From: Xylographa opegraphella | Lineage: Eukaryota | Reading direction: 5' to 3' | Length of the DNA stretch: 64,000 nucleotides | Assembly: GCA_022813865.1 (NCBI GenBank) | Contig: JALDZX010000013.1 | Location: forward strand, 62,001 to 126,000 | Shown: positions 1 through 64,000 of the stretch, in pieces | Position numbering within the stretch: position 1 is the first letter of the stretch | Layout: every line of letters begins with the position of its first letter | Made by a program: the position numbers and the translations under genes | The notes under the pieces: model-generated | Told to the model about the DNA's origin: nothing | The model's database searches: none | The model's input: only the letters and a program-made list of their open reading frames with translations

Positions 1-111
1 ATCAACCGCTTTGCTTCGCTTTGTTATGACCGGCTTGGGCCCCGTATTAGAACTACCACTAAGAGAAACGGGCTGCAATTGTTCCCCAAGCAGCGTCACA
101 TCCGAGTTCAT
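1..111 (-). CDS. possible 5' end of an unidentified gene running off the left edge
   Basis: ATG at 111 (minus) opens a frame (MNSDVTLLGEQLQPVSLSGSSNTGPKPVITKRSKAVD...) with no stop to base 1. A CT-rich leader and an intron-like element (449..402) lie upstream. No family recognised. Confidence 0.3.
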   Translation of the reverse strand, partial: MNSDVTLLGEQLQPVSLSGSSNTGPKPVITKRSKAVD

Positions 112-1367
112 CGAGTGCGAGTACGGCGAGGGAGTCTGATGTGTCTCCAAGAACGTAGCCTCGAAAGGAGGAGATGAATAATAGGGTGGTTGAATCAAAG
201 GAGCCAGAATGTCGACTTAGCCTGATGCTGGTATGTGACTCGAAGACAACCAATCAGGAATGTTCGGTCTGGTATTGATTTCTTCACTCCAGAACAACTC
301 CACTGCCTTCTGGAAGGAACAATTCCGATTGCTTGATGCAGCAGCTTTCCAGCTGGTTCGACCCGGACCAGAACCAGAGCGGTGATTGAGGATGCGACAA
401 ACTGGGTACAGTTAGACTGGAACGCACTTCGACGTGCATGCTCCCTTACCGGGGATCTCAGCTGAAAGGCTGGCGTCATATGGGGGTGGGCGACAGCAAT
501 TGGCTGGAGGCCACAACGAGTGACCAGGTTTAAAAGCGCGCCGGGACGTTGTTTGGTTCTTAGAGAGGTGGGGGAAGACGGAGAGGTTCAGGCTAAGTAA
601 TTGGAGGGAGTGTTTGCCGATAGCGCAGCTCTAATGCACTGTACACGAAAATGAAGGGTCGAGAATTGTTGAAAGTGATCCGGCTACTGAGAAGAAGATC
701 AAGGAGGATATGTGTGCCTATTTTGAAGAACAAATGTGAGAGATCTGAACGGGTGGAAGCAGGACCGCAAATAGAATTCACGTTTCACATCTGCCGGCGA
801 CGTCGTAATGCGGCATCACGTGACCGAAGGGGCGCGGCTCGACGAAGTTCCGAAGGCGGGAGATCTGCATTGAATGGACGAAGGAGCACTATGAGACATA
901 GGCATCTTTCTTGGAGTAAAAGGCCAGGCTCTACTCGGGGGCTGTAGCCACTGACGCAAGGGTTATGGGACGAAATTGACTCCCGATTGTGAAAAGAGGT
1001 AAGCTGGTTTGTTTACAATTCATATTGTTTATTGAGTACCGATATTGCAATGTCTCGGCAATACAACATATTCTAGAAATTGAACATCATGTCTGATATG
1101 CATAGTCAAGTAGGAGATGTATGGAGTATAGCGGGGAGTGTACCTGTCATGGAATTCAATTGTATTGTGCAGTGAACAGTGATATTTTGTCCTTCATTCT
1201 GAGATAAGTTCAACTTCATCAACCGTGCTGCAATATTGCTGTCAATGTCAAAGCCGGCTTCGTCAGGCCAGACATATAGTGAACATCGTGTCACAGCTTA
1301 GCTATCTTCCCTTGCACAGCTGAAAGTTCCAGGAATCTCTGCAACCGCGGTCCGCTATCAAAGCCAC

Positions 1368-2919
1368 ATGCCTACCGAGCGCCTCCCTCCAGCCCAGCCA
1401 GCCTACGTCCTGCGAGGCCATATATCCCAAGTTCACGCCTTGTGTTTCGCCCACAGCAACAGCAGGCTTTTCACAGGAGATGCTGACGGCTGGGTTGTTT
1501 CTTGGAGTCTTGCTTACAAACGCCCAACTGTTGTCTGGCGAGCCCACGATAGCACCATCTTAGGACTCTCGGTGTGGGGTACGGATCGGATCATCACGTA
1601 AGTCTCTTCCCAATTCTATACCGGAAATTCGAAGCTTAACACCGCCGGTTTGGTTAGGCATGGTCGAGATAGCAAGCTTCTGGTCTGGAAGCTTGCGATT
1701 GCAGACGAGGAAAATCTAGATAAAATTCTACCAGTCGACAACGCTCAAGACAACGCTCAAGACAACGCTCAAGACAACGCTCAAGACAACGCTCAAGACA
1801 ACGCTCAAGTCAACTGCAAGAGACCAGAGATAATCCATAGCCTAACTGTCAATACTCTGAATTTCTGCTCATTCGCATGGTGCAAGGACGATCACGACAA
1901 CACCGTTCTGCAAATTGCGTCAAAGGAAACAGGCTCCCCTTATCCTATCTTCATAGCCGTGCCAAGCATCCTTGACTCTGACGGCGTACGTCTAACCCTA
2001 GGCACAAACGACCAGAACCGTTCCCGCAGCTAACGACTACAGATCGACATCTTCCAACTCCCCTCCGAAAAGCGCCGCAGCACCGTCCCCGCTGACAAGA
2101 CCCTCAAAACAGGTAAGCAATCCCAGCTCCAACACCCATTAACCACAGCGCTGATGTCAGCCGTCCAGGCATGGTCATGGCACTGGCCCTCCACTCCGCA
2201 AAGCCCACCAGCCGCCTCATCGCCGGCTACGAAAGCGGCCACACCATCGTGTACGGACACAAGGTCCCTGAGAAAAAATGGCAGAAGCTTTACTCCGCGC
2301 AACCCCACTCGCAGCCAAGTGCGTCAACCCCAACCCTTCTCTCCTATCCCCATCATCCTCGCTGACACCAAATAAAACAGTCCTCTCCCTCGCCCCCTCC
2401 CCCTCATTCGAATACTACCTCACCTCGTCCGCAGACGCCCTCATCGGCAAGCACCCCCTCCTCTGCGCAGCCACGGCTGTCGACCCGGACACCCAGCCCC
2501 TCAAGCTCTTCAACACCAAGCACGCCGGCCAGCAAGGGCTCAGCATCCGCTCCGACGGCAAGATCTACGCCACCGCCGGGTGGGACGCGCGCGTGCACGT
2601 CTACTCCGCCAAAACGATGAAGGAGCTCGCGGGGCTGAGATGGCACAAGGAGGGATGCTACGCGACCGCCTTCGCCGAGATCGACGCGCCGGTGACGCAC
2701 TCTCCGGAAGACGCAGGACTTCACAACAGCGCCGGATCTGCGCAAACAATACAAGCAATTGATTCCTCTAGTAGCGAGCCTCTACTCTGCACAGCACTCG
2801 CTACCGTGCCTGCGGCCGCATCCACAGTCTCCCAGCGACGAGACCTCAAAGCGCAAACCACGCACTGGCTCGCCGCCGGCTCCAAAGACGGCAAGGTCTC
2901 GCTGTGGGACATCTACTGA
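1368..2919 (+). CDS. ASA1: ASTRA-associated WD40 protein Asa1
   Basis: Five exons (1368-1597, 1658-1985, 2043-2112, 2169-2318, 2381-2919) join in frame across GT-AG introns. WD motifs PAYVLRGH...TGDADGWVVSW, HGRD, VNTLNFC, KHAGQQGLSIRSDGKIYATAGWD, and C-terminal WLAAGSKDGKVSLWDIY are typical of fungal Asa1. Confidence 0.88.
1737..1808 (+). repeat. perfect 12-bp coding tandem repeat (GACAACGCTCAA)x6 encoding (DNAQ)6
   Basis: Read directly in ASA1 exon 2. Confidence 0.97.
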
Positions 2920-2926
2920 CCGGCCT

Positions 2927-5284
2927 CTACCCGATATTGAACTCGCTTGCCCCCGCCATATGCGCATCCATCGCCTTGCGCATCTTGCGCGCCGCATCCT
3001 GCTTCTCCGTCACCGGCACCACGTCGTCATCCTTCGCTAACCCCTCCCTCCTCGGTGGCCTTCTCACCGCCTTCGTACCTGCTCCACTCCCACTTCCACC
3101 CCGACCCATACTTCCCGGTCGATCTCGCAGCGCAAACGCTTTCGCCAAATGCCCCAGATGTAGAGCCTTGACGTCGAACATCCCGCGCTCCTTGAGCACG
3201 TGCGTCGCATACGCCCGCACGTGACTGACGAACGCCTTCCGCGCCATCTCGCCCGCCCGCGCATCCTCGAGCACCCACCGCTCAGCATCGAGCTGCCACG
3301 CGGTGGCTTTGTCTTCCCATTCTTTGCTGTAGCTCTTGGCCCCATTAACGGGCCGAGTCCCTTCGCTTCCGAACCCCTTTTTGAGGGTATCTTCGGCTTT
3401 GGAGCCGACGACACCGGAGCCGACGCCGTCGAGGTACCCTTGTTTAAGAATCTCGACGTAACCTTCTTCGGGGCCGGGCATCAGGAAGATGACGGCTCGC
3501 CCGTCGCGTCCGGCGCGCGCGGTGCGGCCCACTCGGTGCAGGTGGTCGTCTGCGGAGAAAGGGGGGTCATATTCAATGACGAGGTCGATATTCGGGAGGT
3601 CGAGGCCGCGGGAGGCGACGTCCGTACAGAGGAGGATGCAAGGGTGGGAGGAGCGAGTGAAAGCGGAGAGAGTGGCAGTGCGAGTTTGCTGAGGCAGGGA
3701 GCCGTGAAGTTTGTGGAGGGTCAGCAGGGGGTTGGCGGGATTTGTGAGGAGAGGACAAGAGGAAACGGTCGGTAGTGGAAGAATAGTCGAAGTTCCAGGC
3801 TTTGGTATACTCTCCTCCGCACTTGAGGAATCGTCGCCATCGGTTTTGACCTCTAGTGCGGATTCTCGGCCGAAAGCTGCGAAATGGAAGTCTACTGAGT
3901 CGGCGCAGGAGAGGAATACGATCGCTTTCATGACGGATCCTTTCCGGGCGAATGTCCGTTTGAGTAGTGCAGCTAGTGTGACGAGACGCTGTTTGGGCGG
4001 TACCAGTATGTAGGACTGTTTGAGTTGAGCAGGAGCTGAGAAGTGCGCATTTTGAGCCTCAGAGGCTTTATCGTCATTTGTATTGGAAGACAGATCCGCC
4101 TTGATATGAACAGCGTCTTTTAGACTGATTTCCCCCAGACGTTGTACATTCATTTTCATTGTTGCCGAGCAAAGGACTGTTGTTCGTGTGGCTGGCAAGC
4201 CTGGCATGCTCCTCACTCTGCTCACTCGACTTCGGTCTTCCAGCTTTGAGACGATTCCACGGATCTCTTCCTCAAATCCAAGCTCCATCAATCGATCACC
4301 CTCGTCTAGAACTAACCATCGGACGTTTGAAACATCCAGCGCTTCGGTGTTCGAGAGATGATCGGCGAGGCGCCCAGGCGTAGCCACTAGGATGTTAACG
4401 CCTTTCCTGAGCCGCGCTTTCTCGGACTTCTTCTTCTCCCCTCCAATGACTGTCCCAGCTACGATCCAGTGCGCACAGCGTAGCAGATTGTCGAGGACGA
4501 TTGAGATCTGCTTGCAAAGTTCGCGTGTAGGGGCAAGAACTATTGCAAACAGACCAGAGTCCCTATGTACCTGCCCAGAGCTATCGCTATGGACGTATCG
4601 AGCCCTGTCCTTGTGTATCAGGTTAGAGCCCCCTCCACTGCTAGTACCGGGAGTTATAGATTCCTTGCTCTTAGATAATTCCATTATACGCTGCACGATA
4701 GGCAGAAGATATGCAAGTGTCTTCCCGGACCCTGTCTCAGCCTGAATGAAAGCATCCGAGTCTTCTTTAATCAGTTGCGAGATTGCCGCCTTCTGGATTG
4801 CAGTGGGCGCTTTGAGGTTCAATTTTGTGAGAAGATGCGCCGCGATGGTGGTTGAGAGACCGAGCGAAGTAAATGTATCCAACCCATCGATAAGTGGGGC
4901 ATTGGATGGTTTGGTAGGAATACCTTCTGCCTTAGGCTCCTTCTCAATCTGAATCTTGGAGGTCGGATTGGAGGAGAAGAGGGACGAGACGACATCATGT
5001 CGCACATTTTTGCCATTACTGGCATTTGGCCAGCCATCATTGCTTTGAGTGGTTCTTTGCCTTTTGCTAGGCCTATCCTCTGTGAATGGTGCCTCTGCAG
5101 TCGCGTCTCTGCTTGGATCCGCAACATACAACGGAGCCCCACTTCCTTCATTCTTTTGATGCCGGTACTGAGCCCTTTTTTTCGCACTCAGCCTCGCTTT
5201 CCATGGACCTCCTTTGAAGATCTGTGGTGCATTCAGTGTATTCTCCCCAAGCGCAAAGTTCATCAACATGCCATCCTCGGCCAT
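2927..5284 (-). CDS. DBP7: ATP-dependent DEAD-box RNA helicase Dbp7 (60S biogenesis)
   Basis: Single long ORF with Q motif PTAIQK, AETGSGKT, PTRELC, TPGRLADHL, the Dbp7-type DEGDRL variant, SAT, and HRVGRTAR. Ends in ASEFNIG. Likely start is MAEDGMLMNF at 5284; the ORF is open back to 5440. Confidence 0.92.
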   Translation of the reverse strand: MAEDGMLMNFALGENTLNAPQIFKGGPWKARLSAKKRAQYRHQKNEGSGAPLYVADPSRDATAEAPFTEDRPSKRQRTTQSNDGWPNASNGKNVRHDVVSSLFSSNPTSKIQIEKEPKAEGIPTKPSNAPLIDGLDTFTSLGLSTTIAAHLLTKLNLKAPTAIQKAAISQLIKEDSDAFIQAETGSGKTLAYLLPIVQRIMELSKSKESITPGTSSGGGSNLIHKDRARYVHSDSSGQVHRDSGLFAIVLAPTRELCKQISIVLDNLLRCAHWIVAGTVIGGEKKKSEKARLRKGVNILVATPGRLADHLSNTEALDVSNVRWLVLDEGDRLMELGFEEEIRGIVSKLEDRSRVSRVRSMPGLPATRTTVLCSATMKMNVQRLGEISLKDAVHIKADLSSNTNDDKASEAQNAHFSAPAQLKQSYILVPPKQRLVTLAALLKRTFARKGSVMKAIVFLSCADSVDFHFAAFGRESALEVKTDGDDSSSAEESIPKPGTSTILPLPTVSSCPLLTNPANPLLTLHKLHGSLPQQTRTATLSAFTRSSHPCILLCTDVASRGLDLPNIDLVIEYDPPFSADDHLHRVGRTARAGRDGRAVIFLMPGPEEGYVEILKQGYLDGVGSGVVGSKAEDTLKKGFGSEGTRPVNGAKSYSKEWEDKATAWQLDAERWVLEDARAGEMARKAFVSHVRAYATHVLKERGMFDVKALHLGHLAKAFALRDRPGSMGRGGSGSGAGTKAVRRPPRREGLAKDDDVVPVTEKQDAARKMRKAMDAHMAGASEFNIG

Positions 5285-5651
5285 GTTGAAAATCACTGGT
5301 TGTCCGCGTTGAAAGACTGCGGAGATTTTCCCAGTTTGTTTCCTCGGCTCGGGCCGACTTCGTTCCTGAAATTTGTGTTTGGATGAATTTGTTCCGACCA
5401 CGTCCACAAGCTCGCCATTGGGACGACACGAACGCAGCATGATCTATCACGACGGCAAAGAAGTCGATGCTTCGTGAGCTCGGCCGAGAAGGCCAGCATG
5501 GCTCACGAAATTGTCTTCTTTGGTGAATGCTACTCTCAACTTACTCTTCTTCTTGCACAGCGATCCCTCTGCGCAAACCCACAGTTTCTGACAGTCCTCT
5601 CCGAGTCTGACGTTGTCTTTGTTTCTGATTCAGGACTGGAAGCAGCTCAGG

Positions 5652-6947
5652 ATGTCGGCAGGCAATCTCATCAGAAAGTACGCTGCCCAATCTCTGACAG
5701 TTATCCGGAACGTTCATCAAAGAAAACCTCGCTCTCAAGGTGCTTCTATGAATTTAGAGAGGCTATTGGAGGAAAAAGCACTCGAGAAGTCTGGAACAGG
5801 ACCCAAGATTGATGTCATTCGGAATGTCTCCCACCTTCGTCAAAAACGTGAAGCGGCACGATCGTCGGGAAAGAGAGTTGCCCTGGTGCCTACAATGGGA
5901 GCGTTACACAATGGTCACCTAGCACTGGTTCGGGCTGCGGCTCGACATGCTCAAGAAGTCTATGTATCAATTTATGTCAATCCAACCCAATTCGGGGTGA
6001 ATGAGGATCTGGACAGCTATCCCAAGACATGGCATCAGGATCTCATACAGCTACAGCAATTGAACCATTCTATGGAGGGCCAGGAGCAATTCATTGGAAA
6101 GGTTACAACCATTTTCAACCCTACAACTAATGTCATGTATCCTGGTCTACCGCCAACATCTGAACTACATGGATATGGGTCATTCATCAATATTACTCCT
6201 CTTGCAAACGTTCTTGAAGGCGCTGCGCGGCCTGTATTCTTCCGAGGCGTTGCAACAGTGGTGATGAAACTCCTAAATCTCGTGCAGCCAGATGAAGTCG
6301 TTTTTGGACAAAAGGACATTCAGCAAGTCCTAATCATCAAGCGAATGATAGAAGACTTCCATATCAATACTCAGCTATTTGTAGCACCAACAGAACGGGA
6401 GCACGATGGACTAGCTATGAGCTCAAGGAATGTGTATCTAGGGGATCGGCGGCGCCGTATCGCCAACATCATTTACAAAGCAATGCAGGCCTCTCAGATG
6501 GCATGGTCGAAAGGCAAGCGCAGTAGACGCGAGCTACTCGGACCAGCTCTAGGTGTGGCAGAATCCATCCAGAACACTCAGCGTGCCCTTCCCCCTTCGG
6601 AACGGGCTGGTTTCGAAGTCGATTATGTGTCTCTTGCTGATCCCACCACTCTCGAGGAGATTCAGTCTGTTGACGAGGAACGTGGGGCTATCTTGAGCGC
6701 AGCTGTGGTAATGCAACCTGTGGAGGAACCTCAATCAGGTGAATATCTAGGCCTTGGCCGCGGACTGACCCCTGTTCGGTTGATCGACAACCGCATATAT
6801 GGTCAACATAAGGTGTTTCCATACGAAGATAGTAGGCGATCTCTTGAGCAGTTATCAGATTCTCGAGCTGCGAGGAACCCATCTGTCTCTTCCACTGCTG
6901 TCAATGCTCCTACAAAACCTGAGTTCCATTCCGCTACCACATCGTGA
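5652..6947 (+). CDS. PAN6: pantoate-beta-alanine ligase (pantothenate synthetase)
   Basis: VALVPTMGALHNGH, VSIYVNPTQF, LEGAARPVFFRGVATVV, FGQKDIQQ, REHDGLAMSSRN, RLIDN. First ATG at 5652 is followed by a basic N-terminal extension. Confidence 0.95.
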   Translation: MSAGNLIRKYAAQSLTVIRNVHQRKPRSQGASMNLERLLEEKALEKSGTGPKIDVIRNVSHLRQKREAARSSGKRVALVPTMGALHNGHLALVRAAARHAQEVYVSIYVNPTQFGVNEDLDSYPKTWHQDLIQLQQLNHSMEGQEQFIGKVTTIFNPTTNVMYPGLPPTSELHGYGSFINITPLANVLEGAARPVFFRGVATVVMKLLNLVQPDEVVFGQKDIQQVLIIKRMIEDFHINTQLFVAPTEREHDGLAMSSRNVYLGDRRRRIANIIYKAMQASQMAWSKGKRSRRELLGPALGVAESIQNTQRALPPSERAGFEVDYVSLADPTTLEEIQSVDEERGAILSAAVVMQPVEEPQSGEYLGLGRGLTPVRLIDNRIYGQHKVFPYEDSRRSLEQLSDSRAARNPSVSSTAVNAPTKPEFHSATTS

Positions 6948-7048
6948 AAGCTTCAATGACCTCAGGTCTGCATCAACGGGGTTTATACTCAAAGAGAAAA
7001 CGAGCCACTCATCTTGAGTCATCACCAATCGTTGCTAAGATGTCGTTT

Positions 7049-7855
7049 TCAGAGATCGTCTATTCGTCTCTGCTTAAACCTCTTGGTTGCACGGTCTGTG
7101 GCTCTTGCCTCGAAGTGTGACCCATGAAGCTCAAATATGAGATATCTGGGCTCTTCGATGCTTGGTACCTCAACTGAAGCTTCATTTGGCATGGCACTTT
7201 GACCAGCTGGCTGACCGGCAGTTGGGTGTGGTACTTTAAATCGAAAGACCGAGTGCCTCTTCGGTACGGCTATCCCAAGAATAAGTCAGAGACACTTTCC
7301 AAACTGCTGGAGAATCATCATACTCCGTAACACGTTGCGCTTGGTGATCATTTCAAATGTAAACTTTGTGTCTTTAACCACAATTCCTTTGGACCCCACT
7401 CGTCCTACACATCGACTTCTCACTACCTCCAACTCCGCCCCATGGTAATCCGCACTGGCGAGCTTTGAACCTGCACCCTCCACCGTCACATACGCTTGTT
7501 CTCCCTCTTTCAGGCCTAAAATTTCCCACATATAACCCACCCACATGCGATGCAATGGCTCGTAGATTTCGTATCTTTGGTCTTCTTTAGGAATTTCGTA
7601 GATACCCAAGACACGTTTCTCCCTGGCAGTCAATGGCTTTGGTTTCCGTCGGCGACGAAGATGTTCTGCCTGGCGCAGACGCTTGAGTCGTCGTCTCGCG
7701 CGAGCGTCTTGGGAAGTGGGATCCGGGGAGGTGGGGCGTAGGTTCAATGGCTTGTGAAGAATCTTGTCAGTGAAAATGCTTTGAGCTTCCAGTGGGGTGT
7801 GAGCCTGGGAGAGGATCTGGTAAGCGATGTGACTCAGATCCTTTTCCGACGCCAT
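7049..7855 (-). CDS. POP4: RNase P/MRP subunit p29 (Pop4/Rpp29)
   Basis: YEPLHRMWVGYM, KLASADYHGAELEVVRSRC, GIVVKDTKFTF. After one intron (about 7323-7271) the second exon gives VPKRHSVFRF...FELHGSHFEARATDRATKRFK, with the stop at 7049. Confidence 0.9.
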
Positions 7856-8156
7856 GCTTCTGTCGAGTCGATGAATATTGTATACGAAGTAGCTCAGATA
7901 CAGTTCGAAGAGCTGACTCGAGCTGGCCAAAGCTCCTCTGCTTTAGTCCACAAACGGCATAGTCTGGCTCGGAGCTTTCCCCGGATTTAGGGACCATTTG
8001 AAGCGTCCGACTTCCCTTTTCTGGCCGTTGGGAAGACTCACTTTACTTTGAAGTTACGCGGTGGATCTTCCGAAGACCAAGAGGGAACCAGAGAATTCAA
8101 TTATGGAATCTTTTTCTGAAAGATGATAGATACGGCGCTCCGGCGTATTGCTAAAG

Positions 8157-10668
8157 ATGTCATCTTCCAAGCAGGAAGTGGCTGCTGCGCCAGACCTCGA
8201 GATACTGTCCACCACTCTTCGTCCTGGTGGTTACGTTCAAGATGATGGACCCGAGCAGAATGTGATTGCCTCCTACGCCAGTTTCCGACAAGCTCCCCTC
8301 GAGTTTCTCAAGGAGGTGAGCTTGCACGTGTCGGGAACGGGATGGCGGAGCTATGATTATATAATTGGACAACCTGTGTTTTACCAAGGTTTTTCGGAAA
8401 ATATGAAAAATGCCGTGATGAGTAGACCAATGCTCCAGGCTAGAATCAGGGAGCTTGCCGGAAAAAGGTTGCAGGTTGAGGATGATGAGGGTTTGCTTGG
8501 TGTTGGTGGCTTCAAGGAGAAAAGGAAAGCCGAGAGAAGGGAGGAATTGGAGCAGAACCTGGAAAAGGTTGCCGCGGATACTACGGACAATATGATCTGC
8601 AAGATGGAGTCAAAGAGATTTATCAGGGGCGCATACTATTTTGCTACGCAGCTACTGACAAGAGCTTACCACCAAGGTGAATAGCCGTCATGACTCTGTT
8701 CGATCTCCGCTAATGCATCAAGTAGGTATTCATGTATCCAGTGAGGAGGTTATACGACTGAGAGATGTGGCTGCAAATGCAGCTACCGATAATCATAGCA
8801 TCATATTTCTTCCTTGCCATCGATCACATGTCGACTACGTATCGCTTCAGGTTATATGCTACCGACTTGGCATATCATTGCCCACTGTAGTCGCTGGCGA
8901 CAACTTGGCTCTACCTGGACTGAAGCAGTTTCTGCAATCGGCGGGTGCGATGTGGATTCGAAGGAGCTTCGCTGGCGATGCTTTATACACTACTATTGTG
9001 CAGTCATACATAGATACTCTCCTTCAAATGGGTATGAATATTGAGGCCTTCATCGAAGGGGGAAGATCAAGAACAGGCAAACTATTGTCGCCGAAGTTTG
9101 GCATACTGAGCTTCATTATGGACGCTGTTATCTCTGGACGTTGCGACGATGCTATCATATGCCCCGTTAGTACACAATATGATAAAGTCATCGAGACTGA
9201 AGGATATGTGAGTGAACTCCTTGGGCAACCGAAGCCCAAGGAGAACCTCATGGACCTCTTGTCTTCCTCTTCAGTACTCTCTCTCAAGCTGGGTCGAGTT
9301 GACGTGCGCTTTCACAAACCTTGGAGCTTGAAGACGTTTATTGCCGAACAGCAGGCACGCATGAACATTTTGCCTCAGCAAGTTGGAGTAGGTATTTCGA
9401 AGAATACGGAGAACAAGGCACGTCTTTTGCGCACAATGGGCTATAGAGTTCTTTCCGATATCAATTCGGTATCTGTGGTGATGCCTACTGCGCTTGTGGG
9501 CTGCGTTCTGTTGACCTTGAGAGGGCGTGGAGTCGGTATGAGTGAGCTTGTCCGGAGAGTTGACTGGCTCTGTGATCGGGTACGAGGGAACGGTGGTAGG
9601 GTTGCACACTTCAATGGTATCCCCACATCCGACGTTGTTCAGCGTGCAATCGAAGTCCTTGGACCGGATCTCGTCAATACAGTGGATGGTCTGTTGGAGC
9701 CTACATACTATGCCGTGGATCGCTTCCAGCTAAGCTTCTACCGCAACCAAATTGTACATCTCTTCATTAGTGAATCTGTTCTCTCGCTTTCATTATATAC
9801 AACCGTGAAGCGAGGGGGTGGGCCTTCCGATCAATTGATGTCATATGCCGCCCTTTACAAACAGGCTGAGTTCTTGTCGCAGCTCTTCCGAGGCGAGTTC
9901 ATCTTTCCTACAGAAGGACTACGTGTCAATCTTCTGAAGACACTACATGGCCTAGAAGCAGATTCAGTCATCACTGTCTCTCGCGATCCAGATGGAACGC
10001 CAACAACAGTCGAGCTCAGTGACCAGGAACGCCAACGAGGCAGGGAAGATTTCGATTTCTACTGTTTTCTCATCTGGCCGTTCTGTGAAGCCAGCTGGCT
10101 CGGTGCGGTGTCGCTCTTGGCTCTGACCCCTCCAAAGGACGTCAAAGGCACTTCACTTCAGTTGAATAAGGTTCAAGATATGGCACAGTTATTTGGAAAG
10201 ACACTCTATCACCAGGGTGACTTGAGCTATTTCGAAGCAGTCAACAAAGAGACCCTGAAAAATGCCTATCAGAGATTCGAAGAGGAAGGCATCATCTTGG
10301 TATCGAGGAGCAGGGACTCGAAGGTACCCGCTACCATTAAGCTATCCCCACAGTGGACCCCGAGCCGAAATGAGCTCGGCGCAATCAAAGCAGACGGTCG
10401 GTTGTGGGACTTCACAGAGAATATAGCGCTCTCTCGGCGAGAAGGGTAAGTGAAGCGCTGCGGATGTAGTGTGATGTGCTAACACAGGAACAGGAAGAAT
10501 CGACGGGACGGCGCTACAGTCAGCACTCGGGTCTTAGCATTGGCCGACAAAGCTGGTCAAGAACTGTATATGAACGCTTCGTTTGATGCTTTGAGTTCTG
10601 TAAGTAAGGATGTAGGCTCTCCCAGCAAGAGACGCCGGAAAGAGATACAATCGAAAGCGCGATTGTGA
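8157..10668 (+). CDS. PlsB-family glycerol-3-phosphate/dihydroxyacetone-phosphate acyltransferase, predicted peroxisomal
   Basis: Exons 8157-8676, 8726-10445, 10494-10668. Acyltransferase motifs HRSHVD (HX4D), GAMWIRR, FIEGGRSRTGK and ICPVS. The spliced C-terminus ends ...QSKARL*. Confidence 0.88.
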
Positions 10669-12899
10669 TACAAGACCCACTTCTCTGGTGAATTCATGTT
10701 TAATCCTATATGCCAATGACTCCTCCTAGGCATTTGTGATTTCTATTCCTGTATTTGATTCCTTCCTTCTTCCCAAGCCTGTTTCGATAATATTTATTAC
10801 TTTTCGTAGCATGACTCTCTATAGTCTCTGGCAGCACTGTAGTACCTGCTGCGGTTCATATATATATGATACTTATGATTTCTACTGCTGCTCGATGGTC
10901 CTTTCATTTCTGTGCACGTCAAATGAATGATTGGAATTATAATCGTTGGTCGTTTACTGCTGCAATGAACACAAATCCTGTGCTTGAATTTTTAATTATG
11001 TATTAATATACGAAACGGATAATGACAAATGGTCGAAAGCGTTAAGAAGTGTTTACACTGCTCAATTTTAGCTCGGTGGAAAATATCCAAGCTATTGGTT
11101 TGCTGAGCACTGGACCAGATTATTGACAAAGCTAGAATGCATTCTCGTCGTCAACGACGATATCGGATGATCATCAATGACTCGACCATCTCCCCGCTTA
11201 TGCAGGAGCCTTGTCTCGATTGCATAAGTGGTTCGACATCAGATGTGGCTCTGCTCAATAGGATTCCAACCGGTAACTGTTATAGCAACCCAATCTACTT
11301 TTGTACTCGTGCAAAGACAACAGCCATGTAAAGGCTAGCTTTCACAGCCACGCAGACTGAAGTTCGAGGTCTTAAGAAAAACAAGACCCTCAGTAGTGCT
11401 GGTTATATCGCTCAGTGGAGAAGGGAAGGCTGCAAGTGTCAAGCTTTAACGCTAACGCTGCTGGATCGTGTTCGGCGGAAGTCTGCACGTGTCGGACTTG
11501 TTGATAAGATTCGGTTGAAGGAGCACTAAAGCTTCAGGTGGGAGCAGTTTGGATCCTGATTTTCCCTCGAACAGGACAGATTCACCACGCAGATGGGGTT
11601 ATAAATTAAAAGGCTAGAGACGGGTCTGCTTGGAAATCGTCTGTACGTTTGATGAAAACATCGGGAGGATCTTCATTCTTCTGTGGGTCGGTCGTGAAAG
11701 CAGAAATTGGGGAAAAATCATAACTGGTAAACCATCAGCAAAATCGATGAAGCCTACCTCGAACCCAGCGCTTACGAGAATATTCTGTGGATTCTCCACG
11801 GACAGCACACCAAATAAGCTATGGAAGAAAGGCGAAGGGGTGCGAAGTTGTCGCCGGCCTGAAAGTTTCTCTCACTACTAGCGCTGCTGAAACAGACACT
11901 ACTATTCCAGTTCTTGCTGCGTCCCTGTTGCAACAATTGGCCGCCACTACAACGGATGCCGGCGAATTGGGTGCTCCGTATCGAGGCATCCAAACCAAAC
12001 ACAACGCAGCTGAAACCACGGCATGATATACTGGCGGATAAGTCCGGACGGAATAGTACATTGAATAGAGATCAGTGTAGAGAGGATGTTACCTTCACGA
12101 CTCATGATTTTCTGTATTTTATGGATCCTAAAAGGCTGTCCCTACGAACGCGATAGTTCTAGTTCTTCCTTTCGAAGCTTCACATCGGTATGGCCGAGTT
12201 TGTTGACAGGCCCACAGTACTCTATCATTCTTGGGCCTGGGGCTCTTCAATTCGAGGTAATTACCCCACAGGGATTGCATTTATGCGAAAGTTATGGATT
12301 TGGGGATAAACGGCTCCGCCTACAAGTTATCCGATTCCAGGAATCTTGGATATATCAGACGGTCTACTTAAGCAGCAGCCACTAAGCATAAGCTCCTAGT
12401 ACATACTCACATACCCACAGAAACACGCGCGTACGAGAGAAACGTGCTCTCACGGAGACGAAATCCGTCCGTTGAGCGTCAGCAGATCAGACTGAAAGTG
12501 CAGCTCCTTCTGAGCAGCCACTCCAGCATCGTCCGATTCGAATCAGTGCCTCCCGCGGCTCGGTACATACCTTCCATCAAAGATAACCAGTACCTTCCAC
12601 GAATAGAGACGCAACCCTTAACAAGATTGGCATACAACTAATCCGGCGTGCTAAAGAGAGAAGTGCTGTGGCACTCGCTACTCTACAGTCGAAAAGATAT
12701 AGGTATAGTTATGCACGCAAGCAAATATCCCCCCGATTATACGTACAAAAAACGTTTCGACATGCAAGAGCAGCCGAAATAACATCCGTCTACAACCAGC
12801 TTATGTGTTTTTCAAATGGCCTTGACCTAGCATTTGAGATACTCGTCAGAGATCCCAATCCCGACACAACTATGAGTCAGTACCTATAGACGTTGGACG

Positions 12900-13172
12900 T
12901 AAACGATTGCAATTGATGAGCAAGAAGGATAAGCTCGTCAAACTCAAGGATCCCCAAGGAACCACCAGCTTATCAAAAGCACCACCATAACCCTCCACCC
13001 TCCTTCCGTACTCAATCAGGCGTGTTATTCGTCTTTGAAAAGCCCTCCATCCCTTTTTTTTTTCCCGCTACAAATTCCTCATTTTTTCCCCTTCTTACGA
13101 GAACTACCGCTATCGTAGCGACCCTTGAGTTTGACGAGCTTATCCTTCTTGCCCATCAATTGTAATCGTTTA
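12900..13172. repeat. 50-bp inverted repeat (arms 12900-12949 and 13123-13172, 173-bp spacer)
   Basis: TAAACGATTGCAATTGATGAGCAAGAAGGATAAGCTCGTCAAACTCAAGG matches the reverse complement of the right arm at 48 of 50 positions. Confidence 0.9.
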
Positions 13173-13469
13173 TAGACTCTAGGCATCAGTATAATCAGTA
13201 CCTGCCTAAGTCTATACGTAAAAAATTTACGAAGTAGTAACAACTCACGAGAAATCAACCTCACCCGATCCGATTTCCGTTGGCCCTAGAACTCGCAGTC
13301 AGTCTGCTAAGGCACCCTCCGCTGGTTTCAAACCGAAGTGGGCCACTGACAGAGCTTCCGTTCGCATCGCTCAACACCTTTTTGAGAGTTCTTACGCTGT
13401 CGTTTTTGCTCGACGGTCACAATCTTCTTCATTCACACAAAAGGCTCACATTGCAACGTGACATATTGG

Positions 13470-13700
13470 TAGCACTGTGCTTGTCGATGATATTATCTAA
13501 CTCGTAAGAATTATCTAAATCTGTATCGCCATCAACGTATACTGCCCCGGGTCTGTCTGGTCTTGGTCTTTGAAATGGATCTGTCGCTGGATCCGGAACT
13601 GGCTCAAGCATTGCCACAGAGAACACTGGGTGGATGCGCCAGTGTTGTGGAATGTCAAGTCGATAGGCCGGTCGACCAGCTCGTTCAAGAAAGTAAGCAT
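13470..13700 (-). mobile_element. degenerate Ty3/gypsy (chromovirus-like) pol C-terminal fragment
   Basis: AYRLDIPQHWRIHPVFSVAMLEP is the post-integrase SH3-like motif of Tf2/gypsy pol. It is followed by a Pro-rich linker and the start of a chromodomain (SYELDNIIDKH). No RT or integrase core is visible nearby. Confidence 0.8.
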
Positions 13701-16139
13701 CTTTCACAGGATGGCTGCTAGAAGAGGCGACAAATCGACACAATGCTACCATATTGCTATGAGCAATTCAAGACACTGAGGGCGAACTTGACTCAAGCAC
13801 TCTAGCTGGCCAGTGCGCCCAGTGTATCTACCTACCTATCCACCGGAGTACAGTATCAGCTCTCGTCAGGTAACCCACCAAGCGGGAGTTTTCCCACAAA
13901 GAGAGATGGTTCAGTATGTCAAGACCATACAGTCGAGCTCTTAGCTCAATGAAATCTTATAAAGAGGGGAGATGTTATGTGAGCTGCTTGGTTTGAGCGT
14001 TTGAAAATTATTATCATCTCTGGTCATTCGTGTATGAAGAATCTTAAGCAAGTTGAAGCTCAATGGCAATGCCTGAACTAAAACACAATAGCGATTTCGC
14101 ATGTTATCTCACTTTCGAGAACTTGATCATTATTCATCTGTTCTCCATCTTAGTCCACATATGCCTGGAAGACTTCTGCTGAAGATGTTATATATCATGA
14201 TACACTTGGCCCCTCATCCTTTTTATCAACTTCGAAGCCGTTTGTCACGACACACTAGGCGGTACCCAAGGAATTTTCTCGTATATCAAATATCTAAACC
14301 ACGATGAGCGTTTTAAGTCGAAGAGACTTCCTTGTCTCAAAGGACGGACGGCAAGTTGGGTGTACTTCACGCGTCTTCGCAGTGGATAATCATCACGACT
14401 CAATTTTTGTAACACGGAAACTCAAATCGTTGAGTTATTTCGGCAGCTTTGCGGTTCTGGCTATGAATACAAGAGGCGCGAACATTATTGCAACAATGAA
14501 CAAGCTCGACCGACCTAATAAAGCTCTGAAAGATGGTAAACGAAAAGAAGGTCTGTACGACAGTTGATAATTGTTCCCTATCGGAAGAGTATCTGCTACA
14601 GCTGGTGGGTATAAATTCTGAATAGGAAAGCCGACAATGCTCGTAGAATGGAAGGCACGTCACAGCAATATCTTACTAAACCATTAAATGATCTCTTCGG
14701 AACCTATATCGTCGCTCCTGCAAACGGAGACCGCAGGATCTGCTGCTGGAGGTTACACTTGACATACTGCATCGCAGAGTATGGGGATCTCCCTGAGCCT
14801 GGAGCAAGCGTAAGTATGCTTATCAGCTGACGTTTGATAGAGCTTTCGAAAGATGAATGTAGCTCGAATGAATGCTGCTTCCGTGGTCGACTTCGGTAAG
14901 TTTGCAACTTCCTCCCCTACCTGTCTGGAATTCGGGGTGTTACGGATCTTTCGGTTGCGATAGCGCAGGGTGGATGTATAGCTATTAAATGTCGCGAACA
15001 GGTATTAGCTACACGGGTAGCCGATCCGTTCTTTCGTTCCGGTGTAGATACCCTGGACCTAGACGGTATCGAGGGGTCTGAGCAAAATATACTCGACGCG
15101 TTTGACAACTCCGCCCGCGCTACCGCGGAGCTGATTGATGGTCTTTTCTTGCGTGTGGAGAAGATGGGGCTTTGCGATGATTGGGAAAATCACTGGAAGT
15201 CGGAACAAGGAAGAGTGGATCTCTTCCGCCGGCAAGATAGAGACGTCGTTGATGATGTTCCGTATTGATTTCACCAACAGAGAAGAATGGAAGCCATTAC
15301 ACACGTTCCTACCAACCTTCAGTGATCTCGAAGCCCCTTGGCTTGCAGGCACCGACCAATATCTCCCCATGGTTGGAGTGCAGCTACAGGTTAAGGATGA
15401 AAGTGCAGTGAATGACCCAATGAGAAGTTTATAACAGCTCGTATGTTAGGCTACAAAGTGGCTACAGTAATACTTCCGAATGATGTGCTGATAATTGTTA
15501 TTATTAAGTCAGTATAATACTACCTCGCGATATAAGAACAGTGACTCTTTAATAAATTAGAGGAAGATCCTGTATATTCTTCCCCCTACCAGCAGATTGG
15601 AAGATGATCAGATTAATAAATCTTATCGAATATTTATATTGGGATTTTTTTTAGGAATTCCTTCCGTGTATCACTACTTTCATCGAGTCCCCAAAGAACG
15701 CTATGTAAAGTCTTCGAGAAGGCAGGGAGGGAATGTAGCAAGCGGCAGTTATCTTATTCACAAACAAATATTCCATCCTCCACCTAAGGAAAGACTGGAT
15801 GGGCGGCGTGAAGAACTACGACCAGCAGGAATGGATGAGACAATCAACGGACATAACTATAAACTCTGTCTCTTCGCCAATTCTATCAGCAGACTGGGCT
15901 TAATACTCGACGAACGAAACCCCTTACGGATGGAGCGAACAGCTCCAGCTATAATATCGATACAGATAAATCTGATCGCTCGACTCGAACTGCCTTGAGG
16001 GTATTCCCAACGACGATCTATTCGACTCTTGAAGTCGGCAATGATTGGTATCGTAGCTGCTCCAGGCCACTTACATTATATATGGAGTGCTGCAAGTTAC
16101 TGAGTCATGTTGCTAAGAATCCGCTCATTGAGCCTGCAC

Positions 16140-16418
16140 AATGGGTGAGACTGACACTCAACCAATGGAAGCTGATAGTTATTGAGTGCACCATCGAACA
16201 AGAGAACGGGCCTATTGGGAGATGATCACGGAGTGGGCAAAACAAATCTGGGTCTTTCACTTGTCGCCTTGGTGGCCTTGTCTATTGAATTCCTTACGGG
16301 CGGAAGCCATATGCGTGTATCTCGACCGGCTACTATTATATGTCCCCACAGCATTATCGACACATGGTACGAAGAGTGGAGGAGATGGTTTCCCAATCAT
16401 GTAAGGCTTTTGCTCTAG
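16140..16418 (+). pseudogene. fragment of a SNF2/Rad5-like helicase ATPase N-lobe
   Basis: GLLGDDHGVGKT (16209-16244) resembles motif I (GGILADEMGLGKT). ATIICPHSIIDTWYEEWRRWFP resembles motif Ia. There is a frameshift just upstream, an in-frame stop at 16416-16418, and no DExH motif found downstream. Confidence 0.65.
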
Positions 16419-18196
16419 CATGGCTACTCGGATCACGGACTATCCGTTCGAGGCAGCGACAAAGCTCGAGTCTCGGCGAAACTGGTAAACCTGTGGGGTT
16501 TAGGACCCCTGTTTGAAGAAATCACGAAGGAGATGGCGATGAAAGTTGGATTAAGGATATAATTAGCACAACAATGGGATAGTATCCAAGGCTGAGGGAC
16601 AGTGGTATCCTGGCATAGCAAAGGATAGATGTAACAACGCTTTCACGGTCCATAATTCTCGAATTGAAGTAGCTGTTACGAAGTCAGTGACATTGTGATG
16701 GTATTATGCTTCAATATCAGCACTAAGTAAACCGTTCTCTAAAATCTAGCAACGCAGTCGAGCATAAAGGTGATGATGGATGGCGGAGGCGTTTGAGCGT
16801 GCCTGACGGACGACCGTCTCCATCGAGGCTTATTAGCCAGCGTTAGGAGCAATATGATGGGTAGACCAACTCCATATTGAACGACATTGAGAAGTGAACT
16901 ACAAATACGTGATTGTCCTCTCTCGTGTGAGGTGGTTTAAGACGTCAAGTCGCTAGCCAGGACAGGCTAACTATTTCGGGCGTAGATCAAGGGCTCCCGC
17001 TCGGCTGAATTCAATTTTCGGAATTAAGAATAGTCCGAGCGGGACGGCATGTTCTGAGGCTGGATGAGGTTAGAAGCACGGCTCCGACCTCAGCCAGCCT
17101 CGCCAGCCAGCCTCCCTGTCACTTCCTCCACCACTTCTGTATAGTCGGAATTCAGCTATCCACTTCCTGCCACTTGTCTCTCCCCACGTTGATCTCGAAG
17201 GAATGTGTGCCCAGACTGACCCGCTGAGTGGGGCTCGACCCCACCAGTAAGAAGGCTAAGGTCTTACAGATACTGGCCGATGGTCCATGAAGCTAGCACA
17301 GCGTCGCCATGGCCACGATCATTGTTCGGTACCGCTGGACGCCGCTGGGCCGCCGGCTTCTACACCCTAGGTGGCCTAGATCTGCTGGTGGCTAGCTGAG
17401 TAACAGCGATTCGAATCCCGTTCCGGCGTCGCAGTCGTGCGGCCTCAGTGCTAAGGAGCGCCTCGTCTCTACCTGGGCGGAAGTTCGTCGCCAACGGGCT
17501 GTCAAGCTCGCAGGTCCGTGGTCTAGATCTGCGCCGGACCAACTGAAAGTCATGGTGCATCCGAAAATGGGAGGGTGAAAGATCCGGGCGGTTATGGCAT
17601 GCAAGCCATGACATGCAAGCTACAATAATGTGCGAGCCCCATGCAACGTATATCAATATGGCAGCTATAATATGCAAACCTACAACACACTAACATGGCT
17701 GGCTGAATCGGCTGGTCGGTATACACCTTCCTGCTGTTATCACATCTCGACATCACACTCCAAGATGCTCCGCAGTCCACTACTTTCAGGAGGCCTCGCA
17801 GACGGGTGGATATGGATCTAATATACTCGTATGTTGCTCCGGCAGACGTGCGATTGGCTTTCAGTCGCGAATGGTTGACTGACTGGACAGGTGTGCTCGT
17901 CGACCAAAAATGAAGAAACAGCAAGACCGGAAGTCTCATTCCAAGCCAGTCTGGAGCGCTCCACTGGAATGTGCCACCTCCCACACTTATAAGTGCCACT
18001 TCTGAACAGTGTTCTGTTTTGGAGCTATCTAGACTTGAAAGTTACCATGGCTCGATTCGATAGTCTCCTGCACACTGATCACGTACTTCCATTCCTCGAA
18101 TACTTAAAGCCACTGGATCCCCCGTGCAGTTTGCAGATGGACTTCTAAGCATTAGAGATTATCCTATTCGATCGAGGTACTGGAAACTATTTTGCA

Positions 18197-20631
18197 ATGG
18201 CAACTCAAGACAGCGGCCCGATTATTCTGACACCAGGTGAGGTCTTGGGTAAGGCAGAGCCGGTGATGGGCGGTGATGTGAGTAGCTGGCCAGAAGACCC
18301 AGCGGAAGTGCCTATGGCGATGTGGGATAGTGGCGTGTTTATCACGGAATTGATCAACCTGAATCTGAGCCCCAAAAAGATTCAGATTGCGAAGCTCGGC
18401 GAGCGGGAGCAGGAAGATTTCAATGCCAATCCTGAGGCGCTGCTGGCCATAGTATCGGTGCCACCGCAGCTTAAGGAAGGCACGTATCGAGGCACGCAGC
18501 TTGCGCTCACGAAGATGTATGAGCTTGTTGAGTCCAAGTAAGCTGTCCAGCCGCTCGGACATGGCCCGAACTAACCGAGTCAACGTAGCTATAAGTCATA
18601 TATGGATGCTGCCAATTTTGAGCCTACCGTTCCTTCGCCGCTACCTGTAGAGAAGAAACGCGAATTCTTCTCATTTACGTGTCCGAATCTGGAGGACCCG
18701 TTAGCGGACAACTTTCCACCGCACCTAAATCTTGCTGCCAACAAAGATTGGTCGAAGAGAGCAGAGTCCAGCAAGGAGACGATAGATTCCAATCAAAATG
18801 CATTTTTGAAACCAACGGACCTATTCAACAAAATGCGCGTGGCGCAACTAGCTCAGCTACTACCGGCGCTCATTCCGGATACATTCTTGGGTCATGTTGA
18901 AGCTGCGCTGGGCGTAGCTGCGGCGAACCTCAAATTCGGTGCGATAGGTCGTCCGGATGCTGGAAAAACTATCCATGATGTCGAACAATATCAACGCAAG
19001 GAGCGGGGCAAGAAGTATATCTGGCAGAAGAATGACATCTTCAACCTACCCAACGTGGGTGATCTGCCCGACTGGTACAGTGATGAACGCTTTGCTCAAC
19101 AATTCTTCACCGGCACAAACCCAACCACGATCGAGCCTGCTTCGGATTTCTGGATTCAGCATTTCCTCAGTGCTTCGCAGCCCGAGGATCAGAAAATGCG
19201 GGCCAAGATCGAAAAGCTGTCCCAGGAGGCTCGTGGCAGCCTGTACATGCAAGACTATAGTTACTTCCGAGAGGCTGCTGGGATCCCGCCCTCAGAGGTC
19301 ATTTCATGCGAATACGAGTATGTGGAGGAGGACAAGAAAGTCAAGGGTACCCGTTATGGCGTTGCTGCTGTATGCCTCTTCCACCTGAACGAGGAGAATG
19401 GAAAACTAGCGCCCCTGGCCATTGTGTGTGACTGGCGTGGGAGCAAAGACAATTCGGTGACAATCTACAATCAGGAGCCGCCCCGGAGCACGAGTGAGCA
19501 GGCAGTCGACTGGCCTTGGCGATATGGTAAGTCTCCTAATCTTCCTGCTATCCGACTAACATATGAGCAGCCAAAACTTGTGTGCAAACCTCAGATTGGC
19601 TTCGCCACGAGGTGACAGTCCATTTGACAAACACCCATTTGATCGAAGAAGCCACTATCGTCGGCGCCCAGCGATCGTTCCCAGACACGCACATGGTCTT
19701 TCAATTATTGTACCCACACTGGCAGAAAACACTTGCGCTGAACGCAGCCGCGCGGGCGACCCTGGTGCCGCATGTCATCAATGAGCTGCTCCCCTTTACC
19801 AAGGACCAATCGACGCTTTTCACGCTACATGCGTTCAATTCATTCGACTTTAAAGGTCGCTATGCTCCCGAGGACCTGCGTCGGCGGGGATTTCCACCGG
19901 AGACGTTGGATCAACCGCGAAGCCGCAACTACGCGTGGGCGCGCTGTATCCATAGCATGTGGGGCAAGATCCGACGTTATGTGGCCGGCATGCTGGATCT
20001 AGCCTACCCGGGACCCGACGCCGATCAGAAGGTTGCGGCCGACGGTTGCGTTCGCGACTGGTCCGAGATCATGCAGAAGGATCCCTCACCCGCGGGCGAC
20101 GGCGGCGCCGGCCTCAAGTCCTTCCCGACCATCCGCACGCTGGATCAGCTGATCGACGCCGTCACCATGTGCATCCACCTCGCCTCGCCGCAGCACACAT
20201 CCATCAACTACCTGCAGAACTACTACCAAGCCTTCGTGATCAACAAGCCGCCGTGCCTGTACCGGCCGCCGCCCACGTCGCTCGCGGAACTGCGCGCATT
20301 CAAGGAGAAGCAGCTCGTGCTCACGCTGCCGATCAACCACCCGAAGGAGTGGCTGCTCGCCAGCCACATCTCCTACCTGCTCAGCTTCAAGCCCGGCGAC
20401 AAGGAGAGCCTGATCTCGTACGCCTGCTCCAAGTACCAGGTCTACATGGGCAAACGTCGCGATAAGAGTAAGAATGCGCCTGAGATCGCTACCGTGGCGC
20501 GCCGCTTCTACAATGAGCTGAGGGCGTCGGAGGCGGAGTTTAAACGGTACGGGCAGGATACGTTCGACGCCGGTGTTATTACGTATGATGTGCTGAGTCC
20601 GAGCTGGAATGCGGTTAGTATCTTGATTTAG
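18197..20631 (+). CDS. intracellular iron-type lipoxygenase (about 779 aa)
   Basis: Exons 18197-18537, 18589-19526, 19571-20631 join in frame. DWYSDERFAQQFFTGTNP, WRYAKTCVQTSDWLRHEVTVHLTNTHLIEE (HX4H ligands), QHTSIN (His/Asn ligands), and a C-terminal Ile ligand (AVSILI*). No signal peptide. Confidence 0.93.
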
Positions 20632-21426
20632 TTTCGGGGTTTGCATGGGATGCAGTTGAGGGTTTGGAGTACCGGCAGCAGTGAGGGTTATGGGGTCCCA
20701 GGGCTCTTCAGTGAGCAGTATGTCCCGGCTGTAAGAGGCTCGTTGGCGTTATACGGGACCGGCAACGAGATAGAACAGATGCACCAGATACCCCCAAACC
20801 CTCTCCCAGTGTGCATACGAATGAAAACGACAAACCCCCTTTCAGCCAGGCTGCTGTCACATTCCGTCCGCTCTACCAATGTAGATGGATTGAAAAACAA
20901 CAACAACAAAAAAACCCCGCCCAACCTCATATTACCTTTGCACTGGAACATTCCCTACCGGCATCGAAACGCCATTCCTAACATCACTGGATGGATCCTT
21001 GCGGCGGTGTGGCGGTAAGTGGGAATAAAAGACCGGAGGGGTTAAAGAAGAGAGAGGGGCGTTGTTACAAGCACGCTCACAGATCCTGTAGGGGGGATGA
21101 AAGGCAGGGGGGAGGGGAAAGGGGAAGGAAGGCCCGAAGGGGGCAGGATGTCGAAAGTGGTGAGTGTAGGACAAGGCGAGCGGGCAACATAGAGATATGG
21201 CTCTTGAGCGATGTATACATTCTCCCCGTATCTCTATCAACAGCATCTATGCAAACCCGGGGAACGAAATCAAGAGACTAAATGAACAGCGCAGTCGCGA
21301 AGATACACACAACAAAACAGACCCATATTCCCTCCCTCTATGTATATACCCATATATCCACCCATATATCAAATTTCCCATCCCAATCCCCAATTCCAAG
21401 CCCAACCCGCTTCTTCCCTTTCCCAT

Positions 21427-24400
21427 CTACTTCGCCTCCCCCTCCTGCGCCCCACTCGCCGCGGCAGCGCCCTCCTTGCCGACAACGTCCCACGGCACAT
21501 AGGAGCTCTTGCTGGCGATCTTCAGCGCCAGCTGACTGATCGGCACCTTGCTCAGAATATCGAAAACGCTAACCTGGCTCTTAAGCTCCTTGAAGATCCA
21601 ATTGCGAATCTCGATCGCGACAAGGGAGTCGACGCCGTAGGAGTAGACCGCTTTGTGGGTATCGATATCCTCGACCGCGATGGCGAGCGACTTGCTCAGT
21701 TTGAGCGCGAGGCCCCCCTCGACCAGCTCGGCCGCGTGCGCGAGCGAGGTCGCGGCCGTGAGCGCGCCCTTGAGCTCCGAGGCCGAGTCCTCGTTCGTCT
21801 GCTGCACGCCCTTGACGTCCAGCCGGCGCAGGTAGTGGTACTTGGGGTCGTCGTAGATGTTCGTCGTCTTGAGGTGCTCCATCTGCTGGCCCATGCCGCC
21901 CGTGCCCGCGCCCGTGACCATCTGCGTCGGGAAGGGGAAGTCCTGCTCCGAGTAGCCCGTCAGCGCCGACTCGATGAGCGAAAAGAGCTCCGCCGGCTGC
22001 AGCGACATGCGCGCGAAGTCGGCCTGCATCTCGGGCGCGATGTTCATGTTCTCCGCCATCCAGCCGACGCCGGAGATGGCGCCGAGGTCGAGCGCGCAGG
22101 CGGGGAGGCCGAGCGACTTGCGGTAGTGCGCGAGGCCATCCTGGTAGGTGTTGCCGGCCGCGTAGTTGCTCTGGGAGCCGTTGCCGCTGATGCCGGAGAC
22201 GGAGGACAGCATGACGAAGAAGTCGAGGTCCTTGGGCGCGAGCTCGTGGAGGTTCCAGCTGCCTTGGATTTTAGGCCGTGTCGTGGCGACCCAGGACTCG
22301 TACGTCATGTCTTCGAAGTATTTGTCGTTGAGGACCATGGCTGCTTGGATGACACCTCGGACTCGTGGCATTTGGGCGGCCATCTTGGAGAAGGTTGCCT
22401 TGACGGCAGCGGCATCGGTGACATCGCAGGCGTACGGCACAATGTCGATACCCATGTTCTTCAACTCATTGATGGCTTCTTTGACCCCGGCACCGGAGTC
22501 ACCTGAACGTGACATGAAAGCGAGATGTCGGGCTCCGTGGTCCATGAGGAAGACTGCGAGCGCGCGGCCTATACCTCCTGTTCCGCCAACGACAACGTAG
22601 GTAGCCTTGCCATCCAGATTCAACGGGTGAGGGTTGCGAGGTATGACGGGGACCATGTCATCAGGGTTAGCTTTCAGCACGATCTTGCCCATGTGCTTGG
22701 CCTGTTGCATGAGTCTAAAAGCCTTCTCGATTTCCGAGTATTTGTAGACGGTGATCGGCTTTACCAGGCCCACAGAACCCGATCGAATCAGATCAAAGAC
22801 ATTCTTGAAAACTTTCGCCATCATCTTGGTATTGTTGCGGGCCATGTGCTATGGTAGTGTTAGGACGGCTTTCATCAGGATGCTCCAAGAATTCAACTGA
22901 CCTCGATATTGACACCTCCGAAAGTGACGTTTCGTAAGAACGGACCCATTTCCAGGCCACTGTTAGCCAGAATATCTTTCTTTCCGACTTCGATGAAACG
23001 GCCATAGGATGAGGTACACTCCCAAGTCTTCCGCAACGCCTCTCCGGCAAGAGAGTTGAGGACCACATCAACACCTTTGCCGTTTGTCATGCGCATGATA
23101 CCCTGAGCGAACGCCACGTCACGCGAGTTGAAGATGTGGTCGGCAGGAATACCGTATTCTTCCATCAGTAGCTGACGCTTCTCCGCTGAACCAGCGGTAA
23201 CAAATATCTCAGCACCGATATGTTTCGCCAGCATGATGGCAGCTTGTCCAAGACCTGTCGTAAATGTTAGTCCAAATTGCTCAGTAAACTCATCGGCCTC
23301 CCTGGCCGTGATAATGCTAAAATTGTTGTATATCAGATGCAAAGCATGACTTACCACCTGCAGCACTGTGAATGAGAATGGTCTCTCCCTCTGAGAGTCG
23401 TCCGATCTCTACCAAGCCCTGGTAAGCAGTGATATATACGCACGGTAAAGTTGCACCCTCCTCTATGCTCATATCGGCTGGCAGAAGCTGAACGAGAGTC
23501 TCCTGAGTCCGCAGTAGATTGCAATAAGCACCAAGGTACATGGTAGCAACTCGGTCGCCAGGCTTTACAAGTGTAACCTTCGAACCTACTCGCTTGATGG
23601 TACCGGCTGCGTCGGCACCGAGCACGGTATCAACGACGAGGCCCATACTGACCATGATATCACTGTCAAGGTGTCAGCGGAAATGCGAAGTTTCCATTGC
23701 TATCTTTACTTACACAAAGTTCATCGCATTGGCAAGCACCTCGATTTCAACCTCGTTGTCACCCAAGGGCTCCAGTGGCCGTGGGTCGTCGACGAAGTGT
23801 AACGTATCGAGCATTCCAGGATTACCAATATCGAGACGGAGAGGCCGGCCTGGTTGTGAAAACGGCTGTAATTCAGGCATGGCCTGCTCGTCGAGAGTTT
23901 GTAGGGCATGATTCTTGTGTTTCTCATCAAAGAGACGCGGAATGTAGAGTTGACCATTGAGCTCCGAAATTTCGGTCTCAAGATTGGCTTCGTCAGCATC
24001 GTAGATCGAATAGAAGACCCTTCTGATCAGATCAGCAGCCGATGCACTGGATAGCTTCATTTGCGTCGAGAAATTGAGCTCGTGCATTCGAATGTGAGGC
24101 ATTTCACATCTCACTACACGCAACATGCCAGTAGTGGCGCAGAAAGATGGGTCTCCAGAGGGATCCAGTTGGCGGCCGCCTCGTGAGATCCATAGTCCTC
24201 CTAGACTTCGAAGAAGTACCGTGTGCATCGAATTGAAGTTTTCCTTCGTGATGTCGATAAGAAGAGGATCCTCCGCTTCTATCAGTGATACAACGCCTTT
24301 TCCAGCTACAAAGGGCTCTTCGTTAGCGCCAGTAGCTGCTGCACCCTCCAAAGTTGTGTGCTCGATTTCAAGACCAAGATCTGACAATGCCTTTAAGACA

Positions 24401-27400
24401 TTTGCGGCCATGGATTCAGTTTCGGTGGAAGTCTTCAGTGCGTCGATTACTACTACCTTGGTAAAAGGGAATTTCGTAACCTTCGGCTTAGATGAGACCA
24501 TCATGGAGGAGCAATGATTTCCGGCATCAGGGGTATCTTTGATCATAAGATCAAGCCCGCTGAAGCCTGCAGCAAGCAAGGAGCTCTTCCAGTCTTCCTC
24601 ATTCATCAATGGTCCTCCCGTTCGGCCATCTTCTGATTGCCACCAGCTGGGAAGTGTCCCCAGTACGAAGCTGATACGATCTAGAGGGTGCGTGTATTCC
24701 GTAAGAACAAGTTTGCCTCCAGGTTTCAGAAGTTTGTAGCAGTGACTCAAGCTAACGCTCAAGTCTTTGCATCCATGTAGAGTCTACATTACAAAATGAA
24801 TTAGCATCACAGTTCTGGGTACCGTCGACCAGAAGTACTCACATTAGCGGCGATGATGACCTCAAACGAGGCCTCCTCAAAGCCTTGAGCGATAGGGTCG
24901 CTCTCAATGTCAAGCTTTTTGTACTGGACATGACTTTGCCAGGCCTTAAGCAGCTTCTGTGCATCATCGATACATTCTTGATCGCTATCGGAAAAGACAT
25001 ACTCTTTGAATAAAGGAGTCGATCCGTAACGTCCACCTAGAGTCTCAAGAGCTGGCAAGGTGACTTGTCCTAGACCAGCACCAATCTCGAGAATTTTATA
25101 GTCTGGTCGTTTATGTCCCTGCAGGTCTAGCCATTTTGTGACCATGATATTGGAGGGGTCGCTGGCCAAGTAATCGTAAAGCTTGTTATCTTCCATCATA
25201 GTTGGCAGAGGAGGAATACTTCCATCAAGGATTCCGGGGAGGCTTTCACCAACAGTACATATCAATCGGGCTTCAGTATGAGATCCGGCAACCTCAGCTA
25301 AGAAAGCAGCCTCATCTTGTGTTGTTCCATCCGGCTCAACTTGTCCCACACGGCCGCGCATCCACTCGACATAGCGGGCTAGGTGAGGCAATAGTGCAGC
25401 TTCCTTCTCAGGAGTGAGGCCGGCTACCGTGCGTCGCATATAGATCGCAGCCGCCTTCTCACAGGCGGCTGTACGCTCTGGGCTGACCGCCTCCGCAGGA
25501 ACGAAAAGCTTTTCTGCTTCATCTTGGCGCACAAAATCAATATCTTCTTTCCAGACAAATTGAGAGCAGATTTTTCTTATCGCTGTCTGCTCCTTGCTAG
25601 CAGTGACCTCTTGCGTTAACAAATCCAGCTCCGTGCAGCCAATTCCAGTCACCACAATTTTTGGCTCATTCCATGTCTCATCACTCATAACAATGGTCCC
25701 TGCAAAATTCCGGAATCCCTTGCGCTGGACTTTGGTGAACCCGTGAAATTCAGCACCAGGACCTTTTGGTAGATGGGCAGAAACCTTGATAGAGTCAATT
25801 GAAGTAGGCAACATTGCCTGCTGAGAGCCCTGTGCTCCTGTAAAGAAACTCTGAAAGAGACCGTCAAGTGTAACTGGATGGAGAAGATGATCGTACTCAA
25901 ATTGGGCCGGCATGGAAGCCTTAGTGTCTTGAACTGTAATCGTACAACAACCGATGCCGTCGCCATTTGTTCTGATTTTGGTAATAGGTTGAAATAGTGG
26001 ACCTATTGAAGATCAGTTTCAAATTTCTTGGTTGATGTTCGCCACGAGTATTTATGGTGGTCTTACCATATTGAACACCTCGAGCATACCACTTTTCGTA
26101 GAAGTCCTTGGTCTTAACATGCTTCTTGCAAGCAAGCTTAGCGTCTGCATATTCTTGCTTGTAGCTGTTCCACTCCGCATCTGCCTCCATGACTTCTTCG
26201 CTGCGTTCGGATTCTGACACATATTGGATCTTGATTAACCCGGAACAGTGTTCCACATGCTCAAAATTATTGTTCTCAGAATAGACTGTGAACTCGTACC
26301 AAGGTTTCTCATGGCCTTTGATACCGATCTTCCGTGGCTTGAGATGTAAGAGCATCGAGATTTTCTCCTCGGGCGGAATCACAAAAGCCCGGCTAAGAAT
26401 GATGTCTCGGTATTCGTAGCTGTGAACCGTCTTGTCCTCATCAACCAGTTGCTGAACAGCTTCCAGAGCCGCACAGAGCATGCCGGCGGCAGGAAAGAGA
26501 ATATCACCTTGTACCTTGTGATCAGCGACCCACGGGATCTCAGACTGCCTGATCGCATTAGTCCATCGAGGCTCAAGAATGTTGAAATCGTCAACTCTTT
26601 TTCCAACAAGATCGAGACGCGGTGTTTTGGCGAAGCGATGGTTGTTACTTAGTGATGTTTCATGCCAGAATTTGTTGGAATGACTTATATAGTTAGCAAT
26701 GACATGAGCTGAATTGGATATAATCAGGACTCACTTCCAAGAATAGCCAGGCAGATCGTGCAAAGCGAGTAGCGGCTTCGGTCCAGCTTCAATGCTGTTC
26801 ACATTGAGCATATTGAGCGGCTGGCCCATAGTCCAAAGTTTTCCTACTGCTTCCAAGGATGTAGTAACAGCGTCTTGACCACGATGAAGTACGGAGAGAT
26901 ATGTTGTATCTTCAGATCTACCGTTTGCTGCCAGAATCTGTTTCAGAGGACCTTGAAGCGCACTGTGAGGTCCGACCTCTAGAAGCGTATCAATAGCCAG
27001 GCCCTCCCGTCGTCGACGGCGGGCTCCAGATGGTGGTGCAGATATTAATGAGCCAACAGCTTTGACGAATTGGACAGGCGAAACCATGTTCTTTACCCAA
27101 TATGACGCATCCAGATCAGAAGAGGCCACTTGGGAACCAGTCACGGAAGAGAACATTACGGCTCCTGATTTGGGTTTCAAAGTTGTGATGTCCTTAATTG
27201 ACTCATGGTAGTCATCGGCAATGAGCTTCATGTGAGGACTATGGTAGGCATTTTCAACCTTCAGGCGTCTGGCAAACAAATTTGCGGGTTTCAAAAGACT
27301 CTCGAGTTTTTCCAGCGCTGTGATGTCTCCTGAGATTGTAACATTGGAGGGGCTGTTTACGCAAGCAACCACTGCGGTATCCGAAGGCGGAAGTTGAGCT

Positions 27401-30400
27401 AGGTATGGCTGAACATCACTCTCTGAGAGACCTACAGCCATCATAGACCCTTTGACATGCGGTGCAATATCCTTAATAGCATGCGAGAGTCGTCCTCTGT
27501 GGTAAGCAACCTTGAAACAATCTTCGGCAGAAAGAGCTCCGGCTGCATATGCGGCAGCTAAGATAATATCTGTCAGCACGGTACAAGCAGCGGAATTGTG
27601 GGTAACTAACCGATTTCGCCACTGGAATGTCCTGTCACGGCTGCGGGCTTCATTCCCCAATGTTCAAGCAGATTTACGAGCGCAATTTGCAAAATGACAC
27701 AGAGGGGCTGCGAAAATTTGGCCAGAGAAATCTGTGAATCTTCCTCGCGTGCCTTCAACTCCCTTAGAACACTCCATTCAGCTCCAAGAGCAGTCAGGTG
27801 TGCATCAGCCTCTTCGACAGTTCGACGGAAGACCTCATAAGCCAGTAGCTCTCGTCCCATTGCATGCCACTGTGCTCCTTGACCTGTAAAGATAAAAACT
27901 GTCTTCGGAGCTTTCCCAGCGCGATTTGCTTTGATACGATCACCAAAAACAGTGGCCAAGTCGTTTATTGAAGAAGCGACGCCGATGGCTCTCCACGCGA
28001 AGGAAGTCCGTCTATTACCAAGCGTGAAGGCGAGATTGGCAAGAAATTCATTGGCCGCTTGGGTGTCCTTAACAGACTTATCGGTGAGATGATCTGCATA
28101 AAGTTTTACCAAACTCTGCAGTGTACTTTGCTCGTGCGAGGACAATACGAACAGCCGCGGACGTCGGCCAGCAGGCGATGGGAAGTACTCTGAATCTTCA
28201 CTGGCCGGACTAGTAGTCATAGTGCCATGACCAGAATCCGTGTCTTCAGCAGAATCTGGATAGAGAAGTGCAGCCTCGGGAACACTGGTGGTCTTGCCAT
28301 GTAGACCTCGTGACTTCAGGTAATTATATGCATCGTCGACAATGCAATGAGCATTGCTACCACCATAGCCAAACGAGTTGATTGAGGCTCGCCGAACGCC
28401 GGTCGTTGGCCAGGGAGTGAGCTCTGTGGGTACCTTGAGACTCCACTCATCTAGTCGCAGACGCGGATTCGGTTTTTCGTAATTTAAACTTGGAACAATG
28501 ACAGCGTTTTCAAGGCAGAGAACTGTCTTCAACAAACCAGCGAGGCCGGCACACCCCTCCAGATGGCCAATATTGGTTTTGACGGAGCCAACGTAGAGAG
28601 GTTGTCCAGCCTGTCGTTTGGTGGTGCCAAGTGTGGCACCTAGAGCTCCAAGCTCAAGAGGATCTCCAACCGGTGTTCCTGTGCCGTGGGCTTCGAAATA
28701 TTGGGTCTTGGAATAGTCGAGCCCAGCAGCCTTGTAGGTTGAACGTATCAAAGACGCTTGAGCGTCCGAACTCGGTTGAACGATCCCAGGGGTTTTCCCT
28801 TTACGAATAATACATTAGTCAAGTCATACCAAACCAGGAAGGTGAAATACGTACCATCTTGGTTGGTACCGGTCCCTCTGATGACGGCGCGAATGGTATC
28901 CCCATCACGGACGGCATCCTCCAGAGACTTTAAAATCATAACGCAACCACCCTCGCCACGCGAATAGCCATTCGCACGTTCATCAAACCTAACACTGATT
29001 AGTAACTGGCCTTGGTGACATGAGTAAGTGGTTCTCACGAGAAGCATCTACTATCCGGAGAGAGGAAATGCAACGACGAGAGGGATGACATCATGTCAGG
29101 GATCAATATTAGCTGGGAGGCAGCTATTAGAGAAACTTTGCTCTCGCCAGTGCGAATAGACTGACATCCAAGGTGGCTGAGAGATGTTAGGATGAAGCTA
29201 GTTTCTGTGCGGGCGGACATAAAATACTAACAGTGCAATAAGTCCGCTTGAGCAAGCCGTATCGAGGGTCATTGACGGGCCATTGAGGTCGAAGAAATGA
29301 GAGAGCCGATTGGAAAGCATAGCATTGCCGCCTCCAATAGCCTGGTAGAGAGGCACATCATCTGATCTCCCAATCAGCATATAAATCGCGGACATCAATG
29401 ATAGACGCCCTTACCAATATCTCTCCCAGCCACAGCATTATAATCTATGAAGCGTTAGTATTATATAGTCAGATGTGGCGCACACGGTACAGTGTCGCGC
29501 AGTGTGAGCATTGTGATTATATATGATACACTGAAATGAATCTTAAAGACAACAAGGGTACTAAAGAATGTCAAGGTATAATGAAGAGGGTTCGCGTATT
29601 CATTGCCGACGTAAGAAGTTAAATTCGTATCATATTGTACAGGCTCCGAATAGAGGAAGAGTGTCTTAGCGAGAATGTACTAAATGGATTTTGTACCTGC
29701 ACTAGAGCAGCCAACGTAGCACGACGTGTTACTGCCAACAAACTTCTCCATGGGAATTCCGCCTAAATTAATGTCAGATACGAAGAACGGAACGTGATGG
29801 GGTCGACTGACCGCTTTCCATGCTCTCAAATGCTACCTCGAGCAACATTCTCAATTGGGGATCCGTAGCTGTGGCTTCAGCTGCAGACATAGAGACTAGA
29901 AATTGTCAATGAGGCGATTTCATTCGCCCAATAAAATAAGCAGCTTACAGAACTTATCAGATGTCAGCTAAGATATTTGAGGCTTGATTCATAGCGCAGA
30001 CTTACAGGAGCATCGAACAGACCCACGTCTCCTTTCATAAAATGCCCTCCTTTTGCTGTCATGGTGCCTGACCGAGGATTACTGGGATGCCAATAGGCGT
30101 CCACATTGAATCTGTCCTTGGGTACTTCGGACCATGCAGAACGCCCTTTGGAGAGCATCTCGAAGAACTTGGAAGGGGATGTGGCATCTCCAGGAAATCG
30201 GCAGCCCATGGCCACAATAGCGATTCTAATGGGCAAATTTCAAGTCAGCGTTTGACTACGCTTAGGGGCTCAAAATTCAGTGAGTTTTCTCCGGATCCTA
30301 TCCAGCTTCCAGGATAAGTCCGGAGTGCCGGTCCAATCCGCAAACTCCTATCCCCAAGCTGAAACCAGAACCCGAACGAAACAGGAGCGAGAAAAATACA

Positions 30401-30462
30401 TACGGGGCGTTGTCATCTTTCTCCACTGGGGCACTTGGGCCCTGCGGATCGATGAAGGGCAT
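21427..30462 (-). CDS. highly reducing iterative type I polyketide synthase KS-AT-DH-cMT-ER-KR-ACP
   Basis: About 17 exons. Start MPFIDPQGP... at 30462 splices to [66 protein letters not shown] and LDGLFQ. c[33 protein letters not shown] and SNYAAGN. ACP: GVDSLVA. No TE domain. Confidence 0.96.
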
Positions 30463-30940
30463 CTTGGGTGACGGATCTCAGCTTTTCAACTCTTCACCCG
30501 ATCACGACCCGTGTGAAAGCAGTTCCAGACGTCGGAGATGGTCGTGAGGATTGCAACAAGCCGTTCAGCATGATATTTGAGCTTGTGGCGATGGTAGTTG
30601 CTCTGGCCTTCCAATTGCGGACGTCCTTGCACGGTTCCTCGCTGCTTCTTAAGCTCCTTCTCCAGACACAAAGCGGCCGATGGTGGTGCGCCCAGCGTCA
30701 CTCGAAAGCGCCACATTGCGATATCTGCTAAGCTGAAAGCCGACACTTGGTCCGTCCGACTTTGGATGAATGGGGCGGCGTCGAAAGCTTCATAACCAGC
30801 ATCCATGGTTTCATCCATAGCTTTGGACTGATGGAGGAATATGTGTTGTGGTAATTGCATATCCGCACGCACAGGCACGGCGAATATCTTGCACGAGCTG
30901 TCCCCACAACGGAGGTTGAGGCTGGCGGCTGCGCATTGGC

Positions 30941-31016
30941 CGGAGCGTAAGCGAAGATAAGGTACAAGCGCGCATCGTTACCGAAGGCAGCGAGGATCGG
31001 CGCGGTGTAACATTGC
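30941..31016. promoter_or_regulatory. candidate cluster-regulator sites in the PKS/hydrolase divergent promoter
   Basis: CGGAGCGTAAGCGAAGATAAGGTACAA (30941-30967) and GCGGTGTAACATTGC (31002-31016, within CGG-N10-CCG). Both recur in the MFS/TF promoter. Confidence 0.5.
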
Positions 31017-31276
31017 CGGGACTGCTGCATGAGCGAAAGGGGGAATTCTCCATGCCTTGACATCACCTCGCAGCGTCGGGGAAAACGCGCTGGGAGTTGA
31101 ATCATCATCATGTAGCATGACTCCAGGGCTTGCATATAAGCCGCCATGGCGTTCTGGTGGAGACGCCTTTTTGATAGTTCTCCTTCTACCAAAACTCTAA
31201 ACTCGGTCGTTATAGCTCAAGATTCACAGCAAGCAGCGTCGACGTCGAGCATTAAGTTGGTCTACTACACACAGCT

Positions 31277-32288
31277 ATGAAGTTCCTCTGTCTCCACGGG
31301 TACGAAGACTGCCGACCTCTCCCTCAGGCGCCTTGAACTGACATTGGACTCCCAGAAAAGGCACCAGTGCCGAAATCTTTGAAATGCAAACTGGTGCGGC
31401 ATGCCCGTTCTTCTCTCAACTTCATGAAGCTGACACCGTTGCAGAAGGGTTTCGCAACCTTCTTCCGGAGCATTTCAGCTATGAATTCCTCGAGGGCGAG
31501 AAGGAGGTTTCGCCAGCGCCTGGAGTCGACAAGGTCTTCCCGGGCCCTTACCTGAGCTATCTCACCGATTATTCTGTTGGTTCCATCGAGGAGCAGCACC
31601 AGTACATCATGGACGTCGTCGCCGAAGAAGGTAAGACACTCCTGAGTGCACCTTGTCACCGTCAAGCTTCTGACGGAGAGTAGGACCATTTGATGGCATT
31701 ATGGGATTCAGTCAAGTAAGTCTGGTCCCCTTTGCTTCAGTAGTACAGCACTGACAACGAGAAACAGGGCGCTTCACTGGCAGCTTCAAGTACGTTGAGT
31801 GTGATGATTGAAGTTCCTCCCGCATACTGATGCTTCGTCTTGTAGTATTGCTGCACCATCAAATAGAGAAGCCTTGGTTGCCACCGCCTTTCCGAGTGGC
31901 CATCTTTCTCTGTGCAACATATGCTCACTCTCGTACTGTTGTGGACGGAGAGGATGTCACACACAAAGTTCCAACGAGTGAGCTACCTAGCCGAAGAACA
32001 AGTACCGATTCTGGATATTCTTCCGAGGAAGACTCGGCGAAAGACTCCATTCGAGTTTTGTATGCCAATTCGACAAAGGCCAGAATTCAAATTCCCACCG
32101 CTCACCTCTATGGAGAAAATGACGAATATTTACATGAGAGTTTAGAGGTTTTGGACCTGTGTGACCCACGTCTGGCGCTTGAATTCAAGCACAGGGGTGG
32201 ACATGAAGTTCCGATGGACACGGTAACCAACAAAAAGATTCACGACATTATAGCGACAACTTGTGAAAGGGGAGAGACATTTTCGTGA
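31277..32288 (+). CDS. FSH1/LovG-type serine hydrolase (trans-acting thioesterase/esterase), about 247 aa
   Basis: Six exons (31277-31299, 31356-31393, 31445-31630, 31684-31715, 31768-31789, 31846-32288) give MKFLCLHGKGTSAEIF...GPFDGIMGFSQGASLAA...IPTAHLYGEND...GGHEVP, an intact Ser-Asp-His triad. Divergent from the PKS. Confidence 0.9.
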
Positions 32289-32628
32289 CGACGGAAATAG
32301 AGGTATTACAAATATATTATAGACATTAATCTTGTAATTACATCTGAGAGAACTTTCATCATTCGTAAGGCAACGACATATTGTGCAGTGAAGATGACTA
32401 TTTTCGAATATTGCGACTGGGTAGTAACAAGCTGCCTGCATCAACAACCTGATGCATTTTTCTGTTTGGTAAAAATCTTACTGACAAACCCAGAAGCACG
32501 CTTTGACTCAATTCTAAGCTTTCGTTGAGCTCACTATCACATAAATCAAGTGCTGACAAAAGACTACTCCTGCTGCATATGCCTATTGATTGTTCAGTGT
32601 TGAATTTGGAGTTGCATACCCCTCATTA

Positions 32629-34927
32629 CTACGCATCTGCTTCAGCCAAGGTGATCCTACCGGCAAGTAGTGCCTCGCCTCGCGCTTTCCTCTTCATGAT
32701 ATCCGTCGGATGCCTGGAATATGTGAAGAGGCTAATGACCACACAAGCAGCAGCAACGTACGTGCAGTCGCGTAGTTGATCATTAAATGACTTTGCAAAC
32801 GTCTGAGCTACCGCAAGCTGCTGCGCCGGTTCGAGCGACGGAATATAGTTCAACGACTGTCGTAATTGTACAAGCTGAGCTTCACTGAGAATGCCCTGTA
32901 GTTCGTTGACAAGTCTGATGTTGAGGATGATCGTGGAGGCCGCCAGTCCAACGGTGCCGCCGAATATACGTGCCTGATTGACCGCTCCCAGGGCGATCGC
33001 TATATGACGTTAGAATACCTTTCATTAAAAAAGCTAGCAGCACCAGGAAAATATCCACATACAGTAATCTGCAAATTTTGATTCTGTGGAGGCTATGATT
33101 GTCACTGTGGTGAAGGTCATCCCCAAACCAAGACCGAAAATCACCTGGAAACCGTACAGCGCTGGTTCGATATCGAGTCCATCCGAGGCCGTAGACAGAA
33201 GCGCACATCCAACCACCATCAAACAGCTCGCTACAAGCAAAGTGACAAACGTTCGGTTTTTGCGGCTCGAGCAGAGACCACCAAATGTTGACCCGAAAGC
33301 GCTTGCAAAGAGTAAGGGCATCATACGGACACCAGCACTGGTAGCACCGTCTCCATTGACGATCTGATACCTTTCAGGTAGAGCGATAATCGTGAGAAAT
33401 AACGGGAAACCAGTGAATAAAGTGCTCCTACCGAGGAGATGAAGATAAGCATAGGACGTCCAAAACTTGGTCATGAGCCTTACAAGATTGCAGCAGCAAT
33501 TATCCTATGTGTTAGAAGGCGAACGGGTAATATCGGAGTTATTGGAATTATGCCAGCGTTCAAAACCATGATCCACACAATGAGGCAAAGAAAGCAAATC
33601 CCTGAGATAGACAAAGTCGAGATGATGACTGGTGAATTCCAGGATTCCTTCGCCGCTCCCGCCTCCTCAAGAGCGATAATGAGGAGGACTGAAGAGATGA
33701 CAATCAGAAATGCTCCAACGAAGTCGACGTGGCCAAGCAAGGCCATCCCAAGCGTATGCTTGGTCAACCCCGGAGGCGGCTGTGGACTTGGCCAGGTCAG
33801 CAGGATCGTGAGTAACGCAACGACACCGCATGGTACATTGAGCAGAAAGATCCATCTCCACGTGCTCCGTTCTGAGATTACTCCACCTGGTCACGATGTC
33901 AACTAATTTGATAAATTCCCATCCATCAATGGTTCAGCAAACCTAGTACAGGACCAAGAACTGAAGAGATGGCGAAAACAACCCCCGTAGCTGCGCTCAT
34001 GGTCTGTATTCGTGTGAGCTTCATTCTGATACCAAGGCACCACGTTACTTTACCGCGAAATGCTTGCTCGGGGTTATCTCGGGAATAACTGCGAGCCTTA
34101 GCGAATCTGCCCCACAAAGTATTAGATTTCTCAACGTACCGACGTTACAGAGCGAGTAGAGGCCTGAGCCTCCGATCCCTTGCAGCGCTCGAAAGACAAT
34201 CAGCTGCTCCAACGAAGTCGCCAATCCACAACCCAAGGAGAAGGCTGTGAACAAGCTCCAAGCCGCGAGAACCATCTGCGACCATCAGACAAATGCCGCC
34301 TGTTGATCACTGTTAGGAGAACAAATACCCATTTTCGGCCCAGAACATCGCTCAGCCGTGCCCATAGCAGCGAGAAGGCTATATAGTGTGAGCTAAGAGA
34401 TAACGCCGCCGCCAGGAAGAAATATCCCACCCATGTAGGCCAGTAGGTAGGCAAGCACCACCCATATCGACTGCTAGATGTTTGGCATTGTCACGATCGG
34501 AGGAGGGGGGTAGCATACGTCGAAGAAGTCATTGAAGTAGTCTTCGATATTGACCAAAGCTGTCGCAACAATCGAAGAGTCCACGATACTCAACAAAAGC
34601 CCCAGACACAGACTGAGTGCGTGCGACATCAGTGGCAAGCCGATGACATAAGCAGCGGTCTTACCAGGCTTCCACCACGACCAAGCGCCAGCCAGTCAAA
34701 CGCTTGAATGGCGATGCGTCCGGAGGCACGTCGGGAGCAGCATTGGGGCTCGGAGAGCTTGCCACCGACAAGGGTGTGTCTGCAGGACTCGTCGATGGTA
34801 ATCCCGAACCTTCTTCGATTTTGGGGTCATCGGGTCGATACGCTGAGCTTTCATGCATGCTCGCTGTCGAGCGATGGATATCCCCTAAAGCTTGGGGGTG
34901 CGGCGCCTCCTGGAGAGGAGTGGACAT
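32629..34927 (-). CDS. MFS drug:H+ antiporter-type efflux transporter (DHA2/14-TM-like)
   Basis: Multi-exon. LLSIVDSSIVATAL, WARLSDVLGRK (motif A), LIVFRALQGIGGSG, SSVLGPVLG, WRWIFLLNVP, and many hydrophobic segments. Confidence 0.9.
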
Positions 34928-35535
34928 GGTGTACGAGCGGGACAAAGAGACAGGACATTCGATATGCCTCGCAATGGACGAGTGTTCCTGCTATAGTAGT
35001 CTTTCTGTGCTCTTTCCTCTCGCGCCCGGTATCATGGTGGAAAGAGAGGATCGATCGACAACGAATAATTCCCCAACAACTGGAAGGACTTGTCTGGTCG
35101 GACGTGAAACAAAGCCCCATTGGGCATGGCATGCTGTCGACCGAGCCCGACGCGTATCACCCCATCGGGTCAAGTGGCCTGAGGTGATTGTCATGTCCAA
35201 CATGCATGTTGCTGGGAGCTGATAGCCCTGCGTTTCGCAGATATGAACCTGGGCTATTTTGAGTATATGCTCCTTAGCGGACCGAACAGAGCAATGTTGC
35301 ATTCTCTGCCTAATGACGCAAATGGCTTGCTCTCAGCGGCTCCGCGACCCGCACCTATCCTCAACGGACGAGTGGGTCTCGTGTCTGCAGACCACGGAGA
35401 GCAGCCTTGCTGTGAGAATGCTACGATACGAAGCTTTTTCCAGAGGCGGGGCGTGGCTTGTGCGAGGAGGTGGTGAAAGCCGAAGTTCGCGAGATTGAGC
35501 AACGAAGGTTTGGTGAAGCGACTGAAGCAAGCAAG

Positions 35536-35619
35536 CGGAGCGTGCGACGCCGAGGTACAAAACTCACAGAAAGTTAAAGCACGCGAGAGCCGACGGATGC
35601 GGAGCCATGTTACTCCGCA
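35536..35619. promoter_or_regulatory. candidate cluster-regulator sites in the MFS/TF divergent promoter
   Basis: CGGAGCGTGCGACGCCGAGGTACAA (35536-35560) and the palindrome TGCGGAG-CCATGTTA-CTCCGCA (35598-35619, CGG-N12-CCG), matching the motifs at 30941-31016. Confidence 0.5.
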
Positions 35620-36997
35620 ATTAGTGCGCCCGTGCTGCTGAGGGTGTGGCGTTTGCGTGGCGCATGCGTGGCGTTGAGCGCGCATGACAGGCTCGCTTAC
35701 GGCGGGAAAGTCCGTCGATCGCCCATCCGGCTGCAGTTCCAGCTGGAGGCACCCATTGTTAAGCACCTATTGGAACTTTCAACCGCCCCCCCTGTTGCCT
35801 GCCCAGAGGGTTTCCCCCCCCGGAGTTTTCGGGCGGCATTTCCATCCTTTTGAAGCTTCTTAGGGCTTGATCTACGCGACATCCACAAACTCATTCCTTC
35901 GCCCCCGCTCAATATTGAAGTATAGAGGACTCTCACCAGTAACGTCCGACAGACGAAAATCACTGGCATGAGCTGCTCTTTCTCTCTCACAACACCTCCA
36001 CCACCTCGGCCTTGACTTAGTTGGGCATACTTGGCGACCGTATCGTGGTCGGGTCTGGCAATTGGTGCGGCAAAGCCAGGTCGTCACGATCCAGTCGCGT
36101 GGTGGGCACGACTCGAGAAGCACATAGTATTGGTGTTGTCGTCCTTTTGTTGACCCACTCACATTCTAATATGCGGGGAATCAGACAGCCCCCGGGGATC
36201 GATGGCAGGCAATCAAGTGGGTGGCAGCAATCGGACCCACGGGCCCACGAGGATGGGAGTGGACGCAGACATGCTAACACGCGGCCAACACCAGACGAAA
36301 CACACCCTCAGCACGGACAAATCATCTCTGCATCAAAGACTACGGCTCATGGACCAGGGGTGGATTCGACAGATCTACGACGGAGCGGAAACCATGGCCT
36401 GTCAAACGTGCATGTCAGCCACAATTCGCAATAAACAAGGAGGTGCAGCGGCCGCTGCGACAGGACGTCCATTTCCGCTCTCGGCCGTGCGAGCGAAGGA
36501 TTGCGGTACCAGTGCTGCACCACGACAAGTGATTGGGATTTGATCGTCAACGTTGGCCGCGGGATCTACCATGCCACTAATGCGCATGATTCGCTCTCTT
36601 CTCCAACGTGGGAAGGCGCCCATGATCTCTATCTTCCTTATCTACAACTCTATTCTTCCATACCAAGCTCGGTACACGCGGCTGGATCCGGAAGTGTTGG
36701 GGTGGTGCAGCGCTCTGGTTGGGGGACGAGACAAGCGAAACGATACCATGGAAATGGTCAGCATCCTGCACAACCTCCTGCACAACCCGATTGAGGCTTG
36801 CTGGACTGAATGCGACAGCAAAGCTTTCTCTTTATACCTTGCAGGATAGGGCTACGAAGGCCTTCGCGTGTTGGGTTTCGGTCACCGCTATTCAAGAAGG
36901 AATGGCCGCCCTTGCTTCTGACTTTCCCCCGTCTGTTGCACATTACTTTATTTTTGCAAGAGCATCCTTGACATCTGGTATACTGGCTCCGTGAACG

Positions 36998-38350
36998 ATG
37001 CAGGCAAACACTCGACCCGTTGCGCAAGCCTGCACGTACTGTCATTCTCGGAAGATCAAATGTGTGCCTACCGAGGACTCGGGATGTCAGGCCTGCGAGA
37101 GCAATAACATCCAATGCCGTCTACGCCATCCGAAGAAGCTGGGCCGGCCGAAAGGAGGTCCATATTACTCTTTTCCAGTATGCTCAGAACATAACGCTAG
37201 TCATTCCAAGCGGCCGACCCGGTCAAGTCACCAGACTGGTAAGCCGTTGTCATTTCATCAAGTTTTTGTGTGCGGGCGACCACCGTTCCCGCATTCTGAG
37301 ACCCTGATCACCCTGATGCTTGTCGGTTGATTAGAAGCTAAGTGATGCATCGATCCAGAAACTGCATCCTCATCACCCTCGGACAATATAGCTTCCAGAT
37401 TTCATCAGCTGGGAGCAGCTTCCTCCAACCTCGGGGATTCTTTCGTTCTTTCCTTTGCCTCGACTACTGCACAAATCCAGGCCGTCCCCAAATCCTTTAA
37501 CCTGTCCGGCTCCAAGACCTGGTACGACCTTCCGCAGCAGAGCAATGGGCACTTCCCTCCGCCCGACTCCGCCTTCGACCACTCGGAAACAACATCTCCG
37601 CAGAGCGAAGTCCCCGTCATGTCCAGTGCGGCCGATTCGTCCGTGTTCTCAACACCGCCCTTGGCTTTCAACGACCTGTTTCCAAACACCCCGCTGGACG
37701 ACGGCATGTCCATTGAGGAAACCGATTCCACCTTCCTCTCCCTCTTCAACCTGTACTTGGAGTCCCACAACGCATTGACGGAGATACGATCGGGGCTGCA
37801 GCAAGTGACTATTTCAGATTTGAAAGACGGCCGTGGCGTCATGGGGATAGTTATCAAAATTAGCGACCTCGGTAATACAATGGTACGGAATCACAACGCG
37901 GCGAACCCATCGCTCCCTACACCAACGAACAATCTCCTCTTTTCATTTATAGCCATCTTGAAGGGCTGTGAACTAGCCGAGCAGATCTCCTCCATCATCC
38001 TGTCCCCCACGCGCTCGCCCACGCGCTCGGATTCGGCAGACTTCTGCACAATGACACCCATGTACCCTAGCAAGCCCATGGCACCCTCGATCGACGACTA
38101 CTCGTGGACAACGTGCTCGCTCGTGACCGAGCATCCCGAGCTGTCGGTGGAGCAGATCACGGCCCTGGTCAGATTGGACATCCACCTATCACACTTCAAC
38201 AACTTCATCTCCCTATTCGCCCACTTGGTCCCCGAGCAGGGGCAGGGCTTATCGGCCTCCTTTCTGGCGACCCAGTACCAGAGAAGACTATCACACTTGC
38301 ATAGCCACATAAGACTGGCTGTAGATTCGATCATACCTGCATGGGAATGA
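36998..38350 (+). CDS. Zn(II)2Cys6 transcription factor, likely pathway-specific (about 410 aa)
   Basis: CTYCHSRKIKCVPTEDSGCQACESNNIQC followed by KKLGRPK. Intron 37239-37358 joins in frame to the ORF ending at 38350. Confidence 0.87.
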
Positions 38351-38834
38351 CCATAAAAATCCCCGAACGGATCGCGCGATCCATGGTCTGGTGTGCCGCA
38401 TCGCTTGCCGTTTCTTTACTTTTTTTTGGGCCCGCTCGGGCCGTTCCATGGGACCAGATTCGAGGACACCCAAAAAAAAGCCCACATCGTTTTTTCCTAC
38501 GCAACTCTTTCCTAATCGGGGGTTTCCCACTTATCAGACCTGGTACCACGACATCTCGCTACCCTACTTTTGCGCGGTTCCAGGAGGCCATCCTCGCTTT
38601 ATCAGGACGTCGACCCCATAATACAACCTTTACTCACAATTCTGGTCCACGACGACGTGGTACCCAGTCACAGAACGGCAACCGCTATCACATGCGTCGC
38701 TCTACCGATCGTACCTCTCGCCCGCGCCTGCAACGACGGTGACGTCCCATCCACTCCACCTCGACCTCCTGCAGGAGATTGTGACGGGCCCTCCGCTCTG
38801 CCTTGAGGACCGTGGAGACGGCGACGAGCCACGC

Positions 38835-38955
38835 CCTCCAGCAACGAGCCACTCCCTCCAACAATGACCCACTCCCCCCAACAACGACCCCCTCCATCCC
38901 GCAACGACCACCTCCATCCCGCAACGACCACCTCCCTCCACCAGCGAACCACCAT
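38835..38955 (+). repeat. imperfect ~20-bp C-rich tandem array
   Basis: CCTCCATCCCGCAACGACCA occurs twice perfectly (38891-38930), with degenerate copies on both sides. Confidence 0.75.
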
Positions 38956-39613
38956 CCCACCCCATCAACGCACCCGCCAATCCCGACCCCAGCTGCTGTC
39001 TCCCCGCCCTCCTCTCCACCGCCCGCAAGCCGCCCTCACCAACCATCGACAACCACACCAAGATCCCACCACCCCCCTCCAAAACCCTCACACCACCCAC
39101 CCACTACAACCCTTGCCTTCCGTACCGCCTTCCGGACCCGACCACCCTCACCTCCACCCCCCCTTCGGTTCCCGCGTTCAGCAAACCCGGTTTTCCCGTC
39201 GTGGAGGATACATAGATAGATCAGATAGATGGATAGACGAATGGATAAAGAACGGCTTCCCCCCCACCCTTAAGCGAGGAACACCACGTAAATCCCACGT
39301 GCTGCGAAACGTGCTTGCATGCTCATGAGCAGCCGTGATATTCCCCGTAGCCATCCATCCATCCATACATGCCATCCACCCACCCCTTAAAAATGCCGAA
39401 GCCGCCGCCCACCCTCCCATCCAAAAGCCGCGCAACGATCAACCAAAGCTATATTTCCATCCCGCAACCGAACCTCCGCCATCCTCCCTTATCTACCCTA
39501 GGCCTACCGGTAGTGTATCCCACCACAAAGCACAACCCGCACAACCCGCACAACAACGGAGGGTCATCATACGTCTATCTATCGTACAAGCAGCTGTCCA
39601 CTTTTCTCGTCCC

Positions 39614-39619
39614 NNNNNN
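39614..39619. other. assembly gap (6 N) inside a poly-C run
   Basis: cccNNNNNNcccccccccc. Confidence 0.99.
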
Positions 39620-39890
39620 CCCCCCCCCCTCATCGCGCGGCGGCCAATAATAATAATATGCCCCCAAAGCAGGTTTTTCTTCCCACAACCTCGCTTGGGA
39701 AAACCAACCTCGCCTCTTTTTTTGGGGGGCGTCGGAGAATTAATTTTTTTTTCTTAGGTCAGCACCTTATCTGGCCGTCGGACGGGAAGATCGTCGTTGC
39801 ACGGACCTTTTTTCCGCTGCGTTCCGGTGAGATGGTGTGTGATGCGGTTGCGATGCGATGAGATGCGATGTGTGCGATGAGATGTTGTCT

Positions 39891-39940
39891 GATGCGATGC
39901 GATGCGATGCGATGCGATGCGATGCGATGCGATGCGATGC
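39891..39940 (+). repeat. (GATGC)10 microsatellite within an imperfect GATGN tract (about 39841-39965)
   Basis: Read directly. Confidence 0.95.
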
Positions 39941-40795
39941 GAGGAGATGAGATGAGATGGGATGTGTGACGGACTGGATCTCTCTGTGGAACAGCGACGG
40001 GCACGATCTACGCGCTGCTGGGTTTTGTTTTTGCTACTTAGGAGTTGAGACGATTGAGACGAGATAGATCCGTGCTTGCGGGGCGGGTGGTACTGATACG
40101 GGTACGAAGGGGGGGCTTTGGATGGGGAGTGAGCAATGCACTTTTGTGGTTCTGGGCTACTGGGCGGGTTGGGCTTTTCTGGATGGGTTATTCGCTCTGA
40201 CTGAGCAGAGGCCGGACGCTTGGAGAGTGGAGTGGATAACATCTGCTCTTTGTTCCCCGTAAGGCAAGGACATACGTCCGCGATGAGCTGGTCCATCCTC
40301 TGCCGGTGTGACAGTCCATCGTCCGCGGTGTAACAGCCCATCGATCGCTGTGTAACAGTCGATGCGTCTCTTTGTTCCTCGCATGGCAAGGAGATCGTAC
40401 ACCGTGTGACAGATGCGCCTCCCTGTGACATGCATGCGCACGTCATGATCAGAATGGAGGATTGGAAAGCAGGGGTCATGGAGAGCAATAATCGACTGCT
40501 CGGACATTCCGATTTTCGTGGAACAGCGAGAGTATGTACAACAAATATTTTTCTGCTGTTGAGCTTCTGGCCAAAAGCTACTCGAATCCTGGGTTGTATA
40601 ACGACATCATCAGCCAAGTTGCCTGCAAGATGAGCTGCTGTTCGAAAATCACAGGGTCTCCCCCTTTTCTTACGAGTTTCGTCGAACCCCTTGCTTTGAT
40701 TGCGCCTGAGATGGCCTGGCATTTCTCGTGTTGCTGTTCGAATGGAATGTACATACGCCCCTGATAACAAACCAACACCAGGAATGAATGCATAT

Positions 40796-43200
40796 ATGAA
40801 AGAGGGGTTGCGCTGGTGCTCTTTCTGCTTGCCTTGATTTCAACTTTGTTTTTATCTTCCAACCTCCTTTCTCAGCATGTCACGCAAAAGAGACCGCTCC
40901 ACCGAAGCTTCGACGCACGACCGCGAACCAAAGAGACAACCCCAGCACTATCCGGATGGCTCACTCCATCAGTCACAGCCGTCAGGTTGAACACGCCTGT
41001 ATCAGGACGCAGAGCCAGGTCGCCCGCTGCAGAAGCCAATGGCAGGTTGCTCGCTGCAGACCTCAGTGACAGGCCATCCGCTTCGAGACGCAAGGGAAGA
41101 CCGAGCGTAGAGGACGGCGATTACGATAAATACCCTGTAAGAATCGCAAACATCCACGGGCCAAACCTTGCAATACCCTTGGACTACACACGTAATGCAC
41201 ATGCGGAGTCAGGGTCCGACTCACCATCACCTCTTGGGCAACAGGGCAGATCCTATACCACTGAGGTTCACGCCGCAATTTATTCGGGCAGACCACGAAC
41301 AGGCCCTGGGAAGTGGCATTCCCTGGTGTCCCAGGAATTGGGAGACCACACCAATCGAAAGCAAGTGACCCGCCGCTGGAGCTGGACGTCGATCCCCCAA
41401 CTTTGAAAGGCACCTCGCAAGGGCCCAAAACAATCGCGCCTCCGGAACACTGGATAGAAGCAGAACTCGTAAAGTTCGACGCCTTGAAGACTCCTGGAAT
41501 CTATATCATGGATCTCGAAGAGTGTCAATATTTGGAGCCCGAGAGATTTGACATGCCGGATCATCGCCGCAAGGCTCTCGGCCAGGGCATTGCGCTGCTC
41601 GGACTCCTGCTTGAAACCTCAGCTGCGTATTTCGCCAATGTGTTCCCAAGAGAACCCAATTTCTTTTACATGGACGGTGCGCCTAACAAGCAGAGAGTGG
41701 TGATGAATGAAAACCTTGATAAACGCGAGCGCGTATTTACGTTTGAGTACCTGATGGCGTATATCAACACACATGTGACGTTTCGTGAAAGTAGAGACCT
41801 GTATGCAACGAGGGGTAGGCTTGCATTGATCCATCCAGCTCACATCCATGTTGAGGACGTACCTCTCGATTCTTGTGGCTTCGACAACCATATGACAAAA
41901 GAATGGCATAAAGCAGCGAACAGAGGGATTCAGCGGAAGGACTGGTACCATCACGTCACGATCACCTTTGCCACTGATTTTGCGGATACTTACCTTGCAA
42001 ACAAAAAAGGTTCAGAAGAAAGACTGATTGCGACCGTGTCGGCGGCAACCGTTTTCGTACACCATATAGCTTATGCATCCCGACTCGCTCACGTAAAAGG
42101 GCATCGGAACGAAAAGTTCAAACGCTGGGTCGGTCTCGATGTGGAATTCGATGATGGATATGCTCTCGAAGGATGGCTCTTCGGAGGCGTATGTGCAGTT
42201 TCTGAACCTTTTTTTCCCATTCAGTCTAGATTTCTTGCTCGAAGACATTGTTTAGGGAATCGAATCCATGCCCCACATGACCCATATTTTGAGGACTCAA
42301 CGTATCCTAGAAAGTTCTTGCTAAAGCTCGAACTTATACTGACCCTTGAATATAAACCTAGTGGTATCCCTCACGAACCTGGTTTCATGGTCAGTACAGT
42401 GGAACTGTCCAGCCAGGCTTCGCTTGGAGAAAATGGCACCGCATACCCTGCCATGAGCCAGTTGTCGAAGTGCAATATTCGGTTTCGTTGGCTCACGTAC
42501 AACGCTGGGTACGTCGGGGTGAGTGGTCGAGATATCAAGTTTTAGTTCATTGGTCCGACGGGACCCATGCGCAGATCATAGAAAATCTGCTGGCTCCTAA
42601 AACACCCTTCAGATTGGGACGATGTGCGAGAATCGGCTGGTACCCTGTGCCGTGGAGGTTAGACAAAGACAAAACTGGGTTTATACCAAGTAAACTCAAT
42701 TCCCCATTGAGCAGCGGGCCTTAATGCTAATTCTCAAAGATCCCTGGTTATATAGCACGCTGGAAGGGCCTTGCCCGTTCGTGGACTTGGACTGGGACGA
42801 TGCTGAAGACACCCAAGGTCCCGTGAATCCTGCCGCGATTGCTAAAGCCATGGCGAAGGCCCCGACACCAAAGAAGCGAGTCAATCCCAGCGCTCCACCA
42901 AAACCGAATTTTATCAAACGGCTGTTGGCCACCAAAGCTGCGAAAACAAGGACAGACAGCAAGTTAGAGCCGTACTCGGATTGGTGGTATGAAAGAGGTA
43001 TTAAGAGGCCGAGCGTAACGAGAGAGCAGAGGTCAAGAGCAAATACGATCCTAGCTAACTTTGAGGGAAATAAGGAAGATGTGGAACATGTCATGGCATT
43101 AGTGGCTGATGAGACTGGAAAACCATTTCTACCACGAGACCCTGAGGAAGAAGAAGAAGGGGATCCTCTTTTTCCGGAAACATCAGAGTGGGACGGATAG
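40796..43200 (+). CDS. uncharacterised multi-exon fungal protein, possibly secreted; 5' end disrupted or uncertain
   Basis: Long ORFs are joined in frame by plausible introns (about 41137-41291, 42189-42361, and about 42690-42738). Contains TVFVHHIAYA...DDGYALEGWLFGG. A hydrophobic N-terminal stretch is one base out of frame with the nearest ATG. Confidence 0.55.
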
Positions 43201-43439
43201 AGTTAACATCCATATCTAAGCGTTTGAACCATGTGGTTAATACTCGAGACAGTGTGCGAGGAAGGAGAGAACAATGGGAAACGAGAGAGATTTCTCTGTG
43301 CGATTACTAGCGTTCTGAGAAACACTAGCGTGCTGGTGAGCACTCAGATGATCAGTCTCTGAATATCTCGCTGCAGCTGCAGCTCCTGCCTAAAGGCTCA
43401 AAATCTACTCACTCCCAGTCTTGCCTCTCCCAATAACAT

Positions 43440-45796
43440 CTATATCTTCTCCTGTCCCAAAAACTCCACTTCCCTCACTACCGTGTCGCCCTGCACCATC
43501 TCGATCTGCCTGATCGGCCCTGTAAACCACTTCCTGGCTGACAAAAACCAACTTCCCAAGGCTCCAATAGCAATAATCCCAACCGCCACAACAGTGTAGT
43601 TGAGGGTTTGACTGGTAACCGGGTTCGTCGTAGGTAAGCAGAAGATGATGGTAATGAAGCCGATCCAAAGGACAGCGACGAGCGCGACAGGACGCGAGAA
43701 CATCTTGAGGTTAAAAGGCCCCTTTTTGAAGCCGCCGGGGTAGATGAGACCGATGAGAATTGGGATGCCGTAAGAAATGTAAAGCCCGATTGTGGCGATG
43801 GAGGTGGCCGCTGCGAACGCCACGGAAGACCCTAATGACGGAAGGGCGAGGAGGAAGGAGAGGGTAGCGGCAAGCCAGACTGGCCGCAATATTAGATGGA
43901 GATTTTATCGTACATTATATTTTGGAGACTGTAAATACCTGTTCGAATTGGACTCTGAAATCTGGCATCAACCTTGTGGAAGAACCGCGGCAGAGCTCCA
44001 TCTCGAGAGAATGCAAACATCATGCGTGAATTACTTGTCATGGAGAATAATCCGCAATGCCATACACCTTAGTAGAAGTTATCTGAGTTAGCACTCTCCT
44101 TGTCCTTTCAAACCTATAGTCATGGGAAAGTTGATGGGGGTATATTTAGCGACTCGAATACATCTCAAGCCACCAATTCAGTTCGAGAGCATGCCTTAAA
44201 GCTTGACTGCACACCTGGAGGGGGAAGCATATGAAATCATACATACACAGCAAAATCAAAGTCATGAGGACGATGGCGCCATTGGTACCGAAGACATCCA
44301 CCAGGATCTGCGTCACTGGCTGTCCGTAGTCGCTTCCAACAGTGTTTGTGAAATCTTGAATCGAAAAGAGAAGCGCAAGGAGGAGAAAGAATCCAAAGAC
44401 GGCAGATATGCCAATGGAGGTGATCACACCCATCGGAGCGCTCCAAGATGCATTTCGAGTCTCCTCGCTTAGATGAGCACTGGCATCAAATCCGGTGAGA
44501 GTATATTGAGCCATCAGGACACCGCATGCTGCGACGTAGGCAGGCGAGGCACGCACACTCCACCCAGGATCACCGGTTCCATCGTAGAAGGTAGAGAAGA
44601 CGAAGCTCGCGTTCTGATGTGTAGGAGCTTTGGCCAAGACAGCAATAGCGAGAGAGCCTACACCAATGCTATGCAGAATGATGGACGAGTCGTTGAGAAA
44701 GCGCAGAATATGGACTCCGAAGGAGTTCACCATGGCATGGGAGATGAGAATAGCTGCATAAATACCGATCGTCTTACCAGCCGTGGGTGTATAGGCAGTA
44801 TTGACGGTCGCAGTTGTAGAAATCAGGCCCGCAAGACCAAAGGAGATACCGGTGGTCACCGCAACTTGGCCGAGTAAGTTGAACCTGTGAATTTTAGTCT
44901 TTAGAATGACATATAACTGAAGTCAGAAGATATAAAGTACCATCCAGTGATCCATGAGGCGAATGCTGCGTGCTTGACAGGCGCTAGTCTAGCAGCCCAG
45001 AAGTATGGGCCTCCTGAAGTTGGAATGGCTGATACTATTTCGGCCATGCCCAGGCCGACAAACATGGCTTACGCAAACGTTAGCGTAATATGCGTGGCGG
45101 AGACTCGGAATTGATGCCGGGGAACGCACTGAAAAAGCTGACCACAATCCAGCCAACCGACATCACCCCAGGACCTCCTGTATTGAGTCCATAGCTGAAG
45201 AGTCTGCCGAAAGATTTGTGTCAAAAGAGTCCGGCCGCAAGCAACAGCGTCAATAAAAACCTACGTTGTGATACCAGTAACAACGCTCTGACAGACAGCA
45301 CCATATCATTAGCATTTGAACCAAGTATTCCAACATCAGGAGACCATTATAAGACTAAATTGCTCTCAAACATTTCCAAGTCGCATTGCACAATTATTAG
45401 GCAATGGAATATAAATCCAAGCATCTAAGTCGCGTCGCACTTTATTTTCTTTGTCTTATGAAGCAGTCAAGGAATATATCTGATCTTGAACAAGGGACCA
45501 CGATTCATCCCATCGAATCCAACATATGGATTCAGGAAACAGCAGACGTGAATTTCGCTCCTTGACTGCGCTCGGTACTCCGTGACCTTTGAGAAGTAGA
45601 ACGCAACACGCGCGCAGTACGAGACCTCGGGGAGACCCCTGAAGATTTGAGAGATGCCTACAATAATGGAAAAGGAGATGCCGAAGTTGTGCAGCAAGCT
45701 CCAGTCGCGGTTCAGCTCCTGCTTGTAGCCCATCTCGGCCAAGGTGCTTTCATCCTGCGCCTGGTGCGAGAAGTGGTGCTCGAGCTGATCGGCCAT
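43440..45796 (-). CDS. APC-superfamily amino acid/GABA/polyamine permease (ACT family)
   Basis: LAEMGYKQELNRDWSLLHNFGISFSII, GMAEIVSAIPTSGGPYFW, QYTLTGFDASAHLSEET, SNSRMMFAFSRDG, KGPFNL, LNYT. About seven exons, intact. Confidence 0.92.
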
Positions 45797-47220
45797 CCTG
45801 GTCAGGCAAATAATAATGTATAGAGACGAGTATGTGCAACTATCCTACAGAGCCGGTCGAATCAGTTCGCGGAGAATGTGGTTGAGAAGATAGGATAGTA
45901 TGCAGGACAAGGGTATCATGATCAGGACATTTCATTTCCCGCTCGCGACCATATGGGAGGCCGCCGTAAGAGCGGATCGCTACGCTGCTTCTGTGATAGG
46001 TCGAGAGGATGCATGTTATCGAGTCATGTTATCGTGGTGTCGTCCGCTACTGTGCATCGCTCTCTCCGCGCTCTCCTCTCTTCGGTCCTTATCTGCAGTG
46101 TACCTGCCGTAGTCGCGCCGGGCGGAGGGGCCGCTTCGCTTGTGGCATGTCACCTGATCGAAGGCGCTAGAGTTGCGAGTCGGGTCTAGCTACTTGTGTA
46201 TTAGCTCCAAGACCTCTACACTAAGTCCGAGAGTAGTCTAGTCTACCTACTAGCTGCGAACGACGACAGCAATATCAAGAGACTCATAGAACGGTTCGGG
46301 AAACGCACATTCGGGCAATGAAGACACTATAGACTTCAATCTTGCTAGACAGAGGAAAACACCAAATCTAAATATCAAGACGCTTTGTGTGGGGCAGAAG
46401 GTAAATACGGACACAAGCACAGCAGGCTCTCAGGCCGGGAAGTATAGTAGCACAACACAAGCGAGAAACAGAATTCCAGACTTATATGACCTTCTTCATT
46501 ATGAGAAGAAGCGAGACCTTTCATAGCCTTAGAAGTAGATATATAGCATCCGCTGTGAGAACTTGTGTAGATTGCTCTTATGGCTGACGTCTTCCGTTCT
46601 GACGGGCTACCATGGGAGCCATGTGGGACTAGGTGAGGAGTACTTAAATTCGACCACATCGGATCTCTCTCGTGTGAAATCATGATACAACATCATGCGA
46701 GTGCTCCAGAGTGAACGAGATTATCGTGGGAATGCTACGGGAGCTGCTCATCCCAGCACCAAGGCTGTGTAGGATTCTTACACGTGGACGATCCTCTTCA
46801 CGGCGGCTATAGACGCGGCTATCCAAAGATATTTCTCTTATTTCCATGGACTACTGCTTCTTGAATTTGCAATAACGTGGTTCTCTGAACGTCACGAGTG
46901 ATAGCATGATCTTTGTTTCAATCATGATCCCCAGGGCATTGGTCATCCAATGCTCTATTTTATCTCTTGGCCAACCGTGTCCCGCTTTCCATCTTCAGGA
47001 GTGATTGATTGGGACTTTTGTGGGTTTTGAGCTATGGCGCCTACTCTGACCTTGCTTCGCAGCGGAATTCAACCTGAAATGATGCTACCGGCGCACATTT
47101 GCATGTGATTGCGATGTCATGATACATGATGTCACCGCTATTGAGCATATGTGTGAAACCTGACAACTTATCGTCGGCCTGTCAACCTACATTGAACATT
47201 TCGAATCTGTTACCTTCATC

Positions 47221-48221
47221 ATGGCCGAACACGATACCCTCCGTTATGATCCAATTCCTAATTTTTTGTCCAGCGACCTTTTTACACTCAAACAACCACA
47301 ATCAAACGAAACTCCCATCAAGACATTCATCATTGAGCAACCGGTCACTATACAGCGGTTACCCTATGTGCCTAAGGATGGAGATCTTCTTGTGGATGCT
47401 GGCACAGCGAGAGCTACCATAGCTGCTTCCAAGGAGTCCCCCAATGGCACCCCCGGCTACGCCGAGAAACATCAGAATAAAACGGTAATCCCACTCAATC
47501 CACGATTTCGGGCAACGGTGCTAAGTGCTTTTTCAGGTGGTTCAACAGCACGCTATCTACTGGGACTTTGACCACGATGGCATCATCTGGCCTCAAGACA
47601 CCTATTTCGGCTGCCGCAAGTGGGGATGGAGCATTCCTCTGTCCCTCTTGGTTATGTTCATCATCAACTTCAACCTCTCCTACCCAACTGTGCCTGGCTG
47701 GCTCCCTGATCCTTTCTTCCGCATTTACCTCGATAAGATGTACAAGGCATGATGGATTTCTACCCCGATGATAACAAGCAGCTAAGAAGGTTACCAGGAT
47801 AAACATGGTTCTGACTCCATGACCTACGACAATGAAGGTCGATTCAAACCACAGAACTTTGAGGATGTCTTCGCAAAATACGATAAAGGAAACAAAGGCG
47901 GGTTGACTTGGTCTGATCTCCTGGATCTGTGGAAGGGACAGCGTATGGTGTTTGACTTTTTCGGCATGTCGGCTGCCGTACTTGAATGTAGGTTCTTCTA
48001 CGTTGGGGCATACTAGCGAGTCGAGTTATATACTGATACCAGCAGGGACTGCTACGTACCTATTACTATGGCCAGATGATGGTGTGATGAAGAAGGAGGA
48101 TATTCGTAGGATCTATGACGGTAGTATCTTCTTCAAAAAGGCCGAGGAGTATGAGCGAAAGCAAAGAGCAAAGGCCGACTTGAGGAGCTCTACTAGTCGC
48201 TCACTAGTGGAGAGAGCGTAG
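47221..48221 (+). CDS. caleosin / peroxygenase
   Basis: QQH (heme His), EF-hand DFDHDGIIWPQD, hydrophobic hairpin with proline knot PTVPGWLPDP, KHGSDS, YDNEGRF, FAKYD, IRRIYDGSIF. Four exons; the second intron is GC-AG. Confidence 0.92.
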
Positions 48222-48842
48222 AAGCTGATGTGACCATTGAGCAACCGTCATGGGCGCTATAGGCGTCTTACACCTGAATAGTATTATGACTGATTGATTC
48301 TTGACAAACCAAACCAACTGACATGTCTGAGTGCAGTCACTTGTACATCCGAGCTTTATGCATGGCCCTCAGGAAGCGTATTGTACCCGGTCAGGAGGAG
48401 CCGATTCTTCAACTACTTTCAATATCGTTAGCAGATGCTAACCTGCATCAACCCCCCAATACTCAATCGTTTGCTGTACACCTTATATTTCATATTTATT
48501 TACTACGATGTTTCATTCTTGTTACAAGATTCCAACTTGGTTCACATACTAGATGAAGCACCGGCTGACTCTCCAGGTATCAGTCACTCCAATACACCCA
48601 AATCCGGCTGACTCTTTCCTTCTCATAAACTTCAAAGCATCATCTGCACCCGTCTTCTCCTGGCTTTCCCTCACATCCTAACCTCCACAACCTCGTCTCC
48701 CATCTCCTTCCAGCTCTTCCCTACCAAACTTCACAACCCCCTTCTTTGTTTAAGCCTGCCAGGCTATCATCAAACCTTTTACCAACGCAACCACACGGAG
48801 AAATCAGCCACCCTCCACCCACGCCGCCCACACCTCCCTCCC

Positions 48843-49346
48843 ATGGACCCCGCCGGCCCCGTCGGCGTCCGCCTCACCATCCTCACCTGCGGCCTCCGCA
48901 CGCTCCGCACCCTCGACGGACAGAACTACACCATCGACTGCACGGGCCTCCGCCCCCCTTCTCGCGAGCTCCAATACAGCATGAACGGCACCTTCCGCGA
49001 GTTCCGCCAAGCCTTCTTCGCCGACGAGGAGGCGCGCGCCGAACTGCTCTCCCACACCGCCATCCTGTACCGCGAGCTGCGCACCATCATGTACGCGCGG
49101 GGCGGTGCGGACGTTTTCTTGGTCGTCCATTGCAAGATGGGCGTCCATCGTAGCGTGTCGATGGCGGAGGTGCTGGCGAAGAGGGCGCGCTCGTGGTGGG
49201 GCGTGGAGGTGAGGTTGAGGCATTTGGATCTGGACCGGAATTGGGAGAGGTATAAGAGGTCGGTGGGGAGGGAGCGGGGGGGGTGGGGTGAGGGGAGGGA
49301 GGGGATTGAGGAGAGGGAGGGGGGTGAGGAGAGGGAGGAGTGGTAG
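48843..49346 (+). CDS. standalone RapZ/YvcJ C-terminal-domain-like protein with an HCX5RS loop
   Basis: Intronless, GC-rich ORF. IDCTGLRPP and VHCKMGVHRSVSMAEVLA...VEVRLRHLDL parallel the RapZ C-terminal pattern (D.R.LPNP ... GCTGGxHRSVxxAExLA ... HRDL). Recognised by eye only. Confidence 0.65.
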   Translation: MDPAGPVGVRLTILTCGLRTLRTLDGQNYTIDCTGLRPPSRELQYSMNGTFREFRQAFFADEEARAELLSHTAILYRELRTIMYARGGADVFLVVHCKMGVHRSVSMAEVLAKRARSWWGVEVRLRHLDLDRNWERYKRSVGRERGGWGEGREGIEEREGGEEREEW

Positions 49347-50777
49347 TGGTGGGGATGGGAAGTTGGGGGAAGGTAGCGGGATGGGGTAGGAGTTTTTATG
49401 GAGTATGCGGTAGGGCTAGCGTGAGCATGTAGCGTGCGTTTTGGAGCATCTGTTTCCCGAGCTTGAGAATCTGTGCTTGAGATGGTGGTGGGTTCTTGAT
49501 TGCTTGGCTGAGGCCGTGGGTCTGGATGGCGCGGAGGAAGGCGAGTAGTACTCCTGCGTTCCCGGACGACATGCCTTGAAGATCTAGTCAACCCTCGTTC
49601 GGGCACATGTGTTGAAAGCAGAGAAATATTCCTCACAAACGCACCCTCCTTCTGTCCTTCCTCGCCGTTGCCTTATCGTCTCAGGATCAAACCGCCTTAC
49701 CACATCTCCATGCTGAGTCCATCAGACCATTTTACACACCCGCTTCCCTCTTCGCCATAGCCGCTGGCTCTCCATATCAGTCTCCTCCCTCCTCCTTCTC
49801 CTTGGGCCCAATATTCCCCAACGGGATGAACCCCGTCTTACAGTCTCTCAAACCCACCCCTCCGGATCAAGCACCGCCGCCGCCGGATGTTACACTTGCC
49901 GGAGGGTAGCGAAGCGTGCTGTTCGTAATGCCCTCCCACCATCCTCGCTACGTCCTACACCTCTAGGGAATCTCCGCTGGCTATGGAGACTCCTTCCGCC
50001 TGGCGGGATTAGAATATCGGGACTTGACGACGCCCCGGACGGCGGATGGGAAACTGCAAATGGCGATTTTGTGAGGGGTGAGGGTTGGTGGGAATAGGGA
50101 GCTGGAAGAGGTGTGAACTGAAGAGGGGAAGAGACGCAGATGGGTGGTGAGAGGGTTGGGAGAGGGAGCAGCGAGGAAGGTGTGGGTTGTGGAGAAGGGG
50201 AGAAAGGGGCGGATGGATGAGGGGAGTGGGACGGCAGTGTTGTGGGTGTTGGGTATGCGGAGCGGGGGGCAGAAGGATGAATACTATGGGCGTATATGGT
50301 GGGGATGTGCTCCATGGGACGTTGTTGGGTCGTGCGATGTAGTTGTCGGTGGACGGTTGGAGGTCAGCTCGTGGTGAGAGGGTGGGAAGGGCGAGTCGTG
50401 GTGGATGGGAGAGAAGGAAATATGGGCTGGGTCGTCGAGGCCTGAGTGAGTTTCGGGGTCGTTCCTTCCTCGATGCAGACGACCAGCGTGCAAGCAGACT
50501 CCCGGCTTTCAATCGAGTCCTTTACGTACAAGAAAGCAGTAGCAATAGTATGATCGTGTGCGCGAATAGTTTTTTTTTGGGGGGGGCGCAGCAAACGATC
50601 CTCCCAAATCCCAAAACCGTCTATAAATGTCCGTGATAACACCACCCCAGAACCTGTTCCCTCACATATACAGAGTCCTTTATCTGGACCTTGTACGTCG
50701 GCGAGTGCTGCCAGTCTCTCACTGCGAGTGGTATGTACAGCTCCAGCCCTAAATCCCCGTTGCTAGCATTTGCGTCA

Positions 50778-52485
50778 CTACTTCCCGCATATCTCGCCGA
50801 TCTCCACCCTCCGTCTTTTCATCCTCTTTGCGCTCTGGGGACTCCCTTTGGCGGAGCCGCCTTTACTGCGGTCGGCGTCGCTTCTCGGGCTCTCAGCAAT
50901 GCCGCTCGTGCGGATGGGTGGTAACTTGAGACTGGCCCGGGCCATCTTCGGGCTTTGCATCGAAGACCGGGCCGTGCGTGTGGAGACGGACCCACTGGTG
51001 GGGCTGTAGCCGCTGCCTGTCTGTGACGATACACTCTGCCGCCGGTAAGAAGTTAGATCCGGAGCGTTGGAGGAATGTTGAGCACCGGGTGGATAAGACA
51101 TCGGTTGTTGCAACGACAACGAGCTCAGCGAAGGTACTGGGGGGTTCCAGGCGCCGTTAGAGATTGGCATGCTGGGAGCCATAGCGGGCTTCGCATGTGC
51201 CACCAGAGTGAGGACTAGGAAATACGTCGTCGTTCTGGCCAGGCTGACAGAGATGGGGAATCCGCGCGACTGGCCATCGGGCAGATGAAAGGTCCAATAT
51301 TCTGGACGTTGTTGGAAGCCTGAGGTGGAGGACAGGACATCAAAGATACCTCCTGGAAAGGTAGAGCGAACAGGTGGCAGGTGTGCTGAATCATGCAGCT
51401 CGGCTCGGAAGCTGTTCTGGAGACGTTGGAGTTTGTCACGATCGGAGGCGATGAGGAGATCTCGCAAGGGCCGGCCCTGGAAGTTATATCCGAGAGACAG
51501 TGCTTCGCTGAAAGCATAGTTGCTTTGTAAAACCACAAAGTCCAATGTCAGCAGAGCGATTGGACTCGTTTGCGGTATACCATGGTTAGAAGGTAATGCA
51601 TCCTGATAGCTTGGATGGCTGGGATTGGATGGAGTGATGAACTGTGATGGTTGAGAAGCACCATACAATGATTCCGGTTGAGATCGAATTTCGCGATATG
51701 TGAGATTGCGAGGTTGAGCTGAAGGATCTGAACCCTGCATCATGGGGGATTCGGATTGGGCCGGATAGAGCTGCGCAAGAGTATTCTCACCCCTATAGTT
51801 AACACCACGAACTTGCTCTTCGTCTCTCAATCGTGGCCTACCACGCTTCTTGTGCTGAACATCCACGCAGGTAGCCTTTCCAGGTCAGTAAGCGTTCGAA
51901 GCAATTCAACTCGTGTTTGCGTACCTCTTTGCCAGCTTGCAGGCATCTATTACATGGGCGTCGAGTCTCACAGGCCAAGTGCTTTCTCTTGCAGTTCACG
52001 CAAGCCGAGGGAACGTGCGCTTTGGCTCTTCGCGCAGTGCCTGGAGACCCCAAAGGAAGAAGCAGATTGGCCGGGGCCTCTTGCAACGAGGAGTAACCAT
52101 CGCTCGACCGAATCTTTGGAGAAGTGGCCCCAGTGCTGACGTAGAGTGGTGCTCTCGAAGACCTACTGACTTCTCCTGGTGCATCGTAAGAAGTATGCGT
52201 TAGATTCCTGGAAGGGTGACGCTGGGGACTTCGCCGGTCTGACCGTGTAGAGAGGAGGTTTGAAGAAGTGGAACATTCGTGGCTGCTGCCAGAGTAGGAC
52301 TGGTGATGGGATCCTTGCGCTCGTGAGAATGCCGAAGCAGGAGATGACAGTGCATGAGACGAAGCACGAGATTGCTGGCCGGAATGGGGTAAATGCAATG
52401 AAAGAACTTGACAATTCAAGGGGGATCGTGGTCCTTCGAGCTGCATCTTGTGAATCCGATAGTCTAATCCTGCGGTGGATGGCAT
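50778..52485 (-). CDS. Zn(II)2Cys6 transcription factor with a PAS-like C-terminal region
   Basis: ACVNCKRKHLACETRRPCNRCLQAGKE|ATCVDVQHKKRGRPRLR across intron 51924-51876. Downstream LLTLDFVVLQSNYAF...GRPLRDLL looks PAS-like. Confidence 0.85.
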
Positions 52486-54884
52486 GAGAACCCGGACGCG
52501 GAATCACGTGGTTAAGCTCGACGACCAACCAATGCTCGAAAGGGCGAAGAACGAAGACGTCGCTGTGTGGTGCAATAGAGAAGTCTATGATTTTACTGTG
52601 GTCTGGCAACCCATTCCACAAGCGAAACTCGTAAAGTTTTTCGAAAAAGCGCTTATTATGGCCATCAGTACCATTACCCCTACTGCTCGTCCTGAAGTAG
52701 ACTCACATGTGATTAGCACACTGTGCGTTTGAGTCCTCACTAAGAAAGTTATACAGCAGATCGGGAGTCGAAACACAAGAAAAAGTCGTCTGTATATAAA
52801 GTATCAGAAGCTTACTCACAGTGCCGAAGCGAAGGCGACACCATACATGTCAACTAGCAATCACGATCAGGTAAAAGCATTAGATATCCAACAAGCAGAC
52901 ACTGTCAATGAAGAGAATTTACAGGTTCAAAATGACGCAAAGAGGATATGCGCATCGGCTCTTCCAGTGACTGCAGTGTGTTCGCCGATTCTTTTCGCGC
53001 CATAGTCTTCTGTCTTGCTATGCACCGTTTGCAGACTCATCCTGATGCTCAAGGCCCACAAAGATAGACGAGAGATCAGACCGTCGTTTCATCTTCTGCG
53101 GATAAACGGGTAGAAAGAAGTCTTAAAATCTCAAAACGTTGACCTAGATAACGAAAGGTGGCAAAGAATCGGACTCAAGCTGACGTCGAGATATCTTCGG
53201 CTTCTCTATGAGAGTTTTCAGTACTACGCCATACCCTCAACAACAAGTCCCAGTAATAGCCATTTCGTAACCATACGCCCTCTCGACATCATCTCGGGAC
53301 TTATCTCCATTATCATAAGCTAGGGTGCGATCGTGTAGGAAAATCGGTGCCGTTATCCAACAGCCTCAGTGAGCTTGTTTGAGCGGTCAAAGCAGAAGTC
53401 AGTTGAAAAAATTTTCCGACACTTGCGAGAAATTTCCCTTGCACCTCCGCCGATAGACAGTGGCACGCGAATGCTCTTGCAGGCGCCCGCCAGCTAAAAT
53501 GCCCGCCTCTTGACGAGACACTCACATTAGCGGTCGTGTGAATCGGAAAGTACGCGCCGGCATTGTGAGCGTACAAGGCGCGTGTAAAGCACTGTGACCG
53601 ACAATGTCGGACCAGACGGTCGCTCCAAATACATAAGGCTGGAGGACTTTTGTCGGTCCTGTCTTTGAAGTTGGGTATCGAAGATGCTCCGAGTATAGAA
53701 GCGTCGCGATTCGGTTGGATACGGGCGACGATACCATGCACTCCCCAGACCCGCACCTCCAGAACATTCGCTGGTGCGCATCCATACTTGGTAGAATAGG
53801 TAACCAGGTCCACAGGATTCTAGTGCAGCTCGATTTTCGCAGCGTAAATGCTGTAAGCAGCAAGGATTTGAGAAGCCAACAAACTTCTCGACAGATTACA
53901 GCATGTCTGAATAGCCAAACGAGAGCCATCTGTGCCTTGGCGGTGCTCTTCCATGTCAATTGAAAAACCGATCTCTGATCGACTGCATCTTACGATATGG
54001 CATCTCGATTTGAGAGCTTAAGCAGCGGGAAATTTTCGGAAATGCAGGCTGGAGGAGGCTGGGTAGTCCATAGCAAGCATTAGAAGCACTGTGGGATTGT
54101 TGTACTTGCTGATTTAGGATCTTTGGCTGCACAATAGGAGCAACGGTGCGATTTTTCAACCGTGCCAAAGGTGAAAGCGTAGCTCTCGTGCTCACCGGTC
54201 GTAGGCAATGGGAAGTGCATAAGAATCGGAGATTCAGCTCACACCACGCTACCAGCGGAGAATACTCCGGGGTGACGACGGCGTGATCACTCGTTAGACT
54301 GCAGAAGGTCTCGGAGCATTGTGGATTTCCAAAACTCCAGGAACGATGCCTAGCTTCCTGGCCTCGTGTGGTGAGAAGTTCAAGTCCACATGCAGGATAG
54401 TCGATGGACGATGGTTTCGAAAGGCCATGTTCCCGTAATTCGGGAAAGTCCAGCCCAAGCACCTCAGCTACGATATGTAACTGGATACTGGAATAATGTT
54501 TGGCAGCGGCTGCACCGTTAGCTCAGCCGCAGGCATGCCTGACATAGTATACACACATGGGGACGGTAGTGCGGTAATTCGGAACGACGTTGCACAGCCT
54601 CAGCCAGGAAGCGTGTAGGTTCCGCTGACTTGCGCAGAGTCAGCATGAGCCCAGGCGCTTGTGGGCGTCGGCTAACGTTGGACGGAGGGAACAGCAGAGT
54701 CGGCTCCTCATACGAAACAACTTGAACGGACGAGGTATGCTTGAGAAGCACGTATTTGGAACTAAGATCAGGCTCTTCGCCGAGAACAGGTGTCGCTCAA
54801 TCACTGCGGAACAATGGCGGCGACGTACCACAATAAAATACATTGTTGTTCCCAATCATGAGTAGGACTTTGGTATCCTATTTC

Positions 54885-56360
54885 TTATAAACCGCGCCTG
54901 CGGCTCCGCGGTGTTCCTTCCCCCAGCATAGCCTCTTGCACTGTTTCCCGGACTCCTCCGACCTTTCCAGCAACTCCCAGGATACCTCCCTCAAACTCCC
55001 TGAGAACAGCCGCCAGCTCTCGAACTTGGTCGTCGGCACTCCGTTGTCCTCCATCCCTGTTTTTAGTAAACTGCAATCGTTGCATTTGTTGCACGGTGCT
55101 CGCTTCCAAGCCGCTCAGATACGTTTCCACTTCTGCTATATGACTCTCGAAAGTGCCCAGTGTCCTTGTCATCTCATCCGCCTGATGGGAGAAGTATGAT
55201 ACCAGGTCAGCGCTTCCGCTTTCCTCGGTGTTTCCATCCTGAAGCACAGAGCCTATGTTTTGCGGTGGCTGGGGCTGATTCCACAAATTCGCGTGTTGAA
55301 ACTGCGGTGGTATGCGCAAGTTCTGAATAACCTTGAAACTCAACCTTGCGTCGGCGGCATCTTTCCCCACGAGCTCTCTACCAGTCTCGATGGCTGCAGC
55401 ATCGTTCTCAAGAACCTGTTGCAATGTTTCGAGTCTCCGCGCACAGAACTCTACGTCCTCAGGTATGAAGGCCACTGCGGATTCCACTTTCGGCATTGTT
55501 CCGTCGCACTGTTCGGAAAGGTAAATTTGGTTGAGGATAAATTTATCAACATTTTCAATTATTTTTTGGAGGTCGTCATGAAGATCATTAAAGCGTGTCG
55601 TAGATCTCAGTTCACTGAGGTTAATGCGGACTCCTGGAATAGTCTGCTGGGCTTGAGAATATTGCCCGATACTAGTGGAGAAGATGGATTTCTGTTGTTG
55701 TGACACTGACATGTTGGAGTTTTGGGAGATTAAATTCGGCCGTTGCTGGCCCATATACTGGCTCTGGGCGGTTCCACTGCAAACCAGTCAGTTCTACTTC
55801 CAACGACAAAGGAGGAATAATATTCACAAAATGCTTGGCTTGTTGAACCCTTCTAACAAAGACGATGCTCCTTGTTGTTGTAGCCCATTATTTAGACTTT
55901 GAGTCTGCGCTGGGTTTGAGCCGAAGAGATTTGCACCACCAATGGAGTTATTTCCTTGCTGTTGCTGTTGATTTCCCATTCCAAAAATGCTTCCTCCACC
56001 TGGGGCACCATCTCCTTGTGGCTGTTGTTGACTCGCAAAGAGGCTCGAGCCTCCCTGTGCCGCACTCACTTGCTGTTGAAGCTGAGTGCCAAAGGTACCG
56101 GAGGTACCCGAGATGCCCCCAACTGAAGGTGCTGAGGTTGCATTCGTAGCGAATCCGAAGGTGTTGATAGGCTTGGTTGTTCCAAAAGTTCCCCCGGACA
56201 TTGGAGCTTTCGTGGCATTTGCATTACTAGACGCGGTAGCACCACGGTCAGTTCAAATGTAGATCCATTCGAGCTTGAATTATACTCACAAAGCATTTGC
56301 AGAGCCCGTATTAATGCTTAGACCACCGGGACCACTTTGAGAACGCTGTGGATTGAACAT
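54885..56360 (-). CDS. NUP49: FG nucleoporin Nup49/Nup58 family
   Basis: Three exons. N-terminal FG repeats (TFG, SLF, IFG, LFG), then GVRINLSELRSTTRFNDL and a coiled-coil C-terminus (ELAAVLREFEGGILGVAGKVG). Confidence 0.8.
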
Positions 56361-56950
56361 TTCTGTTAGGGTGCGATGTTGAAGCCGAACATTTCTATTG
56401 AAGTTCTATGTGGAAGTATCAGGCGATTGAAATCATATTACTGTAATCTTCCAACAACGATAGGTTGACCTCAATCACTTAAATGAAGCGTGGTGAAGGT
56501 CATCGTCGCGCTCGCGTGGTGGGTTCAAGAAAACTACGGTACAGTATGAACGTGTGATTAGAGAGTAATGAGGGCCGCTAAAGTAGAGCCGACAAAATTA
56601 TAAAATACGCGAACTTAGAAGAGCCGCTAATCATACAACGCTAATGAGGTTGGTCTCGATATCTCAGGAAAGGTACCTACTCGGTAAGGCAGTCAGCAAA
56701 GAAAGCTCCAGATACGTACCTTGTGGTCATGCAGTTATGTGTGTAATCTAAAGCTTCTAGCGTGACTCATTACTATGTACTGTTGAATCACGCCTCCGTA
56801 CGAAGTCGATGATTGAAAGTGGCCATTTCTCGCAACGGTAGCTGTCTCGTCAAGTGAGGCAAAGTCAATACAGTCAATACATCTGATGATATCCGTATCC
56901 TCTCATTAGTTCACAGTGTACTTCTGAGTCCTTCGACCACTATCTCGATC

Positions 56951-58077
56951 ATGGAGGAAGATGAGGAAGACATGTACGCGCCGAACGAGGGCGACAGCCC
57001 AGTCCCTGTGCCGGTGATAGAAGAGAAAATGGCCGATGCTCAAGGAGTTGGTAACGAGGAAGAAGAGAGTGAAGAAGACAGTGACTCGGTATCCCGTGGT
57101 CCTGCGGGCTATATGTTCAATCGATTCTGATCTGTACTACTCAGGACATAGACATCATCACGGAACGTCAAGATGGTGAGCCTGAGCCTCCATTGTATGT
57201 TCAATGGTGGACTACATTGCGCACAAAGCTGATTCATTTGCTAGACAACCTCAGCGTGTATCTGCGATAAAACCTACACCAGTGAGAACAGCCTCTCCAA
57301 GCGGAGCATCTAAACCCCAATCTGCTCCTACCATCAAGACAGAAACATCCATGAGAGCATCACCCGCGCCTCCAAAGCCTAGCACTAGCTATCCTCCCTA
57401 TAAATCATCCAATATCGATGTCGACTCGAACCCGGTCTATGAACCAAATGGTAAAACCATTTTGAATATTGATATGGATGCTGGTGAGTCGACCTACTTT
57501 TTTTAAAATCGGCAAACTACTGAAGGTTTTCCAAGATTTCCCGGAAGACGACAAGCCATGGCGGAAGCTAGGTACCGATATTACGGACTACTTTAACTAC
57601 GGTTTTGATGAGTTCACATGGGCTAGCTATTGCTTGAAGCAAGAATCCCTCAGAAAGGAAATCACCGACCAGAAGAAACAAATGGAGGACATGCAGAATT
57701 TCCTGGGTATGCCAGGGGCGATGCCAGTACCGGGTATGCCAATTGTAGCTGCAGGACTACCAGCAGCCGTCCCGCCGTTAGGTGGATTAGGGGATATGCC
57801 ACCGGATTTGCAGCAAATGGTGCAGCAAATGATGGCCCAGGGAATGGATCCCTCACACATAGACTTCAACACGTTTTCGCAAATGCTGTCTGGTGGTGGA
57901 GGAAACATGGGTGCGCAAGGATACGCGCAACAGACCCAGCAAGGTCAGCAAAATCAGCAGGGTCAGCAAGGTCAACAAGGGCAAAATCCACAGCAGATGG
58001 GATATGCATATGGTGGGGGCAATTCTGGAGCGGGAAACCGGAATCAAGGAGGCCGTGGTCAGGGCCGCCGGTGGTGA
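56951..58077 (+). CDS. FIP1: pre-mRNA 3'-end processing factor Fip1
   Basis: Acidic N-terminus (MEEDEEDMY...SDSDIDIITE), Fip1 motif [24 protein letters not shown], and a Q/G-rich tail. Four exons. Confidence 0.93.
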
Positions 58078-58633
58078 CCGATAATGGAATATTCTATGCC
58101 CCTTTATTGAAATCATTGAGGCGTTCTTCGTTCCGCTACAGTGTACTCAATGCAGTGGGAGCCTTTTGTCTCTGTTTCGAGGTAGTAATGATAACATTAG
58201 TGCGGTGATCAACTAGTAGTACGCTATTCAGGGCTCGTCATCCTATCATCTATCAATAGTATCGAGCTAGACACTGAACTACCTTACCGATTGGGACACA
58301 TGAGCTATGGTTGTGTATTTCTCATTGAGCCGCCCAATCCTGCCTCCAATCTAAAATACAAATCCGGGTCCTTTCGCTTAGTGCGCCTTGCCCATCTCAT
58401 ACATTATCGCTCCTGCAAATCAAGTTCGGGCTGTGGAAAATCGCAAACATCCTTGGCCAATTCGTGCAACGTTACGCGGCTAAGGTAGATTCATCATCTG
58501 ATCATGGCTGACTGCCAAGTATTTGGCTTCACAATAATCTCCAAGTGCCGATAGCTGTGATGTTCTCTCGCTAGTCAAATATCTCATTCATGCAGGTAGA
58601 TGGCAGGGTTTTGACGCAAGTCGAGAGGACAAG

Positions 58634-60284
58634 ATGGTCGCTCTGGAGCGTCACTCCGAATATCAGCTAGTCACTGAGAAGGAAGCCGAAGATGGGTCTG
58701 CAGCCCGTGACATTCATCAAAACTCTCGCGAGAGGGCGTGCTACGCCCAATGCACCAGAATAAGCATTGCTTGCCTTGTGGCTGGGGTCTTCACTTTGTT
58801 TCTGGCATTTCGGGCGTGGTATGTACGCCATGGTAAGCCGCACCTACGGTTCATGTGCTGATATATGGAAGCATTGCGAGCGGTTCCAGTATATATTCTT
58901 CGTGTGATAGTCCCACAAGTGGCTACCGCTGCCAACCAAAGGTATCCCATTATTGGGGCCAATACTCTCCGTACTTTTCAATCCCGTCAGAGATTCCCTC
59001 CGAAGTGCCCGAAGGCTGTAAGGTCACTTTCGTTCAAGTCCTGGCTCGCCATGGTGCCCGTGATCCGACCGCTGCTAAGACAGTTGAATACAAGGCAGTC
59101 ATCGAAAAAATCAAAAGTCACGTTGAGAATTATTCACCGGAATACGAATTCCTGAAAGATTACGTCTACCGTCTTGGTGCAGACCAGCTGAGCGTATTCG
59201 GACAGCAAGAGTTGGTCAATCTTGGTAGTAGCTTCTACCAACGATACCGTGATCTTGCACAAGCCGTCACCCCCTTTATACGGGCCTCTGACCAAGATCG
59301 GGTTGTAGAATCGGCAAAGAACTTTACTCAAGGTTTTCACCAAGCGAGAATCGCTGATAAGGCTTCTTCCGCTATTGATAAGTATCCATACCCAATAGTC
59401 GTGGTTAGCGAAGAGGATGGCAGCAATAATACCCTCCATCACGAGATCTGCACGAATTTTGAGAACGGCCCCTCAGCGGACGTGGGCTGGGATGCACAGA
59501 AACAGTGGGTCGAGCTGTTCGTGCCGTCGATCAGAGCTCGATTGAACACCAACATGCCTGGAGCGGAGCTAACGGCGCCGGAGACAATCCATTTCATGGA
59601 CCTCTGCCCTTTCGAAACAGTGGCAAACCGAAATGGCAAGGTCTCTCGCTTTTGCTCCCTCTTCACTGAAGAAGAATGGCATCAGTTTGATTATTACCAG
59701 TCTCTAGGCAAATTTTATGGGTTCGGGAACGGAAATCCTCTTGGACCTACCCAAGGCGTCGGCTTCACTAATGAGTTGATCGCACGCTTGACAATAAGTC
59801 CCGTGCACGACCGCACTTCTGTCAACCATACGCTTGACAATTCGGACTATACGTTTCCCCTTGATCGGGTAATCTATGCGGATTTTTCTCACGATAAGTT
59901 AGTATCAACCAATTATGCAGCCAAGGAATGCTAATGCCAAATAGTGACTTGACAGCTATATTCAGTGCTCTAGGATTATACAATACAACAGCGTCGCTGT
60001 CCAACACGTCATCGCAGACCACGGCGGAGACGAACGGTTACAGCGCTAGCTGGACAGTCCCATTCGCTTCACGAGCCTATTTCGAGAAGCTGAAATGCAA
60101 ATCAAACGCAGCCGTTGACAATCTGACATTTGAAGAAGAGCGTGTGCGTGTTCTTGTCAACGATAGGGTTCTCCCATTGCAAAGTTGCGGCGCAGATGCA
60201 TTAGGGAGATGTGCATTGAGCGAATTCGTCAAAAGCTTGAGTTTTGCGAGAAGCGGAGGAGCCTGGGATCAGTGCTTTGACTGA
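58634..60284 (+). CDS. phyA: histidine acid phosphatase / 3-phytase A-like
   Basis: WGQYSPYF, RHGARDP catalytic motif, DFSHD, conserved Cys pattern, and C-terminal GGAWDQCFD. Exons 58634-58818, 58872-59897, 59945-60284. Confidence 0.9.
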
Positions 60285-63200
60285 ATCGGTGGTCGGATCC
60301 AAATGTGAAAACTGAAAGTAACCAGAGGTAGGGCGCAATGGAGGCTTGTTTGCGAACTGTGTGCGAATTGAGTCATAATAAAGTACGACCATTATCCGAA
60401 ATATTCATAGAAATCAAAGCTAGCTAGCAGTACGTTGAATACAGAAAGAAGCCCCCATTCTGTTGACTCTCTGATGTTAGACTATGATCACCCTGCATGC
60501 TTAGAATCCGTCGGTATACTCATTCATTCGTATATCATCCGCAACGTATATGATGGCATAGTAAACCGATCACTTCTCAGCCATTGGGATGCTTGAGGAA
60601 CACACCTTCGGACATTGAAAGCGAAGGACGTCGTGAAAAGGATCCGATTCATGCTCGTTAACAAAAGCGTGCTCTGCCAAACGCGTGTTCGTGCTCAGAT
60701 ATCCTGCGAGAGAGCGAGCTGTCCAAAATAGGACGGAGAATTTCGCTAGCGCCAAAACCAAGAAGCAACGTCGTTTGGGGAAAGGATGAATACTGATGCC
60801 GATAGTTTTAACGGCGATCGTCCATTCTGCGGCCATGCTTCTCATGGGGTATTGCGAGAGACTCTTCCGCTGTTGCAAGGAGTTTCTAGACATCGCAGGT
60901 TGTCCACGAGTGCTATCGTGACGATATCTGGCAACCAAACTCCACTGCGTAGGAAGAACTTGAAGCATGAGCCTTCCATGTCCGCATTACATCCTCCGCG
61001 GGATCGCCGTGTCGTTCGTATATTGTAGACTAGTTTCTTGCCCTAGTAACATGCTGGGGGAAGTGAAGGGAACGGAGGTAAGGATCGAAGGAGAGATCAG
61101 CTTCGGACTAGCTGCGCTCTAGGATTCCCAAAACCAACTTTGATGTGAAGCTCGACTCTCTTCCTCCTTTCTTCTTCTCTAATCATCGTCTCTTCTGCAT
61201 ATTTCATCCATCTTTGGCATCTTTTCGATGCTATTTTTCACATCATAGGTGTGGGTGGACACCGCTTGACATCACGTTGTTCCCGTCATCCTTGCAGCAC
61301 AGCTTTGTATGCTATTGGGAGGCGTTCGTCTGAAATCTGGAATCTGATGTGTGTCGTCCAAGGTAAGGTATCAAACAATTACACAACTGTAAGTCCGCCA
61401 TGGGTTGTCGGAACCCCTTTCCGGCGTGGCTCTGAGCCGTGCGGGGATTCCATGCAATGCTTCGGCGTTGATATTTTCTGCATCGTCGCGTTAATTCAGT
61501 GCTTGAACATAATTTGGTATGGCCCTTGATCTTACTCATGCTGACTTCTCGTGTTGGAGAGCTTCGCTCCGATCAGTCAAAGGTCTATTTTTCAACGTTC
61601 AGCTAAATGCTAGGTCGGTCTCATTATTAACAGTTCGCACACTGGCACAGCATAGCTTGTTGCTGCTACCAAGAGTTCATGCACCAAGAACATCGGAAGC
61701 GCCTCAAAATGGATTCCAGCATTCTCCATTCCCATACATCGCACTGACATCTCAAGAACAGCTGTCGCTTGGTATAGCTTTTTTTGTGGATCTCAATCAC
61801 GCCTAACGAACCCTGAGAGCCAGTGTCAGCTCCGACATGATATGGGTCTGTGCATGAAACTTGCTATACTTCACTCCTGTGGCTAATTTCCGGCCAAACT
61901 CCGGGTTCTATGACGGAAATGAATACCGAAAGAGATTACTCCGCATAGACCATCCCATGACGTGTTTATGTTTGGGCAGAGTCCCACACCCTTCTCGAGA
62001 TGTCTCGCGTTGCAGGATTCCAATTGATCAGGCGCAGATTCTTATATTCCTGAGTGACAAAGCTATTAATCGATGCTTCCAAGAAACAATGAGTTGGACC
62101 GCTGGTCAGTTCATGAAAGCTTGCGAACATCACACCGAAGGGATTCTGGCAAATGTAAATTGCCGGGCGTGTCTGAGGAGATTGCAATCCTGACGTCGTA
62201 CTGCTTCACGCAGTTATCATCGATAGTGAAGGACTCGTCATTGCAGTGAACAAGGACACAGAAGCTTCACATATTTTTATTTCTCTTAGCAATGTCTCTT
62301 GCTCTGGTTATGTTTTACTGACCATCATTCCTTTATATATTAGGACATCGAAACGGCCCTCTGTGCGTGCCAACGACCAGCAATTTTTATACGCAAAGAT
62401 AAGAGGATGGTTCATCGTCGGTCTTGCTCCCTCGACTCCGTCGCCGATGGGTAGTATCTCAAGTCGTGATATCACAAGTTTCGTGGTACAAATGCTCATT
62501 CGACTGTTTCGCACCGCTATTTCAGTCAGCTTCAAACCCATGACCTTTGACAGCATCGAACAACAAGACAGGAAGACTTTGCCTAGGTAGCAAAGACCGC
62601 ACGATGAGAGTGCTCTCCTCGCCGGATCCACCATGCTCTTGGGTCGAGCTGTCCCTGGCATTTTCCTTCCAGACTTCCTCCTCTGAGATGGGTTACCACA
62701 CCAGTACAACACTGCTGGAGCGTATTAAACGGAGCCGCTTACCGTCTTTGTGGGATGGATTCGCTGCGATTCGCTGCAACGAGCCTCGGTCCTTTGCATT
62801 CACGACCGAGGGGTATCTCGCTGCCGCCGACGAGCTCGAAGTGAATATTTCAGCCTGTTGCCAAGGATCCTTCTCTTCACGTGAGTTTTGCTGTGGTCCC
62901 TCTATCTATCTTCTTCATGCACACAGATCATTCTTATTCACGATTATGCATAACCCTATTATCAGAATTTCAACAACAATAGCTCTTGTCTATTGCTAGC
63001 GTGCGGTTGTATTGTATTGACGAGTTCTGTTTGACATATGAATATCGCTGGACATTGTTCTGGATCAAGTCAGCAAGAATAGGTGACATATTTCGCGATA
63101 TCAAGGCTCCTGTGGACCTCAGCATCGTTGTTGCTATACGCCTCGGCAACGTTGAGAATTAACTAGCTACTTTGGTATTAGGAGCTTGATTAGGGCTACA

Positions 63201-63743
63201 TTGTATGCGCCTTGCCCTTAACACTCGTCTCTCATTGGCTGCGAGATCGCAGATATGGGCAATTTCCGCTGATCTGTAGCACAGGAAGTGATATACTTAC
63301 AGGGTTGATTACTAGGATCACTACAAGCATTTGCGATCGATTCAGCGACACTCTGGTCCTCAGTGAGCACATAGGAACTACGAGACACTCTACTCAGGAA
63401 TATTCAGGTTTCACTTCGTTTTTCCAAAGCACTCAGGCTGTGGAGTCCTAAGACGTTCCTTTGCCTCCTCATACTACTTGGCCGAGAAGCTATTATCGAC
63501 GTTCAACAGTACTGTAGTGTGATCTCGATCGCAGGTTGTCTGATATCAGTCTACCCTACAACAGTCCCTAGATCTACACCTTCGCTAGATCCTAACGTCA
63601 AACAACAAATCAACATTTTTCGATTTTCCACGTTCTCACCTCACTTCAGCCCATCCACGAGGTCTTCGATTTAACTCCTGCCTCCTATCAACTGCCGTAT
63701 TCCAGATTGCGTCACGTAAGGCTCGCGTTCCTGGCGTCACAAC

Positions 63744-64000
63744 ATGGATCCAGCTAGATATGAGGAGCCTGACGATCATGGTCACAATTCTCGCAAAACT
63801 CCCTCTGACCTCGATAGCTTTCTAGCGACTATTCCGGACAAGTTTGATGTTTCCGGTGATGACCTTGTTGCTGCTGATACCCAGAACACAACCGATCAAA
63901 ACTCCAAAATTTTGCAAGCCTTTGACAGTGAGTATGGCATTGACCACGCGACGCATGGACGTGTAGTCGCAGAAAGCTCGTCTATGAACCACCAAGGGCT
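63744..64000 (+). CDS. 5' part of an unidentified gene running off the right edge
   Basis: ATG in ACAACATGG context. The frame (MDPARYEEPDDHGHNSRKTPSDLDSFLATIPDKF...) is open to the window end. Confidence 0.45.
   Translation, partial: MDPARYEEPDDHGHNSRKTPSDLDSFLATIPDKFDVSGDDLVAADTQNTTDQNSKILQAFDSEYGIDHATHGRVVAESSSMNHQG

Follow-up and report, generated by a model that had tools for sequence, protein, structure and literature searches.

Gene content and borders of the locus

The window, the whole 64,000-nucleotide stretch of Xylographa opegraphella DNA that was analyzed, comes from a lichen-forming fungus and contained five adjacent, intact genes: a lipoxygenase (LOX), an HR-PKS (polyketide synthase), an FSH1/LovG-type serine hydrolase, an MFS transporter, and a Zn2Cys6 transcription factor. 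The LOX gene (18197..20631, + strand) had 3 exons (18197-18537, 18589-19526, and 19571-20631), and its spliced model of 779 aa was letter-for-letter the same as the database protein P0001 of X. opegraphella. The PKS gene (21427..30462, - strand) was convergent with it, the two stops being separated by a gap of 795 bp (20632..21426). The hydrolase gene (31277..32288, + strand, 6 exons) was divergent from the PKS, with 814 bp of promoter DNA (30463..31276) between the two starts. The MFS gene (32629..34927, - strand), of the TRI12/drug-antiporter type, was read as at least 7 exons, with Pfam MFS_1 and TRI12 matches on four exon ORFs. The small Zn2Cys6 factor of about 410 aa (36998..38350, + strand; Pfam Zn_clus, E 1.2e-06) had its ATG at 36998 and its stop at 38350, and the best model from intron enumeration places a probable intron at 37239-37358.

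To the left of the block, the DNA at 10500..18100 was decayed, being lower in GC and devoid of long ORFs, with a single remnant of a Tf2-type retroelement, and it stood between the LOX gene and a block of housekeeping genes (WD40, SPB4-type helicase, pantoate ligase, RNase P p29, and GPAT). To the right, 38350..39970 was C-rich, low-complexity DNA with tandem repeats and a 6-N gap at 39614-39619. Oxidase domains, whether P450, FMO, or another type, were absent from the Pfam results for ORFs of at least 50 aa from 30.3 to 40 kb and for selected ORFs of at least 100 aa from 18 to 30 kb.

The catalytic domain of the LOX was matched by Pfam PF00305 (E 7.3e-30 on exon 3, with a weak match on exon 2), and a protein database search returned 202 relatives at E <= 0.001. 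The predicted metal ligands were H439, H444, H635, N639, and I779, in columns that were invariant across 15 aligned sequences; the ligand roles (three His, one Asn, and the C-terminal carboxylate) are presumed by analogy with soybean LOX-1. The protein carried the WRYAK motif (within DWPWRYAKTC) and ended in SILI, and these two features, WRYAK and a C-terminal Ile, define the Ile group in an excerpt of PMC7482316. The same excerpt describes Ile-group LOXs as fatty-acid enzymes that yield volatiles and oxylipins. In an excerpt of PMC8464941, the LOX genes of Penicillium are reported to lie outside biosynthetic operons. By analogy with its relatives, the most likely substrates of the Xylographa LOX are linoleic-type acids.

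The polyketide synthase and its partner genes

Pfam searches on exons, tblastn with P0242 and P0244, and splice modeling gave a PKS of 17 exons (30462..21427) and 2606 aa without internal stops, 94.7% identical to and colinear with the X. soralifera protein P0242 (2607 aa). Pfam placed the domains KS-AT-DH-cMT-ER-KR-ACP in that order on successive exons, as in a single-module iterative HR-PKS. PKS motifs were present (54 protein letters, not shown), and active-site motifs were found for every domain (49 protein letters, not shown, and GVDSL), using patterns that we take to mark these sites. Judged by their motifs, all of the reductive domains, including the ER (GGLG), look active. The ACP was the final domain (residues 376-447 of the 473 in the last exon), with no TE or R domain after it in the Pfam search.

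The last exon of the hydrolase matched the FSH1 fold (PF03959, E 3.9e-10, above the cut-off) over profile positions 120-210 of 211; the N-terminal exons, read from the DNA, were too short for Pfam scoring. A GFSQG motif, which we take to contain the nucleophile, was intact and interrupted by an intron, and a GGHEVP motif, presumably with the catalytic His, was located near the C-terminus. Because the hydrolase shares a promoter with the PKS and the PKS has no TE domain, the hydrolase is the candidate release partner and would free the chain from the PKS. The 814-bp promoter was common to these two genes; the convergent LOX had no promoter in common with the PKS. A search of the cluster promoters gave no convincing binding motif in common. 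Each of the two divergent promoters had two copies of TCGN4CGA and the region upstream of LOX had none, which is unremarkable given 27 sites in the 64 kb of the window.

A sequence-only reading of this DNA had described five adjacent intact genes, with an Fe-type LOX and a TE-less HR-PKS ending about 0.8 kb apart, a LovG/FSH1 hydrolase divergent from the PKS, an MFS exporter, and a Zn2Cys6 factor, between decayed DNA and low-complexity DNA and with no P450, FMO, or other oxidase. The gene models, the DNA composition, and the Pfam results bear out this description, the LOX being an intact Ile-group (iron-type) enzyme by its domain, WRYAK motif, C-terminal Ile, and ligand set.

Distribution and ancestry of LOX and PKS

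The LOX gene adjoined the PKS in the window and, judging from consecutive locus tags, also in four congeners, X. pallens, X. soralifera, X. parallela, and X. carneopallida; together these make five of the six Xylographa species having a PKS orthologue. X. trunciseda had a PKS orthologue, and LOX was absent from both of its protein lists. Co-location of the two genes was therefore confirmed inside the genus; these are congeners only, however, and plain synteny would produce the same adjacency. In a comparison made from the LOX side, co-location did not extend beyond the genus. None of 64 metagenomic LOX loci was flanked by a homologue of any of the other four genes of the block (PKS, hydrolase, MFS, and factor), many of these flanks being short (at least 3 kb downstream at 35 loci, upstream at 33, and on both sides at 25). 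Two of the contigs, L001 and L002, carried a LOX in the 90% cluster of the Cenococcum geophilum LOX, and on neither contig did the LOX have a homologue of these four genes beside it. On L002, no biosynthetic domains were found in the 10 kb on each side of the LOX.

Xylographa and Agyrium were the only Lecanoromycete names recognized among the 120 LOX matches listed (of 202), so LOX looks accessory rather than universal. The five Xylographa LOX proteins were all full length (777-779 aa), and the metal-ligand columns were invariant in the three that were aligned; these data suggest that LOX is under purifying selection.

Whole-length LOX identity was 84.7-87.4% within Xylographa and 79.0% to the putative LOX of C. 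geophilum (P0545, OCK96606.1). It fell to approximately 60% for the Aspergillus fumigatus and Zymoseptoria proteins and to 50% for that of Agyrium, a Lecanoromycete. For the PKS, identity was 94-95% within Xylographa; its outgroups included Nemania and Flavoplaca, and the closest outgroup protein, from Nemania serpens (P0539, KAI1161753.1), was 54.7% identical. Divergence within the genus was 13-15% for LOX compared to 5-6% for the PKS, or about three times faster for LOX. In the LOX tree, Xylographa and Cenococcum were sisters (SH-aLRT 100%), and the Xylographa-specific stem was short (0.086), which argues that LOX did not speed up after its arrival beside the PKS. AU tests, with groups chosen after inspection of the tree, rejected LOX groupings of Cenococcum with other Dothideomycetes (p 2e-5) and of Xylographa with Agyrium (p 8e-48). 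C. geophilum is a Dothideomycete that forms ectomycorrhizae rather than lichens. The conflict between the LOX tree and the species tree suggests horizontal transfer of LOX alone. A shared history for the two genes is contradicted by their different sisters (Cenococcum at 79% versus Nemania at 55%) and their different within-genus identities (85-87% versus 94-95%).

Interpretation and comparison with known systems

Taken together, these data indicate that the locus is probably an ordinary HR-PKS cluster of four genes, bordered by a fatty-acid LOX that stands alone. By family membership, the orphan iterative HR-PKS would build a reduced, possibly C-methylated chain; lacking a release domain of its own, the PKS would rely on the FSH1/LovG-type hydrolase to free this chain as an acid; the MFS pump would export the product; and the Zn2Cys6 factor would turn the cluster genes on. 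The LOX would be a stand-alone fatty-acid dioxygenase of the fungal Ile group that came to or departed the locus independently, probably through a horizontal transfer common to the Cenococcum lineage. Its site would be a transposon-scarred accessory region, and plain synteny would keep it by the PKS within Xylographa.

The sequence-only reading had made LOX the sole tailoring enzyme: the PKS and hydrolase would free an unsaturated acid, a dedicated LOX would peroxidize it, and the MFS would export an oxylipin-like polyketide. Consistent with this proposal are the closeness of the two stops, the adjacency in the window and four other species, the block without another oxidase, the decayed DNA that separates LOX from the housekeeping genes, and the seemingly patchy occurrence of LOX in lichen fungi among the matches listed. 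However, a PKS neighbor was found at 0 of the 64 LOX loci elsewhere, the 79%-identical Cenococcum LOX had none within 10 kb on either side, sister lineages and rates differ between LOX and PKS, and the convergent layout leaves the two genes without a promoter or a detected motif in common. X. trunciseda, with its PKS orthologue and no LOX in either protein list, argues in the same direction, as do the PKS reductive domains, all of which, the ER included, appear active. The chemistry is also unfavorable. Fungal HR-PKS dehydratases give trans alpha,beta double bonds, which are conjugated, whereas LOX requires a cis,cis-1,4-pentadiene, and we know of no fungal HR-PKS dehydratase that provides one. 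With adjacency confined to congeners, absent at the 64 other loci, and accompanied by different histories and this chemistry, the role of sole tailoring enzyme is not supported and is unlikely; a joint LOX-PKS pathway is possible but unlikely.

Several observations count against the favored reading: LOX is 795 bp from the PKS and cut off from the housekeeping genes by decayed DNA, the adjacency recurs in 5 of 6 Xylographa species, the cluster lacks any further tailoring oxidase, and LOX looks accessory among Lecanoromycetes in the 120 matches listed.

Clusters often recruit foreign genes, so two genes with separate histories may still function together. A horizontally acquired LOX could have been recruited in the Xylographa ancestor to the orphan HR-PKS cluster, where it would peroxidize the released polyketide acid. 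We consider this less probable still; if true, it would be the first case of LOX tailoring in a fungal polyketide pathway, within a cluster built from two donor lineages.

Alternatively, the link could be indirect, with a LOX-derived fatty-acid hydroperoxide or oxylipin serving as a starter or partner acid or as a signal controlling the cluster, and selection keeping the genes together. Adjacency across the genus would fit, as would an intact caleosin-type peroxygenase gene 26.6 kb away (about 47221-48221), of a class that uses fatty-acid hydroperoxides. However, Pfam found no acyl-CoA ligase, acyltransferase, or starter-unit domain in the block, the genes between the cluster and the caleosin gene are unrelated, and caleosin genes are common, single-copy genes in fungi. 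Fungal oxylipins affect development and secondary metabolism according to an excerpt of PMC7482316, which also favors an indirect link, but overall we find it very unlikely. There is equally little probability that the adjacency is a recent genus-level accident with a decaying or dispensable LOX, as the threefold divergence of LOX relative to the PKS and its absence from the X. trunciseda lists might suggest, since the five LOX proteins are full length and the ligand columns of the three aligned are invariant, in keeping with purifying selection.

If LOX truly tailored the polyketide, it would be a new class of oxidase for fungal polyketide biosynthesis and would suggest that lichens contain peroxide or oxylipin-mimic metabolites. 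Because the evidence favors an ordinary orphan HR-PKS/hydrolase/MFS/regulator cluster and a bystander LOX, the locus does not at present merit priority as a new pathway type. The sharing of LOX between Xylographa and Cenococcum may be interesting in its own right, since a LOX 79% identical in a lichen fungus and an ectomycorrhizal fungus, against the species tree, is a candidate for gene transfer between classes.

The C. geophilum LOX is sister to the Xylographa LOX clade, yet it is without a PKS neighbor on Cenococcum-type contigs. Excerpts of PMC7482316 and PMC5422543 describe A. fumigatus LoxA, Podospora PaLox1/2, Trichoderma atroviride Lox1, and the Fusarium oxysporum LOX, which have the same LOX domain, WRYAK motif, and C-terminal Ile as the Xylographa LOX; the A. 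fumigatus protein P0011 is 59.6% identical to it. The complete His/His/His/Asn/Ile ligand set is likewise the same in fungal Ile-group LOXs and in Xylographa. The members described in these excerpts use C18 or C20 polyunsaturated fatty acids, an activity that for the Xylographa LOX is predicted by analogy; unlike them, its gene is located 795 bp from an HR-PKS.

The putative PKS of N. serpens has the same length as the Xylographa PKS (2606 aa), and Nemania belongs to a fungal class different from both Xylographa and the sister lineage of the LOX. Database proteins bearing the names of characterized HR-PKSs (lovastatin diketide synthase, FUB1, hmp8, azaB, and zearalenone synthase) were only 37-41% identical to the Xylographa PKS over the KR-ACP exon. 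Among the closest parallels is lovastatin-type release in Aspergillus terreus, in which a TE-less HR-PKS is served by the FSH1-family esterase LovG. Unlike the lovastatin-type system, the Xylographa block has no trans-ER, acyltransferase, or P450, and its PKS keeps its own, apparently intact ER (GGLG). A LovG-like thioesterase is also reported for the fusarielin cluster in excerpts of PMC7870829 and PMC6274466. The Xylographa hydrolase would be comparable to LovG at the level of the FSH1 family, and both the lovastatin-type system and the Xylographa block combine an ACP-ended HR-PKS and an FSH1 hydrolase with GxSxG with a pathway transporter and a regulator.

Gene models of the block

The gene block in the window is real and intact. 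The sequence-only reading had listed five adjacent, apparently intact genes, and open models were obtained for all of them: the lipoxygenase (LOX), the HR-PKS (PKS), an FSH1/LovG-type hydrolase, an MFS transporter, and a Zn2Cys6 factor. Because these genes of Xylographa opegraphella, a lichen-forming fungus, are intron-rich, the models were assembled by hand. The LOX lies on the plus strand in three exons (18197-18537, 18589-19526, and 19571-20631). In a protein search the third exon was 100% identical to a 779-aa X. opegraphella protein, and the spliced translation equals the database LOX of this species (P0001) in every letter. The five putative metal-ligand columns showed no variation in an alignment of 15 sequences. 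The translation possesses both the WRYAK motif and a terminal Ile, which PMC7482316 gives as marks of fungal Ile-group LOXs.

The PKS (21427-30462, minus strand) appeared on first view to be spread over at least 8 frames, with an in-frame stop at 26731-26733. The 2607-aa X. soralifera PKS (P0242) was colinear with the whole gene by tblastn at 90-98% identity, and a 17-exon model with GT-AG introns encodes 2606 aa with zero stops and 94.7% identity to that protein. A pseudogene was ruled out, as the frame changes and the stop all fall within GT-AG introns. The domain order is KS-AT-DH-cMT-ER-KR-ACP, with every motif sought present. The ACP is the last domain, and the gene models bear out the earlier description of a TE-less PKS convergent with the LOX (stops 795 bp apart) and divergent from the hydrolase.

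One junction in the KS N-terminus (29949-29967, minus strand) has two splice options, with the frame open in both. With a 19-nt exon, LTSDKF is inserted and the result matches the X. soralifera model; with a 4-nt micro-exon, the sequence reads canonical FDAPFFSMS and matches the X. carneopallida model. In the database, the PKS models for X. trunciseda (P0121), X. pallens (P0241), and X. parallela (P0243) begin at MVLKSL and are short of approximately 270 residues at the N-terminus, among them the KS active-site Cys. Since nine short exons at 28855-30462 of the window encode this missing part, the three models are probably truncated annotations rather than truncated genes.

The hydrolase (31277-32288, plus strand) has six exons, an N-terminus reading MKFLCLHG, and an FSH1 match on the last exon; its predicted GFSQG nucleophile is interrupted by an intron. 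The MFS gene (34927-32629, minus strand) was modelled by exon reading and profile matches, and the Zn2Cys6 factor (start 36998, stop 38350, plus strand) by a profile match and intron modelling. An 814-bp promoter is common to the PKS and hydrolase, and one of 2.07 kb to the MFS gene and factor. The LOX is transcribed toward the PKS from an upstream region of its own, which adjoins decayed DNA. Comparison of the block promoters revealed no common motif above background. The divergent interval between the MFS gene and the factor (34928-36997) holds several ORFs of 120-190 aa with no Pfam match; at 35498-35533 a short 80%-like match from a distant sequencing run (X3) may mark a conserved element or a small gene missing from the annotation.

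The borders and the enzyme content of the block were also as first described. To the left, 10.5-18.1 kb is poor in ORFs and lower in GC and contains a fragment of a retroelement. Farther left is a housekeeping block (1-10446) encoding a WD40 protein, an SPB4-type DEAD-box helicase, pantoate-beta-alanine ligase, RNase P/MRP p29, and glycerol-3-phosphate acyltransferase. To the right is tandem-repeat, C-rich DNA, within which there is an assembly gap of six N (39614-39619). A Pfam search of the ORFs found no further oxidase domain in the block, in agreement with the reported lack of a P450, FMO, or other oxidase. At approximately 47221-48221 (plus strand), 26.6 kb from the LOX, there is a caleosin-type (peroxygenase) gene, intact and with several exons, that encodes EF-hand-like and His motifs. 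Caleosins consume fatty-acid hydroperoxides, so a link between this gene and the LOX is conceivable; chance is the likelier explanation.

LOX neighbors within and outside Xylographa

Cluster look-ups and locus tags placed the LOX and PKS side by side in five Xylographa species, the window included. Locus tags are consecutive in X. pallens (PKS MMC27_002728, LOX MMC27_002729), X. soralifera (PKS MMC17_004219, LOX MMC17_004218), X. parallela (PKS MMC32_002456, LOX MMC32_002457), and X. carneopallida (PKS MMC34_003824, LOX MMC34_003825). The two records of each pair come from contigs of equal size, and pieces of both genes are present on one 193,529-base ENA contig. The PKS also occurs in a sixth species, X. 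trunciseda (MMC11_006596, MCJ1403373.1, the protein P0121), on a 53.7-kb contig, with 92% identity over the KR-ACP exon. No X. trunciseda LOX was among the matches listed in either length class, which may reflect an annotation gap, an assembly effect, or a real loss. Adjacency might be taken to favor a working partnership of the two genes; however, these species are congeners with PKS proteins 94-95% identical, and the conserved order is therefore what plain synteny predicts.

Contigs from three sequencing runs were also compared with the window: X1 is probably the source assembly, and X2 and X3, from distant organisms, matched in short conserved pieces only and carried no synteny information. 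Metagenome contigs were scanned with a LOX alignment, yielding 64 loci. Every stop-to-stop ORF of at least 60 aa in the window, 503 in total, served as a tblastn query against these loci (E <= 1e-6). Apart from the LOX region, matches were limited to three loci for the DEAD-box helicase (28% identity) and one for an amino-acid permease. The PKS, hydrolase, MFS, and factor ORFs had zero matches across these 64 loci, of which 43 had at least 3 kb of flank on at least one side (downstream 35, upstream 33, both 25). Starting from the LOX, co-location with the PKS was thus not seen beyond the genus. The closest loci, L001 and L002, were approximately 70% identical by best segment and 82% over exon 3, and belong to the 90% cluster of the Cenococcum geophilum LOX. 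The domains flanking the LOX at L002 (10 kb on each side), L039, and L063 were all unrelated (Asp f 4-like, HET, aconitase, PEP mutase, and permease), and none of these loci shared the left-flank genes of the window. A close relative of the LOX therefore occupies a genome position without a nearby PKS.

Separate histories of the LOX and PKS

Over its whole length, the X. opegraphella LOX was 84.7-87.4% identical to those of other Xylographa and 79.0% to that of C. geophilum (P0545), compared to approximately 60% for other Dothideomycetes and Eurotiomycetes (60.9% for Zymoseptoria, 59.6% for Aspergillus fumigatus) and 50.4% for Agyrium, a Lecanoromycete. In a tree of 56 sequences, Cenococcum was sister to the Xylographa LOX clade (SH-aLRT 100%), and the path between them measured 0.29, compared to 0.14-0.19 inside the genus. 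AU tests on 37 LOX sequences, with groups chosen once the tree was seen, rejected both Cenococcum with other Dothideomycetes (p 2e-5) and Xylographa with Agyrium (p 8e-48). The tree and tests are at odds with the species tree. They fit a candidate inter-class horizontal transfer of the LOX between the Xylographa and Cenococcum lineages; alternatively, the pattern may stem from hidden paralogy combined with a slowed rate. A search with the KS-AT exon of the PKS was dominated by bacterial multi-module PKSs, and 3 of the 150 matches listed were informative (P0402, P0471, and P0472). Among the matches listed, the nearest PKS outside Xylographa was that of Nemania serpens (KAI1161753.1), with 2606 aa and 54.7% identity; another Nemania PKS is that of Nemania sp. 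NC0429 (KAI1109794.1). Next came Flavoplaca at approximately 45% (its PKSs include KAL8843742.1 and KAI4276343.1), and inside the genus the LOX changes approximately 3 times faster than the PKS. These comparisons suggest that the LOX moved without the PKS, whichever the direction of transfer.

The role of the LOX and comparison with known systems

Taken together, these data make it reasonably probable that the LOX is a bystander with its own history. The sequence-only reading had instead proposed it as the tailoring enzyme of the cluster, oxygenating the released polyketide acid. That role now seems unlikely, given the differing outgroups and rates of the two genes and the LOX loci that lack the other four members. 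The chemistry also argues against it. Lipoxygenases act on a cis,cis-1,4-pentadiene, removing hydrogen at its bis-allylic carbon. Dehydratases of fungal HR-PKSs yield trans alpha,beta-enoyl intermediates, and unreduced rounds leave conjugated trans olefins. Because the ER is apparently active, the PKS product is likely to be largely saturated, which makes it an improbable source of a canonical LOX substrate. An indirect oxylipin link between the LOX and the cluster ranks below tailoring and is improbable.

Among the open-access papers listed, judged by their main text, none was found to place a LOX in a fungal PKS cluster, and no such cluster is described in passages of PMC12010586, PMC8464941, PMC9569342, and PMC3694855; this scope makes it weak evidence that no such cluster is in print. 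In PMC8464941, Penicillium LOX genes are reported outside any biosynthetic operon. A LOX route was once assumed for 6-pentyl-alpha-pyrone, which, according to PMC12010586, is made by a PKS, with lox1 deletion having no effect. By its predicted domains, the core of the Xylographa block adds a member to a well-known type of cluster, its orphan HR-PKS being accompanied by a LovG-type hydrolase for release, a transporter, and a regulator.
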